Positions 1 to 64,000 of a stretch of 64,000 nucleotides of DNA are shown piece after piece. Each line of letters starts with the position of its first letter. Position 1 is the first letter of the stretch. The position numbers and the translations under genes are program-made. Location of the stretch: positions 20,745-84,744 of the forward strand of contig JAQUBA010000002.1 in assembly GCA_028686985.1 (NCBI GenBank). The letters run 5' to 3'. The stretch is from Candidatus Iainarchaeum sp. GTDB lineage: Archaea; Micrarchaeota; Micrarchaeia; Anstonellales; Bilamarchaeaceae. The notes beneath the pieces were generated by a model that worked only from the letters and a program-made list of their open reading frames with translations, was not told the origin of the DNA and ran no database searches.

Positions 1-222
1 GGAACGGGAATAATGATATCCTATAATCCGGGTACGGCTTGAAGGACGCGGACGTGAAATAGTACACCCTCTTGTCCTTGTTCTCCGCCTTGTCCCTCTT
101 GCTCCCCGGGGTGAATATGTACACCTCGTGCCCCCGCTTCTCCAGTTCCGCCCTGTACGCGAGGAGGAAGGTCACCACGCCGTCCACGTTCGGGAGGTAC
201 GTGTCAGTAAAATATGCTATCT

Positions 223-1062
223 TCATATGCCTACCAGGGATTCCACTTTTCTCTTTATGGAAACCTCAGAGACCGGGGACGGTACCGAATCCGAAACAAA
301 AACATCCCCAAGCGCCCCCAATTTCTGGAGCGAATCCTTCAGGAAAAACCCGTGCGTCGCAGCAAACGCAATCTTCTTCGCCCCTTTTTGCTTCAGGGTT
401 TCCGCCGCCCTTATCATGGTGGAGCCGGTTGAAATCATGTCGTCAAGGATGAGCACGTCCTTTCCCTTTATCTCAAAGTCCGCCCTTATCCCCTCTATTC
501 TTCGGTAGGCTTCCCCACCTTCCTGGTATTCCCCGCGGACCTTCTCCATGCTCTTGCCGCCGCTCCTTTCCACGAGATAACTTGCTCCCAGGTCCGGGCT
601 CACTATCTCAAACCCGTCCCCGAACTTCCCCTTCGCCCTCTCTATAAGCTCAGCGCCCATGGACAAGCTGGCTATCTTCAGCCCCCCGTATTCCGCCTCG
701 CCCGCCTTCTTCATGAAATGGCAGTCAAAGGTTATGAGGCGGTCCGCGCCCGCCCACTTGAGCATCTCGCACACGTATTCCGCGCTCTTCGCCTCGCCCT
801 CCTTGAAGATTTTGTCCTGCCTTGAGTAGGGGAGGTAAGGGGCGACCAATGCCGTGCGGTAGCCCTTCTCCTTGAGCGTCCTGAGCATGAGCACTGCCTG
901 CATCAGCGCCTTGTCCTGCTCCGGGTACAATCTGTGCAGCAGGAACACGGGGCCGTCCGCCTTCAAATCCACCAGGCGCACATAGTCGTCCCCGTCCGGG
1001 AACTGCTTCATCTCTATGTTCGGCTCATACAAATCCGAACAGTTGGGAGAAACGAACCTCAT
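223..1062 (-). CDS. prs: Ribose-phosphate pyrophosphokinase (PRPP synthetase), archaeal class III-like; N-terminus looks short
   Basis: 279-aa ORF with PRPP-binding loop VLILDDMISTGSTMIRAAETLKQKGAKKI, RFPDGD-like motif KQFPDGDDYVRL and VAPYLPYSRQDK divalent-cation site. Confidence 0.85.
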   Translation of the reverse strand: MRFVSPNCSDLYEPNIEMKQFPDGDDYVRLVDLKADGPVFLLHRLYPEQDKALMQAVLMLRTLKEKGYRTALVAPYLPYSRQDKIFKEGEAKSAEYVCEMLKWAGADRLITFDCHFMKKAGEAEYGGLKIASLSMGAELIERAKGKFGDGFEIVSPDLGASYLVERSGGKSMEKVRGEYQEGGEAYRRIEGIRADFEIKGKDVLILDDMISTGSTMIRAAETLKQKGAKKIAFAATHGFFLKDSLQKLGALGDVFVSDSVPSPVSEVSIKRKVESLVGI

Positions 1063-1104
1063 GTATTCACGTTATCCGGAACGTTTTTTAAGCCCGTCCA
1101 GCGC

Positions 1105-1545
1105 TCAGACCAGCTCTTCCGGCTTGAAAACCCTCTCGCAGTATCCGCACCTGTACTTCTGCCCCTCCAGACTGAACTTCCCAGGGGTTTTCTCCTGCGC
1201 GGTTATGCAGTTGGGGTTCGGGCACTTCCCGGTACCCTGCAGCTCCCCGGGAAGCTCGGCCTGCTTCTTCTCCACCACCTTCCCGTCCTTAACCAAATCA
1301 ACGGTAGCGCGGGGGGAGACCAGCGCAATCGCGTCCGTTTTCTCTTTAGAGATGAGTATGCCCTCCACTTTCAATATGTCCTTCTTCCCCATCTTCTGGG
1401 AAGGGACATTCATTACAAGAGCAACGCGGTTCCCGCTCTTTTCGTCTATCCCAAGGATGTCCAGGACCTTCTTCCCCATCCCTGCCTTTATGTGGTCCAC
1501 GACCGTCCCGTGCTCAATAATATCAACCTTCAGCATCCATACCAC
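1105..1545 (-). CDS. pyrI: Aspartate carbamoyltransferase regulatory subunit
   Basis: 146 aa, N-terminal LKVDIIEHGTVVDHI and C-terminal Zn domain CPNPNC...CGYC; starts 2 nt after pyrB stop (operon). Confidence 0.85.
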   Translation of the reverse strand: MVWMLKVDIIEHGTVVDHIKAGMGKKVLDILGIDEKSGNRVALVMNVPSQKMGKKDILKVEGILISKEKTDAIALVSPRATVDLVKDGKVVEKKQAELPGELQGTGKCPNPNCITAQEKTPGKFSLEGQKYRCGYCERVFKPEELV

Positions 1546-1546
1546 C

Positions 1547-2473
1547 TCATGCGCCCTCCAGGAGCATCTTAATGCACGCCATCCTCACCGGAATCCCGTT
1601 CCTCGCCTGCTCAAAATACTTCGCCTGCGGCATCGCGTCCACATCCGGCGGAATCTCGTCTATTTTAGGAAGCGGATGCATTATGACCAGGTCCTTCTTC
1701 CCGTTCTTTATGTAGTCCGCGGAGATGGTGAACTCCTTCTTCACCTTAGCCGCCTCGTACTTGTCCGCGAACCGCTCCTCCTGCACCCTGCACACATACA
1801 GCACGTCCGCGTCCTTCAGGTCTATGGAGCCCCTGCTCTCCATCTTGAAATTGAATTTCTTCTCAGCCTCGTGGATTATGTGCTCCTCCAGCTCCAGCCC
1901 CTTCGGCGCGACCATCGTGACCTTCGCCCCGAACATCCCCAGGCCGTACACGAGGGAGTGCATCGTCCGCGCGTGCTTCAAATCCCCGACGAGATGAACG
2001 TTCAGCCCCGCAATCTTCCCCTTCAGTTTCCTAATCGTGTAAAGGTCCAGAAGCGTCTGCGTCGGGTGCTGGTTCGCCCCGTCCCCCCCGTTCAGCACCG
2101 GCGCCTCGGCCACTTCGGCCGCCATCCTCGCGGCCCCTTCCGCAGGGTGCCTCATCGCAATCACATCACAGTACCCGTCAACCGTCCTTATCGTATCCGT
2201 AAAGGACTCCCCCTTCTTCAGGGAGCTCCGGTCCGCAAGGAAATCCACCACCTGCAGCCCCAGCCTTTCCGCAGATGATTGGAACGATAATTTAGTTCTG
2301 GTAGAGGGCTCAAAAAACAGCGTCGCCATTATGCCCTCCAGCTTCTCCACCTTCTTCCTTTCAAGCTGGTGGTCCATGTCCTCGGCAATCCCAAAAATCT
2401 TTTCCACTGTCCCCTTATCCAGGTCTCTGAACGATATCAAGTCCATTCCAAAACCCCCTACAATTAGATGCAT
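1547..2473 (-). CDS. pyrB: Aspartate carbamoyltransferase catalytic subunit
   Basis: 308 aa with STRTKLSFQSSAERLG carbamoyl-phosphate motif and HPTQTLLDLYTI; directly upstream of pyrI. Confidence 0.9.
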   Translation of the reverse strand: MHLIVGGFGMDLISFRDLDKGTVEKIFGIAEDMDHQLERKKVEKLEGIMATLFFEPSTRTKLSFQSSAERLGLQVVDFLADRSSLKKGESFTDTIRTVDGYCDVIAMRHPAEGAARMAAEVAEAPVLNGGDGANQHPTQTLLDLYTIRKLKGKIAGLNVHLVGDLKHARTMHSLVYGLGMFGAKVTMVAPKGLELEEHIIHEAEKKFNFKMESRGSIDLKDADVLYVCRVQEERFADKYEAAKVKKEFTISADYIKNGKKDLVIMHPLPKIDEIPPDVDAMPQAKYFEQARNGIPVRMACIKMLLEGA

Positions 2474-2503
2474 ATAATGTATGTATAAATATAAAAAGAT
2501 GCG

Positions 2504-2788
2504 CTACTCCTCCGCTTTCTTCACCGTCTTCTTCTTCGCGCTTATCTCCTTCCCGCCCGCGAAGATGCAAAAATCCACCTGCACTTCGGTCCCCTTCCCT
2601 CCCATGACTATCTTCTGCACAATCTGCACGTTCTTAGGAGGTGGAAGCTTGTCCGCCTTTGCCCAGTCGCACACCTGCGCCCAGAGGTTCTTGTAGTTCG
2701 CATGGACGGAATCAGATGCGAACGCTTCGGCGAAATTCTCCGCCATCACCTTCCATTTCTCTTCCATCGCCATTTCCTCATACCGCAT
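2504..2788 (-). CDS. Small hypothetical protein co-directional and immediately upstream of pyrB (start uncertain)
   Basis: ORF 2504..2863; likely start at Met of MRYEEMAMEEKWK; lysine-rich C-terminus; no recognisable family. Confidence 0.35.
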   Translation of the reverse strand: MRYEEMAMEEKWKVMAENFAEAFASDSVHANYKNLWAQVCDWAKADKLPPPKNVQIVQKIVMGGKGTEVQVDFCIFAGGKEISAKKKTVKKAEE

Positions 2789-2819
2789 GTTTTTAATCCT
2801 ATTATACAAATCCGCACAT

Positions 2820-3380
2820 ATGTTCGTGGTGGTGGAGGGCATAGACGGTTCAGGCAAGGACACCCAGATAGACCTCCTGCGAAAAGAGATGGAATTCTCC
2901 TATTTCAAGCACCCCACGCAGACCTTCCCCACGATGAGGGAATATCTTGATGGAAAGCTCCTCCTTGAGCCGAAGGCCCTATTCATGCTCTTCCTCTCGG
3001 ACATCGCCAACACCCAGCGCAGCATAGCGAACTCAAGCGGGATGACGATAGTGGACAGGTACGTATTCTCCACAATAGCGTATGAGATAGAGGGGATCTC
3101 ATACTACGGCGCAAAATCCATCGTTGAGACCGTGGGCTATTTCGCCCCGGACAAGGTGATACTCTTTGACATACCCGCATCCCTCGCAACCGAGAGGAAA
3201 AGGGCCCAGAAAAGCCCGGACAGGTACGAGAGCAACCCCGGATACCTGGAAAGGGTGCGCGAGCGCTTCATCCAATTGGCCGAGGACAAGTTCATGACGC
3301 CAAACTGGACCATAATAGACGCCTCAAAAAGCGTGGATGAGGTCCATAGGGATTTTGTAAACGCGCTCAGGCCTCGGTGA
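2820..3380 (+). CDS. tmk: Thymidylate kinase
   Basis: P-loop VVVEGIDGSGKDTQ at N-terminus, DRY(VF) motif (DRYVFS), ~186 aa; start chosen at MFVVVEG. Confidence 0.85.
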   Translation: MFVVVEGIDGSGKDTQIDLLRKEMEFSYFKHPTQTFPTMREYLDGKLLLEPKALFMLFLSDIANTQRSIANSSGMTIVDRYVFSTIAYEIEGISYYGAKSIVETVGYFAPDKVILFDIPASLATERKRAQKSPDRYESNPGYLERVRERFIQLAEDKFMTPNWTIIDASKSVDEVHRDFVNALRPR

Positions 3381-3451
3381 TTCCAGGCAGCCGCAGTAGT
3401 TTATTAAAAATGTATGGCGGCTCTTATACTTCACTGATTTGAGAATCAGAC

Positions 3452-3526
3452 GCTCCCATCGTCTAGACCGGTCAAGGATGCTGGCCTTTCAAGCCAGTGG
3501 CCCGGGTTCAAATCCCGGTGGGAGCA
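3452..3526 (+). tRNA. tRNA-Glu (anticodon TTC)
   Basis: Cloverleaf: acceptor GCTCCCA/TGGGAGC, anticodon arm CTGGC-CTTTCAA-GCCAG, T-arm CCGGG-TTCAAAT-CCCGG; no encoded CCA; TA-rich stretch gtttattaaaaatg ~40 bp upstream. Confidence 0.8.
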
Positions 3527-3532
3527 ATCATT

Positions 3533-4189
3533 TTATTCTACAAATTTTTCTGCTAATTCTAATACCTTTTCTCTTGATAGGCAATGGTTTGGATCATCTT
3601 CGCTAGATTCGTAAGATTGAACACTCACTAAAAAAAGATTGCCCTTATCAATAAACTCAACGGTCCAAATACCAGGAGCTCCATAAATTATTGCATCATC
3701 TTTAAAATCTACATTTTCATATTCAAGGGATAATTGTTCCCGTCTATAATTAAGATCTGATTTACCATAATCTACTCCAAACCAAATGATAGTTCTGATT
3801 CCTTCAGAGTCATTTGATAATTTGTATAGACAAGTAGTTTCATCAACTGGCACTCGAGTACCATTAATTATTTCATAAAGTTCAAAGCTAATATAGATAT
3901 TACCAGTGCAATTTGTATTATTTGAATTTTGCAGTCTGTTATCGATAATATCAATCTCTCTAACCTGATTATCGCACATACGTTCAATATCTTCGACACT
4001 CAGCTTGCAGATTTCTGAAGTTTTATTCCTAGATTGCATAAAGGACTCTTCAACGTTACTCATTTCAGATATGTCATCAAATCTCGAAGCGTTTTTTTCA
4101 ACCGAAATGGGTCCGCCAATGCATCCAAGCGTAAAGTAGACCAATAGAATTATGATTATCAAATATTTCATAAGCCTCTCACTAATCAA
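3533..4189 (-). CDS. Hypothetical secreted/membrane-anchored protein, low-GC, rich in N-x-S/T sequons
   Basis: 218 aa; N-terminal hydrophobic signal (YLIIIILLVYFTLGCIGG); many NxS/T sites (NAS, NKT, NNT, NCT, NGT, NDS); AT-rich codon usage unlike neighbours. Confidence 0.55.
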   Translation of the reverse strand: MISERLMKYLIIIILLVYFTLGCIGGPISVEKNASRFDDISEMSNVEESFMQSRNKTSEICKLSVEDIERMCDNQVREIDIIDNRLQNSNNTNCTGNIYISFELYEIINGTRVPVDETTCLYKLSNDSEGIRTIIWFGVDYGKSDLNYRREQLSLEYENVDFKDDAIIYGAPGIWTVEFIDKGNLFLVSVQSYESSEDDPNHCLSREKVLELAEKFVE

Positions 4190-4379
4190 TACTTAAATAG
4201 GTTTAAATGGCATACGTTCTTTTGCATTATTGAGAAGATCATATTTAGCCAATTGTAATAGAAAAATGTAAACGCTTATTCCGCCAACTTCGCAGAAAAA
4301 TCCGAAAATTCCTGCTGTCTGGTCCATATACGGTGGTTTCCAGCTTCATTTTTATACCCTTCTATACCTAAGTATACCT

Positions 4380-4601
4380 ATGTATACTACAATAAAGATT
4401 TCAACCCAGACCAAAGAAGTCCTTGACACCATGAAGATAGTGGATGGGGAGACATACGAGCAGATAATAGAGGACCTTATAGAAGATCATCTATCCCTAA
4501 ACCCACAATTCAAGAAAGACCTGGAGGCTTCCCGCAAGGAATACCGGCAGGGAAAGACAGTGAGCTTCTCCGCGATAAAGGCAAAGCTGAAGAGTGAATA
4601 G
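4380..4601 (+). CDS. relB: RelB/DinJ-like antitoxin (small acidic DNA-binding partner of RelE)
   Basis: 73 aa, immediately precedes RelE-like ORF with stop/start juxtaposition (TAG-ATG). Confidence 0.55.
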   Translation: MYTTIKISTQTKEVLDTMKIVDGETYEQIIEDLIEDHLSLNPQFKKDLEASRKEYRQGKTVSFSAIKAKLKSE

Positions 4602-4850
4602 ATGTACGAAATAGTCTTCACCAAAAAGGCGGAGAAGGATTTCGATTCGCTAGACCACGGGATGAAGCGGCGGGTTGTGCAGGTTCTTGAAAGGATCAGG
4701 CTGGACCCGGAGCCATTCCTCAAAAGGCTATCCGGCACCGATTCCTACCGGCTGAGGGTTGGCGACTACCGCGTAATAATCGATTTGGAGGAAGCAAAAA
4801 AGGAATTGGTGGTGCTAAGAATAGGGCATCGGAAGAACGTCTACGGCTAA
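4602..4850 (+). CDS. relE: RelE/ParE-family toxin (mRNA interferase)
   Basis: 82 aa; conserved RelE pattern YRLRVGDYRVIIDLEEAKKELVVLRIGHRKNVYG. Confidence 0.7.
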   Translation: MYEIVFTKKAEKDFDSLDHGMKRRVVQVLERIRLDPEPFLKRLSGTDSYRLRVGDYRVIIDLEEAKKELVVLRIGHRKNVYG

Positions 4851-4852
4851 CC

Positions 4853-5053
4853 CTACCCCTCGTTCTCCTCCTCCTGCTCCTCCTCGTCGGGGCGCAGCTT
4901 CACCATCATCTCACCGCAGCAAGCAGGAATCTCTATTTCATCCTTGCAGACGACGCACGTGAGCTTGTTCCCCTCGCGCTCCATCTCCTCGTCGCAGCAG
5001 TTGTCGTCCACATCGTATTTCTTGCCGCACTTGGGGCATTCGTACGTTGACAT
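4853..5053 (-). CDS. Small zinc-ribbon protein with acidic C-terminal tail
   Basis: 66 aa; CPKCG...CVVCKDE...CCGE cysteine pairs; tail EEEQEEENEG. Confidence 0.4.
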   Translation of the reverse strand: MSTYECPKCGKKYDVDDNCCDEEMEREGNKLTCVVCKDEIEIPACCGEMMVKLRPDEEEQEEENEG

Positions 5054-5088
5054 GAGGGGCAGTTAGGCAGGAAACAATAAATAGATGC

Positions 5089-6057
5089 CTATTCCCTCCC
5101 AACCACGCCCATTTGTGCGAGGAGCGCCTCCACCTGTATCCTCTCGTTCGCCCCTTCCACCAATCTAAAATTGTACTCCCCAATCCTGTCCACCAAATAG
5201 ATTTTCCTCTTCTCCGGGATATCCAGGTTGGCGACTTCCCTGTAAAGCTGCAATATCACATCTTCCCCGGAAAGCCCGTACTCCATCATGAGCACGTTCA
5301 GCTTCTCCCGTGCGGCGGTAAAGCTCCCTTTGAGCGCAAGGTCGGCCATCTCCCTTATCTCCTTCGGACGCGCACGGGCGGAAATCTTATACACGACATC
5401 AGGCGTTATTTTTTTGGAGTGTATGGAGGCGCCCTGGAGCATGTTTATCGCCTTCCTCATGTCCCCCTCGGATACGTAGAAGATTGCATCAAACGCATCC
5501 TTCCCCACATCCAATTTCTCGCTCGCCGCCACCTTTTCCAGCATCTTGCGCACGTCCGCCTCTTTCAATGGAACAAAACGGAAGATTGCGCACCTGCTCT
5601 GTATCGGCTCTATAATCTTGGATGAATAGTTGCAGGAGAGTATGAACCTCGTCTGCCCGGAATAGATCTCCATCGTCCTGCGCAGCGCATGCTGCGCCTC
5701 CGGGGTGAGCGCGTCCGCCTCGTCAAGGAACACTATCTTGAAGGGAATGTCCCTGAGGGAAACGCTCCTCGCGAAATCCTTTATCTTGCCTCGCACTATG
5801 TCTATCCCCCTCTCGTCCGAGGCATTCAATTCCAAAATCTTCCCTTCCAGCTCGTTCCCGTACAATTCGTGCGCAAGCGCCAGCGTCGCCGTGGTCTTCC
5901 CCACGCCGGGCGGCCCCGCAAACAGCAGATTGGGCATGTCCTTCTTCTGGGCGAACGCCTCCAGCGTCCTCATGTTGTTCTCCTGGCCCGCCACATCCGC
6001 AAGCCTTTTCGGGCGGTATTTCTCGGTCCAGGGAAGAAGCGCATCAGCCATCAGCAT
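5089..6057 (-). CDS. rfcS: Replication factor C small subunit (clamp loader)
   Basis: 322 aa; Walker A LLFAGPPGVGKTTATLALAHELYG, DEAD box VFLDEADALT, SRC-like motif PIQSRCAIFRF. Confidence 0.9.
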   Translation of the reverse strand: MLMADALLPWTEKYRPKRLADVAGQENNMRTLEAFAQKKDMPNLLFAGPPGVGKTTATLALAHELYGNELEGKILELNASDERGIDIVRGKIKDFARSVSLRDIPFKIVFLDEADALTPEAQHALRRTMEIYSGQTRFILSCNYSSKIIEPIQSRCAIFRFVPLKEADVRKMLEKVAASEKLDVGKDAFDAIFYVSEGDMRKAINMLQGASIHSKKITPDVVYKISARARPKEIREMADLALKGSFTAAREKLNVLMMEYGLSGEDVILQLYREVANLDIPEKRKIYLVDRIGEYNFRLVEGANERIQVEALLAQMGVVGRE

Positions 6058-6125
6058 AACCCCGTAGTGGATTTAAGGACACAGTAATTTAAACGTTTCC
6101 AGCCGAATACGATAGAAGTGGTCAC

Positions 6126-6812
6126 ATGGACAGGGTAAAGACCGGAATAGCAGGCATGGATGAACTTCTCAACGGAGGGATACCGCTCCACAGGCACGTG
6201 GCGGTCTACGGCGGCCCCGGCGCGGGCAAGTCATCCCTCTGCTTTGAATACCTGTACAGGGGCGTGGAGATGGGGGAGAACGGACTCTACATCTCGCTGG
6301 AGGAGACGCCCGACGACTTCCTCGCCAACATGTCCGGCGCATTCTCAGGCTTCAAGGACGTGGAGAAGATGGTGAAGAAGGGCGACCTGGCGATTGTCAA
6401 GCCGGACAAGCTGGACCTTGAGACCGTGGCGGAGCTCCTTGAGGAGAGCATAACCAAGAGCGACGTGCGCCGAGCGGTGATAGACTCCGCGACCATGATA
6501 AGGATGTCGTTCAAGGACATCGCCGACTACAGGCAGACAATCTTTGAGTTCTTCTCCCTGCTCAGGAACCTGGACTGCACCGCACTCATGACCGTGGAGG
6601 CGCCTGCACAGGACCTCGCAGCAACGGGCTTTGAGATTGAGCATTTCGTCATGGACGGCATAATCAACCTCTACAACCTCGGCAAGGCGGAGACCCGCAT
6701 AAAGGCCGTGGAGGTGTACAAGATGAGGGGCACGGACCACGTGAGGGACAAGGTCCCGTACAGGATAACCCCCGACGGCATAAAGATCTACGTTGGGGAG
6801 AAGGTATTCTGA
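6126..6812 (+). CDS. KaiC-like RecA-superfamily ATPase (single domain; ArlH/FlaH-like or RadA paralog)
   Basis: 228 aa; GIAGMDELLNGGIP...VYGGPGAGKSSLCFEY Walker A, C-terminal KaiC-type motif VYKMRGTDHV; no archaellum genes nearby. Confidence 0.65.
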   Translation: MDRVKTGIAGMDELLNGGIPLHRHVAVYGGPGAGKSSLCFEYLYRGVEMGENGLYISLEETPDDFLANMSGAFSGFKDVEKMVKKGDLAIVKPDKLDLETVAELLEESITKSDVRRAVIDSATMIRMSFKDIADYRQTIFEFFSLLRNLDCTALMTVEAPAQDLAATGFEIEHFVMDGIINLYNLGKAETRIKAVEVYKMRGTDHVRDKVPYRITPDGIKIYVGEKVF

Positions 6813-6821
6813 GTTGAACAC

Positions 6822-7172
6822 ATGGACAGCAAGCAGCGCGAGGCGGTTTTCGCATTCTTCCTCTGCATCCTGTTTGCAGCCCTCATGGTGTTCCTGAACC
6901 TGTTCGGGCTGAAGGCGCAGCCGCTCTTCAGCTTCCTCGCGCTCCTTTCCGCCGCGTTGCTCGGCTACCTGATCTCCCTCAAGGGGGGGGACGTGGGGCT
7001 GAAGCCCCTCCATGCGGCGATGCTGCTCCTGCTCGCGCTGTTCGCCGCCTCGCTCAAGTCCGAGCTCGGCGTATTCATACTCCCCACGGTCGCGATACCG
7101 GTCGCCGTGGTGCTGCTGATGTCGCTCCTGGGGCCGCTCAGGGCGTCTCTTTTCGTGAGGAAGAAGGAATAG
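6822..7172 (+). CDS. Hypothetical integral membrane protein
   Basis: 116 aa with 3-4 predicted TM helices. Confidence 0.4.
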   Translation: MDSKQREAVFAFFLCILFAALMVFLNLFGLKAQPLFSFLALLSAALLGYLISLKGGDVGLKPLHAAMLLLLALFAASLKSELGVFILPTVAIPVAVVLLMSLLGPLRASLFVRKKE

Positions 7173-7184
7173 GAAGTGCTTTGA

Positions 7185-10004
7185 ATGTACGATCATAAGA
7201 AAGTAGAATCCGAAACACTGAAGCTTTGGGAGAAGGAAGGCACATACGCGAAGGTAAAGGAGAGCCGCTCCTCCGGGGAGCGCTACTACTTCTGCGACGG
7301 CCCCCCCTACGCGACCGGCCAGATTCACCCCGGCACCGGCTGGAACAAGTGCGCAAAGGACGCCCTCTGCAGGTACTGGAGGGGCAAGGGCAGGAACGTC
7401 CGGGTCCAGCCGGGCTACGATACCCATGGCCTGCCCATAGAGGTGAAAGTGGAAAAGGAGATGGGCATAAAGAACAAGCAGGAGATAGAGGAAAAAGGGA
7501 TAGAGAAGTTCATAAACAACTGCAAGCAGTTCGCCACCAAATACGTGGGGGTGATGGAGGGCCAGTTCACTTCGCTCGGCGTGTGGATGGACTGGGATAA
7601 CCCCTATCTCACATACAAGGACGCATACATAGAGTCCTCCTGGGGCACGATTGCGAAGGCGCACGAGAAGGGGCTCCTGAAGGAGGGCATCTACGTCCTC
7701 CCGCTCTGCTATAGGTGCGAGACCACGATGGCGAACTACGAGCTGGAGTACGGCGAAGAAACGGACCCCAGCATCTACGTCAAGTTCCGCGTGAAAGGGA
7801 GGGACAACGAATTCCTCGTCATTTGGACGACCACGCCCTGGACGCTCGTGTCCAACATGGCGGTCATGGTGCACCCCAACCTCCCGTATGTGCGGGTAAA
7901 GGTGGGGAATGAGGTTTGGATACTCGCGAAGGACCGCATGGACCAGGTGTTTGGCCTCCTTGGGCTGAGCGGAACAGTGTTGGAGGAGTCCATAGGCAAG
8001 AAGCTGGGCGGGCTGCAATACGAGCATCCTTTTGATGACCTCATAGGCAAGCAGTACGACCGCAAGGTCGTCCTAAGCGACGAATTCGTCACGCTGGAGG
8101 ACGGTTCCGGGCTCGTGCACTGCGCGCCGGGCCACGGCCCCGAGGACTTCATAATCGGGAAGCGCTTCGGGATAGAGGCGTTCTCGCCAGTGAACGAGGC
8201 GGGCAACTACACCGGGGAGGCGGGGCAGTTCGCGGGCAGGAACGTCCGCGCCGAGAATCCGGCCATAATAGAAATCCTGAAGGAGAGGGGCGCGCTGCTC
8301 CACGAATCCAGGATAAAGCACCGCTACCCGCACTGCTGGAGGTGCAAGACCCCCCTCATCTTCCTCACGACCAACCAGTGGTTCATAGAGATTTCCAAGA
8401 TGAAGGACGCGATGCTCGCGGAGATAGACAACACCCGCTGGCAGCCGGACTTCGCCCAGACGCGCTTCCGCGAGTTCGTCACAAACGCGCCGGACTGGTG
8501 CATCTCGCGCCAAAGGTACTGGGGCATCCCCCTCCCCATATGGAAATGCGCCTCCTGCGCAAAGATAAGGGTGCTAGGGGACGCCTCCGAGCTGAAGGGG
8601 ATAAAGGAGCTCCACCGCCCGTATATAGACGCTTACAAATTCAAGTGCGAATGCGGCGGGGAGATGGAGAGGGTGAAGGACGTCCTGGACGTGTGGTTCG
8701 ACTCCGGGAACGCGGTATGGGCCTCGCTCACTCCTGAGGAGAGGAAAACATACGGCCAGGCGGACGCAATCCTTGAGGGCCAGGACCAGATAAGGGGATG
8801 GTTCTATTCCCTGCTCGGCTCCGGCATGGTGAAGGACGGCCGCTCCCCCTACAAAAGGGTGGTGATGCACGGCTTCTTCGTTGACGAGCACGGGGACAAG
8901 ATGAGCAAGTCCGTGGGCAACTTCGTCCCGCTGGAGGAAATCCTTGAGAAAGGCGGCGCGGACGCATTCCGCCTCTGGGGCTTGTCCAACACTTTATGGG
9001 AGGAGCAGAAGTTCAGCTGGAACGAGATAAAGGAGGCGCACGGCACGCTGGACATACTCATGAACCTTTACGTGTATCTCACGCGCTTCCATCCGGGCAA
9101 GAAGGCGTCCGGCGCGGAGCTCGCTTTGGAGGACAAATGGCTCCTCTCCCGCCTCAATTCCACCCTGAAGGAATACAACGCCGCGTTTGAGGAATACGAG
9201 ATGAGCCGGGCCGTGAAGGCGGTGAAGTCCTTCCTTGTTGAGGACCTCAGCAAGTTTTACATGAAGGTCGCCAAGGAGCGCATCGCGAGGGGCGAGGGCG
9301 ACGGCGCCCTCTACGCACTCTATGAATCCGTGTTCGGAACCCTGAAGATGCTTTCCCCCATCTGCCCGTTCGTTTCCGAGTACATCTACCACGGCTTCTT
9401 CATGAAGCCGGAGAAGGAGAAGAGCATTTCGCTGTTTTCAATCCCGGACGCGGACCAGTCCCTCACAGACCCGGTCCTGGAGAAGAGGTTCGAGCTGGCG
9501 CGTGGGCTGCTCCCCGCATTCCTTGAGCTGAGGCAGAAGGCAGGGGTGAAGCTGCGCTGGCCGCTCGCAGAGGCGTACGTGAAAACGTCCTCACACGAGC
9601 TGGCGGAGGCGGTGGACTCGCTTGCGCCCATCCTTTCCAAACTGATAAACGTGAAGGGCATCTCCGCAGGCGAGGAGGACAGGCAGTTCCCGTCCGCCGA
9701 AGTGCCCTTGGGCAGGATATTCATAGACGCCGAGGTGAGGCAGGACCTCTACGAGGAGGCGATGCGCAACGAGGTCGTGCGCAGGATACAGCTCCTCCGC
9801 AAGGAGCTTAATCTCGTGGAGAAGGACGCCATAACCGTCGCCATAGACTCGGAGAAGGAACTGGCTGAAATAATCCAGAGGAACTCGGGCCGCATCTCCG
9901 ATGCGACGAATGCGAAGGAGCTGTCCTTCGCGAGCCTGCCTGAAAAGGAGAGGCGCTGGGAAATAGACGGAAGGGAGATTAGGATAAAAGTAAAGAAAGC
10001 CTGA
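7185..10004 (+). CDS. ileS: Isoleucyl-tRNA synthetase (class I), compact form
   Basis: 939 aa; DGPPYATGQIH N-terminal motif, DWCISRQRYWGIPLPIWKCASCAK zinc-knuckle region, KMSKSVGN; first signature reads HPGT rather than HIGH. Confidence 0.75.
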   Translation: MYDHKKVESETLKLWEKEGTYAKVKESRSSGERYYFCDGPPYATGQIHPGTGWNKCAKDALCRYWRGKGRNVRVQPGYDTHGLPIEVKVEKEMGIKNKQEIEEKGIEKFINNCKQFATKYVGVMEGQFTSLGVWMDWDNPYLTYKDAYIESSWGTIAKAHEKGLLKEGIYVLPLCYRCETTMANYELEYGEETDPSIYVKFRVKGRDNEFLVIWTTTPWTLVSNMAVMVHPNLPYVRVKVGNEVWILAKDRMDQVFGLLGLSGTVLEESIGKKLGGLQYEHPFDDLIGKQYDRKVVLSDEFVTLEDGSGLVHCAPGHGPEDFIIGKRFGIEAFSPVNEAGNYTGEAGQFAGRNVRAENPAIIEILKERGALLHESRIKHRYPHCWRCKTPLIFLTTNQWFIEISKMKDAMLAEIDNTRWQPDFAQTRFREFVTNAPDWCISRQRYWGIPLPIWKCASCAKIRVLGDASELKGIKELHRPYIDAYKFKCECGGEMERVKDVLDVWFDSGNAVWASLTPEERKTYGQADAILEGQDQIRGWFYSLLGSGMVKDGRSPYKRVVMHGFFVDEHGDKMSKSVGNFVPLEEILEKGGADAFRLWGLSNTLWEEQKFSWNEIKEAHGTLDILMNLYVYLTRFHPGKKASGAELALEDKWLLSRLNSTLKEYNAAFEEYEMSRAVKAVKSFLVEDLSKFYMKVAKERIARGEGDGALYALYESVFGTLKMLSPICPFVSEYIYHGFFMKPEKEKSISLFSIPDADQSLTDPVLEKRFELARGLLPAFLELRQKAGVKLRWPLAEAYVKTSSHELAEAVDSLAPILSKLINVKGISAGEEDRQFPSAEVPLGRIFIDAEVRQDLYEEAMRNEVVRRIQLLRKELNLVEKDAITVAIDSEKELAEIIQRNSGRISDATNAKELSFASLPEKERRWEIDGREIRIKVKKA

Positions 10005-10006
10005 CC

Positions 10007-10255
10007 TTATCTCCTGCCGCGGGGCCTTCTGAAGTCCCTGGGGAAGTATTCTTCCTCAACCTTCTTCTCCACCTTCTTGTATTCAGACCTCTTCCCCATC
10101 TTCGTCCAGCAGTCCTTGCAGATGCAGAGCTTCTCGGTCCTTGACGGCTTCCTGCAGCTCTTTATGCAATTCACGCAGAGCACCCTCTTGCAGTATCCGC
10201 ACTTCTCGGTCTTGACCGTCTTCGCACCGCACCTTACGCAAACTTCTATAGCCAT
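10007..10255 (-). CDS. Small cysteine-rich zinc-ribbon protein with basic tail
   Basis: 82 aa; CVRCG...CGYCKRVLCVNC...CICKDC; C-terminal RRPRGRR. Confidence 0.4.
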   Translation of the reverse strand: MAIEVCVRCGAKTVKTEKCGYCKRVLCVNCIKSCRKPSRTEKLCICKDCWTKMGKRSEYKKVEKKVEEEYFPRDFRRPRGRR

Positions 10256-10299
10256 AAATGCACCTAATGAGCGTTGTGGAATAATATCCCGGAAAGCAT

Positions 10300-10659
10300 T
10301 TATAAAGTCTTACCATCAGCCCACAGGAAGGCCTTTGCAAGCAGCTTTGCATTAAGCGCGACCGCCTTCACGCCGGTGGCTATCGCGAACGCAAGTATGA
10401 AGCCGTTCTCGTTCAGGAAGAAGAGCACCAGCCAGAGGGCAGGGAAGAACAGGTTCTTTATCGCGGCTGCCGGGAATTCCGCCAGTTCCTTCATTTCGTT
10501 CCCCGCGGGCTTCTCGCCCACAGCGAGCCCCTCAAACATGAACACCATTATCGCGCCGATGCCCGCCAGCAGGAACTGCCCCGAGCCGATGAGGGAGAAA
10601 ATCCCGAAGAAAAGGAGAAGCTCCCCGAACCAGGAGCCCAGCCCCGTAGCCCAGCTCAT
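10300..10659 (-). CDS. Hypothetical membrane protein
   Basis: 119 aa, hydrophobic helices; 4-bp overlap with enolase stop. Confidence 0.4.
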   Translation of the reverse strand: MSWATGLGSWFGELLLFFGIFSLIGSGQFLLAGIGAIMVFMFEGLAVGEKPAGNEMKELAEFPAAAIKNLFFPALWLVLFFLNENGFILAFAIATGVKAVALNAKLLAKAFLWADGKTL

Positions 10660-11891
10660 TTGAATGCCTTCGCGTACGTGTTCCCCACCTTCTCCTCTAT
10701 CCTCAATAGCTGGTTATATTTGGAAGTCCTCTCACCCCTCGCGGGCGCCCCGGCCTTTATCTGCCCCGCGTCCATCCCCACCGCGAAGTCCGCTATGAAA
10801 TTGTCCTCGGTCTCGCCCGAGCGGTGGCTCACCACCACGTTCCATCCCGCCCTTTTCGCCATTTTTGCCGCGGAAACCGCCTCCGTGACCGTACCTATCT
10901 GGTTTATCTTGAGCAGGAGCGCGTTGCATGCCTTCTTCCTTATCGCCGTCTTTATCCGCGCCGCATTGGTGCAGAGCAGATCATCCCCCACCACCTGCAT
11001 TTTTGCCCCATGCTTCCTCGTGAACTCGGCGAACCCGTCAAAATCCTCCTCGTCCAGCGGGTCCTCCACGCTGATTACGGGATAGGATGAAATCACCTCC
11101 CCCAAATAATCAATCAATTCCCCGCCGCCCAGCGTTTTCCCGTCTATCGCATACTTCCCGTCCGCATAGAATGAAGAAGAGGCGCAGTCCATCCCTATCC
11201 TCATCTCATTTAAGTATCCCGCCTCATTAATCGCCTGCACAAGCGCCTCCAGCGCCTCCCTCGTCTCCGTCATCGGGGGCGCGAACCCGCCCTCATCCCC
11301 GACGTTTATCGCGCCTTTTCCGTACTTCCCTTCCAGAATCTTCTTCAGCGCATGGTAGGTTTCCGCCGCATACCTCAGCCCCTCCCTGAAAGAGGGCGCA
11401 TGCGCCGGGATAATCATGAACTCCTGTATCGCGAGCAGGCCTCCCGCATGCTTTCCCCCGTTGATTACGTTCAGCATGGGCACAGGGAGCGTCTTCCCGC
11501 CCAGGTACTCATAAACTTCCTTCCTCTTCCCGTTCGCCGCGGCCCTCATCACGGCCATGGACGTAGCCACGGTCGCGTTCGCGCCCAGTTTCCCCTTGTT
11601 CGGCGTCCCGTCCAGCTCAATCATCTTCGCATCTATTTTCTTTTGATTAGTGTTCATCCCAATGAGCGCAGGAGCGATATGCTTATTCACATTCCCCACC
11701 GCGTTGAGCATGCCCTTTCCGCCATACCTGTTCCCGCCGTCCCGCAGCTCCAGCGCCTCATGCACGCCCGTGGAAGCCCCCGAAGGGGCGGTGCCCCTCC
11801 CGAACCCCCTTCCCGCCCGCACGTCCACCTGCACGGTGGGGTTTCCGCGCGAGTCCAGGACCTCCCTTGCAAAAACAGAAGTGATTTTCAT
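10656..11891 (-). CDS. eno: Enolase (phosphopyruvate hydratase)
   Basis: 411 aa; N-terminus MKITSVFAREVLDSRGNPTVQVDV and full-length enolase architecture. Confidence 0.92.
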   Translation of the reverse strand: MKITSVFAREVLDSRGNPTVQVDVRAGRGFGRGTAPSGASTGVHEALELRDGGNRYGGKGMLNAVGNVNKHIAPALIGMNTNQKKIDAKMIELDGTPNKGKLGANATVATSMAVMRAAANGKRKEVYEYLGGKTLPVPMLNVINGGKHAGGLLAIQEFMIIPAHAPSFREGLRYAAETYHALKKILEGKYGKGAINVGDEGGFAPPMTETREALEALVQAINEAGYLNEMRIGMDCASSSFYADGKYAIDGKTLGGGELIDYLGEVISSYPVISVEDPLDEEDFDGFAEFTRKHGAKMQVVGDDLLCTNAARIKTAIRKKACNALLLKINQIGTVTEAVSAAKMAKRAGWNVVVSHRSGETEDNFIADFAVGMDAGQIKAGAPARGERTSKYNQLLRIEEKVGNTYAKAFK

Positions 11892-11939
11892 GGTCTAGGA
11901 TAGGAAGATAAGTAATAAAACCCTATATTCCGTTCTAAT

Positions 11940-13055
11940 ATGCGTATGCTTCTAAAACTTAAATCAGGCACTTCCATCCAGAACCTTCTCAAGGAATGCG
12001 GAATCTGCTCGCAGGAAGTCCTCGTATTCATAGACGGCAAAATCTCACCCGAAACATCTATTGCAAAGAAAGGGCAGGAAGTATCCATAATCTATTTCAA
12101 GCACGGGGCCCCCCAGTCCGGAAGCGCCCTGCACAAGCAGAGGAAATTTGAGAAATGCGAGTGCGGCGGGATTCCGGTTTATTACGCGCCCCACATCGGA
12201 AGGCACTTCTGCAAAAAACACTTCTTGGAATATTTTGAGAAGAAAGCCAAATTGGAGATAAGGAAGAAGGATTTGATAAAGAAAAATGAGAAAATCGCGC
12301 TCGGCCTCTCCGGAGGGAAAGATTCCTTCTCCATGCTGCATTTCCTTTCCCATCTCAAGGAAGCGCTTCCTTTCCAATTTTTTGCCATAACCGTGGATGA
12401 AGGCGTTCGCGGATACCGCGAGCACACAATCAGCCGCGCCAAGAAATTCTGCAAAAAGCTGAAGGTAAAGCATTGCATTTATTCATTCGGGAAAGAAGAG
12501 GGCGTCACCCTCGATTCCCTCGCAAAAGAGGGGAAGGCGAACTGCTCAGTATGCGCAGTTTTGAGGCGGCGCCTCCTCAACTCCAAATCCAGAAAACTGG
12601 GCGCCTCCAAACTGGTAATCGCCCACAACCTTGACGACACCGCCCAGACCGTCCTCCTCAATGTAGTAAGGAACGAGCCCCTCCGTTTCGCAAGGATGGA
12701 AGAGCCATTGGTGCAGAGCAAATCCCTCATCCAGCGCATAAAGCCCTTCGCAACCCTTTCAGAAAAGGAGGTGGCAACCTATGCATACCTCCACGGATAC
12801 GATTACGGCGAGGGCGCCTGCTGCTGCCCTTATGTCCAGCATGCAATCCGCCGCTTCCTCCGCCACCAATTAAATCTAATGGAAGAGGCATACCCCAGCA
12901 CCAAGCTCCGCATTTCCGCGAGCGGGCACACCATCCAGGATGCGATACGCAAGACAATTCCCAAGGAAAAGCTCCGCATAAACTCATGCACAATATGCGG
13001 CGAGCCGTCCGCCCACGAAGTCTGCAAAGCCTGCGCGGCGCTCGCGAAGCGTTAA
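11940..13055 (+). CDS. TtuA/NcsA-family PP-loop tRNA thiolase with N-terminal beta-grasp(ThiS/MoaD)-like extension
   Basis: 371 aa; PP-loop LGLSGGKDSFSM; N- and C-terminal Zn fingers (CECGG...CKKH; CTICGEPSAHEVCKAC); first ~60 aa resemble a ThiS-like fold. Confidence 0.65.
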   Translation: MRMLLKLKSGTSIQNLLKECGICSQEVLVFIDGKISPETSIAKKGQEVSIIYFKHGAPQSGSALHKQRKFEKCECGGIPVYYAPHIGRHFCKKHFLEYFEKKAKLEIRKKDLIKKNEKIALGLSGGKDSFSMLHFLSHLKEALPFQFFAITVDEGVRGYREHTISRAKKFCKKLKVKHCIYSFGKEEGVTLDSLAKEGKANCSVCAVLRRRLLNSKSRKLGASKLVIAHNLDDTAQTVLLNVVRNEPLRFARMEEPLVQSKSLIQRIKPFATLSEKEVATYAYLHGYDYGEGACCCPYVQHAIRRFLRHQLNLMEEAYPSTKLRISASGHTIQDAIRKTIPKEKLRINSCTICGEPSAHEVCKACAALAKR

Positions 13056-13080
13056 ATATTTTCCTTACTCTTCTCCATCC

Positions 13081-13851
13081 ATGGAGCTCTTTTTCATAGG
13101 CACGGGCGGCGGAAGGATAAACCTGCTCAGGCGCTTCCGCAGCAATGGCGGCTTCCGCATAAACGGCTCATTAAACATCCACGTGGACCCCGGCCCCGGC
13201 GCACTCGCCGACGGCATGAGGCACAAGCAGGACCCCCTGAAACTGGACGCCGTAGTCGTCACGCACCACCACATAGACCACTGCAACGACGCCTCCCTCA
13301 TGGTGGAGGGCATGAGCCATTTCGGATTGAAGAAGAATGGCATCCTCATCGGCTCAAGGCAGGTAATAGGAGGGGACGAAAAAGGCGACAGGGGCGTGGA
13401 CCTCTTCCACCAGTCCCTCTGCGAGGAAATATTCACCGCAACCCCCGGAAAGAAAAAATCCTTCAAAACAAAGGACGGGGAATTCTCGCTGGGCTGCGTG
13501 AAGGCGGTGCATGATTCCATAGATGCGTTCGGCTTCAAGCTGGAGATGGACGGAAAAACGATAGGATACACTAGCGACACCGAATATTACAAGGGGATAG
13601 AGGACAATTACAAGGGATGCGACGTCCTTGTGATAAACGTAATCAAGCCGGCGGAGGACCCCTACGAGGGCCACATGAATGCCCATCAGGCAAAGGAGCT
13701 AATCAAGAAGGCGAAGCCGGGCCTCGCGATACTCTCCCATCTGGGCATGAAGATGATTTTCGGCAAGGCGGACATGCTCGCAAAGGAAATATGGAAGGAA
13801 ACAAAAGTGAAGACAATCGCGGCAAGGGACGGGATGGGAATCCGGCTCTAG
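13081..13851 (+). CDS. Metallo-beta-lactamase-fold hydrolase (RNase Z-like small form)
   Basis: 256 aa; FIGTGGG N-terminus and VVTHHHIDH zinc motif. Confidence 0.65.
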   Translation: MELFFIGTGGGRINLLRRFRSNGGFRINGSLNIHVDPGPGALADGMRHKQDPLKLDAVVVTHHHIDHCNDASLMVEGMSHFGLKKNGILIGSRQVIGGDEKGDRGVDLFHQSLCEEIFTATPGKKKSFKTKDGEFSLGCVKAVHDSIDAFGFKLEMDGKTIGYTSDTEYYKGIEDNYKGCDVLVINVIKPAEDPYEGHMNAHQAKELIKKAKPGLAILSHLGMKMIFGKADMLAKEIWKETKVKTIAARDGMGIRL

Positions 13852-14558
13852 ACCATTCTCCTATTATCGTTGGCCATCTGCCCCCGCAGTTCCAGCCATG
13901 CCTTTATCCCCCGGCGGGCATTTTCGCTGCTCCCTCCGTAATACTTGCTCCCTTCCCTGCATACCTCTAATTCCGCTTCCCTGCGTATTATCCCACCCAG
14001 GGTTTTCTCGTCCAGCCTCTCAATTATCCTAATATCCTCCACATCCACAAGCCCTTCCACAACATGGAGGGTTTTCCCGTCCTTCGTGGCCATTTCGCCC
14101 AGCCTGCCATCCGCGCCCCTTATCGCAAGAATGAGCATCCTTGTGCTCCCCCCGAATATGCCGTTCCTCCTGAGCGACCGCCCATCTTCATACGGGTCAT
14201 TGTTTATCGTGTTCCCGGATTCCATTATCGCATCGTACAGCCCCGTCCCCACCATCAGCATGGGGAAAGGCGCGGACTCCGCGCCCGCCCGGACCTCGGT
14301 ATCAAACAGCCCCATCCTCCCGTATCTCCGCACGCTGTCCGCAAGCGCCCTGAGGATGCTGGCGCTCTGCATCTGGGCGAATACGATTTTCCCGCGCCCA
14401 TCAAATCCCTTTTTTTCCTCTCTCTCAACAGCCCTCCCCAGCTTTTCAAAGGCCCTCATGAGGTTCCCGTTCCCCTTGGTCCTTTTTACGGTGCAGGAAG
14501 GCACAACCGCATTCATCCTTATCCGTATAACACGCCTTTCATCCGCCATGCAGCTCAC
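13848..14558 (-). CDS. Hypothetical protein (second gene of a two-gene overlapping operon)
   Basis: 236 aa; 4-bp start/stop overlap with upstream ORF 14555..15466 and with the MBL gene end; no family recognised by eye. Confidence 0.4.
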   Translation of the reverse strand: MSCMADERRVIRIRMNAVVPSCTVKRTKGNGNLMRAFEKLGRAVEREEKKGFDGRGKIVFAQMQSASILRALADSVRRYGRMGLFDTEVRAGAESAPFPMLMVGTGLYDAIMESGNTINNDPYEDGRSLRRNGIFGGSTRMLILAIRGADGRLGEMATKDGKTLHVVEGLVDVEDIRIIERLDEKTLGGIIRREAELEVCREGSKYYGGSSENARRGIKAWLELRGQMANDNRRMV

Positions 14559-15466
14559 CAGCTCAGGCCGGGCCTCTCGGAGGACAATTCAATCTGCGCA
14601 ATCCCCGCCATCATCTCGGCCGCCATCTCCTTCGCCCCCTTCTCGCTGCGCAGGATTTCCACCCTGGCCTCCGCGGCGCAGAGGTCCTCCAGGAGCCTCG
14701 GCACCTTCACTTCCTTCCCCTTTCTGCCCCCTTCACCAGGGTCCTTTGTGCCGATTTCCGCATCAGCGCCGGGCCTCGCCATGAACCTCAGGCTGCCCAC
14801 TATCGTTATGTCCTCCAGCGGCACTTCCCTCGCCACCGCGTAAAGCCCCGGTTCCCCTTCCACCGAAAGGATGCCGCGCCCCCACGGGCACTCGGCGGCG
14901 TCCGCCGCGGGAACCGCAACCACCATCTCGCTTGCCCGCACGGTTGCGCCTATGCACGCGAGCATGTCGCGCATGCGCGCATGGTGGCCCCTTTCCAGGG
15001 GAAGCCCGCGCAGCGTGGAGAGGAGCGAGCTCCTCCCGAACACTATGGGGAGCGTGCTGCCCTGGATGCCCGTCGTGTCTGAAACGTATGATGGGGTTCC
15101 ATTGAACTCAAAACCAGCCTCACCGCTGCGCAGCATGCGGCCGAGCACGTTCCAGGCAAAGGCCACGGTGGTCGTCCTGAAATAAATCATGCCCGCCCCC
15201 AGGGTGAGCCTTCCTGCCAGCGGCCGTTCGCTGAGCGCCCAGCCACATCCCCTTTTATGCAGCTCCCCCGCCACGGGCACATGCCTCTCGCCGATGTCAA
15301 GCTCCCTGCCGCGGCGTATCGCATCGCGTATCTTATTCGCCGCCTCAACCGCCGCCCTTCCCCTGAATTCCGCCTCCGGGAAGTGCCTGCACCCATGTAT
15401 GATTGTGCGTGGCCCGTTCATGTCAATAATTCTGTGAAATACTGTTTTTAATACATTCTTACACAC
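14555..15466 (-). CDS. Hypothetical protein (first gene of overlapping two-gene operon, divergent from valS)
   Basis: 303 aa, coding-like composition; translationally coupled to 13848..14558. Confidence 0.4.
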   Translation of the reverse strand: MCKNVLKTVFHRIIDMNGPRTIIHGCRHFPEAEFRGRAAVEAANKIRDAIRRGRELDIGERHVPVAGELHKRGCGWALSERPLAGRLTLGAGMIYFRTTTVAFAWNVLGRMLRSGEAGFEFNGTPSYVSDTTGIQGSTLPIVFGRSSLLSTLRGLPLERGHHARMRDMLACIGATVRASEMVVAVPAADAAECPWGRGILSVEGEPGLYAVAREVPLEDITIVGSLRFMARPGADAEIGTKDPGEGGRKGKEVKVPRLLEDLCAAEARVEILRSEKGAKEMAAEMMAGIAQIELSSERPGLSW

Positions 15467-15520
15467 CGGCCGCCCCCGAATACCTATTTATTCCTTTCCA
15501 ACCAATTTCCTATTCTCACG

Positions 15521-17896
15521 GTGCAACTCATGCTCCAGAAATCATTTGACAACAAGCTAGAGGAGAAATGGCAGAAGCGCTGGCTGGACGAAAGCACATA
15601 TGCATTCCAGCCGGGCAGCGATGGGCCCCTCTACACGCTGGACACCCCGCCGCCCTTCACGAGCGGCGAGCTGCACATGGGCCATGTCCTTTCCTATGCA
15701 TATTTTGACTTCGTGGCCCGCTACAAGCGCATGAACGGGTACAACGTCTTCTACCCGCAGGGCTGGGACACGCAGGGCTTCCCCACCGAGACCAAGGTGG
15801 AGAAGAAGCACGGAAGGCTGCCGCCAGTGGAATTCCGGAAGAAATGCGTTGAATGGACAATTGACATGATTGCGAAGATGAAGGATTCCATGGTGAAGAT
15901 GGGCTATTCCCCGGACTGGAACTACCAGTACAGGACGATGGACCCGGAATACCACAGGAAGGTCCAGCTCTCCCTGGTGCAGATGTACGGCAAGAAGATG
16001 GTGTACAGGGCGAAGCACCCGGTCTATTGGTGCACCCGTTGCAGGAGCGCCCTTGCAAAGACGGATACCGAGGACGTGGAACGGAGCGCGCTCCTGAATT
16101 ATTTCATATTCACCGGGCCGGAGGGCGAGCCATTGGAGATAGCGACCACCCGGCCCGAGCTGATGCCCGCCTGCGTCGCCGTGATGTTCCATCCCGAAGA
16201 CGGCAGGTACAAGCACCTTGCGGGAAAAACGATAACCACCGCCCTGGGAAAGAAGGTGCCGGCAATCGCGGACAAGGACGTGCTCAAGGACTTCGGCACC
16301 GGATTGCTGATGGTCTGCACGTTCGGCGACAAGATGGACGTCATCTGGTCATACAGGCACAAGCTCCCGGCCATAGACTCCATCGCGCCCTGGGGCAAGA
16401 TGCAGAACACGGGAATCGTGGACAACATGACCGTGGAGGACGCTAAAAAAGCGATCATAGAGATGCTGAGGGAGAAAGGCAAGCTGGTGAAGCAGGAGCC
16501 GCTCCAGCAGACGGTGAAACTGCACGACCGGTGCAAGCACACGGTAGAGTTCCTCCCCTCCTTCCAGTGGTTCGCGGACATCACAAGGCATCGCGATGAA
16601 ATCAAGAAATTGGCTGAGAAGATAGAGTGGATTCCCGATTTCGGCATACATTACCTATATGATTGGGCGGACTCGGTGGAATGGGACTGGGTCATCTCCA
16701 GGCAGAGGGTCTTCGGCACGCCCCTCCCCTTCTACAACTGCGAAAAGTGCGGCGCCACCCTGCCATGCGGCGAGGACGAACTGCCCTTCTCCCCGGAACG
16801 CGCAAGGGAGCACAAATGCCCCTCCTGCGGGGAAAAGATGAAGCCGGAGACGGACGTCTGCGACTGCTGGGTGGATTCCTCCATTTCCCCGTTGGTAATC
16901 GCGGACTGGCCGGAGATGAAGAACCCGGGGCTGTACCCGTCCTCCCTCCGCCCGCAGGGCGTGGAAATAGTCCGCACCTGGGCATTCTATACAATCTACA
17001 GGAGCGGGCTCGCGCTCACCGGGAAGCCGCCCTGGAAAACCATCCTTTTGAACGGGAACGTCCTCGCCCCGGACGGGAAGAAGATGAGCAAGTCCCTGGG
17101 CAACGTAATCCAGCCCGCGGAGCTTTTGCGGGATTACCAGACGGACGCCCTGAGGCAGTGGGCGGCGATGAGCGGCGCCATGGCCAAGGACCGCCCCTTC
17201 TCGTTTGAGGACATAAAGTTCGCAAAGACCTTCCTGAACAAGTGGTGGAACGGCGCCCGTTTCATTGAAACCGGATTGCAGGGGTATGATGGCGGGAAGC
17301 CGAAGCACCTGAAAAAGACGGACAAGTGGATGCTGGAGCGCCTCGCCCTGGTTACGGAACAAGCAACCGCAGCGATGGAAAAATACGAATTCCACTCCGC
17401 AGTGAAGCTTTTGCAGAACTTCTTCTGGCATGATGTCTGCGATGATTACCTGGAATATGTGAAATACCGGATATACGGCGAGGATGCGGAGGACAAGAAG
17501 GCGGCGCAGCATGTATTGCATACAGTCCTCTATGATTTCACAAAGCTGATGGCGCCCTTCACCCCGCACATCTCCGAAGAGCTATACGTGGAAATGTTCG
17601 GCAGCAAGGAAGGGAAATCCGTGCATCTCGCCCCCTGGCCCAAGCCGGAGGAGCGCTTCCCCGGTGAAAACATGGAGGTGGAGCAGCTCCGCGTGCTCGT
17701 CTCCACCGTGCGGCAGCACAAGGCATCCAGCAAACTCTCCCAGGCGGCATGGCTTTCCAAGGTGAAAATCTCATTGCCCAAGCCCCTGCACAAGGAACTG
17801 CAGGAGGAACTGAAGAACATCTCCAGGATAAAGGAGCTGGAGATGGGCGAGGGCGAATTCGCGATGGATTTCTCCGAAGCCAGGCCGGTGCAGTGA
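15521..17896 (+). CDS. valS: Valyl-tRNA synthetase (compact)
   Basis: 791 aa; TPPPFTSGELHMGHV class I signature, KMSKSLGN, WVISRQRVFGTPLP. Confidence 0.8.
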   Translation: MQLMLQKSFDNKLEEKWQKRWLDESTYAFQPGSDGPLYTLDTPPPFTSGELHMGHVLSYAYFDFVARYKRMNGYNVFYPQGWDTQGFPTETKVEKKHGRLPPVEFRKKCVEWTIDMIAKMKDSMVKMGYSPDWNYQYRTMDPEYHRKVQLSLVQMYGKKMVYRAKHPVYWCTRCRSALAKTDTEDVERSALLNYFIFTGPEGEPLEIATTRPELMPACVAVMFHPEDGRYKHLAGKTITTALGKKVPAIADKDVLKDFGTGLLMVCTFGDKMDVIWSYRHKLPAIDSIAPWGKMQNTGIVDNMTVEDAKKAIIEMLREKGKLVKQEPLQQTVKLHDRCKHTVEFLPSFQWFADITRHRDEIKKLAEKIEWIPDFGIHYLYDWADSVEWDWVISRQRVFGTPLPFYNCEKCGATLPCGEDELPFSPERAREHKCPSCGEKMKPETDVCDCWVDSSISPLVIADWPEMKNPGLYPSSLRPQGVEIVRTWAFYTIYRSGLALTGKPPWKTILLNGNVLAPDGKKMSKSLGNVIQPAELLRDYQTDALRQWAAMSGAMAKDRPFSFEDIKFAKTFLNKWWNGARFIETGLQGYDGGKPKHLKKTDKWMLERLALVTEQATAAMEKYEFHSAVKLLQNFFWHDVCDDYLEYVKYRIYGEDAEDKKAAQHVLHTVLYDFTKLMAPFTPHISEELYVEMFGSKEGKSVHLAPWPKPEERFPGENMEVEQLRVLVSTVRQHKASSKLSQAAWLSKVKISLPKPLHKELQEELKNISRIKELEMGEGEFAMDFSEARPVQ

Positions 17897-17933
17897 GGGC
17901 AACTGCTAAAAATATTCCGGGGTAATCCGTATC

Positions 17934-19196
17934 GTGTTTGAACTGGAACAGAACAAAACCAATGTGAAGACCGAATTTATAGCGGCCCTCACCACATTTT
18001 TCACCCTCTCATACATTTTCGTGATAAACCCCCGCTTCCTTGCGGATGCCGGCATGGACTATGGCGCGGTTTTTGTGGCGACCGCAATCTCTGGGGGGAT
18101 AGCGACGCTGCTCATGGGCGTCCTTTTGAACAGGCCCTTTGCGCTGGTCGCGGGGATGGGCCTGAACAGCTACTTTTCCTACTCCATAGTGCGTACGATG
18201 GGCTTCAGGTGGGAGGCTGCGCTGGCGGCGGTTTTTGCCTCAAACATCCTGATCCTCATCATCGTGCTGCTGCGGATAAATTTTTCCAAGGCAATCCCCG
18301 AAAGCTTCAAGCACGCCCTCATCGCGGGGCTGGGCCTTTTCCTTGTTTTCATAGGGATGCAGAACGCCCATTTCGTCGTCATGAACCCAAACACCTTTGT
18401 TTCCATAGGCGACCTCACCCAGCCCGCCGCCCTGATTGCGGTGTTCGGCTTTTTCGTGACAAGTGCGCTCGTTGTGAAGAATGTGAAGGGAGGGATGTTC
18501 CTAGGAGTGGTTGCCACGACGCTGGTGGCGATGCTCGCCGGATTCGCCCCCCTCCCGGCCGGCATATTTGAGATGCCGCCGGACGTTTCCAGCGTCGCAT
18601 TCAGGATGGACCTCCAGGCGCTTTCCGACCCCGCGCTGTTCCCTGTGGTATGGTCCCTTTTCATAATAGTCCTTCTGGACCTGGTCGGCAGCATAACTGC
18701 GCTGAGCGTAAAGGCTGGAAAAAGCATGGAGGGGCTTGACAAGGCGATAGGGGTGAACGCGGTTGGCGGGGCGATAGGGGCTGGCCTGGGGACAAGCCCC
18801 ATGATAACTTATCTGGAAAGCGCGTCGGGAATAGAGGCGGGCGGGCGAACCGGCCTTACCGCGGTTTTCATCGCGCTGTTCTTTTTCATCTCCATATTCT
18901 TTTTCCCGGTGATAAGCGCCATCCCCATAGAGGCCGCGGCCCCGGTGATGATAATAGTGGGGGAAATGATGCTCCTCCAGATAAGGTTCATAGACCTGAA
19001 AGACCATACGGAGGCGATTCCGGCGCTGATGACGGTCGCAACAATCCCATTCACGTTCTCAATCTCAAACGGGATAGGCGTGGGCTCCATTGCATACATC
19101 TTCCTGAAGCTGGTTTCCAAAAAGCCGCAGGAAATACACCCCGCGATGTACCTGATTGCCCTGTTGTCCATCCTCGCATTCGCGAATGTCCTCTAG
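17934..19196 (+). CDS. AzgA/PbuG-like purine (guanine/hypoxanthine) permease, NCS2 family
   Basis: 420 aa, ~12 TM; N-terminus NVKTEFIAALTTFFTLSYIFVINP typical of AzgA-type permeases. Confidence 0.7.
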   Translation: MFELEQNKTNVKTEFIAALTTFFTLSYIFVINPRFLADAGMDYGAVFVATAISGGIATLLMGVLLNRPFALVAGMGLNSYFSYSIVRTMGFRWEAALAAVFASNILILIIVLLRINFSKAIPESFKHALIAGLGLFLVFIGMQNAHFVVMNPNTFVSIGDLTQPAALIAVFGFFVTSALVVKNVKGGMFLGVVATTLVAMLAGFAPLPAGIFEMPPDVSSVAFRMDLQALSDPALFPVVWSLFIIVLLDLVGSITALSVKAGKSMEGLDKAIGVNAVGGAIGAGLGTSPMITYLESASGIEAGGRTGLTAVFIALFFFISIFFFPVISAIPIEAAAPVMIIVGEMMLLQIRFIDLKDHTEAIPALMTVATIPFTFSISNGIGVGSIAYIFLKLVSKKPQEIHPAMYLIALLSILAFANVL

Positions 19197-19238
19197 CGGA
19201 GGCGCAGCTTTTTATTCTGTTTCCGTTTATAGCATATC

Positions 19239-19946
19239 ATGAGCAGGCACTCGCTGCGCCCCATGAGCACGGCCATGATGGCCAAGGCGGAGAGAGGCGC
19301 GAATAGGCTGAATTCCCTCCTTGAGAGGCATCTGGACCCCGAACAGCTCTGCGAAGCCCTCGGCGCCGTAAGGACCAGGGCGCTGATGCGCCTTTCCAGG
19401 AAGTTCTACAAATCCACAAGGGAGCTTCTTGAAAGGTTCGCCACAAGGTACGGGGACGACACAAGGAGGGCGCTCGCCCACGTCCTCTCCATCGCGGTGC
19501 AGAAAGAGGATTTCTCCATCAGCTACGATTCCTGGCTCCGCTCCCTTGGGATGCTCGCGGATGCGCTGCACGCAAAGGGCATGGATGCCGCCGGCTTCCT
19601 CAGGTTCTCCTTTTCCGACGTAGTGAAGGAATGCGGCACATGCGAAGAGCTGGACGCAGCGGCCAGGGTCGCCATTCAATATTCCGACAGGCTCGGCAAC
19701 CCCAATGGATTCTGCAAGGATGCGCTCTCCCGCATAGTCGCCCTGCACATGCCGGCTTCGGAATTCGTCAATTTCTGCGATGTGCTCATGGAAAGGCTGC
19801 AAACCGCAGGCCCGGACGCCGCGAGGAACGAACTGGTGCGGGCGGTTGCCAGGGAGCTGGAAATCTCCGGGGCAATGGCTCCGGAGAACGCGCGGAAGCT
19901 TATCGGGTTCCTCAGGGCTGGCCCTTCCCCGCCTTCTTCACCTTAA
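19239..19946 (+). CDS. Hypothetical protein
   Basis: 235 aa, GC3-rich coding-like frame; the overlapping minus-strand ORF 19227..19802 is judged antisense artefact. Confidence 0.4.
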   Translation: MSRHSLRPMSTAMMAKAERGANRLNSLLERHLDPEQLCEALGAVRTRALMRLSRKFYKSTRELLERFATRYGDDTRRALAHVLSIAVQKEDFSISYDSWLRSLGMLADALHAKGMDAAGFLRFSFSDVVKECGTCEELDAAARVAIQYSDRLGNPNGFCKDALSRIVALHMPASEFVNFCDVLMERLQTAGPDAARNELVRAVARELEISGAMAPENARKLIGFLRAGPSPPSSP

Positions 19947-20340
19947 CCTTTACTGCAACCCACGCAACCAGCGCGGCCACGCATGCCCCGAGAAGCGTAT
20001 TCAGGATTAGCGAAACCAAAATCACGAACGCGAGCGAATACATGTCCGGCACCCGGACCCCAAGCACGGGAACGCCCACCGCCCACCCGGCAAAAATCGC
20101 AAGGGAATAGACCATGTTCGCGGAAAGCGCTATCTCCGCCCCCGCGGCCGCCGCCCTCTTCAAATTCCCTGCAAACCCCAATGCGCAATAGATGATTACA
20201 AAGTACAGCAGGAGGGAGAAAAACAGGTTTTCCATTGCATAGGCCGCAAGCGGCGGGACGCTCCCGCCGAGTATCAGTGCGGATTCCACCAGTGCAATCC
20301 CGGCCGCAAGCAGCGCCGCCGTCTTCACCTTCATTTTCAT
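19912..20340 (-). CDS. Hypothetical membrane protein co-transcribed downstream of pilin-like gene
   Basis: Start at MKMKVKTAALLAAGIA overlaps pilin stop; 4 TM helices. Confidence 0.45.
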   Translation of the reverse strand: MKMKVKTAALLAAGIALVESALILGGSVPPLAAYAMENLFFSLLLYFVIIYCALGFAGNLKRAAAAGAEIALSANMVYSLAIFAGWAVGVPVLGVRVPDMYSLAFVILVSLILNTLLGACVAALVAWVAVKVKVKKAGKGQP

Positions 20341-20861
20341 CAGTCCGTGGTCAGGACGCGAGCGGAAACCCTTCCGGAGACCGTGTGCGGATTGCCGGAT
20401 GTGCCGCACTCGGAATTCACTTCCCTTGCGCAGGAATAGTATGTGAGCGCGACATGCATCCTCTCAATATCATCCGGCGCAGGCTGCCTGTCCCCGGTGA
20501 ATGTGAACATGACCGTGGCGTTCTCCCCCTGCCCCAGCTCCGTGCCGACGCTCCCGGTCGTCCATGTGTACTCGCCCGCCCGCCCGAGGTCCGTAGTGGT
20601 GACCTTGACCTCGTCCAGAAGCATCGCGTATCCGAGCCGGTTCTGCACGCTCATCAGCAGCACGGTGCTGCTGCCCGAACGGTAAAGTTGGAAGGCGGTG
20701 CACGGTATGTCCGGCTGCATCACGCATTCCTCGCCCACGAAAGCCGAGGGATTGAAGATTCCTGTTGAAAGAAGTATTGCAATCACGACCACCAGGAGCA
20801 GCAGGGCCCACCCGTAGGTCACAAGGTATTCCGCAGCCGCCTGCCCTTTTTTGGAGCGCAT
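20340..20861 (-). CDS. Archaeal type IV pilin-like protein with class III signal peptide
   Basis: MRSKKGQAAAEYLVTYGWALLLLVVVIAILL: charged N-term, KGQAAAEYL prepilin-peptidase-type motif followed by a hydrophobic helix. Confidence 0.7.
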   Translation of the reverse strand: MRSKKGQAAAEYLVTYGWALLLLVVVIAILLSTGIFNPSAFVGEECVMQPDIPCTAFQLYRSGSSTVLLMSVQNRLGYAMLLDEVKVTTTDLGRAGEYTWTTGSVGTELGQGENATVMFTFTGDRQPAPDDIERMHVALTYYSCAREVNSECGTSGNPHTVSGRVSARVLTTD

Positions 20862-20923
20862 GCCCTTCCCTTCACATAAAAGCTTAAAAAAGGGTGAGGA
20901 TAAACTCCTTTGCGTGGTATTGG

Positions 20924-22603
20924 ATGGCAGAGAAAAAGCCACAGATAGCGGACGCGATGAGCTATTACCAGATTGCCAACGACTTTTTCGAGAAAGGCGA
21001 CTACGAAAAGGCGATTGAGAACTACAATATGGCGATACTGCTCAACCCCGTTTTTTCGGAGGCGTATTTCAACAGGGCGCTTTGCTACTACCAGCTTAAG
21101 AACTACGACAAGTCAATAGCGGACTACTCCAAGGCTGCGGAGCTGGACCCGAAGAACCCCAACATATACAATAACAAGGGCGACGCCTTTTACCGCAAGC
21201 AGGATTATGCGAGCGCGATAAAGGACTACGACAAGGCGGTCATGCTCAACCCGAATTACCTGAAGGCATTATACAACCGCGCCCTTTCCTACGCCTCCCT
21301 GGAGGACTACGACAAGGCGGTGGAGGACTTCACAAAAGTTGTCAGGCTCAAGCCGGATTTCGCGGAGGCATACCACCTCCGGGGCCTCGCATACGAGTAC
21401 GCGGGGGATTTGGACGGCGCCATAAAGGATTATGAAAAGGCATTGGAGCTGAACCCCGGGCTCTCGGAAGCCCGCTCGCACATGGAGGCCGCCAAGAGCA
21501 AGCAGAAGAGCGGCTCGGGCGGCGAAGGCGGAACCTCGGAAATCAAGGTGCTCAAGAAGCCCACCATGAACTTCAGCGACGTGGCGGGAATGGAGAAGAT
21601 GAAGGAAGAGATACGGGAGGATGTAATCTATCCCATGGCGAAGCCGGAGCTCGCGCGCAAGTACGGCAAGCTCGGCGGAGGAGGACTGATGATGTACGGC
21701 CCGCCCGGCTGCGGAAAGACGTTCATCGTGAAAGCCGCCGCGGGCGAGTGCGAGGCCTCCTTCATAAATGCAAAACTTTCCGACCTCCTGGACATGTACG
21801 TGGGCAACACCGAAAAGAACATCCACAAGGTCTTTGAAACCGCGCGCAAGAACACGCCATGCATACTATTCTTTGATGAAGTGGATGCAATCGGCGGCAG
21901 GAGGGACCAGCAGGAGGGCGCCCAGTACATGAAGATGGCGGTCAACCAGATGCTGTACGAGATGGACGGCATAGAGGCGGGGAACCAGAACGTGCTGGTC
22001 ATAGCCGCGACCAACGCGCCGTGGGACGTTGACCCCGCGCTGAGGAGGAGCGGCAGGTTCGGCAAGACGGTCTACGTGCCCGAGCCGGACATTGTTTCAA
22101 GGTACGCAATCATAAAGATGCACGCGAAGAAGCTGCCCCTGGCGAGCTTCATCCCGTACTGGCGGCTCGCGGTCGCCACCGCGGGCTACGCATCTTCCGA
22201 TTTGAAGGCCGTGGTTGAGGAGGCTGCCGCAATCCCGTGGAGGGAGGCGTTCAAGCACGGCAAGGAAAGGAGCATAACCGGCTCGGATTTCCTCGCCGCG
22301 GTCAGGAAGAAGAAGTCCTCGCTGCCCCCGTGGTACGAGCAGGCGAAGAAGCAGATAGGGAAGCAGGAGGAGCTCACGATAATAGACGGCAAGGAGCACA
22401 AGAAGGTCACCGAGAGCAAGATGGGGCCCGGGGAAAAGGAGGCGTTCAAGGACCTGCTCAAGCTCATAGACAAGAGGAACAAGTGGTACGAGAAGATGAT
22501 AAACGGCATCATGAGGGAGTTCGCGCTCTCGTTCCTGGGTGTGACCGCGGAGATGTTCCTCTCCCCGTTCGGCGTGATACTGGTCCGGAAGAAAAAGGGA
22601 TAA
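20924..22603 (+). CDS. TPR-repeat protein fused to a single AAA+ ATPase domain (Vps4/katanin-like classic AAA)
   Basis: N-terminal ~190 aa of TPR repeats (AYFNRALCYYQLKNYDKSIADYSKA...); Walker A LMMYGPPGCGKTF, Walker B ILFFDEVDAIGG, second region of homology with arginine finger. Confidence 0.75.
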   Translation: MAEKKPQIADAMSYYQIANDFFEKGDYEKAIENYNMAILLNPVFSEAYFNRALCYYQLKNYDKSIADYSKAAELDPKNPNIYNNKGDAFYRKQDYASAIKDYDKAVMLNPNYLKALYNRALSYASLEDYDKAVEDFTKVVRLKPDFAEAYHLRGLAYEYAGDLDGAIKDYEKALELNPGLSEARSHMEAAKSKQKSGSGGEGGTSEIKVLKKPTMNFSDVAGMEKMKEEIREDVIYPMAKPELARKYGKLGGGGLMMYGPPGCGKTFIVKAAAGECEASFINAKLSDLLDMYVGNTEKNIHKVFETARKNTPCILFFDEVDAIGGRRDQQEGAQYMKMAVNQMLYEMDGIEAGNQNVLVIAATNAPWDVDPALRRSGRFGKTVYVPEPDIVSRYAIIKMHAKKLPLASFIPYWRLAVATAGYASSDLKAVVEEAAAIPWREAFKHGKERSITGSDFLAAVRKKKSSLPPWYEQAKKQIGKQEELTIIDGKEHKKVTESKMGPGEKEAFKDLLKLIDKRNKWYEKMINGIMREFALSFLGVTAEMFLSPFGVILVRKKKG

Positions 22604-22634
22604 CTTTTTATATTTCCGCGGCTCCACATAGCCG

Positions 22635-23852
22635 ATGCTCGTAAAGAACGCCAAATTCTTCCTTGACGGGAAAATGACGGAGAAGGACATCCTCATGGAG
22701 GGCGGGAGGATAAAATCCCTCGGCCATTTCCCCGGGAACGGCATGGACGCCTCCGGCTATCTCGTGCTTCCGGGCCTCATAGACGCCCACGTGCACCTGC
22801 GCGACCCGGGCGCCACGCAGAAGGAGGACTTCCGTTCCGGCACCAGGGCGGCAATCGCGGGCGGAATAACGACCGTGCTGGACATGCCCAACAACAACCC
22901 CCCCACCACCACGCTCGCGCGGCTGGAGGAGAAGCGCGCAATCGCATCCAGAAAGGCCGTGTGCGACTACGGCTTCCATTTCGGCGCGGGAACGAATAAT
23001 TTTGGCGAGATTGAAAGGGCGAGGCCCGGCTCCCTAAAGGTGTATATGGGAAAAACCACCGGCGACCTCTTCCTTCCGGACGACAGGCTCGTTTTCCTGC
23101 ACTTCCAGAATTTCCCAAAGAAAAAACCCATAGTCGTGCATGCCGAGGACCAAACCATAATAGACACCGAGGGACGCACCCCCCTCGCGGCGCGGGCCGC
23201 GGCGGCGAAGGCGGCGATGCTCGCGGAAAAGGCGGGCCGCACAATCTGCATCGCGCACGCCAGCACCGCGCGCGAAATGGAACTGGCGAAGAGATGGAAA
23301 AAATCCTTCGTGGAAACCTGCCCGCATTACCTTTTCTTGAACGAGGAAAAGGTCAAGCGCCTCGGAAATTTTTCCAGGGTGAATCCGCCGGTGCGCAGCG
23401 AGCGGGAGAGGAGAAAGATGTGGGCCGCGCTGGGCATGGTAGATTACGTTTCCACGGACCACGCCCCCCACCTTCCCGAGGAAAAGGAGAAGGGGGCCGC
23501 GGGCTTCCCGGGGCTTGAGACATCGCTAGCCCTGATGCTGGACGCATACAACAAAAGGCAAATCGGGATGGAATGGATACTCTCAAGGATGTGCGAAAAC
23601 CCGGCCCGCATATTCAACATAAAAGGCAAGGGGAAAATCGCGCCCGGCTTCCAGGCGGACCTTGTTTTCGTGGACCTGAGGAAGGAATGGAAGGTGCGCG
23701 CGGAAAGAATGCAGGGCAAGTGCGGCTGGACGCCCTACGAGGGGATGGCCCTTAAGGGAAAGGCAGAGAAGGTCATTTTCCGCGGCGAGCTTGTTTTTGA
23801 GGGGGATGCAATAACAGGAAAAAGCGGAATAGGAAAAGAAGTCATGGCATAA
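22635..23852 (+). CDS. pyrC: Dihydroorotase (cyclic amidohydrolase)
   Basis: 405 aa; LPGLIDAHVHLRDPG metal site, DHAPH motif, amidohydrolase fold. Confidence 0.75.
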   Translation: MLVKNAKFFLDGKMTEKDILMEGGRIKSLGHFPGNGMDASGYLVLPGLIDAHVHLRDPGATQKEDFRSGTRAAIAGGITTVLDMPNNNPPTTTLARLEEKRAIASRKAVCDYGFHFGAGTNNFGEIERARPGSLKVYMGKTTGDLFLPDDRLVFLHFQNFPKKKPIVVHAEDQTIIDTEGRTPLAARAAAAKAAMLAEKAGRTICIAHASTAREMELAKRWKKSFVETCPHYLFLNEEKVKRLGNFSRVNPPVRSERERRKMWAALGMVDYVSTDHAPHLPEEKEKGAAGFPGLETSLALMLDAYNKRQIGMEWILSRMCENPARIFNIKGKGKIAPGFQADLVFVDLRKEWKVRAERMQGKCGWTPYEGMALKGKAEKVIFRGELVFEGDAITGKSGIGKEVMA

Positions 23853-24282
23853 CCGCGGACGAGGACGCCACTTCCACGCCCACCATATCGCCCAGGTTGG
23901 TTATCTCAAGCCGGTACCTTCCGGGGCTCGTTATCGTCCTTCCGTCAGAAATCCTGAAGTCCGTGGGCTGCACCACGTCGCTGTCCCCGGACGGGAGCCC
24001 CGCGGTGAAGACGACCTCGTGCCCCTCTATGCTGACCCTCTTCACGTTGTTCGGCACGTATACCTCGGTTATTATGGATGAGCCCTCGCCCATGTAGCCG
24101 ATTGCGTTGATGAGGTACGCGACCCTCGCCGCGGAGAAGTGCGCCTGCAGCACGGAAAGGTCCGCGTTCGCGTCCCCCAGCTTCAGGTACATCACGGACA
24201 TCAGGGGTATGAACAGCAGTAGTATGAACCCTACGACAATAAGCAGTTCGTTGCTGACCTGCCCTTTCATTCCCATGCGCAT
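23842..24282 (-). CDS. Second type IV pilin-like protein with class III signal peptide
   Basis: MRMGMKGQVSNELLIVVGFILLLFIPL - KGQ + hydrophobic helix; 146 aa. Confidence 0.65.
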   Translation of the reverse strand: MRMGMKGQVSNELLIVVGFILLLFIPLMSVMYLKLGDANADLSVLQAHFSAARVAYLINAIGYMGEGSSIITEVYVPNNVKRVSIEGHEVVFTAGLPSGDSDVVQPTDFRISDGRTITSPGRYRLEITNLGDMVGVEVASSSAVMP

Positions 24283-24287
24283 CCACC

Positions 24288-25361
24288 TTACCTGAAAGAC
24301 CTCTTCTTCATCTTCATGTATGCCTTCCTCTTCGTAAGAAGGCTTTTTATTTCTGCGGCTGTGCCGCTTATAGCGCTCCCGAGGTCGTAAGACTCCACCT
24401 TGAGCGGTATCGGCTGGTCCATCTCCACGTGGGTGTTCACCACATAAGTGGACTTCCCCCTCTTTATCCTGACGTTGATGCTGTCTATCTCAAAGGTGTC
24501 AAGGAAGTTGGCCACGGCCTTCCTAAGCTCGCTTATTATCAGGTCATAGTTCCCCATCTCATCCTCGGAAAGCCCGCTTATGAAGACGTCCGGCTTCTTG
24601 GAGTGCAGGCTCACCAGGAATTTCATAACGTCCCTGGCGGTCACCACGCCAACCGGCTTGTCGCCATCCATCACCGTGATTGCGGAAACGCTGTGCGCCG
24701 CCATCTTCTTCGCGGCCTCGTGCAGCGTGCCGCCCATAGATACGCTGACGAACTTGTCGCGCATCATCTGGCGCACCGGCTTGCCGTCCACGGCGTTGAC
24801 CTCGGTTATGAACATGAAATCCCTGCCCTTCGGTTCCAGCAAGGCGCGCGAGATGTCCATCGTGGAAACCGTCCCCACGATTTTCCTGCCTTCGGTGATT
24901 GCGAGCCTGTGCACGCCCATGCTCTTCATCACCCTCCTGGCTACCGCGACGCTCTCGTTCGCGTCCACGCTGTATATCGGGGAGTTCATCAGCGCATCCA
25001 CACTCATCTTGGGTATCGCCCTTTCCCTTATCAGCATCTCCAGCAGCTTCGCCCTGCTGACCGCGCCCAGGATTGCGCCGGCCCTCACGACCGGCAGCGC
25101 CTTGAAATGGCCCGCAAGGAACCTGTCCATCATCTCCATCGTGCCCATCTCCTCGCTCAGGGGGGGAGCGCGCACCGCCATGTTGATGCATTTCGCCTTG
25201 CTGGAGTCATGTATGCCGCCCCTCATCTGGCGGTCGTCTATTATGCCGTAATATTTGCCCCCCTTCGTAACCACCGCAATCGTGCCTCCGGTCACTACCT
25301 CGCTGAGTGCCTTTGAAAGTGGTTCCTCCCCGTCAAAAATAGCCGCCCTCTCGTAGTCCAT
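24288..25361 (-). CDS. CBS-domain protein (tandem CBS pairs)
   Basis: Repeated CBS-like segments; start set at MDYERAAIF to avoid overlap with scpA. Confidence 0.6.
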   Translation of the reverse strand: MDYERAAIFDGEEPLSKALSEVVTGGTIAVVTKGGKYYGIIDDRQMRGGIHDSSKAKCINMAVRAPPLSEEMGTMEMMDRFLAGHFKALPVVRAGAILGAVSRAKLLEMLIRERAIPKMSVDALMNSPIYSVDANESVAVARRVMKSMGVHRLAITEGRKIVGTVSTMDISRALLEPKGRDFMFITEVNAVDGKPVRQMMRDKFVSVSMGGTLHEAAKKMAAHSVSAITVMDGDKPVGVVTARDVMKFLVSLHSKKPDVFISGLSEDEMGNYDLIISELRKAVANFLDTFEIDSINVRIKRGKSTYVVNTHVEMDQPIPLKVESYDLGSAISGTAAEIKSLLTKRKAYMKMKKRSFR

Positions 25362-25385
25362 GCAAACACCGAAAGGGATATAATA

Positions 25386-26171
25386 ATGAAAGATTTTAAT
25401 AAGCGCAGTATGTTCCCCCCCATAACAGCGATGGTCGAAAAGCCCAGCTGGAAGCAGATATTGATAGAACTTGTCATGACCGAGAAGCTGGATCCCTGGA
25501 ACATAGACCTCGTCACTGTGGCGGACTCGTTCTATTCGCATGTGAAGAAGATGGAGAAGTTTGATTTCCGCATCCCCGCGAACATAATCCTCGCGTGCGC
25601 CATCCTTTTGAAATACAAGAGCAACGCGATACGCCTGTACGATGAGCCGGTTGTTGCGGAGGGGGAGATGCCCGTGGAGGTTGGCGAGGAGCCCATACAG
25701 CCGCTCACGCTCTCGTGGAGGATTCCGCCCAAGAGGCAGATAACGCTCCAGGAACTCGTGGACGAGATGGAGCGCACGATAAAATACGACACCATGGAGA
25801 GGCCCAAAAAGGTGGCGGCGCCCCTCCCCATGCTGGACCTCAAGCTTGACAATTATGATTTGGAGGGCGAGATGGTGCGCCTCATGGGCAGGATGAAGGC
25901 GGGCGCGGACATGGAGGGCATAGTCCTCTTCTCATCCTTGGTCAATGGGGGCGGCTCGGAAGGGGTAATCTCAACCATCACCCCGCTCCTGCACCTCGCG
26001 CAGAGGAAGAGCATACTGTTGCGGCAGGACAAGTTCTTCGGGGAGATTTTCATAAACCTGGGCGAAAGCGGCGAGCACGATGGCGATGGAAAAGCGGGGG
26101 ATGGGAAGGAAGGCAATGGGCATGGGGGGAACGCGCAGGCGGCGCCCGGTCTTCAGCATCCCGTAAGCTGA
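25386..26171 (+). CDS. scpA: Segregation and condensation protein A (kleisin)
   Basis: N-terminal QILIELVMTEKLDPWNIDLVTVADSFYSHV ScpA signature; C-terminal winged helix; Gly/Asp-rich tail. Confidence 0.75.
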   Translation: MKDFNKRSMFPPITAMVEKPSWKQILIELVMTEKLDPWNIDLVTVADSFYSHVKKMEKFDFRIPANIILACAILLKYKSNAIRLYDEPVVAEGEMPVEVGEEPIQPLTLSWRIPPKRQITLQELVDEMERTIKYDTMERPKKVAAPLPMLDLKLDNYDLEGEMVRLMGRMKAGADMEGIVLFSSLVNGGGSEGVISTITPLLHLAQRKSILLRQDKFFGEIFINLGESGEHDGDGKAGDGKEGNGHGGNAQAAPGLQHPVS

Positions 26172-26633
26172 GTGGTTTCCATGGGGGACGAAAAAAAGCT
26201 GATGGAGGCCGCGCTCTTCATAAGCGGGAGGGAGCTCTCGCTCAACGATTTCTGCAAGCTCACCGGCATCGCGGCTCCGGGCCACGTGAAGTCCATGCTG
26301 GACGAATTGAGGGCCGATTACGAGAACGCGGGAAGCCCGCTAGAAATCTGCCAGGTGGGCGACAAGTTCGTGATGCGCGTGCGGGACCAGTACGTGCAGC
26401 GCGTCAAATCCTTCGCGCAGGAGGCGGAGCTTTCGCAGGGCGCGCTGCGCACCCTCTCCTATGTCGCGTCCCATGACGGCGCGCTGAAGTCCGGGCTGGC
26501 GAAGAAAATCGGCCCCGTGATTTACGACGATGTGCGCGAGCTGGTGGAGAAGGGCTTCCTCTCGGCGAAGAGGGAGGGGAGGAGCTCGCGGCTTTTGCTC
26601 ACTGACAAGTTCCACGCCTATTTCGGGAAGTAG
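26172..26633 (+). CDS. scpB: Segregation and condensation protein B
   Basis: 153 aa; LMEAALFISGRELSLNDF ScpB N-terminal signature, two wHTH; directly follows scpA. Confidence 0.75.
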   Translation: MVSMGDEKKLMEAALFISGRELSLNDFCKLTGIAAPGHVKSMLDELRADYENAGSPLEICQVGDKFVMRVRDQYVQRVKSFAQEAELSQGALRTLSYVASHDGALKSGLAKKIGPVIYDDVRELVEKGFLSAKREGRSSRLLLTDKFHAYFGK

Positions 26634-26677
26634 TGTCATATAATGGGTTTTTATTGTTTCTCATGAGATATTCCCAT

Positions 26678-27391
26678 ATGAACGCACGCAGAGACGGATA
26701 CAGGCAGCGTGCACAGGAGCTGATGCTCCCCGCGCTGCTAGAGGCGGCGAAGGACTGCGGCAACGAAATCCATATGCATGAGGTTGTGGAGCAGATAGAG
26801 GTGATTGTGCAAGGCATGCTTGCGGACGGAAGGCGCGATACTGCCTTTGACGCCCTGAAGGCAATGCTTTTGCACCACAACGATTATCTGCGCGGGATTG
26901 CGGCCAGGGCCATGATACTGCTTAACGAGCCAGCATTGGACGGTGCGTTGGCCGATGCCCTGAAAAAAGGGGACGGGTATGTCCTGAATGCGCTCGCATG
27001 CGGCTTAAGGGAGAAGATTACGCTTGAAGTGGTGCGCGAAGGCGGGCAGGACAGTAGGACGCCGGAGGACAGGGAGTTCGATGCCGCATCCTTCTCGCTC
27101 ATGGAACGTTTCAGGAAGCGGCGCGTTGTTTCTTCCAAGGACCTTAGGGGAATAGAGGCGGGGCTGCTGGAGGACGCAGAGAATGACGGCGAAGCTTCCG
27201 CGAAGGACAGGCTGATGCTGCGCAGGAACATACTGCTGCTTGAAAGGGAGTTGTGCGCGCCATGCGCGGCTGGCGGCGGGCTTCAGAGGCGCAGCGGGGC
27301 AGGGCGAGGCGGGCATGCCCCCCCGGGTTGCAAAAACGTGGTGCGCCTGCGCGCCGCAAAACCCGAGGATGCATGGCGCATCCCCCGTTAG
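26678..27391 (+). CDS. Hypothetical alpha-helical protein
   Basis: ORF 26633..27391; no family recognised; start uncertain. Confidence 0.35.
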   Translation: MNARRDGYRQRAQELMLPALLEAAKDCGNEIHMHEVVEQIEVIVQGMLADGRRDTAFDALKAMLLHHNDYLRGIAARAMILLNEPALDGALADALKKGDGYVLNALACGLREKITLEVVREGGQDSRTPEDREFDAASFSLMERFRKRRVVSSKDLRGIEAGLLEDAENDGEASAKDRLMLRRNILLLERELCAPCAAGGGLQRRSGAGRGGHAPPGCKNVVRLRAAKPEDAWRIPR

Positions 27392-27456
27392 TTTAAAAAT
27401 ATATGTGAAGTAAAAACAATATCCGCACAGAAAGATGAAAAAGAGAAAGTGATGAC

Positions 27457-27981
27457 ATGGCACTCAGGCCGGCAAGATGCTTCAGGACGCCTAAGAAACA
27501 GGCATGGACAAGGTTCTCCCAGAAGAGGCCGAGGAAATCCTACATAAAGGCGATGCCGCACAAGGACTTGAACGTATATAGGATGGGCGCCGCAAAGAAG
27601 GATTTTGACTGCACCGCGAACCTCGTGGCGGACATCCCCATAGTCCTCCGCGACAACTCCATAGAGAGTGCGAGGCAGACCGCGAACAAGGAGCTGGAAA
27701 CGAAGCTCGCGGGCAACTATTTCTTCCTGGTGAGGGTTTTTCCGCACAACGTGATCAGGGAAAACAAGATGGTCGCAGGCGCGGGCGCGGACCGTATCCA
27801 GAAGGGCATGAGGCAGGCGTTTGGCAGGCCTACCGACAGGTCGGCCATACTCAAAAAGGGCCAGCCGCTCTTCACGGTTTCAACCTACAAGGCAAACCTG
27901 CCGTTCGTTGAGCGCGCGTTCAGGAAGGCGACCATGAAGCTCTCGGGCAGGTTCAGGCTGGTCCGCGAGGTTGGCGCATGA
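27457..27981 (+). CDS. rpl10e: 50S ribosomal protein L10e (uL16)
   Basis: 174 aa; MALRPARCFRTPKKQAWTRF characteristic N-terminus. Confidence 0.9.
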   Translation: MALRPARCFRTPKKQAWTRFSQKRPRKSYIKAMPHKDLNVYRMGAAKKDFDCTANLVADIPIVLRDNSIESARQTANKELETKLAGNYFFLVRVFPHNVIRENKMVAGAGADRIQKGMRQAFGRPTDRSAILKKGQPLFTVSTYKANLPFVERAFRKATMKLSGRFRLVREVGA

Positions 27982-29687
27982 TAGAAGTAGATGAAGAAAA
28001 TTTCCTTATCGTAACCGACATTGACAGGCTTATGCATCTTGTCGCCACGCAGCGCAGGATTGAGTTGGGAAAGCTGGCGAAGGAGCTTAAGATGAGCCCC
28101 AAAGAGGTGGAGAAGTGGCTCCATATCCTGGAGGACGAGGGGCTGATAACCATAGAGCACAGCCTCACCAAGATTTATGCGGTCTGGGCGGGCGAGGCCT
28201 CGCCGAGGCCTGAAAAGAAACGGGCGGAGAAGCAGGCCACGCGCAGGGAGCAGAAGGTACTCCCGCCCGCAGTTATGGAGGAGAAAGAAGAGGAAGAAGA
28301 GAAAGAGGAGGAGAAGTTCCGCCCCTTCACCACCGAGGAAATCGCGCCGCTGGAGGAGGAGCTGCTGGAATTCAGGGGGCGCGAGGAGAAGCGCGCACCC
28401 AGGCAGCCGGGCCGCGAAGCCCGGAAGCTCGGGACGGATTGGGAACCTGAACCAAGGCGCAGGGAGCCGGAAAGGATGGAAGAAATGCCTGCGCCGCGGA
28501 GGGAGGCGAAGTCGCCCCCCCACAGGGAAGAGAGGCACGGGAAGAAGCCCGCGCCCACGCAGATAAAGGTCAGCGACTACACGAAGCTCCCGCAGGTGGA
28601 GGCCGCGAGCCTCAAGGACAAATTGGACGACTACCTCACGCTAATCAGGGAAAGCAAGAAGGAGCTCAAGGACCTTGAGTCAGAGAAGGAGCGCATGTAC
28701 CGGGAAGGGTACCTGCCGCTTGAGAAAGAGTTTGAGGCGGGGCTTGAGAACATACAGCTCGCAATCCTGGAGAAGGAAAGGAAGATAATGGAGGCCAAGG
28801 AGAAGGCCGCCGGGCTGCCCGAGCAGGTGGAGGAGCTGGAGAAGCTCCAGCGTGCGGTCCGCGAGGTTGAGCAGAAGTCCCGCGCAATCCTTTCCAAGAC
28901 AAAGGGGCAGGTTGAGGGCAAGGCGGACGCGCTTCAGGACGCGTCCGAGGAACTCGGCGAGCAGATTTCCCTCGGAGAGGAGGAGGCCATGCGCGAGCGC
29001 GCGAAGATGTTTGAGCTCAAGGAGCTTCTCGGCTCCATACAGTCCAACGAGGAGAACATACGCGAGGCGATAGAGGGGAACAGGAAGGCCATGGACGAGG
29101 CAAAGTCCAAGATTGAGCAGCTTGAGGACTCGCTGGGCGACGTGGTGGATGCCCGCACGCTCCTCGCAGAGCGCATAGACACGATACAGTCCGGGCTGGA
29201 GAGGAAGATACGGAGCCTGGACGAGCTGAAGAATGACCTGGAGGAGATTGAGCGCGTGGAGGGCTGGTTCAGGGAATACAGCCAGGACTACTCCCGCAAG
29301 CTTGAGGAGATGGAGGCCTACGTCTCCAACAACCAGCAGGAGATAGGCAAGCTCATGGAGGCGGCGGAGCTGGAATACGTCAAGAAATACCTTGAGAAGC
29401 TCTCCGAATCCGAAGACAAGTACCGCGGCAGGCTGCGCCTGCTGGAAGTCCAGGACACCGAGCTTGAGCAGAGGATTTCCGAAGCCAAGGAGCGCATAAG
29501 GCAGCTCCTTTCCGAGAGCACGCGCCTCATGGAGGCGAGCAGGAAGAAGGCCGCGTCCTCAACCTTTGACACTTCGGATGCGAAGAAAAAGATGGGGGTG
29601 AAGGCGGCCGTGCTGGAGGAGAAGTCCAAGGAGAGGAAGGGGCTCTTTGACGCGCTCAGCAAAGGGAAGGACAAGAAGAAGAAATAA
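27978..29687 (+). CDS. Long coiled-coil protein with N-terminal winged-helix-like domain and poly-E/K segments
   Basis: 569 aa; N-term LGKLAKELKMSPKEVEKWLHILEDEGLITIE wHTH-like; remainder heptad-rich E/K/R/L coiled coil; 4-bp overlap with rpl10e. Confidence 0.55.
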   Translation: MIEVDEENFLIVTDIDRLMHLVATQRRIELGKLAKELKMSPKEVEKWLHILEDEGLITIEHSLTKIYAVWAGEASPRPEKKRAEKQATRREQKVLPPAVMEEKEEEEEKEEEKFRPFTTEEIAPLEEELLEFRGREEKRAPRQPGREARKLGTDWEPEPRRREPERMEEMPAPRREAKSPPHREERHGKKPAPTQIKVSDYTKLPQVEAASLKDKLDDYLTLIRESKKELKDLESEKERMYREGYLPLEKEFEAGLENIQLAILEKERKIMEAKEKAAGLPEQVEELEKLQRAVREVEQKSRAILSKTKGQVEGKADALQDASEELGEQISLGEEEAMRERAKMFELKELLGSIQSNEENIREAIEGNRKAMDEAKSKIEQLEDSLGDVVDARTLLAERIDTIQSGLERKIRSLDELKNDLEEIERVEGWFREYSQDYSRKLEEMEAYVSNNQQEIGKLMEAAELEYVKKYLEKLSESEDKYRGRLRLLEVQDTELEQRISEAKERIRQLLSESTRLMEASRKKAASSTFDTSDAKKKMGVKAAVLEEKSKERKGLFDALSKGKDKKKK

Positions 29688-29688
29688 T

Positions 29689-32451
29689 CTAGACTATTCT
29701 TTTCATCCTATTCATCCTTTCCGGTGCCGCTTCAAACCTTCTCTTATGCCTCGTGGGCTTCATGAAATGGTCCCTTTCTATGCGCGCGCCTTTTGCTGCC
29801 GCCCTATCCGCGGTTTCTGTTTGCTGCCGCCCATCCAATTGTTTTAGCGCAGCTCTGATCTCTTTTGCCCTATCCCGGTAACGTGTAGCTACCCTCTCTG
29901 GATTGATGAGTTGCCCCACCAAACAGACCGCCAATACTTTTTTGTATAAACTGTATGCCGCATTGCTGTCCCGGATGATGTCTTGAAACAGCTTATCTGG
30001 AATGGAGAAATCACTATCAGACCTCTTATGTCCCTCATTGTACAATAACAGCAACAGCCTTACCCTATCAGTATACGGCGGTTCCAGTAAACGCAGTAAC
30101 TGGTACTTTGGTTCAGATGCCGCGATGCCCTTGGCCCCTAGCAAAACGCAAAGCATTTCATAATATTCTCTAACGGCACTCAGGGGCCAGTGCTTCCAGT
30201 ACCATCCAGTGGGTTCCCCTAACAACAATATTATCGCATTGTTGAAATCTTCGCCTGATAAACCATATTTTCTCATCAACCTTTCCCGGGTTTCAGGAAC
30301 TTCTTTTCCTGATAACCCCGCTATGGGGCGCCTTTCGCAGAAATTCCTTATCTCGCGCGTGAATCCTTTCCATTCTTCGCCATCCATTCCTGCATGTTTT
30401 GGCAGGCTCAGCGTAATGTTGATTTCGGCAGTAAGCAGCGCCGCCTGCTCTTTTTGTGCAAGCAAGCCAAGATTGTAGATTAGGTCTAAATCAACACCCT
30501 TTTTTGAAAGCAATCGCTTCATGAATCCCCAAAGGTCTTCACCCCCGGTGACCAGTTCTTTAAATATGTTCATCCGGGATATGAAGTCAGGTTTGTCTTC
30601 CAATTCCTCAGTTGCATTACTCACGCGTTTCGCGAATTCCGGGGGCGCTATCTGCCCCTCTAGCTCCCCAAACAAATCCACGAGCCTTCCCGTACATAGT
30701 ATCCCGAATATTATTTCTGCGGCCCTTTTTGGATTCTTCAGCTTAATTATGTTCTCCGAAACAACCCTGAATGCGGACTCATCGTCCATAGACGAAATTG
30801 CTTCAACAAGCATATCCACTCCCGCCTTTCCCCTCTCTGCCAGCATGTGCGCCGCTTTTTTGCCGAAAATTTTTCCTGCCGAGCTAGAGTCCTTAACAAG
30901 CTCCACAAGGGCATTCATATGCCCCGGGTTCCTGCACAACTCCTCAAACGCCACCCTCGCCTCCCAATAGTTTGTTTCGCAGTTACCCCTCACCTTCCCA
31001 AGCAGGGTTTCGGAATCCATTTCGGAAAAGCCGCCGAAAGTCCCGGAATTCTTTTCCACATCAACGAATTCCACCCCATTTGGAAGAACAGCCCCCACAG
31101 AACGTTTTGCAGTCCTGGCGCTTGCCCATCCATAAAGCTCACTAACCTTCCCAACGGCCTCGTACCACTCCCTTTCCCTCGCATCATCTTTGTCCGCTTT
31201 GTTGATTTTTGCAAGCCGGTACCCCGTGGCAATATTTGCAATCAGGAGGCAATCCTCGTAGCTTAACTTCCTGTCCTCAGGAAGCAGCCCATCGCTTCTT
31301 TTCTTTACCGCAAGAGCGGTGGCAAACGCACCGCACAGGGTGTCCCCGGCACCCACAAGGCTGCAGTCATTAGGAAGAGTTATGTCCACCGAAGGGACAA
31401 AACCAGTGGATTTGTCGCCTCCGATGATGCAGGCGCCTTCCCGAGTATGCATGAGCAACGGCACCCCCGTTTTTTCGTAAAGCACGTGCGCAGCCGAATA
31501 TGCATCCTTCTTCCCCTCCCTGCCTTTATCCAAAAAAGCATCCACTTCCTTTATCTTTGCCCTAGCCGCGGCTTCCTTCTTCTTTGAGCCGTCTTTAATT
31601 GCCTCATCAAGTTCTATGATTAGCCCTTTCTTCTTATTGTTGGCTTCCAGTATTTCCTCTTTGTCAGTCCTCACGAGCAGCATTTCAAACAACGTTGCTT
31701 CGTCCTCGTTTATGGAGAGAAGCCCTATTGTTGACAAACCCCCCTTCCCCAGCAATATATCCAGCATCCTATAATTCAGATCCATATCGTCCCCGGACGT
31801 GCAGTCACAGAACAGTTCCGGTATGCGGAGCGTTCCATCTTCACAAAGCCCGAGCACGTCCTTCATGAAATTTGATTTTAGCGAAAGCACGGCAACGATG
31901 TCCGCAGAATTCAACAGGCCAAGCACTTCCTCCCTCTGCCCTTTCGAATAGTCATCCAACCTGAGTTCAGGCTGCTCCCCGGGAAATATGGTGGTATGCC
32001 CCGCTCTCACGAGCAATACGTTCCCCCCCTGCTTCCTAAGTTTTGTGCGGTCGTTCAGCACAAATCCGGTACTGGCGGGAGCTATGCCCCGCTCCGCAGG
32101 GTTATTCACAAGATACTGCGTCACCAGCTCCTGCCTGTCTTTCAGGTAAACCTTCGCAAGTATGCTTACGTCCGCTGCTTCGGTAAGCAAGCCACGAAGT
32201 GCAATGGCCGCATTAGCCCCCAGCAGTGCATGGCCGCCCCCCCTGATGAATGTTCCATACCCGCGTACCCTGTCTTTTTCCCTGCCGGAAAGCTCAAGTA
32301 CAAGGTTTTTCCCCTTCGGCTCGGACAGCCCCACATCTCGTACGATGTCCGGGGCGAATACTATCCTGGCCTGTTCGCCATGTTCCGCCAGCGCATCCAA
32401 TGCGTCCCTGAATTTCAACAGCGCGACCTGCTTAGAAACAGTAGTGTCCAT
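29689..32451 (-). CDS. ADP-dependent sugar kinase (ADP-PFK/GK, ribokinase-like) domain fused to ~470-aa C-terminal helical domain of unknown function
   Basis: 920 aa; N-terminal GGGHALLGANAAIALRGL nucleotide-sugar binding, ...LVGAGDTLCGAFATALAV GXGD catalytic motif at ~res 365; long helical C-terminal extension; locally lower GC. Confidence 0.6.
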   Translation of the reverse strand: MDTTVSKQVALLKFRDALDALAEHGEQARIVFAPDIVRDVGLSEPKGKNLVLELSGREKDRVRGYGTFIRGGGHALLGANAAIALRGLLTEAADVSILAKVYLKDRQELVTQYLVNNPAERGIAPASTGFVLNDRTKLRKQGGNVLLVRAGHTTIFPGEQPELRLDDYSKGQREEVLGLLNSADIVAVLSLKSNFMKDVLGLCEDGTLRIPELFCDCTSGDDMDLNYRMLDILLGKGGLSTIGLLSINEDEATLFEMLLVRTDKEEILEANNKKKGLIIELDEAIKDGSKKKEAAARAKIKEVDAFLDKGREGKKDAYSAAHVLYEKTGVPLLMHTREGACIIGGDKSTGFVPSVDITLPNDCSLVGAGDTLCGAFATALAVKKRSDGLLPEDRKLSYEDCLLIANIATGYRLAKINKADKDDAREREWYEAVGKVSELYGWASARTAKRSVGAVLPNGVEFVDVEKNSGTFGGFSEMDSETLLGKVRGNCETNYWEARVAFEELCRNPGHMNALVELVKDSSSAGKIFGKKAAHMLAERGKAGVDMLVEAISSMDDESAFRVVSENIIKLKNPKRAAEIIFGILCTGRLVDLFGELEGQIAPPEFAKRVSNATEELEDKPDFISRMNIFKELVTGGEDLWGFMKRLLSKKGVDLDLIYNLGLLAQKEQAALLTAEINITLSLPKHAGMDGEEWKGFTREIRNFCERRPIAGLSGKEVPETRERLMRKYGLSGEDFNNAIILLLGEPTGWYWKHWPLSAVREYYEMLCVLLGAKGIAASEPKYQLLRLLEPPYTDRVRLLLLLYNEGHKRSDSDFSIPDKLFQDIIRDSNAAYSLYKKVLAVCLVGQLINPERVATRYRDRAKEIRAALKQLDGRQQTETADRAAAKGARIERDHFMKPTRHKRRFEAAPERMNRMKRIV

Positions 32452-32505
32452 GTTGTACTATTTATGTGGGTAATGGTTAAAAATACACTTAATCCCATCA
32501 AACGC

Positions 32506-32994
32506 TCATTTTTTGGTGCGCGCCTCGTCCACTATCGCCAGCCACGAGTCCCCGATTTTGTAGAAGCAGTTCCCGAACGTCTTGCTCAGGCTTATCCTCA
32601 TGGGGCGGAATTTCCTCTTGCTCTCCACCGCCACTATGGTTTCCCTCTCAACCTTAATCATGCCCACGCGCCTCAATCTCGGAAGCACGCGGTTGTAGAA
32701 CGTCGCTTTGGAGACATTGTTGTCCGAAACAAACTTGCCGATGTCCGCGCCGTCCATGTGCGGCTTAGCCGCAAGCGCATCAAGGAATTTCACCGCAATC
32801 TCGTGGTAGGTTGGCTGGAACTTCTTTGAGAATACGACGTTCACCACGTCCTCCATCTTCCAGAGGTTCCGCGTCAGGCTTTCATTTGAATCCTGGAAAG
32901 GGCGGAATTCCTCCGCGTTGTGCGCCGGGAAGTACAGGGATTCGGAAGAGGGAATTCCCCTTGGTATTTTCTTCTCCCCAGCCATTCCTTTCAC
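32506..32994 (-). CDS. Hypothetical protein (possible wHTH regulator)
   Basis: 162 aa, basic C-terminal half; no confident family. Confidence 0.35.
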   Translation of the reverse strand: MKGMAGEKKIPRGIPSSESLYFPAHNAEEFRPFQDSNESLTRNLWKMEDVVNVVFSKKFQPTYHEIAVKFLDALAAKPHMDGADIGKFVSDNNVSKATFYNRVLPRLRRVGMIKVERETIVAVESKRKFRPMRISLSKTFGNCFYKIGDSWLAIVDEARTKK

Positions 32995-33039
32995 CTGCCA
33001 TTGCTGCTTGCCGTGCCCGGCGCAAAGTGCACCGGGAAC

Positions 33040-33357
33040 TCACACATCCAAGCCGAATATCGAGCCGAAGCCGCCCTCCGCGGCCTCATCCTCCGCCTCC
33101 ATTTTTTTGAGCACGCGCTCCTCCTCGTCCTTCTTTATTTCGCGGAGCAGGGGCTTGAGCCGCTCGCCCGCCTTTTTTATGAACTGCTCGTCCGCGCTAA
33201 TATATAGATATATCGTATCGGCCTTCTCCCCAAGTGTGGCCCCGTCCCTGAGCTTGTAGCCAGCCCGCGCGAAGCTGTCCTGTGCATACGGGTCCGCCTC
33301 AAGGATGGGCGTGAGGTCCTTCTTCTTCTCCGCAGGGAATGCGAACACGATTTTCAT
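33040..33357 (-). CDS. Small hypothetical acidic protein
   Basis: 105 aa; adjacent (1 nt) to upstream membrane gene. Confidence 0.35.
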   Translation of the reverse strand: MKIVFAFPAEKKKDLTPILEADPYAQDSFARAGYKLRDGATLGEKADTIYLYISADEQFIKKAGERLKPLLREIKKDEEERVLKKMEAEDEAAEGGFGSIFGLDV

Positions 33358-34041
33358 TCACTTCACCCTGACCAAAGAATATGCGGGCTCCACGCGCACG
33401 AAGCCCGCGCCCGCGAACCTCTCCTGCACGAGCGCAATTATGCTGTTCAGCGAAACGTATGTTACGCACATGCCGGAAGCGAACAGGCACCTCTCCACAA
33501 GCACGAGCGGGATGAGCGCCCACCACGCGGCCGCCGGCAGCCCGATAAGATACAGGAACGCGATTGAGCCGACCACGTGCGCCTGGAAGGTGGATGCGAG
33601 GCTCCTCATGAAAAGGTTGGACGCGAAGAATGTTGCAACTATGGGAATGAGCCACAGGAAAGCATAGCCCCACGCCTCGGCTCCCACCGGGTTCAGCCAG
33701 AACAGGAGCATGCCCGCGAGCGGGATTGCGATGCCCGCCCATTTCTTCGCCCTCACCATGCCGAAGCACACCGCCGCCGCGGCCACTGTGAAGAGACGTA
33801 TGAAGCTTATCGCATCCCAGGCGAATTTCCCCAGGAACAGTTTTGAGGCGAAATCCACGGCGATGGCGGACAGCGCCCCGATGCCGGGGCCCATTATGCC
33901 TCCGCCCACCGGGCCGGCGAACTGGAACATCGTGAAGCTCTGCTGCTGCGAGCCGACGATGTAAGAAAGGTTCACGGTGGAGAACGCGAAAGACAGCACC
34001 GAGAACAGGACCAGAAATATTCCTAGCTTGAGCTTTTTGTC
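33358..34041 (-). CDS. Multi-pass membrane protein (possible ECF-type substrate-capture/transport component)
   Basis: ~227 aa from MDKKLKLGIF; 6-7 TM helices, Gly-rich GPVGGGIMGPGIGA segment. Confidence 0.4.
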   Translation of the reverse strand, partial: DKKLKLGIFLVLFSVLSFAFSTVNLSYIVGSQQQSFTMFQFAGPVGGGIMGPGIGALSAIAVDFASKLFLGKFAWDAISFIRLFTVAAAAVCFGMVRAKKWAGIAIPLAGMLLFWLNPVGAEAWGYAFLWLIPIVATFFASNLFMRSLASTFQAHVVGSIAFLYLIGLPAAAWWALIPLVLVERCLFASGMCVTYVSLNSIIALVQERFAGAGFVRVEPAYSLVRVK

Positions 34042-34252
34042 CATAATCCCACAAGGGAAATTAAGCAAAGCAAAGTATAAAAGCAATTGCCCCGCGCCGC
34101 GCTTGTGTGAAGGGAAATGGCTGCCTGCGCAATCCTGTGTGAAAAAGTATTTTCCTAGTATTATTTTGCGCTTTACGTGTGTGCGTAGTTTTTAATCAAG
34201 GTCTTTTGTGGAAGGAAGATATATAAACCTTGACTAACGTAATTATGCAGGT

Positions 34253-35056
34253 GTGATTATGCAAAGCACGGGCTCTGTTAGGGAAAGGGGAAGGCAGAAT
34301 TTTGGTCAGCCGGTCACGATGCCCCCGATTGTCGGGGAAGACGGCGTGCAGCGCGAATATGTGTTCCGTGGTGGGACCGCCCAGGCGCAACAGGACATAG
34401 AAGCCATGGCGAGGCAGCTCAACCGCCTCTCCCTCCAGCACGGCGGCATCATACCGCTGTCTGCATTGCCCGGAGAAACCAGGGAGAAATTTGACAGGCT
34501 TGTTTCGGAAGCGGAGGGCACAAGGGTTATGCTGAATGAACGCGCCTACCCATGTCTTGAAGTGAGGGAGACCGGGGGCAGCGTTTCATTCGAGCCGGCC
34601 GCGGTGACGATGGCTCCGGGCGAAGTTATTTCCAGGGATGAATGGCAGACCAGGGTTTCCATGGTGAATTTTGACATACCCGCGGGCACCACGGCCCATG
34701 TTGCATTTGAAGGCGGCCCAAGCGAAGTGCCGATGGGCGGCCGTTTCAGGTTCTATTGGCAGGGCGTGCCTCCGAGGGACCTCGCGGATTTCGTCGCGAG
34801 GGCGGATGACTGCCTGGTCCCGAACAACGATGGCATCTCAGGCACATGGACGGGATTTGACAGCACTGGGAGGATGATTACGCTCAACATCCGTCCGGGT
34901 GAAAACACGCCGACCTCCAGTGACACGCAGGCAGCCATTATTTATAATCTCGCGGTTCTCCTGAACCAGCGCAGTGACCTTGCTGAAATCGCGACCCCGG
35001 TTGGAGACCTTAACCCGTTAAACGTGAGGCCGAGGCCGAGACTGAGGGAACAATAA
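34253..35056 (+). CDS. Hypothetical protein
   Basis: 267 aa, coding-like, no signal peptide recognised. Confidence 0.4.
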   Translation: MIMQSTGSVRERGRQNFGQPVTMPPIVGEDGVQREYVFRGGTAQAQQDIEAMARQLNRLSLQHGGIIPLSALPGETREKFDRLVSEAEGTRVMLNERAYPCLEVRETGGSVSFEPAAVTMAPGEVISRDEWQTRVSMVNFDIPAGTTAHVAFEGGPSEVPMGGRFRFYWQGVPPRDLADFVARADDCLVPNNDGISGTWTGFDSTGRMITLNIRPGENTPTSSDTQAAIIYNLAVLLNQRSDLAEIATPVGDLNPLNVRPRPRLREQ

Positions 35057-35067
35057 TCGGTGTTCTG

Positions 35068-36030
35068 ATGGGCACTGAAAGAACGCCTTGGTTTCGTTCC
35101 GCAATCCAGCCACACGTTCAGCCACTAACTCCAAGAATTAAACGGCACCGGTTCCCAGAGAAACTTTTTGCCCCCGCCGCTGCCGTGGCACTTTCCATAT
35201 TCATCCTCCACCCCTCCAAATCGGATGCATCCGTAATTACGCAGCGCCCCGCGCCGCCCGCGGCGAATCCGGTGGCAGCGAATCCGCGCCCCTCAACGCA
35301 ATTCGTTATTCCGCCGACCCCGGCGTTCAGCTATGATGGCGGCACGCTCGGGCTGGAGAACTCGCCGGAAGGCCTTTCGCTCGTGTACAGGAAGGAAGGC
35401 CAGAGCCCCAACCGTGTCCCGCTGGATGTGGGTTTTGAAGACATGATCGGCACCATAACCAGGATTCATTATGGCATTGGCCACTCCGTCATCATGGCGG
35501 AGAGGGTGCTGGAAGATGGCGCGACCGAATATTACGCCGTCATCACGCTCGGGGCGAGGGACGTTGCCGAGGGAAGGGCAAAACTTCCAGGGAGCGAAAT
35601 CTTGAACTCGTACGCGGTCGTGCTTCCGGAAATGCCGCTCGCGTCCTCCTTCACGGAGAGCGCGCTCTTCGTTTTCGCGGAAGGCGGCGTGGTGAGGTTC
35701 GTCCCGCTTGGCAGCGACGAAGGCATGACGTGCAAGCTTAGCGGGCTGGACGGAGTCGGCGCGCAGAGCATCGCGATGGAATACATGGGCCTATATTTCA
35801 TCATGCAGCCGGGTGCGGTCCCGCTGTATGTTACCAAGAGGGACGGCGATGATTTTGAGACCGTGCCGTGGGACTACGCGCCGGGCAGCTCGTTCACCTC
35901 GCTGAGGGTGGAGATGGGCGAGAACGGGTTCACAATCGTCTTCGCAAGCCCCGCGGGCAGCATGAGAATGGACGTTTCCGTCCCCGAGGAGGGCGGCTTG
36001 CATTCGGTTGGCGCCTCCATGCACAGGTGA
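35068..36030 (+). CDS. Hypothetical N-terminally anchored (signal/TM) protein
   Basis: 320 aa; hydrophobic segment AAAVALSIFILHP near N-terminus, Pro/Ala-rich linker. Confidence 0.4.
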   Translation: MGTERTPWFRSAIQPHVQPLTPRIKRHRFPEKLFAPAAAVALSIFILHPSKSDASVITQRPAPPAANPVAANPRPSTQFVIPPTPAFSYDGGTLGLENSPEGLSLVYRKEGQSPNRVPLDVGFEDMIGTITRIHYGIGHSVIMAERVLEDGATEYYAVITLGARDVAEGRAKLPGSEILNSYAVVLPEMPLASSFTESALFVFAEGGVVRFVPLGSDEGMTCKLSGLDGVGAQSIAMEYMGLYFIMQPGAVPLYVTKRDGDDFETVPWDYAPGSSFTSLRVEMGENGFTIVFASPAGSMRMDVSVPEEGGLHSVGASMHR

Positions 36031-36078
36031 CGCCCGCCCTGCAAAAAAGCTTTTATTCCTTCCCTCCGTAGGGGCAGC

Positions 36079-36540
36079 ATGAGATGGCTCTTCGTCTTCC
36101 TGGGTGCACTGCTCCTCGCTTCGCTCGCATACTCCGAGCTCACGGTCTTCGCGGCGCAGATACCCGAATCCGGCGCGGTACGGTATTCCGTGGCCCAGAG
36201 GGGCGCGAGCGGCTCCCACCTTTTCATAACGGTGAAGAAGGGGGACACGCAGGTGCAGGCATTTGAGGTGCAGGACTTCAGCGGGGTCGCGAACGGTTAC
36301 ATTTCGCTTGCGGAGGGCGGCACATACCGCCTCATCGCGGTTGAGGCCGACAGCGGCGATTATGCCGAGGCGCAGTTTGAGTTCGCCGCGCCGCAGCCAT
36401 CTGTTCCACCCTCAAGCACGCCAACCTCGCTGGTGCGCGGCATCCCGGATTACCTCATCCTGATAGCCGCAGCCCTTGCCGCGGTGCTGGTGTTCCTGCT
36501 TATGTTCAGCAATCCGCTAAGGCAAAAGCCCAAAAAATGA
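36079..36540 (+). CDS. Small secreted protein with N-terminal signal and C-terminal TM anchor + basic tail (archaeosortase/PGF-CTERM-like sorting signal?)
   Basis: 153 aa; MRWLFVFLGALLLASLAYS signal; C-term PSVPPSSTPTS linker then YLILIAAALAAVLVFLLMF + RQKPKK. Confidence 0.5.
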   Translation: MRWLFVFLGALLLASLAYSELTVFAAQIPESGAVRYSVAQRGASGSHLFITVKKGDTQVQAFEVQDFSGVANGYISLAEGGTYRLIAVEADSGDYAEAQFEFAAPQPSVPPSSTPTSLVRGIPDYLILIAAALAAVLVFLLMFSNPLRQKPKK

Positions 36541-36681
36541 GAAACATCTTTTTCCTCCTTTAAAACCACCTTTCATTCGGTATATTCCTAAAAACAGATT
36601 TTCACCTATTTACAGTTATCAAAACATCTTCGCTGCGCAATCCTTATAAATGCTCTCTACGCGTATATACATGGTGTAATT

Positions 36682-39600
36682 ATGGTTTCTGGCAGCGTTC
36701 GCACAACTGAGGGGCCGACAACTTCTTTTGGCTTGGTGCAGCAGCTTCCCGCGGACAGGATGGCGGGGGCGCGCGAGGTCAATTTTGAGATAAATTTCAC
36801 GGTCGCAGGCGCGGAAAGGGAGGCTAGGCAGGCGCGGGCGGTGCTGATGAGGGAGCTGGGAAGGTGCACCTTCACCACCTCGCTGCAGCGCTTCATAGAT
36901 TCGCACCGCGACCAGATAAATTATGTTAAGATAGCCGGCACGCGGATGGACGTGGACGGTGCGCTGTTTGAGCTTGAGGATTATCTGGAGCCGGGGGTGG
37001 CGCCAGGCGGATACCGCAGGCCCGCCGCGCAGGCGGTGCCAACGCCGACGGAAGCGGTGCCGCAGGTTGTGCAGCCGGCAAGGATTGAGGAAGCGCCTTT
37101 GCCGGAGATTAGGAGCCCGCTGGAGTACATGCGCCAGCAGGAAGAGGAGCGCGCGCAGGAACAGGAAGAACGCGCGCGGGCGCAGGCGCAGCAGCCGGAG
37201 CAGGCGCAGGCGGAACAGGTTGAGCCCCCGCCGCAGCTGCAGGAGCAGGAGGGAGTCCTCCTCACGCAGCAGGAAGCCGCAGCGGTTGAGGCGGTCCCCG
37301 AAGCGGTTCAGGAGCAGGCCGCCGAGCAGGTGCGCGAGAACGTCACCGTGATAAATGCGGCCGTTCCGCTTGATGCGGAATACTACCAGAGGGAGTATCT
37401 CGCGCCCGAGGTTTCGGAAGGCGTGAGGACGTACTCCCGGGTCAGTTCCCCCCATCTTATGGTCATGGGGTGGTGGGGAGAGCTGGTTGAATCATGCGAA
37501 AGGAGCGAGGCGCTCGCAGCGAGGCTTGATGCAATCACTTCCCAGTATTACGGTGCGCTCGATACGCTAGAAGGGGCAAGGGGCACGCCGGGGGAGCGCG
37601 CTTTGCAGAACAAGGTGCGCGAGCTGGAGGGGCAGATGCGCGCGATTGAGCGTGAGATGGATCCGATGCTTGGGAGGCAGGGCCAGCTCATGGTGAACAT
37701 ACTTGCGAATCTTCCCGACGCGTACGGCTGGGCGATGAGCGAGCCGAGCAGGGACCGTGACGCGATGCTCGCCGACCTCAACGCAATAAGGGATGAGTGG
37801 GCATCCAACCAGGCAAAGATAAGGGATGCGCTCTCGCTAAGGGAGATTTCCGGGGACATCGCGGGGGCCTTTGCCCCTGCATTTGCAGCCGCAAGGAGGG
37901 GCTCCATAGAGAACATGTATGACGTTTTTTCGCGCATGATGCAGAACAGCCCGGAAATCGCGCAGAGCTTCGTGGACTGGGTTGCGCTCGGCGAGGCGGC
38001 CCGCGCCTCATACGCGGCCATACCAGTCGGCGAGATAGGCGCAGCGGTGCCCACACTGGGCGAGGCAACAACCGGCGGAGCATTTGAGTTCAGGAGCCGC
38101 CGCGGCACCTTCAGGATAACAATAGCCGGAGAGGACCTTTCCGGCATGACGTTTGCCGAAGCCAAGAGGCGCGTGACTGAGCTGGTGAACGACCAGTCCA
38201 TCGGCAACCAGCAGCTGCTCGGGATGCTCACGGTGGAACAATTGCGCGAGGGGAAAGAGCCCTACCGCTTCATGAGCAGGTACCTCCTGCGCACGCAGTT
38301 CTTCCAGGACTACGCGAGCGGAAACATACGTGTCCTTGAGACCGCGCCGCTCACGAGGGGAGGAATCCCCGCGTCCGTGTATGAGGTTGCGCATGCGCCC
38401 CCGGTCGTGGCCGAGAGGCCGCTCCCGGTTGTTCCTCAGGTCACAGCGCCGCCGGCTGAGGCCGCGCCCGCCCCGGCAGCCGTTGCCTACAATTACGGAT
38501 GGGCAGAAGGAATACAGGAAGAGCTCAGGGGGATAGTCAGCGAGCTTGTAAATCTTCCGCGCTTCCGGCCGGAGGAAACCCAGGCACGCCACGATGAGCT
38601 TGTCGCGAGGGGGGCCGCGCTCTACCGGGAATTCTATTCCCATGTGGGTGAGGCGGAGCCCTCTGAAGATTTGAACCGCATACGGAGGTGGATGTCCAGC
38701 GCTGAAAGGATGTCTTCGTTCGGGTTGGCACTTAATGAGGGAGGGGCGCTTGTGGAGGCAGTGCGCCCAGCCCCTCCCGAAGCGGCAGAAGCGGTTCCGC
38801 CGGCAGCACCGGCAGCCGTGCCGGTTCCCGCAGCTCCGGTTGCGGTCCCGCCAACCGCCGCACCAGTCACCGCGCCGCCGGGCGAGATTTACGTTCCGTC
38901 CGTTCCGACTGCGCCGGCACCCGCACCCTCCGTTCCGGTTTTGGAAGGGCAGCCGCTCGCCGCATTCGCAAGGAGATACGGGATTTCAACTGATGATGCG
39001 CGCGACCTGAACCGTTTCCAGCTCGGGCAGCGCAACGTGCTTGAGGTCCAGGCGAACAGCGAGGAGAACGCAAACCGCCTACTTAACCTCGTTCGGATGG
39101 AGGCAAACAGAAGGGGTGTCGCATCCGAATACGACGTCATGCCGCCACAGGAGGCTGGCGGCCCGTATATCGTATATTACCGGCCCATGGGCATGCTTCG
39201 CGCCGCGGACAGGGCAGCCGTGGAGGCGCAGAACCCCTTCGCGTTCGTCGGCTTCGCAACACGCCTTCCGATGGAATACGCATTTGACTTCGCGGGCATA
39301 AACACGAGGTTCGGCCAGGCATTCGCGCCATACGAGGCGCGGCTCGTCGGCTTCGCGGACGCCGCAACCATAGCGCAGAACCCGGACGCCCAGCTGCCTG
39401 CATACGCCGCGGACACGGTCACGGGCCTCGCATCCTGGGTGTTCCATATCGGCGGCGAAAGGGTGAGCGGCCTTGAGAGGGCGGGCCAGCTCATATACGC
39501 ACGCACGCCCCAGCAGCCGGTTGCGCTCACGGTCGGGGAGGCCGAGGCGCTTTTCCTGAACCAGCGGGAGGCGGCCGCGTTCGCGGCTGCGTTCTTCACC

Positions 39601-41424
39601 GGGGACGCCGGTCGGGCGTACAGGGATATAGAGGGCAGGACCCTGAATATTTTTGAGAGCAACATACGCGCCGCGCTTGCGGAGAGGGACAACGCAGAAG
39701 TGCGCGACGCCCTTGGGGGCGCCCTCGGCCGCTATGCGACGGAGGCATACACCAGGCTATCGCGCTATTACGGCAACCCCGCGCTCGTTGAGGAGAGGAT
39801 AAGCACGCTGGAGCCGGAGGCGCGCATGAGCTTTGAGTACGCGGCGGAGATGCTCGGGGAGGCGATGTACAGGATGCGCCTTGTGCAGACCGGCGAGCCG
39901 GAGAGCGAGGACCTGCGCATTGCATGCGTCAATTCCGCGCGTGCAATCCTGATTGTGAAAATAGAGGGCGAGGGCGGCCGCGTCGCGTTTGACAAGTTCA
40001 TGCACAACGGCAGGGAATACAACGTGGGCACTAACTCGCTCTTCACCTCCGGCAACGTGCAGTTCGCGCTGGAGGACGGGACGGTGCTCTCCAACCACCT
40101 GCTTTACGTGCCGCAGCCCGAGCCGGGCGTCGTGCTGATAGTGGGCTACATGAAGGGCAACGACAGGCACATGCTCGCGGACGAGGGCATAACGCCGTTC
40201 ATCTACGACCTGAACCAGCAGGGCCACCTCCGCGATTCGCTGGGGTTCGCCGGCCTCACGGAGAGGTGGACGTGGCACCTGCCCCTCATAGACATACGCG
40301 TGCCCGAGGAGGGGATGCTGCTTGGCGAGGACACTCCGCTGTTCAAGGCGATGGACCCGCTTGTGATGGATCTCCATACCAAGCCCACCGAGGTATCCCT
40401 TTACATAGAAGGGAATTTTGACCTCGTGCCCGCCGACTACGGCGCAGGCGCGGACATAGACGATGCGAAATTCATAATGGAGAACGTGCGCCTTGGGGGC
40501 GAACTGGTTCCTGCGGACAGGGTGTTCTCGTATGAAGGCGTATGGTTTGAGTTCAACAACTTCAGGCGCGCCGGCCAGAACAGGTACTTCGCAACCGCGG
40601 CGCCGGAGGTCACGAGCACGTATGCCGGCATGTTTGAGGAGCCGGGCGAGATACAGAACGTCGCGGAGTTCGCTGCGGACGGCCGGGTCTATGCCTACAT
40701 GCGCAACGGCAAGCTTGTGGACGCGGAGAGGCAGGCGGATTCGGAAGGCGTCATGCGCGTGTGGATAGGCACATACCGCTTCACGCTTGATGCCGAGGGC
40801 GAGCGCATAATGCCCGACGCCTCCACCATGGCGATATTGCCGGAATACAGGAGCCTGATATTCGCGCGCATAGGCAGGGAGGAGCTTGAGGCAAAGATTG
40901 CGGAGGAAAGGGCGGCGGTCGGCGAGTACAGGATTGAGATAGACCTGAACACGCAGGCGAGTTCCGTTGCCGGGGAGAGGGTGATTCCGTATCTTTACAT
41001 CCACAAGGGCCCGATAGCCCCGGAAACCGAGGCAGGCGCCGGCGCGGACCTGCGGGTCGCGGAGATATACGACGCCGAGGGGTACCTTGTGCCCAGGGCG
41101 CAGCGCATAGATGCGATTGACGCAAGGTTCCTGGCCATACAGGACCTGAGGGGCACGGAAATCACCGTGGAGTCCTGGAACGCCCTCAAGGCGGAGATGG
41201 ACGGGTTGCATGAAGAGAGGGTGAGGCTTTTCACCGAGATGCTGGGGTTCACCACGGACGCGATGGGGAGGATAGAGGCAAGCGGCATACTGCTGGACGA
41301 GGAATCCAGGGGCCGCCTGCAGACGCAGGAGGCCGCGTTGAGGGCCAACATCTCCGGAATGGGAAACGTCTGGTCGGCGTGGGAAGCCGCAAGGGACAGG
41401 GTAGACAGGCAGCTTGGATTGTGA
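36682..41424 (+). CDS. Giant hypothetical protein (1580 aa) with Q/E/A-rich and P/A-rich low-complexity linkers and a possible LysM-like segment
   Basis: Uninterrupted 4743-nt ORF with GC3-rich codon bias; TA-rich upstream region (36541-36681); antisense ORFs inside it are artefacts. Confidence 0.7.
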   Translation: MVSGSVRTTEGPTTSFGLVQQLPADRMAGAREVNFEINFTVAGAEREARQARAVLMRELGRCTFTTSLQRFIDSHRDQINYVKIAGTRMDVDGALFELEDYLEPGVAPGGYRRPAAQAVPTPTEAVPQVVQPARIEEAPLPEIRSPLEYMRQQEEERAQEQEERARAQAQQPEQAQAEQVEPPPQLQEQEGVLLTQQEAAAVEAVPEAVQEQAAEQVRENVTVINAAVPLDAEYYQREYLAPEVSEGVRTYSRVSSPHLMVMGWWGELVESCERSEALAARLDAITSQYYGALDTLEGARGTPGERALQNKVRELEGQMRAIEREMDPMLGRQGQLMVNILANLPDAYGWAMSEPSRDRDAMLADLNAIRDEWASNQAKIRDALSLREISGDIAGAFAPAFAAARRGSIENMYDVFSRMMQNSPEIAQSFVDWVALGEAARASYAAIPVGEIGAAVPTLGEATTGGAFEFRSRRGTFRITIAGEDLSGMTFAEAKRRVTELVNDQSIGNQQLLGMLTVEQLREGKEPYRFMSRYLLRTQFFQDYASGNIRVLETAPLTRGGIPASVYEVAHAPPVVAERPLPVVPQVTAPPAEAAPAPAAVAYNYGWAEGIQEELRGIVSELVNLPRFRPEETQARHDELVARGAALYREFYSHVGEAEPSEDLNRIRRWMSSAERMSSFGLALNEGGALVEAVRPAPPEAAEAVPPAAPAAVPVPAAPVAVPPTAAPVTAPPGEIYVPSVPTAPAPAPSVPVLEGQPLAAFARRYGISTDDARDLNRFQLGQRNVLEVQANSEENANRLLNLVRMEANRRGVASEYDVMPPQEAGGPYIVYYRPMGMLRAADRAAVEAQNPFAFVGFATRLPMEYAFDFAGINTRFGQAFAPYEARLVGFADAATIAQNPDAQLPAYAADTVTGLASWVFHIGGERVSGLERAGQLIYARTPQQPVALTVGEAEALFLNQREAAAFAAAFFTGDAGRAYRDIEGRTLNIFESNIRAALAERDNAEVRDALGGALGRYATEAYTRLSRYYGNPALVEERISTLEPEARMSFEYAAEMLGEAMYRMRLVQTGEPESEDLRIACVNSARAILIVKIEGEGGRVAFDKFMHNGREYNVGTNSLFTSGNVQFALEDGTVLSNHLLYVPQPEPGVVLIVGYMKGNDRHMLADEGITPFIYDLNQQGHLRDSLGFAGLTERWTWHLPLIDIRVPEEGMLLGEDTPLFKAMDPLVMDLHTKPTEVSLYIEGNFDLVPADYGAGADIDDAKFIMENVRLGGELVPADRVFSYEGVWFEFNNFRRAGQNRYFATAAPEVTSTYAGMFEEPGEIQNVAEFAADGRVYAYMRNGKLVDAERQADSEGVMRVWIGTYRFTLDAEGERIMPDASTMAILPEYRSLIFARIGREELEAKIAEERAAVGEYRIEIDLNTQASSVAGERVIPYLYIHKGPIAPETEAGAGADLRVAEIYDAEGYLVPRAQRIDAIDARFLAIQDLRGTEITVESWNALKAEMDGLHEERVRLFTEMLGFTTDAMGRIEASGILLDEESRGRLQTQEAALRANISGMGNVWSAWEAARDRVDRQLGL

Positions 41425-43156
41425 GGTGGTATGGATGAATGCACAAAGAATGGCCCGGGAGCCGCGCGAGCTTTCCGCGGATGAGCTTGTTGACGAATTC
41501 AAGGCGGTTTCGCAGACCTTCACCGGCCGTGCGACTAGCCTTATCCCCGAACTCCAGAGGAGGCTGTCGGACGAAACCCTGCGGGAGCAGCTTAGGCCCA
41601 GGGCGGGCGAGCTTGCCGATTACCTGCACGCGCTTGCCGGTGCGTTGTCTTCAAACCTTGTCATTGAGCAGGCTGAGCCGCTTGTGCAGCAGGCCCTGGG
41701 GATGCGCACCGAGTTATACCTCATGAGCACGGTTCCGGTTGAGGAGGAGAGGCGGCTCGCAGAGCAGGGCGAATCCATGGTGGGAGTCGGCTACGTGAGC
41801 AGGCCAGGCGTCCCGCCGATAGAGCAGCCTGCCGTCAGGCAATACCTGTCCCAGAACCCGCTTGATTTGGTTGACCTTACGCTGCCAATTGACTGGCTGA
41901 GGCACTTCACTGATGAATACAGAGATACCACTACGCAATTGATAAGCGATGGCTATGCGCTTGAGCTTTCGCGGGACTTTGACGGCGCGAGGGAGAGGGG
42001 CGCACAGGCGGTTGACAACATCGCCAGGATGGTGAGGGAAGGCTCTTCTGGCGGCTCGGACATGAGCACCGACAGGTTGCTCAACGAAGACCCCTCTTCA
42101 TGGACGGAAGGGGAGCGCGAATTCGTAATTGACATGCTGGGCAAGGCGGACTGGTCCGCGGAAGAGCAGGCGAGGTACCTGCCGGAGATAGTGAGCCTCC
42201 TCAGGCTCATAAACGACGGGCAGTTCACCGAGGCGTTCGACCGTGCGGCCGGCGACACCACGCTGGGCCAGGCACTCACAACCATGCTCGTGGAAACCCT
42301 GGAGCAGAGGCTCTCCGTCCATGTTCCCGTGGGCTACCTGAACATCGGCGTGGAGGGGACGGTCGTCAATGTCCGGTATTCGGACGACGAAACGTTCCGA
42401 ATGTTCCTGAGGGGCTTCCTCAGGGGCGTCCTTGACCAGAAATACAAGCCAGCAGTATCCATCCGGGAAACCGACGGGGGTTCGGCAATTGATGTCCTGA
42501 TGGAGCCGACCGACGAGTTCGCGTTCGGAGGCATAGGCGGCGGTGGCGGAGTCGGCTTTGAAACTACCGCAGCCCATCCGATGAGGACTGTTTCTCTTGA
42601 GCTGGATGCGGCCTACGACCCTGTCGCGGACAGGCCCGTTTTCACCGGAAGGCTGGAGTTCTCGGACCAGAGCGGCGAGTGGACCGCCCCGCTGGACGGC
42701 GTAATCTACCCCTCGGTTTACCTGGAGGGCGGCGTGGACGCATCCGGAACAACCGGCCATGTGGCGGTGGGGGCGATGGTTGAGGCTGGCTCCTCGTATT
42801 TCATTTTCGGAGACTGGAGCATGTTCATGCTGCTGAGCCTGGATTACATAAAGAGGTTCGGCGAGCCAATAGTGGCGCCGTCAGAAAACCTTGAATTGGG
42901 CTTCGGGGGAAGGGTTGTTTATTCCGACGTCGTCTCGCTCAGCGGAAGGTATTTGCTCAACCCGATGAATGAGAACATGGGATTCATCGGGCAGGCGATG
43001 GTCAATGTGGGCGCAGGCGTGTCCCTTGGTTTCTCCGGCGGCTTCAGGGAAGTTGACATAAACATTTTCAGGAGCAGCCAGGCGATAATAGCGCCTGAAC
43101 TGTCTTTCAACATCGGATGGAACATAGACGATTTCATAAAATACCTTAGGGAATAG
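41414..43156 (+). CDS. Hypothetical protein (580 aa) with Gly-rich beta-rich C-terminal half, overlapping the giant gene by 11 nt
   Basis: Start overlaps giant-gene stop; C-terminal alternating hydrophobic/Gly pattern (GFGGRVVYSDVVSLSGRYLLNP...). Confidence 0.55.
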   Translation: MDCEVVWMNAQRMAREPRELSADELVDEFKAVSQTFTGRATSLIPELQRRLSDETLREQLRPRAGELADYLHALAGALSSNLVIEQAEPLVQQALGMRTELYLMSTVPVEEERRLAEQGESMVGVGYVSRPGVPPIEQPAVRQYLSQNPLDLVDLTLPIDWLRHFTDEYRDTTTQLISDGYALELSRDFDGARERGAQAVDNIARMVREGSSGGSDMSTDRLLNEDPSSWTEGEREFVIDMLGKADWSAEEQARYLPEIVSLLRLINDGQFTEAFDRAAGDTTLGQALTTMLVETLEQRLSVHVPVGYLNIGVEGTVVNVRYSDDETFRMFLRGFLRGVLDQKYKPAVSIRETDGGSAIDVLMEPTDEFAFGGIGGGGGVGFETTAAHPMRTVSLELDAAYDPVADRPVFTGRLEFSDQSGEWTAPLDGVIYPSVYLEGGVDASGTTGHVAVGAMVEAGSSYFIFGDWSMFMLLSLDYIKRFGEPIVAPSENLELGFGGRVVYSDVVSLSGRYLLNPMNENMGFIGQAMVNVGAGVSLGFSGGFREVDINIFRSSQAIIAPELSFNIGWNIDDFIKYLRE

Positions 43157-43166
43157 GTGGAATTAT

Positions 43167-45140
43167 ATGAAAAAAACCCTGTTGTTCATGGCGTTGGTCC
43201 TCTGCGTTTCGTTCGCCGAGGTTGTGGTCACGCAAGCATATGAGGGAAACCTTTACACTCCCAACACCCCCCCGGCTTATTCGCGGGTGCATATGGAACC
43301 GTTCCTCTATTTTGAGGACACGCTCGTAGTTTCCACGGATTCCCGCGTCATCTATGGCGGCCCCGCCGATGATTTGCAGCAGGATGCCATAATCTGCGAA
43401 GGGGACGTGACCACCTCCGCGGATGCGGACGGGGAATGGGCGCATGGCGGATTCTACCAGCATGTATATTACCTGCTCCCCTGCGAACCTCCATCCTATA
43501 GCCGGGTCAGCAACAATGTCCCGATATTCTGGGACGCGGACTCGTATGATGCGCTTTTTCCGGAGGATGTCTGCAACGAGGGCGAGCCCGGATGCTGGGG
43601 CATGGAGGGCTCCCCCATACGGCAGAGGGTGGACGTTTATGAGAAGTACGATGGCAGCGTGACTTACTCAAACAGGGAGGGGCAGACCAACGTGGTCTGC
43701 AAGGGAGTCACTACGCTCAGGTACGATGGCACGCTTCTGGACAGCTCGGTAATCGGCGACGCGCCCACCGGGGGGTCCATGCGGCTCACCCACGGGATGC
43801 ACACCATAACAAACGGGATGGATGTGCAGGGATGCCTCGGGGTGACCCGCAACGTTGCATGCGATGCGACCTCCGAACTCAGCGAGAGGGTGTTCGGGAG
43901 GACAAGCGCGCAGTTCGGCTCAGGGGCACCCGGATACTCAACCTCGCTCCAGTCCACAATGAACATCCGCGTCGTGACCGATGCGGACCTCCGCTGCAGC
44001 GCAGAGGCGGTTTCAGTAACCCCCTCCCCGGTGAATGTTTCCCCAGGGGGAACGCAGCGCATCACCATAACCGTGAGGAATGCATGCCCCTCCTCTGACC
44101 CGCTGTGCCAGCCCATTACGGTAACGGGGGTCACGGCCAGCAACGGCTTCAGGTTCAATTTTGACACAGGGGGAATGCTAGTCCCGCTCGGCTATTATAC
44201 CGTAAATCCGGGGCAGGCAAAGACGTTCAACGGAATCCTCACCGCCCCCGCATACACCACATGCCCAACCCGGCTCACGTTCACCGCGGCATACACCTGC
44301 CCGGGATGCACGGGCACTTTCAGCGGCACGCCCGCAACGGTAAATATCCCGTTTGACTGCCCTCCCCCGCCAGAAACGGAGGAGAACATCACCAACCTGG
44401 TGCCTAGCTTCACCCCGGACCTGCCAACCCGTGTAGACATAGAGACGGGCGGCGAACTTGACTTCAGCGTCATAACCTGGAACAACGGGCAGAACACCAG
44501 CAATCCCGGCGAAACGTGCGTGAACATAGGCAACTGGATGGTCAGCGGCCCGATTCCCGGCCCGAGCATAAGGATTTTCCTGGACCTTCCAGGCATATCA
44601 CCGATACGCTACTCATACGGTGCAATACCCCCGGGCGGCTCGGTCGTGCACGAACCCATAAGCTTCGCATGCACCCCCGCGATGGAGAACATGACCTACG
44701 TGCTGATTGCGAACGTGGACTGCATACCTCCTGGAAATGGCACAACCACTGAAACGGACGAGTCGGACAACATCGTGACAAGGGTGTTCAACTGCAGGCC
44801 AGCAACGGGCAACGAAACGGAGCACGAAGGCGAATACAACTGCGACATCAGCCCCTCGTTCCAGACCGGCTACCCGCTTGGCACATACTCCTTCCACGTG
44901 ACCTGCCCCGATGAAGGCAATCCGGACGACATGTGCGGCGGCTCCATAGACTGGGACTCCTCCTCGCGCAACGTGACATACACCGGTTCGGACGACCTGG
45001 ACTTCTACCGCATAATTGTTGGCGGCGCAACGCTCCCCGGCAGCGTATCCATAGTGGCGGACGTAAGGTATGATGACGGAAACGCGACCTGCAGAGCCGA
45101 GCTGAATGTCCCCACAGTCCCGTGCGAAGAATTTGTGTGA
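43167..45140 (+). CDS. Secreted cysteine-rich surface/adhesin-like protein with CARDB/DUF11-like repeats
   Basis: 657 aa; signal peptide MKKTLLFMALVLCVSFAEVVVTQA; 30+ Cys; repeated beta-sandwich-like segments (VNVSPGGTQRITITVRNAC..., VDIETGGELDFSVITWNNG...). Confidence 0.6.
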   Translation: MKKTLLFMALVLCVSFAEVVVTQAYEGNLYTPNTPPAYSRVHMEPFLYFEDTLVVSTDSRVIYGGPADDLQQDAIICEGDVTTSADADGEWAHGGFYQHVYYLLPCEPPSYSRVSNNVPIFWDADSYDALFPEDVCNEGEPGCWGMEGSPIRQRVDVYEKYDGSVTYSNREGQTNVVCKGVTTLRYDGTLLDSSVIGDAPTGGSMRLTHGMHTITNGMDVQGCLGVTRNVACDATSELSERVFGRTSAQFGSGAPGYSTSLQSTMNIRVVTDADLRCSAEAVSVTPSPVNVSPGGTQRITITVRNACPSSDPLCQPITVTGVTASNGFRFNFDTGGMLVPLGYYTVNPGQAKTFNGILTAPAYTTCPTRLTFTAAYTCPGCTGTFSGTPATVNIPFDCPPPPETEENITNLVPSFTPDLPTRVDIETGGELDFSVITWNNGQNTSNPGETCVNIGNWMVSGPIPGPSIRIFLDLPGISPIRYSYGAIPPGGSVVHEPISFACTPAMENMTYVLIANVDCIPPGNGTTTETDESDNIVTRVFNCRPATGNETEHEGEYNCDISPSFQTGYPLGTYSFHVTCPDEGNPDDMCGGSIDWDSSSRNVTYTGSDDLDFYRIIVGGATLPGSVSIVADVRYDDGNATCRAELNVPTVPCEEFV

Positions 45141-45176
45141 TTTTTTTATCTTCTTTTTACTTTTATTTCCCTGCCA

Positions 45177-46484
45177 TCAGACCTTAATCTCATCCCCTAT
45201 TGACGGGACCACGACCTCGTAGCTCCTCTGCAGGCTCTCCTGCATTGATTTGAGCGCATCCTCTTCCCCATGGATAAGCACCACTTTCTTCAATCCCTTT
45301 ATGCCCTTCACGAATTGTATCAATTCGCTCTTCCCGGAGTGGCCTGAGATGCGTATCTCCCTCACCTTCATCCGCATCTTCACCATCTCGCGGTCTATCT
45401 CCACCTCCTTGGCGCCCTCCAGTATCTTCCTGCCGCGGGTGCCGTCCGCCTGGTAGCCCATGAATATTATCTTGTTTTTCGGGTCCGGAGCCATGCGCGT
45501 CACATAGCCGAGCGCGGGCCCGCCGGTGAGCATCCCGGAAGTGCTGACCACTATGGACGGCTCCTCAAACACGTCGTCCCTGTCCTTCCTGCGGGGCGTG
45601 TGGAAATACGGGCTCCTGAACGGGTCGTCGTCGCTCATTAATATTCTATTCTTTATTTCCTCCTTCGCATACCCTAGGTTCTGCCGCGTTATCTTCATCC
45701 CGGTGCCTATCATCCCCTCTATGTATATTTTCGTTTCCGGTATCGCGCCCGATTTCATGTAGGATTCAAGCAGCAGCAATATCTCCTGCCCCCGCCCGAC
45801 CGCAAAGGAAGGTATGAGCACGTGCCCCCCCTCCTTCAATGTCTCCTTTATCTCGTGCGCCAGCTTCTTCATCGTCTCCTTCACCGCGGGCAGCTCCTCG
45901 TTCCCGTAGGTGCTCTCTATTATCAGCGTGTCGCAGTGGAAGTTCCTGTCGCACCCGTCCAGCAGTTTCGTGCCGCGCACCGATATGTCCCCCGTGTAGA
46001 GCACTCTTTTTTCCCCTTCCACCAGCGCCATCGCGCTGCCCAGGATGTGCCCCGCGTTCAGCAGGGAAACCTTGAAGCCGTGCCCAGAATTGAATGGCTG
46101 CCTGAACTCATGCAGGCGGAAATTGTTCATCGCATTGTCAACGTCCTTCTGCGTGAACGCCTCGGCCCCCCTGCGCACGCCCCTCCCCAGCCGCGCATAG
46201 TCCGCGAGCAGCACGGAGACCAGGTCCCTGGTCGGCTTCGTCGCATGCACGTGCGGCTTCAGCCCTTCCTTGAAAACGTGCGGCAGATAGCCCGAATGGT
46301 CCAGGTGCGCGTGCGTGACGACAATGTCGTGCAGGTGCTTCCCCATCGCATCCGGTATCTGCGGGTACTCGGTCTGTTCGCCGAGCTTCACCCCGCAGTC
46401 CAGCATTATGTATTTTCCCTTCTCGTGGAGCATGAAGCAGTTCCTTCCGACCTCGTGCGCCCCTCCGTAAATGTAAAGTTCCAT
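45177..46484 (-). CDS. Beta-CASP metallo-beta-lactamase RNase (aCPSF2/RNase J-like)
   Basis: 435 aa; HxHxDH motif VVTHAHLDHSGYLP, beta-CASP region, C-terminal His motifs. Confidence 0.75.
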   Translation of the reverse strand: MELYIYGGAHEVGRNCFMLHEKGKYIMLDCGVKLGEQTEYPQIPDAMGKHLHDIVVTHAHLDHSGYLPHVFKEGLKPHVHATKPTRDLVSVLLADYARLGRGVRRGAEAFTQKDVDNAMNNFRLHEFRQPFNSGHGFKVSLLNAGHILGSAMALVEGEKRVLYTGDISVRGTKLLDGCDRNFHCDTLIIESTYGNEELPAVKETMKKLAHEIKETLKEGGHVLIPSFAVGRGQEILLLLESYMKSGAIPETKIYIEGMIGTGMKITRQNLGYAKEEIKNRILMSDDDPFRSPYFHTPRRKDRDDVFEEPSIVVSTSGMLTGGPALGYVTRMAPDPKNKIIFMGYQADGTRGRKILEGAKEVEIDREMVKMRMKVREIRISGHSGKSELIQFVKGIKGLKKVVLIHGEEDALKSMQESLQRSYEVVVPSIGDEIKV

Positions 46485-46543
46485 GCACTAGTTTTGAGGG
46501 AAACGTATATAACGCTGCTTAACGCAATACCACCGGTGCCGTT

Positions 46544-47152
46544 ATGGTGCAACCGAGGCAGGCTGACAAGGACTATGCGACTGAGGCGGTCAAGCAGGGC
46601 ATGTCGCTTTCGGAAACATCTTACTCCATCGCCGGGAGGGGTCTCGTTTATATTGCGACCGACAGGCCGCAGAGCTCATTCAATTCAGTTGACGCCTACA
46701 TCCAGTACGTCTATGAAAACAGGCACGACCGCGACCGGGTGCAGTTCATAAACATAGACAAGAACAACCGCTACAACTCGCGCAGCGAGCAGGACCTTAT
46801 CACAAGGGCAATCGCGGAGCAGGAGGGTGTGGAGACAGTCCCGCCTTTCCGGAGGGAGGCGATGCGGGTCGAGGAAACGGAGAGGAGGGAGACGGAGATT
46901 GTGCGCGTCAGTTATGCGGGAAGCCCAGTGAGGATTGAAGTGGACGTCACCGACATGAGGCAGGTGGACAGGGATTCGCTCAGGCAGGACATAGAGCGGA
47001 TGGGGCGCAGGCCGGATGAGAATGCCCTGTTCAGCCTGGTGGACCGGTATTTTCCCTACATAGACAGAATCACCGTGCGCGGCAGGGAAGTTGAGATGGG
47101 CAATTCCGGATCTGCCATGTCGGACATAAACAGCATTTCCGGGCATGTGTGA
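46544..47152 (+). CDS. Family-A paralog 1 (lineage-specific hypothetical; shares N-terminal YIATDR...YVYENRHDRD block with 50673..51389)
   Basis: 202 aa; ~50% identity over N-terminal 100 aa with A3; TATA-like acgtatataacg ~35 bp upstream. Confidence 0.55.
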   Translation: MVQPRQADKDYATEAVKQGMSLSETSYSIAGRGLVYIATDRPQSSFNSVDAYIQYVYENRHDRDRVQFINIDKNNRYNSRSEQDLITRAIAEQEGVETVPPFRREAMRVEETERRETEIVRVSYAGSPVRIEVDVTDMRQVDRDSLRQDIERMGRRPDENALFSLVDRYFPYIDRITVRGREVEMGNSGSAMSDINSISGHV

Positions 47153-47373
47153 CCGGGATTATTCAACGGGTGGAACGTATGGCAAGGGCGGAAGGAATGA
47201 AGTCCGTGCGTGTGAACGTTGCGGAAAAGTGGGAACAGGTAAAGGACGCGGTGCCGGTAAGGCTTCTGGACGCCAACCCCAAGGCGGAACGCCGCGCAAG
47301 GGATGGATGACGCATGCCACGCGGAGCACATGCAACACGGGGGGAAAGGAGGGAGGGGCAGAGCGAGCTTGAG

Positions 47374-48657
47374 ATGACGCGCCAGCAGGGCTTCACCGTA
47401 TATGGGCCGGTGAACGTGCCGGGCTATGGCGACATACACGTCGCATCAAGGGACATATGCGTATCCCCGCAGGAGCTGAGGGACTACGCCTACCGCGTGC
47501 TGTTCCCGGAATCCGCGGAAGGCAGCCCGAGCGACCGCATAAGGTTCCTGCGTTCCGGGGATACGAACTGCACCTATATCGCAATGGAGGAGGTGCGCGA
47601 GATATTCAGGAAGATAGACTGGAATGCGATATCCATGTCCGATGGCAGCATCTCCTTCCCGGACTTCAACGCAGAGCTGCAGTTCGTGGAGCGCAGGGAC
47701 TACGGCGGCCCGCTTCAGGCTCCCAGCCAAGCGCCCGCGGCATCCGAGGTTTCCGCCGCGCCGGTTTCCCGCGAAACCGAACTTCCGCAGGAAGGGGCGA
47801 AGCGCGCGGAGGCGGCAACCCGCGAGGAAGGCATCCCATACCTGGACCGGGAGCCGAGCTCCGTGGACGCAAGCCACATAATCTGGGGCGACTACTCATC
47901 CATCGTGGAGGGCACGCGCCGCACCCAGCCCCCTGAGCTCACGCAGCTGCAGAGGGAATACTTCGGGCTGAAGAGCGACGCCACATTTTACTGGAGGTCG
48001 CGCGGCACCGAAGGCTACGTAGCAATCTATTTCAATTTCATTTCCCCCGAGGGCGAGGCACAGGACACTCGGCAGCTCGCGCAAGAGCTCGCGGAGACGG
48101 AAGGGGACCTTTCCGCGCTCATCAGTTTCGTGCAGAGGCACATGGCAAACATCGCGGATGTGAACGTGGAAAGCGACCGGGGCGCGGGCGCGAACCTCAC
48201 CTCCGTCCAGCTGATTGCCGCGCTCTCCGCGATGGCGGGGCTGGAGCCGGCGTCCGCCGCAACGGAGCCCGTGCCGTCCATGCATGGGGGCAAGGCAGCG
48301 GTTTCGGCAGGGCTTGCCCAGGAACAGGCAGAGGAATACGGCGCACAGGTGATTGCCTACCCGGGCGACAACGTGATGGCTTCATTCCCTTCCATCACAT
48401 ATACGATGCGGGACGGCAGGACCGGCACCCTGGACGGATACTTCACGGTAACGCTCCCTTCGGACGAGCTTGAGGCGTGGAGGGTGCTCGTGAACATGCA
48501 GAGGATTGCGCGCGCACTGGAGCGGGGCGAAGCGATAAACGCACCGCTGCGGGACCTGCTCACGAATCACAGGGACAGCATAAGCTTCGTGGAGATGCAG
48601 GACTCCAACGGCACCCGCCTCACCGCGTCGCAGATAATCTACCGCTTGGAGCAGTGA
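47374..48657 (+). CDS. Hypothetical protein within paralog array (divergent member or distinct)
   Basis: ORF 47314..48657 (447 aa), start possibly at MTRQQGF; acidic, Ala/Glu-rich middle. Confidence 0.4.
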   Translation: MTRQQGFTVYGPVNVPGYGDIHVASRDICVSPQELRDYAYRVLFPESAEGSPSDRIRFLRSGDTNCTYIAMEEVREIFRKIDWNAISMSDGSISFPDFNAELQFVERRDYGGPLQAPSQAPAASEVSAAPVSRETELPQEGAKRAEAATREEGIPYLDREPSSVDASHIIWGDYSSIVEGTRRTQPPELTQLQREYFGLKSDATFYWRSRGTEGYVAIYFNFISPEGEAQDTRQLAQELAETEGDLSALISFVQRHMANIADVNVESDRGAGANLTSVQLIAALSAMAGLEPASAATEPVPSMHGGKAAVSAGLAQEQAEEYGAQVIAYPGDNVMASFPSITYTMRDGRTGTLDGYFTVTLPSDELEAWRVLVNMQRIARALERGEAINAPLRDLLTNHRDSISFVEMQDSNGTRLTASQIIYRLEQ

Positions 48658-48660
48658 GCT

Positions 48661-49533
48661 CTATTGCTGCGGCGGCGCGAGGTCTTCTCCGGATATTTCC
48701 ATTTCCCCCCCTCCATGCAATATGGCGTATCTGCCGCCCGCATTCCTTATCTCCGCCCTGCCGCGCACCGCTTCCGGGAGGATTATGGTGCGCATATCTA
48801 TCCGGGGCGTGCCGCCGAAATCCGCGGAGAGGACGTATGCGTTCGCGCTCCCCTCCTGCACGAGTATTGCGACGCTTCCAGCGGAAAGCAGCTGCCACCC
48901 TTCGGATGGCGCGAACTGTTTCTCGGCATACGGCACCCTCTCCATGCTCCAGCCCCTTGCGCCCAGCACCCCATCCCTGTTTATCATGAACATGCACGTC
49001 ATTCCGTTGTTGTGCGCGGCCGCAACCGAAAGGAAGTTCTCCCCCCTGAACCTGCTGTCCAGTTCAAAGGATATGGCCCTTGCGTCCCTGACCTCCCCCC
49101 CATCAACCGTTATCCACTCGTCCCCCCTTTCCGCCGCCTTCCATCCCATGACGAGCACTGCCCTGTCCTCCGAAACCACGACCGTGTGCTCCTCCCCCGG
49201 GACCATGGCCACAATCCTCCCGGGCTCGCCGTCCACCAGGTAGGTGAACCTGTAGGTGCCGTCCTTGGTCTCATATTCCATGCCGTACCTGAGTTTGGAT
49301 TCTGTAGCCCTGAAAAGGAAGCCGGTCTCCGCCCCGGCCCCGTTGCCTTCGGCCCGGAACCTCTCCTCGCCGAATTCAAATTCCTGCATATCGTTTTTCC
49401 TGGGCCTCACATCCCACCTGTCGAGGGGCACCGGGACGGTTTCTTCCCCCGCTGTGGCGTGCGGGCCGAACTTCTCATTTTGCACGGGCACCAGGCCCAT
49501 ATCGCCATATCTCTGCCCGCCTCTTTTCGCCAT
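48661..49533 (-). CDS. Family-B paralog 1 (no obvious signal peptide)
   Basis: 290 aa; shares GEEHTVVVSEDRAVLVMGW / GEQHSVVLTENYMMVVPG and C-terminal blocks with 53358..54275. Confidence 0.5.
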   Translation of the reverse strand: MAKRGGQRYGDMGLVPVQNEKFGPHATAGEETVPVPLDRWDVRPRKNDMQEFEFGEERFRAEGNGAGAETGFLFRATESKLRYGMEYETKDGTYRFTYLVDGEPGRIVAMVPGEEHTVVVSEDRAVLVMGWKAAERGDEWITVDGGEVRDARAISFELDSRFRGENFLSVAAAHNNGMTCMFMINRDGVLGARGWSMERVPYAEKQFAPSEGWQLLSAGSVAILVQEGSANAYVLSADFGGTPRIDMRTIILPEAVRGRAEIRNAGGRYAILHGGGEMEISGEDLAPPQQ

Positions 49534-49625
49534 GCATGAACTGGGTTCGGAAGAGTATATATTCCATTCGTGCGCAAAAAGAAAGATATTTAAATAAGCT
49601 CAACTGGATTATAGTGGGTGAAGTT

Positions 49626-50474
49626 ATGCCTGCACCGATGGTAAGACCTGAGAGGGAATTGAGAAAGGATTATGAAGCGACCCAGCAGATGCAGGTCGGA
49701 CAACTTCAGACCGAGTATGCTGATAGGGGATTTACAATTCTGAGGGCCGGTACGGACCTTGAAAATGTCAGGAGGAACATCTGGGCGGCATACGACCCCA
49801 AGACAGGGGACACTTATGTGTTCAGCGGTACGCGCGAAACCAGCTTCGGGACCAGCCAGTCGGTGTTGGACGCGGTTGGCAGATGGGTGGATAAGAGGAA
49901 TGCAGACCTTGCATTCAGCGAGACGATGGACGACACCCAGAGGCAGATCGACCTGAGGGGTTCGCGCGAGAGCGTGCGCAGCATGGACGCGCGCATGCAG
50001 GCATATTTCACCGAAGGAACGCAGCAGCCGGCGCAGGTGGCGAGGGAAACCCCCGCGCAGCCGGCCGCACGCGCAGCCGAGCCGGTGAGGGAGGAGCGCG
50101 CCCCGGCCACTGAACAGGCCGCCCCAAGCACGGCAGAGCCTGTCGCAAGGGAAGCCCAGCCTGCGGCCGCCAGTCGGCAACAGCAGGCGCTTGCAGATGC
50201 GATACGGACGGGGCAAAGAATGAGGATTCCAGTGTCCCAGAGCGGAAGTGAGCGGGTAATCATTACAATAGACGCTAGCCAGCTAAGCGAGTCAGATAGG
50301 TCTTTCCAGGCAAACCGGGCCGAGAGGGGCATTATCAACACTCCGGTTGGCATAATAGGGCTCTATAGGCTTTCCCGGGAGAATCCTGGCGCAATTTCTT
50401 TTACTTATCCTGATGGCACTCAGGTATCGGAAGATGATTTGCGCACCCGGGGCTGGCTCCCTCCGCGGGCATAG
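49626..50474 (+). CDS. Family-A paralog 2 (motif-bearing)
   Basis: ORF 49536..50474; start moved to MPAPMV downstream of TATA-like atatttaaata; contains VIITIDASQLSESDRSF motif; Pro/Ala/Glu-rich middle. Confidence 0.45.
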   Translation: MPAPMVRPERELRKDYEATQQMQVGQLQTEYADRGFTILRAGTDLENVRRNIWAAYDPKTGDTYVFSGTRETSFGTSQSVLDAVGRWVDKRNADLAFSETMDDTQRQIDLRGSRESVRSMDARMQAYFTEGTQQPAQVARETPAQPAARAAEPVREERAPATEQAAPSTAEPVAREAQPAAASRQQQALADAIRTGQRMRIPVSQSGSERVIITIDASQLSESDRSFQANRAERGIINTPVGIIGLYRLSRENPGAISFTYPDGTQVSEDDLRTRGWLPPRA

Positions 50475-50672
50475 CACCCGTTCCCGCCCTTCTTTTTCTT
50501 CTTCATCAATGGTTAATGGCATTTATGCGGGGGCTGGCACCGGCGGCATTGCCGGATGCGGCACGCAGCCGCCTGAACGATGGGCATGAAGCCCTCCGGA
50601 GCCGCCCGCCCGTATCCACCGACGCCCACCATTAGGTATAAATATGCTTGCAACGGCGTATATATCGGTGAA

Positions 50673-51389
50673 ATGATGCCAAGGGTAACCGAACAGAAAA
50701 GGGATGAGGTCATTGAGGCCGCGGACCACGGGATGACTTTTTCGGGGCAGTCTTATCAGGTACGCAACCTTGGGGACATCTACATAGCCACCGACAGGAG
50801 GCGCGATTCATTCTCAAGCAACGAGGAATACGTGAGATACGTATATGAAAACAGGCATGACAGGGACAAGGTCAGGTTCATAAACGAGGAGCAGAACAAC
50901 CTCTATAAGGCGACAAGGTACCAGGACCGGATTGCCGTGGAGATCGCCAGGCAGGCGGGCGTGGAGGTTTCCGCACCGCCGACCAGTTTCCCGGAGGAGG
51001 CCCGCAGGGCGGAGCAGGCCGCAGAGCAGCCGCAGGAGACGGTCACCCGCGAGAATGTGGAGGTGCGCGAGCAGCAGAGGGAAGAAACGGCAATCTTCAG
51101 GGTTTCTTTCTGGGGCAGGCCAGTCCGGTTTGAGATGGACGTTTCCAACCTGTCCGAGCTGGACAGGGAGTGGTTGCGCGGCAGCATAGACAGCCTGGCA
51201 AGGGCGAATGCGAGCAACATGGAGGACACGTTCTCTACGTTCATAGACAATTTCAAGGACAGGATGAGGGGGCTCAGCATGGAGTTTACGACCGAGAACC
51301 TGGATAGGTACTGGGGCGCGGTTCCTTATGGGAATATGACGGGCGCCGAGGTCGTTGCCCAGATGCGCAGCCTTATCGGCAGGGTCTAA
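50673..51389 (+). CDS. Family-A paralog 3
   Basis: Aligns residue-for-residue with 46544 paralog from the second Met; TATA box ggtataaatatg ~30 bp upstream of MMPRVTEQ; motif RFEMDVSNLSELDREWL. Confidence 0.55.
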   Translation: MMPRVTEQKRDEVIEAADHGMTFSGQSYQVRNLGDIYIATDRRRDSFSSNEEYVRYVYENRHDRDKVRFINEEQNNLYKATRYQDRIAVEIARQAGVEVSAPPTSFPEEARRAEQAAEQPQETVTRENVEVREQQREETAIFRVSFWGRPVRFEMDVSNLSELDREWLRGSIDSLARANASNMEDTFSTFIDNFKDRMRGLSMEFTTENLDRYWGAVPYGNMTGAEVVAQMRSLIGRV

Positions 51390-51392
51390 TAG

Positions 51393-52265
51393 ATGGGAAA
51401 GAATCAGGCCCGTTCCGACGCGGAGCGCGACTCCGGGGCAAGGAAAGGCATCCGCACGCCGCGGCGCGGCGCCACTGCCAAGATTATCGCCGCGGGGCTG
51501 ATGCTCGCCCCCAATCCAGCACACGCGCGCAGCCCTTCCCAACCCGCCGTTTTCCAGCCCCCGGCATCCGGAACATCAGGCACATCCGACCTGCTCTCAC
51601 CGCAGCCCGAGCAGATCCAATACTCTGAAGCGTTCAGGGACGCCGATTTCACCTGCGAAACAGGCGGTGGGATGGTGCGCATAAGCGGGAATGTGGAAGG
51701 CGGAAAGATTGAATTCCCGGCCCCGGCGGACCTGGGCGCGGTGCGCGGCATATACCGCACAGGCTCCCGCATCCGCGTGCTTTCCGACAATTACCTGATA
51801 ACCGCGCGGGCCAGCGGCACCGATGCAATCAACGTTTCGCTTCCGCAGGGGGCGAAGGGAGCGCTCTCCGCCTGGCTTTCCACCGAAAACACATTCTACA
51901 TCCTTTCCTCGGACGGGAACGTGCATGCGACAAACCCGGAGGACACAAGTTGCCCGTGGTATTCCGGGGGGCCGTTCCGCACGGTGGAGGGCGCAAGGCT
52001 CATGGAAGTGAGAGGTTTGCTCGCAATCGTGCAGGGCTCTGCAACGGCAGTCATACTCGTCAAGGTCGTCCCGGGCGGCGCATGGGATTCGCTGTCCGTT
52101 CGCCTGAATTTCCAGCCCGAGGGGGAACCGTCCGTTTCCATGACCCCAACCGGATTCAAGGTGGTTTTCGGGAACTGCGAAGTGGCGCTGGACATACCGG
52201 GCGAAGGGGAGATGGGCTCCGTGCTCCCCATCGTCACAAGGCACGAGCCAGCCAATCTGCCTTAA
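51393..52265 (+). CDS. Family-B paralog 2 with twin-arginine-like signal peptide
   Basis: 290 aa; TPRRGATAKIIAAGLMLAPNPAHA; homologous blocks with 53358 (RGLLAIVQGSATAV vs RGLLLVLQSGALPV). Confidence 0.5.
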   Translation: MGKNQARSDAERDSGARKGIRTPRRGATAKIIAAGLMLAPNPAHARSPSQPAVFQPPASGTSGTSDLLSPQPEQIQYSEAFRDADFTCETGGGMVRISGNVEGGKIEFPAPADLGAVRGIYRTGSRIRVLSDNYLITARASGTDAINVSLPQGAKGALSAWLSTENTFYILSSDGNVHATNPEDTSCPWYSGGPFRTVEGARLMEVRGLLAIVQGSATAVILVKVVPGGAWDSLSVRLNFQPEGEPSVSMTPTGFKVVFGNCEVALDIPGEGEMGSVLPIVTRHEPANLP

Positions 52266-52364
52266 TTTTCAATTTTATTTTTCTATCCTGCCATTCCCAG
52301 CCGCACTTCTGCAATCCACGGAAAACTATATATAGCTGACCGAAGGATTATCATAGGTGATGAT

Positions 52365-53342
52365 ATGGCTCAGGCACACAGGCAAACTGTATCCCAGTTA
52401 AGAGACCAATTGGCAAGCCAGGGTTTTGTGGAAAATACATTGATGATAGGCGGAGCGCAGTATTCTGTTTGGATGAAGGGCTGCAGCGACCTGACCAATC
52501 CTGAAACGGTTTCCCAATTCATGCAGGGCAATGCACGAAACCGAAACGCCCTCCGCGTGTTCGCGGTAGACAATGGGCAGATTGCAGTCAGCTCGCGCGG
52601 CATAGAGGAGCTCCATTCCAACGAAAGGATCAGGGGCCTTGGGGAGAGATATGGCGGCGCCACAAAAGAGGCCCGCGAATCTTATGAGCGTGAGCACCCG
52701 CCGGCAGCCTTCATCAGGGAAGCGGCTGAATCAGAGGTGCGAGCAGAGCCAGCGCCGGCAGCCCAGCCCCCGGTTGTGCGGGCCCCCGCAAGGGCGGAGA
52801 GAGTTGCGGCGCAGACGACCACGCAGGGCGCGCCATTTACAGTATATGTATTTAATACTGTCATTGAGCCCACGCAATTCCGGCCAGGCTCATATGATAT
52901 GACACACTCCCATTCAGAAACGTATCATATTGACCTTAACAGGCTAAGCGCGGCGGAACGCCGTACCTACGAGGATTTGAGAGGCAAGTACTCAAACCCA
53001 CGCACTGCATACGATCCAAATCAGATGAACACGGATTTGCAGGCGTTTATTGACAGGGTGAGCGCGAGGAATGCGTGGATCAATCCGGGTGCCGCCACGC
53101 AGGGAACTGAGTTTTCTTTCACCCAGCTTGCCGCGGGCGCCAATGTAACATCTGACGTGACCGAATCATACACATTCAGGATTGACCTCAATGTGCTTGA
53201 TGACGGCCAGCGCCGCCGCCTAAACGCTTTGCTCGGGGTTTTCAGCAACAACCCGACCGAGGCCAATAACCTGGAAAGAATGCAGGGCTTCCTGAATTCC
53301 CTCCCAAGCGGAGCGGTGATACAGAGGCCAACCATGGCGTAA
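52365..53342 (+). CDS. Family-A paralog 4 (two copies of the hxhDhNxL motif)
   Basis: 325 aa; YHIDLNRLSAAERRTYEDLRG and FRIDLNVLDDGQRRRLNALLG; N-terminal similarity to 54379 (RIRGLGERYGG vs LGERLGERGG). Confidence 0.5.
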   Translation: MAQAHRQTVSQLRDQLASQGFVENTLMIGGAQYSVWMKGCSDLTNPETVSQFMQGNARNRNALRVFAVDNGQIAVSSRGIEELHSNERIRGLGERYGGATKEARESYEREHPPAAFIREAAESEVRAEPAPAAQPPVVRAPARAERVAAQTTTQGAPFTVYVFNTVIEPTQFRPGSYDMTHSHSETYHIDLNRLSAAERRTYEDLRGKYSNPRTAYDPNQMNTDLQAFIDRVSARNAWINPGAATQGTEFSFTQLAAGANVTSDVTESYTFRIDLNVLDDGQRRRLNALLGVFSNNPTEANNLERMQGFLNSLPSGAVIQRPTMA

Positions 53343-53357
53343 AAATCGGCTGTTCGG

Positions 53358-54275
53358 CTATTGGGCCTGCGCTCGGGTTTCTACGGCTACGGACAAGGTT
53401 GATGCATCGCCTTCCGTGCCTATCGTTATTGTGAGCGTTGCATTTCCCCCCCTCAGGACAATGGACCCAGCATGCGATTCTACCGAAACGGGCCCCTCCA
53501 GCGCCGGATTCAGCGGGTAATCCGCTTCCACCCACCCATCGCTCCCTGGCATGGCGCCCTGGAAAGCAAGAACCGGAAGCGCTCCGCTCTGCAGCACAAG
53601 GAGCAGCCCCCTGAATGCCGCCAGTTTCGCGTCTTCGCCGATTCTAGTGTTCGGGAGGCTCCTCTCCCAATCCCCATCCGGGTCAGAGACGTCTATGACA
53701 TAAATCCTTTTCTCCGGAGTCAGGAAATAGAAAAGGTTCCTTTCATTGTCAAATGCATGCTCATTAAGGGCATCCGGAAGCAGGATATCCATGCTTGAAA
53801 CAGTTTCCCATTCGCTGTTCCTTCCGGGCACCACCATCATGTAGTTTTCAGTGAGAACGACTGAATGCTGTTCCCCGACCATCACGTCCTTCACCGCACC
53901 GCGTCGCTCCCTCGCGATGCTGTCAAAATGGACTTTCTTTTCGCCTCCGCCAGGGAGCGCATAAGTGAGCTCCATCCCGCAGTCGCTCTCCCTCACAGCA
54001 ACCTGCGCATTCCTGAATGTCTCCGCCATCCCTTCCGTGATGCAGCCCATTTCTATGGTGAAGCCTTCTATAAGGATTTCTTCGGTTGGAGGCCTGCCTT
54101 CGGAAGGGGCCTGTGCGGCAGTGCGCGGAGGAAGGGGAAGCTCCCGAGGGGGCACCCTCGCCCCGGCTTCCGGAGCCGCCAGCATGATAGAACCTGCAAT
54201 CGCAAGGGCAAGGGAACGGCGGGTTCCCGTTTCACATTTTCCTGCCCCATTTTTGCTCGCAACTGGAATTGCCAT
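53358..54275 (-). CDS. Family-B paralog 3 with twin-arginine-like signal peptide
   Basis: 305 aa; GTRRSLALAIAGSIMLAAPEAGA; convergent with A4. Confidence 0.5.
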   Translation of the reverse strand: MAIPVASKNGAGKCETGTRRSLALAIAGSIMLAAPEAGARVPPRELPLPPRTAAQAPSEGRPPTEEILIEGFTIEMGCITEGMAETFRNAQVAVRESDCGMELTYALPGGGEKKVHFDSIARERRGAVKDVMVGEQHSVVLTENYMMVVPGRNSEWETVSSMDILLPDALNEHAFDNERNLFYFLTPEKRIYVIDVSDPDGDWERSLPNTRIGEDAKLAAFRGLLLVLQSGALPVLAFQGAMPGSDGWVEADYPLNPALEGPVSVESHAGSIVLRGGNATLTITIGTEGDASTLSVAVETRAQAQ

Positions 54276-54378
54276 AGTATAACCTTGGCTGGGAAGGCTT
54301 TTTAATACTATTACACACTTTCTAACACACTAACGGAAACCTTTAATAATAATGATAAGGTAATGTTGATGTGATATT

Positions 54379-54993
54379 ATGTCAAATGGTGGACAAATAA
54401 CCCGAGAAAGGCAGCAACCTGCCGAGACAGCGGCACAAGCCCATGTTTTCACCTATAACGAAACATTGACCCAGACGCTCCCCAATGGAAACCAAATCAG
54501 CTACCAGATTGGCTCGGATACTGTTGATGTGCGGGATGCACGGGGCATCCTTAAAGCACTCACAAACGCCCCAAGCCAGGTGAGCGTCCTCCGGATTGAG
54601 GGGGACCAGGAAGTAGAGCTCAACGATCTCCAGAAACACGAGCTGGGCGAGAGGCTGGGAGAACGCGGCGGCGATTTTGCCCTCGCTGGAGGCAGGGTTG
54701 AGCTTACCGGTGCGCCTGAAATCACCGTAATTCCCACTGAAGAGGTTGCCGCGGAAAGGCAGCAGGCAAGGTGGGTTACGATAAGAAGCAACGAATATGA
54801 ACAAAATGTTAGCGCTGAAAACCAACGTTCCTATTCCAGTGTTGAGATAGACATGAACGCGCTTACCGACGACCAAAAGCGTGAATTGGGCTTTTTCAGG
54901 GGCGGGCAGTCCTCCCTCAGTTCGCAGGAACTTCTGGCTTGGAGCGGAAGGGCGGAAAACCACTCAGTGGTCAGAAACAGGACGCGGCATTAG
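54379..54993 (+). CDS. Family-A paralog 5
   Basis: 204 aa; VEIDMNALTDDQKRELGFFRG motif; TA-rich promoter-like upstream region. Confidence 0.5.
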   Translation: MSNGGQITRERQQPAETAAQAHVFTYNETLTQTLPNGNQISYQIGSDTVDVRDARGILKALTNAPSQVSVLRIEGDQEVELNDLQKHELGERLGERGGDFALAGGRVELTGAPEITVIPTEEVAAERQQARWVTIRSNEYEQNVSAENQRSYSSVEIDMNALTDDQKRELGFFRGGQSSLSSQELLAWSGRAENHSVVRNRTRH

Positions 54994-55022
54994 GGCATTT
55001 TAGCCAGTTTCGGCTGCCCCGG

Positions 55023-55379
55023 CTATTTTTTCTTTATCGCCATCAGCGGGAGCAGCGCACATTTTAATCTTGAGGGGTTTTTTGAGAGGTCCAGCCCAAG
55101 CAGTTCCATCATTTTTTCCTTCCCAAGCCCCTTCATCTCCTCCATCGTCCTCCCCTTCGCATAATCCGCAAGCAGGGATGCGGAGGCGATGCTTATGGCA
55201 CATCCTTCGCCCGTAAAAGAAGCATCAGCAACCCTCCCATTCCTGATTTTCAAAAATATCCTCACCCTGTCCCCGCAGACCGGGTTCTCGCCCTCTGCAA
55301 CCACGTCCGCGTCCTCCATCTCCCCGCGGTTGGGCGCATTCTTCCAAATCTCCATTATCCTGGAATAGTCCACGCTCAT
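55023..55379 (-). CDS. sufU: Fe-S cluster scaffold protein SufU/IscU-like (NifU N-terminal domain)
   Basis: 118 aa; NPVCGDRVRIFLKI, GEGCAIS, CALLP cysteine ligands; 4-bp overlap with sufS. Confidence 0.8.
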   Translation of the reverse strand: MSVDYSRIMEIWKNAPNRGEMEDADVVAEGENPVCGDRVRIFLKIRNGRVADASFTGEGCAISIASASLLADYAKGRTMEEMKGLGKEKMMELLGLDLSKNPSRLKCALLPLMAIKKK

Positions 55380-56575
55380 GCAAAGACCTTCTTTACCTTC
55401 CTTATGCCTTCCACCAGCCGGTCCACCTCCTCCTTTGTATTGTACAGATGGAAACTGGCCCGTGCGGAACTCTCCAACCCCAACCTGTCGTGCAGAGGCT
55501 GCGCGCAGTGGTGGCCGCTCCTTATCTCTATCCCGTCCTCGTCCAGGATGGTTGCCACATCGTGCGGATGCACGCCCGGAACGTTGAAGGAAACAAGGCC
55601 GGTCCGCTTGCGCGCGTCCAACGGCCCGTATATTGAAACCTCGCCCTTCATTTTCGCAATCGCATATGTAATCAATTCAACCTCGTGCTTCCTTATCTCC
55701 TCCATCCCCACCCTGTTCAAATAATCTATCGCAGCCCCAAGCCCAATCGCCCCTTCTATATTGGGCGTGCCCGCCTCAAACTTGTGCGGAAGCTCGTTCC
55801 ATTTTGAGCCCTCCTTCTTCACCTCAAGTATCATGTCCCCGCCATAAAGGAACGGCCCCATTTTCTCCAGCAATTCTTTCCGCCCATACAAAACCCCTAT
55901 CCCCGTGGGCGCGAGCATCTTGTGCCCGGTGAATGCGAGGAAGTCGCAGCCCATCCTCTTCACATCAACCGGCATGTGGGGGACGCTCTGGGAGGCGTCT
56001 ATCACCGCAACACCGCCGCCCTCGTGCGCGACCCTGCAAATCCCCTCCGCATCGTTTATCGTCCCGAGCACATTTGAGGCGTGCAGAATGGATACTATCT
56101 TTGAGCCGGATGCCTTCTCCAGCTCCGCCAGTTCCCCGTCCCCGTCAATATCCACGAATTCCAGCTTCGCCTTCTTTTTCTTGGCAAGGAACTGCCACGG
56201 CACGAAGTTGGAATGGTGCTCCATTATGGAAATGGAAACCCTGTCACCCGCATCCACGTTCGCCATTCCGTAGGAATACATCACTAAATTCAGGGCTTCG
56301 GACGCATTCTTCACAAAAATGATTTCCTCCTCGCTCGCATTGATGAACTCCGCCACTTTCCTGCGCGCATCCTCGTACGCAATTGTGGATTCCTCGCTCA
56401 GCTTATGGACTCCGCGATGTACATTTGCATTATACTCGGAATAGTAGCGCACAATCGCATCAATCACCTGGCGCGGCTTCTGGCTCGTCGCCCCGTTGTC
56501 CAAATAAGCGATCTTTTTCCCGTTCACAACCCTTTCCAGAATCGGAAAATCCTTTCTTATCTTCCCAACATCCAT
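55376..56575 (-). CDS. sufS: Cysteine desulfurase (class V aminotransferase, SufS/NifS)
   Basis: 399 aa; PLP-Lys motif FTGHKMLAPTGIGVLYG, catalytic Cys loop HHCAQPL. Confidence 0.85.
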   Translation of the reverse strand: MDVGKIRKDFPILERVVNGKKIAYLDNGATSQKPRQVIDAIVRYYSEYNANVHRGVHKLSEESTIAYEDARRKVAEFINASEEEIIFVKNASEALNLVMYSYGMANVDAGDRVSISIMEHHSNFVPWQFLAKKKKAKLEFVDIDGDGELAELEKASGSKIVSILHASNVLGTINDAEGICRVAHEGGGVAVIDASQSVPHMPVDVKRMGCDFLAFTGHKMLAPTGIGVLYGRKELLEKMGPFLYGGDMILEVKKEGSKWNELPHKFEAGTPNIEGAIGLGAAIDYLNRVGMEEIRKHEVELITYAIAKMKGEVSIYGPLDARKRTGLVSFNVPGVHPHDVATILDEDGIEIRSGHHCAQPLHDRLGLESSARASFHLYNTKEEVDRLVEGIRKVKKVFA

Positions 56576-57301
56576 TCAAACCGCCTTGTACCCTTCCTTC
56601 TCTATCCTCTTCACGAGCGCAGGCCCGTCCATCTTCACAATCTTCCCGCCCTTCATCACCATGACGAAATCCGGCTTCACATATTTGAGCATGCGGCTGT
56701 AATGCGTAACAATGAGGAAAGTCCGTTCCCCGCCCTTCATCCTGTTTATCGCCTTGGCGACCGCCTTCAGCGCATCAACGTCCAATCCCGAATCAATCTC
56801 GTCCAGCAACACCAATTTTGGCTGCAGGACCTCCATCTGCACAATCTCCGCCTTCTTCTTCTCCCCCCCGGAAAACCCGACGTTCAAATCCCTCTTACCC
56901 GCGTCCAGCCCGAGCCTTCCGCCCGCATCCTCCACCTTCCCCTTCACGAGCGCCCAGTTCCGTATCTCTTCCTTCTTGTCCGCGGGCTTCGCCGCCTTCC
57001 GCATCAGCCCCTCCAGCTCCACCCCCTCTATCTCCTCAGGGTTCTGGAAGCTCATGAACATCCCAAGCCGCGCCCGTTCGTCCGCGGAAATAGGGATTAT
57101 GTCCCTGCCGTCCAATATTATCTTCCCCTTTGAGACATAATCAGGATTTCCCATCAATGCGTTGCAGAGGGAGCTCTTCCCGCTCCCGTTCGGGCCCATT
57201 ATGGCGTAGATTTTGCCTTTTTCAAGGGAAAAAGATACGCCCCCCACTATTTCCCTGCCCGCAACGGAAACGTGCAAATCTTCAACGCGCAGCATGGTCA
57301 T
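56576..57301 (-). CDS. sufC: Fe-S cluster assembly ATPase SufC
   Basis: 241 aa ABC ATPase; Walker A MGPNGSGKSS, ABC signature FSGGEKKKAEI, LLDEIDSGLD. Confidence 0.88.
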   Translation of the reverse strand: MTMLRVEDLHVSVAGREIVGGVSFSLEKGKIYAIMGPNGSGKSSLCNALMGNPDYVSKGKIILDGRDIIPISADERARLGMFMSFQNPEEIEGVELEGLMRKAAKPADKKEEIRNWALVKGKVEDAGGRLGLDAGKRDLNVGFSGGEKKKAEIVQMEVLQPKLVLLDEIDSGLDVDALKAVAKAINRMKGGERTFLIVTHYSRMLKYVKPDFVMVMKGGKIVKMDGPALVKRIEKEGYKAV

Positions 57302-57732
57302 ATCACTTTTTCCTCCAGTGAAATCGGGCAGAAATCCCTCACGCCCTTCATCTTCCCTATGTGTGCAATCACGCCATTCACAACCCCCGCCGGCCCGACC
57401 AATTCTATTCCAATCCCGTAAGGCCCCGTGGCCTGGTAGACTGCAGTGACCGTGTGCATCTTCTTCACCGATTCAATAATCGCAAGGTAATTCCTCCTGT
57501 CCGCATTGAGAACGACCAGCGCCCTCTTCCAGCCTATCATCCTCTCATTCAGCAGGACGGTGCTCCCCACGATTATCCCCTTTGATTTCAGCTTCTCTAT
57601 CCTCTTCTGCGCCGCGGGCTGGCTCATGCCCAGCTCCTTCGCTATTCTGGAAAGCGACATCCTGGAATCCTTCAGGAGCATATGCAATATCCTGAGGTCC
57701 GATCGGTCCATCATGTTTATTTTATTAACCAT
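57298..57732 (-). CDS. lrp: Lrp/AsnC-family transcriptional regulator heading the sufCSU operon
   Basis: 144 aa; N-terminal HTH LDRSDLRILHMLLKDSRMSLSRIAKELGMSQPAAQKRIEKL, C-terminal RAM domain; 4-bp overlap with sufC start. Confidence 0.8.
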   Translation of the reverse strand: MVNKINMMDRSDLRILHMLLKDSRMSLSRIAKELGMSQPAAQKRIEKLKSKGIIVGSTVLLNERMIGWKRALVVLNADRRNYLAIIESVKKMHTVTAVYQATGPYGIGIELVGPAGVVNGVIAHIGKMKGVRDFCPISLEEKVI

Positions 57733-57767
57733 AATGGTTTAAAAATATAACCTATTCAAGATTACGC
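57733..57767. promoter_or_regulatory. Divergent TA-rich 35-bp intergenic (ggtttaaaaatataacc) between lrp-sufCSU and sufB
   Basis: Near-palindromic TTTAAAAATATAA between divergent start codons; plausible shared TATA/BRE and Lrp operator. Confidence 0.4.
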
Positions 57768-59084
57768 ATGGAGCTTAGCGCCGGTGTTGTAAATCACATC
57801 TCATCCGCGAAAAAGGAGCCGGAATGTATGCTCAAAAGGCGGATGGACGCATACCGCCTATTCTCAGAAATGCCCATGCCTAAGTTCGGGCCCAGCCTCG
57901 CCCCCATGAAGCTGGATGAAATAGAATGGTACTCGGAAGGCACCGGGAAAAAGAGGGACTGGGGGGAGGTGGACCCGGCGATAAGGGAGAAATTCGAGAA
58001 ATTGGGCGTGCCGGAAGCCGAGAGGAAGTTCCTCGCCGGATTGGAAGCACAATTAGAATCAGAAGCGGTCTATGGAAATTTGAAGAAGGAGTGGGAAAGC
58101 AAAGGCGTAATATTCACTAATATGGACGAAGCGCTGCAGAAGCATCCTGAATTGGTAAAAAGATACCTGGGGAAAGCAATCCCCCCATCGGACAACAAGT
58201 TTGCGGCGCTCACGGATGCCGTATGGAGCGGCGGCTCTTTCTTGTATGTGCCGCGCGGCGTTAAGCTGGATGCCCCCCTGCACGCATATTTCATGATTTC
58301 CAAGGAAGGAATCGGGCAGTTTGAGAGGACAGTGATCATTGCGGAGGAGGGCAGCTCCGTTCATTATGTGGAAGGTTGTAGTGCGCCTCTTTTCCCGCGC
58401 AGTAACTTACATACGGGCGTCGTAGAGATTTTCGCGGAAAAAAATGCGCACGTCCGTTATACCACCCTCCAAAATTGGTCGCACAATGTCTATAACCTGG
58501 TCACGCAGAGGGGGATTGCAAAGGAGAATGCAACGATAGAGTGGATAGATGGGAACATGGGCTCCCTTACCACTATGAAATATCCGACCGTGATACTCGC
58601 GGGCGAGGGCGCGAAGGGGAGCGTCCTCTCAGTCTCCGTGGCTTCTGGAAAGCAGAACCAGGATTCCGGCGGGAAAGTGGTGCATCTCGCGCCCAATACC
58701 TCTTCCACCATTATTTCCAAATCCGTAAGCTCAAAGGGCGGGGTGGCGACCTTCCGCGCCTCTGTGGACATAAAGCCCGAGGCAAAAAATTCCAATTCCT
58801 TCGTGAAATGCCAGGGCCTGATGCTGGACGGGATTTCCAAGAACAATTCCATCCCCAAATTCCTTGTGGGTAACGGGGATTCCTTCGTATCCCACGAGGC
58901 GAGCGCGGGCAGGATTAGCGAGAAGAAATTGTTTTATCTGATGAGCCGGGGATTGAGCAGGAAAGAGGCGGAGGAATTGCTCGTTGTAGGATTTTTGGAA
59001 TCCTTCCTGAAGGAATTGCCTTTTGAGTATGCGGTGGAGTTCAACCGCCTGCTGCAGATGGAGATAGGAACGCAGGCGATATAG
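57768..59084 (+). CDS. sufB: Fe-S cluster assembly protein SufB/SufD family (single copy, divergent from lrp-sufCSU)
   Basis: 438 aa; conserved SufBD C-terminal beta-helix region (GAKGSVLSVSVASGKQNQDSGGKVVHLAPNTSS...); start may be downstream Met. Confidence 0.75.
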   Translation: MELSAGVVNHISSAKKEPECMLKRRMDAYRLFSEMPMPKFGPSLAPMKLDEIEWYSEGTGKKRDWGEVDPAIREKFEKLGVPEAERKFLAGLEAQLESEAVYGNLKKEWESKGVIFTNMDEALQKHPELVKRYLGKAIPPSDNKFAALTDAVWSGGSFLYVPRGVKLDAPLHAYFMISKEGIGQFERTVIIAEEGSSVHYVEGCSAPLFPRSNLHTGVVEIFAEKNAHVRYTTLQNWSHNVYNLVTQRGIAKENATIEWIDGNMGSLTTMKYPTVILAGEGAKGSVLSVSVASGKQNQDSGGKVVHLAPNTSSTIISKSVSSKGGVATFRASVDIKPEAKNSNSFVKCQGLMLDGISKNNSIPKFLVGNGDSFVSHEASAGRISEKKLFYLMSRGLSRKEAEELLVVGFLESFLKELPFEYAVEFNRLLQMEIGTQAI

Positions 59085-59089
59085 GTCAT

Positions 59090-59344
59090 CTACTGGAAAG
59101 CCTTGACCTCCCAGATGTACTTGTTCCGGGTGGAAACCGGCTCAACCGAAACCCTCAGCTTGTGCCCGTTTTCCTTCAAATAGTCGCCCAGCCGCTGGAG
59201 CGCTGCATTGTCAATTTCGTCCGTATTGACCCAGGAGCAGGATTTCTTCGTGACTATGCAGTCTGCGAGCGCCTCGGCGTCCGTTTCGGACAGCCCCATC
59301 TCCTTAAGCTTGTCCCGTATCTCGCCCATGCGCCGGATTTGCAC
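59090..59344 (-). CDS. Small hypothetical protein
   Basis: 84 aa, coding-like; no family assigned. Confidence 0.35.
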   Translation of the reverse strand: MQIRRMGEIRDKLKEMGLSETDAEALADCIVTKKSCSWVNTDEIDNAALQRLGDYLKENGHKLRVSVEPVSTRNKYIWEVKAFQ

Positions 59345-59473
59345 TTAAACCCTTATAATGATTGCGCACCGCCGACCCCGCCGTGTTTTAAAACCTTTCC
59401 CACGTAAATAACTCTGCTCTTTCAAGTCCCTTAAACGGGGCGAGCCGCGCAATGCGGCGAGAAAGGTGTTTAT
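59345..59473. promoter_or_regulatory. Promoter region upstream of ribosomal-protein cluster (TATA-like cccttataatg; palindromes gttttaaaac and GCCGCGCAATGCGGC)
   Basis: 129-bp non-coding stretch with TATA-like box and inverted repeats preceding rpl18e. Confidence 0.35.
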
Positions 59474-59821
59474 ATGGAAAAAGGACCTGAGAACAAGCGC
59501 CTGCTTGAGCTCGTGACGCAGCTCATGAAGGCGAACAAAGGGATATGGAGGAAGGCGGCGGACGAGCTTTCCAGGCCCACGCGCAGGAGGCGCGAGGTCA
59601 ACGTGAGCAAGATTAACAAATACGCGAAGGAAGGCTCCGTGGTGCTCGTGCCGGGCAAGGTCCTTGGCTCAGGCTTCATCGCGAAGAAGGTAACGGTGGC
59701 CGCGTTCAACTTCAGCGGCACCGCGAGGGCGCTCATAGAGAAGAGCGGCGGCCGCGCGATAGGCATTGACCGGCTCATGGCGGAGAACCCGCAGGGCAAG
59801 GACGTCGTAATCCTGGTGTAG
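59474..59821 (+). CDS. rpl18e: 50S ribosomal protein L18e (eL18)
   Basis: 115 aa; typical length/composition, NKRLLELVTQL..., conserved VLVPGKVLGSG. Confidence 0.8.
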   Translation: MEKGPENKRLLELVTQLMKANKGIWRKAADELSRPTRRRREVNVSKINKYAKEGSVVLVPGKVLGSGFIAKKVTVAAFNFSGTARALIEKSGGRAIGIDRLMAENPQGKDVVILV

Positions 59822-59830
59822 GTGATTTTC

Positions 59831-60250
59831 ATGGTCGTCATAAACGCTGAAAACGCAAGGGTCGGGAGGCTCGCGACGCACGTCACGAAGGAGCTCCTGA
59901 AGGGGAACGAGGTTCACATAATCAACGCCGAGAAGGCGATAATCTCCGGAAACCCGAAGGACATACATGCGAAGTACCTTGAGAAGAGGTCCTTCCAGTA
60001 CAAGGGAGAACCGTCCAAGTCCCCGAAGTGGCCGAAGGTGCCGCACCTCTTTGTGAGGAGGCTCATCAGGGGGATGCTGCCGCGCAAGAAGGCGAAGGGC
60101 AGGGCCGCCTACAAGAAGCTCAAGGTTTATGCCGGTGCGCCCGAGACCGTAAAGGGCGAGGTAAAAGTGATAAAGGAGGCGGACAAGGGGGCGCTGAACA
60201 AGTACATCAGCATCAGGGAGCTGTGCAGGCTGCTCGGCCACCAGGAGTGA
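59831..60250 (+). CDS. rpl13: 50S ribosomal protein L13 (uL13)
   Basis: MVVINAENARVGRLATHVTKELLKGNEVHIINAEKAIISG matches uL13 N-terminus; 139 aa. Confidence 0.85.
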   Translation: MVVINAENARVGRLATHVTKELLKGNEVHIINAEKAIISGNPKDIHAKYLEKRSFQYKGEPSKSPKWPKVPHLFVRRLIRGMLPRKKAKGRAAYKKLKVYAGAPETVKGEVKVIKEADKGALNKYISIRELCRLLGHQE

Positions 60251-60900
60251 TGATTATGGCGGAAGAGAAGAAGGAAAAGCAGAAGGAAAAGAAGGCAAAG
60301 CCGACCGAGGAAAAAAAAGAGGCAAAGCCTGAAGCCCACGTGCCGAAGCCGGCGGAAAAGCCGGCGCAGGCGCCCAAGCCCGCGGAGGCGAAGCCGCACT
60401 CTGCGCAGGCAGAGGCAAAGCCGCATGCGGCGCCTGCAGAGGCGAAGCACGCCGCTCCGCCCGAGAAGCCGGGGAAGAAATCCAAGAAGCCCCGCAAGAA
60501 GGCGAGCAAGGTGGAGGTCGCCAGGGGCAAGAGGAAGACCTCGGTCGCGAGGGCCTCGGTGAAGGAAGGCAGCGGCCGCATACGCGTAAACAGCCTGCTC
60601 AGCAGCGCAATCCACAACAGGTACATACGGGACATGATAGAGGAGCCGCTCAGGGTGGCAGGCCCCGAGGGCAACAAGGTGGACGTGGACGTGAGCATGT
60701 ACGGAGGCGGCGAGATGGGCCAGGCGCAGGCGGCAAGGACCGCAATCGCGCGTGCGCTCGCCAAGTATTTCGGCGAGGGGCTCAAGAACACTTACGACGA
60801 AGCGGACAAATATTTCCTGTGCGAGGACCCGAGAAGGGTGGAACCCAAGAAATACAAGGGAAGGAAGGCGAGGGCAAGGTTCCAGAAATCCTATAGGTGA
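60250..60900 (+). CDS. rps9: 30S ribosomal protein S9 (uS9) with ~85-aa K/A/P/E-rich N-terminal extension
   Basis: C-terminal 130 aa canonical uS9 (GKRKTSVARASVKEGSGRIRVN...GGGEMGQAQAARTAIARAL...KARARFQKSYR); start overlaps rpl13 stop; extension encoded by tandem ~24-nt repeats. Confidence 0.85.
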   Translation: MIMAEEKKEKQKEKKAKPTEEKKEAKPEAHVPKPAEKPAQAPKPAEAKPHSAQAEAKPHAAPAEAKHAAPPEKPGKKSKKPRKKASKVEVARGKRKTSVARASVKEGSGRIRVNSLLSSAIHNRYIRDMIEEPLRVAGPEGNKVDVDVSMYGGGEMGQAQAARTAIARALAKYFGEGLKNTYDEADKYFLCEDPRRVEPKKYKGRKARARFQKSYR

Positions 60901-60904
60901 ACTG

Positions 60905-61099
60905 ATGGAATTTCCGGTGAGGTGTTTCAGCTGCGGTGCGGTTATCGGGCACCTTTACGAGGAGTACAAGAAGGGCATTGAGACGGGCTCCGCCGAGCAG
61001 GTGCTCAACAGCATGGGCATAGAAAGGTACTGCTGCAGGCGGATGTTCGTGAGCCACGTGGAGGGAATGGACCTCATAAAGAAATACAAGAAGCTCTGA
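60905..61099 (+). CDS. rpoN: DNA-directed RNA polymerase subunit N (Rpo10/RpoN)
   Basis: 64 aa; MEFPVRCFSCGAVIGHLYEEY...RYCCRRMFVSHV zinc motif CxxC...CC. Confidence 0.85.
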   Translation: MEFPVRCFSCGAVIGHLYEEYKKGIETGSAEQVLNSMGIERYCCRRMFVSHVEGMDLIKKYKKL

Positions 61100-61110
61100 A
61101 ACGGGCCGGC

Positions 61111-61183
61111 GGGGTCGTGAGGTAACCTGGCAACCTGCAAGCTTGGGGTGCTTGTTATCTGGGTTCAAATCCCGGCGACCCCA
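61111..61183 (+). tRNA. tRNA-Pro (anticodon GGG)
   Basis: Acceptor GGGGTCG/CGACCCC, D-arm AGGT-AACCTGGCA-ACCT, anticodon arm CAAGC-TTGGGGT-GCTTG, T-arm CTGGG-TTCAAAT-CCCGG; 73 nt, no CCA. Confidence 0.75.
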
Positions 61184-61201
61184 AAAACAATGGTGATTCG
61201 G

Positions 61202-62041
61202 ATGGAAAATGAAGAAATCAAATCGTCAATGCTGCTCGCACAGGACAAGTACCTGGAGGCGGGGGTGCACATAGGCACGAGGTTCAAGACAATTGACATG
61301 AAGCCGTTCATATTCAAGAGGAGGGACGACGGCCTTTTCATACTGGACCTCAGGAAGATAGACGAGAGGATAAGGCTCGCGGCCAAGATCCTCTCCAAAT
61401 ACAGGCCGGAGGAGGTCATGGTCGTCGCCTCCAGGCTCTACTCGGCCAACGCCGCCGGCAAGTTCGCGGCGCTCACCGGAGTGGACATAACCAAGGGCAG
61501 GTTCATCCCTGGAACGATGACCAACGTCAAGCTCCCGGTGTTCAAGGAGCCGAAGATAATGCTGGTCTGCGACCCGAAGGGTGAGCAGGAGGCGGTCAGG
61601 GAGGCCGTCAAGCTCGGAATACCGGTAATTGCACTCTGCGACTCGGACAATAATACTGCATTCATAGACTGGGTGGTCCCCACCAACAACAAGGGCCGCA
61701 AGGCGCTTGCGCTGGTGTTCTATCTCCTCGCCCGCGAGCTCATGATGGCCCAGGGCAAGATAGCGTCCTACGACCAGTTCCAGCACAGGATAGACTACTT
61801 TGAGAGGTTTGAGGACGAGAGGACCGAGGAAATCGCCAAGGAGATAGAGGCCGAGGAGGCGAAGGCGAAGGCGGACGACCTTGAGGCGGCTAAGCAGGTT
61901 TCAGAGGCCAAGGCAGCGGAAGCGGAGAAAGGGGAAGAAGGGGGGAAGAAGGCAGAAGAAAAGGCAGAGGGAAAGGAAGAGAAAGCCGAGGGGAAGGCAG
62001 AAGAGAAGAAGGAAGGGAAAAAGGAAGAGAAGGCGGAGTGA
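61202..62041 (+). CDS. rps2: 30S ribosomal protein S2 (uS2) with E/K/A-rich C-terminal extension
   Basis: N-terminus MENEEIKSSMLLAQDKYLEAGVHIGTRFKT canonical uS2; C-terminal ~70 aa of EEAKAKA/EGKEEKAEGK repeats. Confidence 0.85.
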   Translation: MENEEIKSSMLLAQDKYLEAGVHIGTRFKTIDMKPFIFKRRDDGLFILDLRKIDERIRLAAKILSKYRPEEVMVVASRLYSANAAGKFAALTGVDITKGRFIPGTMTNVKLPVFKEPKIMLVCDPKGEQEAVREAVKLGIPVIALCDSDNNTAFIDWVVPTNNKGRKALALVFYLLARELMMAQGKIASYDQFQHRIDYFERFEDERTEEIAKEIEAEEAKAKADDLEAAKQVSEAKAAEAEKGEEGGKKAEEKAEGKEEKAEGKAEEKKEGKKEEKAE

Positions 62042-62114
62042 ATCCCCGTACTTACTCCCTCCGGTTCGGGCCTTGCTGCCCCGCAGCTCTACGAGAGCTA
62101 TCCCAACCAGCCCT

Positions 62115-63269
62115 TCATATGTTTGATACGCACAGTTGCCCCATGGATGCGTCCTCCACGTATTCGCAGTAGGTCGCATCGTTCTTCTGGTCCGCGAGGT
62201 TCATGAAGCACCTGTCCTTCCATTCCTTCATTTCCACATTGTTGCAGTCCCAGAACTCCAGCTCCGGCGATGCCAGCACCACGTATGCGTAGCAGTTTGT
62301 CTGCACCACCGAGGCGTAGGGCAGGTAGTTGCATGCGGACGCCTGGTAGAACTTCCTTGCGAAGCCGTCAAAGCATAGGTTGGAGGATACCTCGGCGCGG
62401 CTGTCTATCGCCTGGCACGCGCTTACGTCCCTCATTGCTAGGGAATAGTTGCTGAGGCACTTCCACCTGTTGTTCAGCTCCAATATGTTGCACAGGTCTT
62501 TGTTCTGGTTCTCCACCGCGAAGTGGAGGAAGCACTGGTATGCGATGTCGCTCTCGTACAGGCCGTCTATGCTGTAGCAGTAATTCACGCTGTCCTTGCC
62601 GAGCGCCATCATATAATAGCATAAATTCTTGTTTGAGTCCGCCGCGAGGCCGGGGCACGGATTTGTCCCCCGTATTATGCCGACGCAGACCGCCTCCTTT
62701 ATGGTGTTCTGGATTCCCGCGCAGGCAGCGGCATCCATCGTCTCCGTCGCGAAGTCAAAGAAACACTCGTCGTCTTTGCAGTGGCTTGAGTCGTTCGTGA
62801 GGAACGCGTAGCACCTTCCCCTCTCGTTCTCGTCCGCCTCCATCGTGCACGGGGGCGACAATTCTATTATGCACGCCTGCAGCTCCTCGCCCCTGAGCAT
62901 GTCGCACACGGAAATGTCCCGCAGCGCCCTCGCGTGGTGCCACAGGCAGCCCTTTCTCACCTCATAATTGCCAAGCATCATGCAGTTCTGCAGCGAGAGG
63001 TTGGAGAGCTGCAGCAGGCACGCGTCCTGGGCCTCCATGGATACCTTGAGGCAATAATAGGCATTGCCCTCCTCCAGCGCCTTCTGCGCCCACTGCGCAT
63101 CGGTGAATTCCTCCTGGCTCGTGCTAGCCGTTCCGTTGCCGGTTTCCGCGCCTATGACGCTTATGGTCGGCCCTTCCTCCCCAGGGGAGGACGGCTGCTG
63201 CCCGTTGTCCGTGCATCCGAATAGAAGAAACAAGCTCGCCAATACCAGGAACAAATGCAAACCCCGCAT
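62115..63269 (-). CDS. Cysteine-rich secreted lipoprotein (about 38 Cys, repeated C-x-n-C modules)
   Basis: Start at MRGLHLFLVLASLFLLFGC (lipobox-like LFGC); Cys spaced regularly; S/T/G-rich linker after signal. Confidence 0.5.
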   Translation of the reverse strand: MRGLHLFLVLASLFLLFGCTDNGQQPSSPGEEGPTISVIGAETGNGTASTSQEEFTDAQWAQKALEEGNAYYCLKVSMEAQDACLLQLSNLSLQNCMMLGNYEVRKGCLWHHARALRDISVCDMLRGEELQACIIELSPPCTMEADENERGRCYAFLTNDSSHCKDDECFFDFATETMDAAACAGIQNTIKEAVCVGIIRGTNPCPGLAADSNKNLCYYMMALGKDSVNYCYSIDGLYESDIAYQCFLHFAVENQNKDLCNILELNNRWKCLSNYSLAMRDVSACQAIDSRAEVSSNLCFDGFARKFYQASACNYLPYASVVQTNCYAYVVLASPELEFWDCNNVEMKEWKDRCFMNLADQKNDATYCEYVEDASMGQLCVSNI

Positions 63270-63544
63270 GGGCGGGTTTTCTCCAAAAAAGGATATAAAC
63301 ATATGCAAATGCCGCTGGTGAACCCCCCGCAGCCCGGAGGCCCCAGCATTAGGTGCAATAATCCTTTCCCTCCCCATTCGTGGAAGGTAATAAGTATGGA
63401 AAGTTGCGTTTCTCCCTCTCCGACGTGAAATGTTCGGTATATAAATATGCTGCTACTAACTATCCTGCCCAATCAATTTGGGCTGTGGGAGGTGAGGTGG
63501 AGCCGGCTGGTTGGTCTACCATCTCACTTTCATCTTTACTCTTT

Positions 63545-63868
63545 CTAATGCGTGCCCATCGCGTTGATTAGCTCCTGCTGCAGGTCGTATCCGGCAAGCT
63601 TCAGCAGGGAGAAGATGATGAGCTTCAGCACGTAATATGCCACCATGAACAGGATGAGCACTGCCACGTACCTCATCCAGTCAGGCCTTCCTTTCATGAA
63701 ATGCACGCCATTCACCGCATTATGCATGGCACTCCAGATCTTGTCCCTGAAGAGGAGCAGCGCGCCGAAAATCAGCGCGAACAACAGGAGTATCGTGGGC
63801 GGCATGCCCCCTGCGTATAGTGCAAAGAGCATGAGTCCGATAAGGGCAGCCCTGAGCCATTGGTTCAT
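63545..63868 (-). CDS. Small hypothetical membrane protein
   Basis: 107 aa, 3 TM helices. Confidence 0.35.
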   Translation of the reverse strand: MNQWLRAALIGLMLFALYAGGMPPTILLLFALIFGALLLFRDKIWSAMHNAVNGVHFMKGRPDWMRYVAVLILFMVAYYVLKLIIFSLLKLAGYDLQQELINAMGTH

Positions 63869-63923
63869 ACGTATCTATTGCTACCATTTGCTTTTTATTT
63901 ACTATCAGTGGAATTCCATTTTA

Positions 63924-64000
63924 GCAGGGGTGGCGGAGCCTGGAAAACGCGCCAGACTCAAGATTCCCGAATGTGGGAGGAGCCATCTGGTGGCCTAGCG
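63924..64000 (+). tRNA. tRNA-Leu (anticodon CAA), intron-containing, truncated by window end
   Basis: Acceptor GCAGGGG, D-arm GCG-...-CGC, anticodon stem CCAGA + loop CTCAAG then ~22-nt insertion (ATTCCCGAATGTGGGAGGAGCC) before A-TCTGG closing the stem = canonical 37/38 archaeal intron; long variable arm begins before the edge. Confidence 0.5.

Follow-up and report, generated by a model that had tools for sequence, protein, structure and literature searches.

What is the short motif that recurs along an array of genes flanked by a beta-CASP gene on one side and by the NifU/SufS genes on the other in a Candidatus Iainarchaeum (Micrarchaeia) MAG? An earlier note wrote it as hxhDhNxLxxx[RK] and, as it recurred in divergent "family A" proteins and twice within one of them, took it for a modular binding or docking element, possibly directed at the adjacent family B proteins, rather than a catalytic site. 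We examined this proposal in a stretch of 64,000 nucleotides (the window, to which all coordinates refer). Our analysis makes it probable that the motif is the signature of a strand-to-helix joint in a small, lineage-specific alpha/beta module that has been copied and exchanged between adjacent orphan genes. The features concerned are as follows.

46544..47152, plus strand: A1 gene, 202 aa, with N-domain, linker and one C module
about 46892-47101, plus strand: C module of A1
46931-46981 (aa 130-146), plus strand: motif of A1, RIEVDVTDMRQVDRDSL
47314..48657, plus strand: X gene, 447 aa, with an A-like N-domain and two putative C-type modules
47611-47634, plus strand: core match KIDWNAIS in the X N-domain
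about 47977-48183 and 48388-48612, plus strand: putative C-type modules of X, without the Asp/S-N-T signature
48661..49533, minus strand: B1 gene, 290 aa, a distant family B member
49626..50474, plus strand: A2 gene, 282 aa from the annotated start; the ORF (312 aa) opens at 49536
about 50211-50420, plus strand: C module of A2
50256-50306 (aa 241-257 of the 312-aa ORF), plus strand: motif of A2, VIITIDASQLSESDRSF
50673..51389, plus strand: A3 gene, 237-238 aa from the annotated start; the ORF opens at 50580
about 51087-51302, plus strand: C module of A3
51126-51176, plus strand: motif of A3, RFEMDVSNLSELDREWL
51393..52265, plus strand: B2 gene, 290 aa, with a twin-arginine-like N-terminus and a beta-rich body
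52365..53342, plus strand: A4 gene, 325 aa, with N-domain, linker and two tandem C modules
52830-53093, plus strand: repeat 1 of A4, motif at 52923-52970
53106-53339, plus strand: repeat 2 of A4, motif at 53175-53222
53358..54275, minus strand: B3 gene, 305 aa, a paralogue of B2 (B2/B3 cross-hits at E ~1e-8)
54379..54993, plus strand: A5 gene, 204 aa, with a C-terminal motif and a degenerate N-terminal copy
54517-54561, plus strand: second, degenerate motif copy of A5, DTVDVRDARGILKAL
54841-54888, plus strand: C-terminal motif of A5, VEIDMNALTDDQKREL

All six motif strings of the earlier note were found in the five plus-strand genes to which it had assigned them, two of them in the 52365 gene (A4), as it had claimed. 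A longer, post hoc pattern, [IVLM]D[IVLMA][NST].[LM]...[DEQ][RK]..[LFYIVM], matched five times among the six-frame ORFs of 70 aa or more (69,405 aa in all), each time in a motif gene of the array, against 0.005 matches in shuffled sequences. The shorter, 7-residue core, [IVLM]D[IVLMAW][NST].[LMI][STDR], gave seven matches in the six-frame ORFs of the window, where shuffles gave 0.72; these are the six motif copies and KIDWNAIS in the N-domain of the 47314 gene (X), which may be a chance match. All seven fall in the coding frame of one 8.5-kb array. Moreover, when a PSSM was built from the copies of the other genes, so that the target never entered its own fit, the omitted copy ranked 1st to 4th among 62,381 non-training positions, which places the recurrence clearly above background.

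The consensus of the earlier note stood in part: the Asp and the L/M hold, while N is not a fixed residue and is just one of S/N/T. Counts over 25 motif instances, which are not independent, lead to a better consensus, [FIYV]-x-[IMV]-D-[LVI]-[SNT]-x-[LM]-[STD]-x-x-[EDQ]-[RK]-x-x-[LY]. Numbering from the Asp, itself present in 25/25, the I/M/V at -1, the S/N/T at +2 and the L/M at +4 are likewise found in all 25, whereas S/T/D at +5 occurs in 20, E/D/Q at +8 in 21 and R/K at +9 in 20; the five instances without S/T/D at +5 are A1-type copies carrying R or G. An N-glycosylation sequon (N-x-S/T) was considered and set aside, as it occurs only in A3.

The motif is kept by orthologues in other MAGs and metagenomes: in those of A1 (P0007, P0013 and P0025, and the L006 and L007 ones), and in variant form in those of A2 (SVMVDPSKLDEGQL in L008 and SFDYSVEGLNSEESRRL in L006). 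P0022, an A-type protein, goes with A2. The L002 orthologue of A2 has a diverged C-terminus, and the N-terminal copy that is degenerate in A5 is canonical in its L003 orthologue (DTMDLSRLSDNEVRSRL). The DNA segments coding for the motif are 17-67% identical and use different synonymous codons, which rules out a DNA-level repeat or gene conversion; since the motif is kept while its coding DNA differs to this extent, selection acts on the protein.

Similarity reaches well beyond the motif. Homology between the two A4 repeats spans 52 columns (hhalign 96.9%, P 1.6e-10), and the motif occurs twice in A4 because, on sequence comparison, the whole module was tandemly duplicated; the same probably holds for A5. 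A1 and A3 are paralogues, with 40% identity by BLAST and 100% probability by hhalign. The C module of A3 aligns in the same register with A4 repeat 1 (44 columns, P 0.003) and with A2 (P 0.015), as does A4 repeat 2 with A5 (P 2.6e-4, hhalign). The "family A" of the earlier note is thus upheld by sequence for A1 with A3 and for the two A4 repeats, but sequence ties the other subfamilies together only weakly (P about 1e-3 to 1e-2, hhalign probabilities of 1-27%). Shared ancestry of the copies beyond these two pairs appears plausible; the A2 and A5 motifs may instead represent convergence on a favourable strand-to-helix joint. In X, a 105-column alignment joins the N-domain to the A1 family (P 0.001), and alignment of the helix-B/strand-3 region gives P 0.029, faintly suggesting that its two regions could be C-type modules, although they fall out of register in a MAFFT alignment. 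Furthermore, P0020 and P0005 are 68% identical in the linker and C module only, which supports the view that the module can follow an N-terminus of unrelated sequence. That the element is modular, as the earlier note held, is borne out by its tandem arrangement in A4 and by its different N-terminal context in P0020.

AlphaFold2 models were obtained for two proteins, A3 and A4, from shallow alignments, one of 5 and one of 8 sequences. Their whole-chain mean pLDDT is modest (63.6 and 71.9), with block means of 72-89 in the module regions and values below 50 in the disordered linkers. In the A3 model, where block means are 82-89 at model positions 141-200, the module consists of strands at 138-145 and 148-155, a coil, helices at 161-175 and 182-196, and a strand at 197-205. 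In the A4 model (72-88 from residue 181 to the C-terminus), both repeats follow the order strand, strand, Asp with a one-turn helix, helix and helix, with or without a further strand. The two independent models share element order and offsets from the Asp: by DSSP, helix A starts at +6 in both A4 repeats and at +7 in A3, helix B at +28 in A3 and A4 repeat 2, and strand 3 at +43 or +44. The N-cap position expected from sequence (+5) is the residue directly before helix A in the A4 model. In the A3 model the Asp is the penultimate strand residue and is followed by a five-residue coil, with no one-turn helix. In both models the motif lies inside this confidently folded structure, unlike the linkers, which speaks against the idea of a free short docking peptide. 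A short linear docking motif was rejected likewise, given the folded strand/helix context and a similarity spanning 44-52 columns around the motif.

The array genes would then be old paralogues sharing a module core of about 55-70 residues, longer where loops are long, in the order beta1-beta2-alphaA-alphaB-beta3, behind a predicted alpha-beta-beta-alpha-beta-alpha N-domain and a linker that is disordered and either acidic or rich in proline. Reading residue roles from the DSSP strings of the models, the alternating hydrophobics (h-x-h) would form the end of strand beta2, with the invariant Asp right after the strand and ahead of the one-turn helix. The L/M at +4 would be a buried anchor; S/T/D at +5 with E/D/Q at +8 would form the N-capping box that opens helix A, and R/K at +9 would fall on its first turn. 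These roles of the Asp, the S/N/T and the cap are model-based assignments, and conservation falls where one would expect the residues that determine a fold. As for function, the module seems likeliest to bind or scaffold proteins within the A/B island, with no catalytic role.

Searches of known families came back empty. The nine array proteins had no family match in Pfam-A, NCBIfam, PADLOC or PHROGs, the best scores lying far under the cut-offs (e.g. 14-17 bits against cut-offs of 21-150), nor had island proteins from related loci any in Pfam. These scans gave no sign of a known catalytic site, in agreement with the earlier note. Foldseek searches with both models against PDB and BFVD found nothing with E below 0.04. 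The module profile matched PDB sequences at chance level only, among them designed helices and an antibody FR3 strand-turn; the helix-cap half of the motif matches de novo designed proteins ('NLSDEQRRELEE'), as a generic capping sequence should. A search of 1.84 billion representative proteins with the combined module profile gave 17 matches. Single-stretch, full-length matches were confined to A-type proteins (P0013, P0020, P0025, P0022 and the training families), so that in this set the module recurs in just a handful of close relatives. Multi-stretch matches, namely cadherin P0015, BACON_2 P0019, WWE-PARP P0021, the LTXXQ-like P0014 and P0023, and P0017, P0024 and P0016, were rejected as homologues; they are either repeat proteins with a different fold or unassigned repeats, and their E-values sum weak repeat matches. 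One lipoprotein, P0018, has five repeats; its 52-column alignment (P 0.0011) makes it a possible, unproven distant relative. A metagenome scan with the A1/A3 alignment recovered the L006 population again and nothing further, and a literature search yielded nothing specific.

The proposal of the earlier note that helix A and its cap form a partner-recognition element, docking an A protein onto the adjacent secreted, beta-rich family B protein, draws on gene layout. B2 starts 3 nt past the A3 stop, a tight spacing repeated in L002 (2450/2454) and L008 (5827/5831); X and B1 lie tail-to-tail with a gap of 3 nt, an arrangement also present in L006 and L008. A4 and B3 are tail-to-tail as well, a pair found in L003 and L004 too. 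The module is moreover portable, and helix A residues are constant among orthologues and vary between paralogues. Against docking, the motif is set within a fold and not in a flexible region of the models, and the residues that paralogues have in common are generic (cap and hydrophobics), not those of a paralogue-specific interface. Nor do the numbers agree: seven motif copies (one degenerate) and two putative motif-less X modules face three B genes, X lacks the canonical motif although it is the conserved partner of B1, and A1 has the motif but no adjacent B. Since B2 and B3 carry secretion-type N-termini and the A proteins show no signal peptide, judging from sequence, A and B would occupy different compartments unless binding precedes export. 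Gene adjacency does not discriminate on this point, and we regard the docking role as unlikely.

Alternatively, the Asp and the S/N/T two residues on might make up a small site that binds a ligand or cation or is reactive in some other way. Both are present in 25/25 instances while the rest of the module shows about 10-25% identity, and the predicted position, at the C-terminal end of a strand facing a helix N-terminus, is where alpha/beta folds classically carry their functional sites. The persistence of the Asp amid such drift could indicate a functional site rather than a solely structural residue. Yet no catalytic or binding family was matched, and the motif lacks the further acidic residue or Gly known from EF-hand/dockerin loops and HAD motif I. 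In caps with a purely structural role, too, Asp and S/T/N are the most frequent residues, and the putative X modules would have neither residue and still persist, a weaker point. Such a site therefore strikes us as improbable. Chance, low complexity or composition, to which the shortness of the core (0.72 matches expected, the X match perhaps among them) and its scores in repeat proteins whose folds are unrelated (cadherin, BACON, WWE and LTXXQ-like) might point, is effectively refuted by the seven in-frame matches in one 8.5-kb array, the leave-one-out ranks, the conservation in orthologues and the similarity of the A4 repeats well beyond the motif.

If the motif marks a strand-to-helix joint, a capping signature of this sort in a domain that was duplicated is nothing unusual in protein evolution. 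The domain is previously undescribed, and the feature is ordinary in kind for an unannotated, lineage-specific family. Its value lies in annotation and in guiding which constructs or mutants to make for initial structural or interaction work: as a profile or regular expression, the motif gives a practical handle on an unannotated module, the defining feature of a small family of paralogues in DPANN archaea of the Iainarchaeota/Micrarchaeota type. The module lies in a strain-variable island beside secreted proteins, and host-interaction genes might be sought there. A bolder reading, for which we see only a slim chance, would make the island between the beta-CASP and SUF genes a polymorphic two-component DPANN system, with the module as an adaptor for its cognate B before export, or with A and B as an effector/immunity pair. 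The A proteins would then be cytoplasmic, with a constant N-domain and exchangeable C modules, and the B proteins secreted, twin-arginine-type and beta-rich; cassette gain and loss between strains would reflect specificity in host interaction or conflict.

Several known systems resemble the module in part. As in immunity gene arrays beside polymorphic toxins, small acidic cytoplasmic proteins form a variable paralogue array here; the island yielded no toxin domain. Barstar has a three-stranded parallel sheet with four helices, and the predicted strand-strand-helix-helix-strand order of the module is only partly similar. Barstar-like immunity domains (PF01337), which have a strand followed by two helices, with 'h-I-D-L-x-x-I...' first and 'G-x-N-L-D-x-L' before helix 2, bear some resemblance to it. 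The Pfam scan of the array proteins gave no barstar match at E up to 1, a single sequence of B. amyloliquefaciens barstar aligned with the module profile at P 0.21 (hhalign), and no barstar chain was among the 50 best listed Foldseek PDB matches. Membership was rejected on the profile comparisons, and barstar serves as a lead only.

The 'L-T-x-x-Q' helix start of LTXXQ proteins (CpxP/Spy-like, PF07813) resembles ALTDDQKREL in A5 and VLDDGQRRRL in A4. Those proteins are all-helical and secreted, while the window proteins have a preceding beta-hairpin and no signal peptides; with no PF07813 match in the array, this family was discarded. A ribbon-helix-helix fold, suggested by the sequence pattern, was dropped on the Pfam scan or the beta-hairpin of the models, and leucine-rich repeats (tandem LxxLxLxxNxL units of 20-30 residues) on the presence of only one or two copies per protein, about 84 residues apart in A4, and the lack of an LRR match in Pfam. 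Dockerins and EF-hands share a short D-x-N segment followed by a helix, duplication within one protein and a proposed role in docking. They differ in their calcium loop, D-x-[DN]-x-[DN]-G, having D/N where the motif has L/M at +4, and in a 12-residue loop ending in an acidic residue, which is absent here; loop position 5 is L/M in 25/25 and position 6 is S/T/D/R, with G in only 2/25, no dockerin match was found in Pfam, and the repeated unit is a whole module of about 80 residues, compared with 22 in dockerin.

Another likeness is to the helix N-capping box, in which S/T/D stands at the N-cap and E/D/Q at N3. Its residues occur here at +5 (20/25) and +8 (21/25), before predicted helix A, and the L/M right before the cap recalls capping boxes with a preceding hydrophobic residue. 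Unlike a generic cap, the one described here is fused to a strand end, to the invariant Asp and to the S/N/T at +2, and a generic cap alone does not explain this longer, family-specific signature.

The array is an 8.5-kb run of orphan genes bordered on one side by a beta-CASP ribonuclease gene and on the other by NifU/SufS/SufC. It comprises five motif-bearing genes (A1 to A5), one A-like gene (X) and three family-B genes (B1 to B3), arranged as follows.

Gene order of the array (positions in the window, strand, gene)
45177-46484, minus, beta-CASP ribonuclease gene (Pfam Beta-Casp/RMMBL)
46544-47152, plus, A1
47314-48657, plus, X
48661-49533, minus, B1
49626-50474, plus, A2
50673-51389, plus, A3
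51393-52265, plus, B2
52365-53342, plus, A4
53358-54275, minus, B3
54379-54993, plus, A5
from 55023, minus, NifU/SufS/SufC

None of the nine array proteins has a match in Pfam, NCBIfam, PADLOC or PHROGs, and proteins identical to array members are annotated as hypothetical proteins in 'Candidatus ainarchaeum sp.' MAGs. The closest genome records to the window are Micrarchaeia/Micrarchaeota MAGs, the host being a DPANN archaeon. For A4, the NCBI record (P0008, 299 aa) starts at 52443, 26 codons downstream of the start of the 325-aa ORF (52365); as the alignment of the orthologues P0009 and P0010 begins at the upstream Met, the 325-aa form is probably the right one. Immediately upstream of the beta-CASP gene lie three large ORFs (1580, 580 and 657 aa, window 36682-45140) with no Pfam match, all conserved in the related loci L003, L006 and L007. 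The 657-aa ORF has a hydrophobic N-terminus and many Cys, and these ORFs may encode surface proteins.

The earlier note had described a short string, hxhDhNxLxxx[RK], recurring in the family-A proteins and present twice in one of them. All six copies were found, at nt 46931-46981, 50256-50306, 51126-51176, 52923-52970, 53175-53222 and 54841-54888. A long pattern, fitted after the fact, matched 5 times in six-frame ORFs totalling 69,405 residues, against 0.005 from shuffles. A 7-residue core matched 7 times, in the array only and each time in the coding frame, against 0.72 from shuffles; 'KIDWNAIS' of X, a core match located in the N-domain, could be the one chance match expected. Moreover, when a PSSM was built from the copies in other genes to avoid circularity, each omitted copy came out between 1st and 4th of the non-training positions (62,381 positions scanned). 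The array-only core and these ranks place the motif above background, and chance recurrence is excluded.

The motif is kept in six A3-type and five A1-type proteins, both copies are kept in three A4-type proteins, and another is found in a 168-aa island protein of L007. The A2-type orthologues of L008 and L006 carry variant copies, and that of L002 has a diverged C-terminus. A5 also carries a degenerate N-terminal copy, whose counterpart in the L003 orthologue is canonical. Counting positions from the Asp, four features are invariant in 25 of 25 non-independent instances: the Asp, I/M/V before it, S/N/T at +2 and L/M at +4. S/T/D at +5, E/D/Q at +8 and R/K at +9 are present in 20-21 of the 25. 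In their coding DNA the copies are just 17-67% identical and use different synonymous codons, so conservation acts at the protein level.

AlphaFold2 models were obtained for A3 (8 sequences, mean pLDDT 71.9) and A4 (5 sequences, mean pLDDT 63.6), both from shallow alignments. Both show an alpha-beta-beta-alpha-beta-alpha N-domain followed by a linker with pLDDT below 50, and then a small strand-strand-helix-helix-strand domain, the C module, of which A3 has one (pLDDT 82-89) and A4 two (pLDDT 72-88 in the C-terminal half). In these models the motif is the predicted joint between strand 2 and helix A of the C module. In A4, residues 189 (repeat 1) and 273 (repeat 2) are the last of strand 2, Asp190 and Asp274 are coil, and after the Asp come three residues of one-turn helix, two of coil, and helix A from +6; helix A of A3 begins at +7. 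Helix B from +28 and strand 3 from +43 or +44 are common to the models of A3 and A4 repeat 2. Given the predicted start of helix A, the +5 residue is modelled as its N-cap and the +8 residue as N3, and L/M at +4 is presumably a buried anchor.

The double occurrence of the motif in A4 is explained by tandem duplication of the whole module (hhalign 96.9%, P 1.6e-10, 52 columns). Links between subfamilies are weaker but in the same register: A4 repeat 2 with A5 (P 2.6e-4), and the A3 module with A4 repeat 1 (44 columns, P 0.003) and with A2 (P 0.015). Whole-family profiles compared between subfamilies reach P only about 1e-3, and A1 and A3 are clear paralogues. X shows weak N-domain kinship with family A (105 columns, P 0.001) and may have two modules in which the Asp signature is missing. 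The A1/A3 N-domains (window 46690-46760 and 50830-50900) contain Y-x-Y-x-N-R-x-D-x-D-x-V-x-F-x-N, invariant in 8 sequences and far more strongly conserved than the C-module motif; the functional centre of the proteins could lie in this string.

The element had also been proposed to be modular, and this part of the proposal holds. P0020 (L008 5189-5827) is a chimera: its first 80 residues are unrelated to A3, and its linker and C module match the A3-type P0005 at 68% identity, a similarity limited to 132 residues. Because the linker and module follow an unrelated N-terminus, the C module is an evolutionary unit, and P0020 points to domain swapping within the island. Downstream of the B2 counterpart, L008 encodes a 354-aa island protein (6740-7804) with an A-like N-terminus, HEDNH (HExxH-like) in its C-terminal region and no Pfam match; here an A-type N-domain may have been joined to another kind of C-terminal domain.

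With a profile built from 16 module sequences, a search of 1.84 billion representative proteins gave 17 matches at E up to 0.001. Whole-module matches in a single stretch were found only in A-type proteins, namely P0013, P0020, P0025, P0022 and the training families. The other matches were multi-repeat proteins (among them cadherin, viral BACON, WWE-PARP, LTXXQ-like and unassigned ones), whose E-values sum several weak core matches. Against PDB sequences only chance-level matches were obtained, including 'NLSDEQRRELEE' in de novo designed proteins and a strand-turn from an antibody framework. As the short core turns up in such unrelated folds, it is a favourable strand-turn-helix sequence, diagnostic only within the whole module. 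Families A and B occur only in a few metagenomic lineages that are related to each other. Two profile matches deserve mention. P0016 (1155 aa) is unrelated, belongs to no Pfam family and has a dozen or more 'F-D-I-D-x-x-Q-L-T-x-x-E-x-x-x-L-D-K-W' repeats, which seem to represent a repeat type not described before, with the same motif core. P0018 is a lipoprotein-like protein of 501 aa with five 87-aa repeats. The alignment of one repeat with the module profile spans 52 columns, beginning at the Asp, taking in both helices and ending in the last strand (hhalign P 0.0011). The repeat may be distantly related to the module, which would then have a relative in a bacterial surface lipoprotein.

By comparison with related loci, the stretch from the beta-CASP gene to NifU/SufS (window 45177-56575) is a strain-variable island. 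L006, L011, L002 and L008 have A1, X, B1, an A2 counterpart, A3 and B2 but no A4-B3-A5. L003 and L004 have A4, B3 and an A5 counterpart directly after the beta-CASP gene, and L007 has an A1 counterpart, the 168-aa motif protein and two B genes. Three A/B gene pairs show tight, repeated linkage across genomes. A3 and B2 run in the same direction, 3 nt apart at all three loci with measurable gene calls (window 51389/51393, L002 2450/2454, L008 5827/5831); X/B1 (window 48657/48661) and A4/B3 (window 53342/53358) are convergent, tail-to-tail, with 0-15 nt between them. Further tight junctions occur at L008 2969/2973 and L003 5607/5608. Such spacing, kept across genomes, suggests that the pairs are co-expressed or functionally coupled. 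The N-termini of B2 (window 51393-51540, …TPRRGATAKIIAAGLMLAPNPAHA) and B3 (window 54140-54275, …GTRRSLALAIAGSIMLAAPEAGA) have RR ahead of a hydrophobic stretch and look like a twin-arginine or secretion signal; B1 is without this segment.

The motif is real and statistically solid, and the family that carries it is unannotated and lineage-specific; in kind, the recurrence of the motif is an ordinary result of paralogy and domain duplication. We consider it probable that the motif is the fold signature of a duplicated, shuffled orphan module, in which structural demands would be the main cause of residue conservation; for the module itself we infer a putative non-catalytic binding or scaffolding role. 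The earlier note's suggestion of a recognition helix for the family-B proteins is disfavoured: the motif sits in a folded context, its conserved positions are generic, motif copies and B genes do not correspond, and the compartments predicted from sequence differ, family A having no signal and B2/B3 twin-arginine-like N-termini. It is improbable that the invariant Asp forms the basis of a site for a ligand or ion. Membership in any curated family is not supported. The defining features of dockerin/EF-hand, LTXXQ, LRR and SLiM were looked for and not found; for barstar no profile similarity was found, and the predicted strand-strand-helix-helix-strand order only partly resembles its fold. Pairing of an N-cap with an N3 residue, as at +5 and +8, is the classic capping box, and the motif fits the general class of helix capping boxes.
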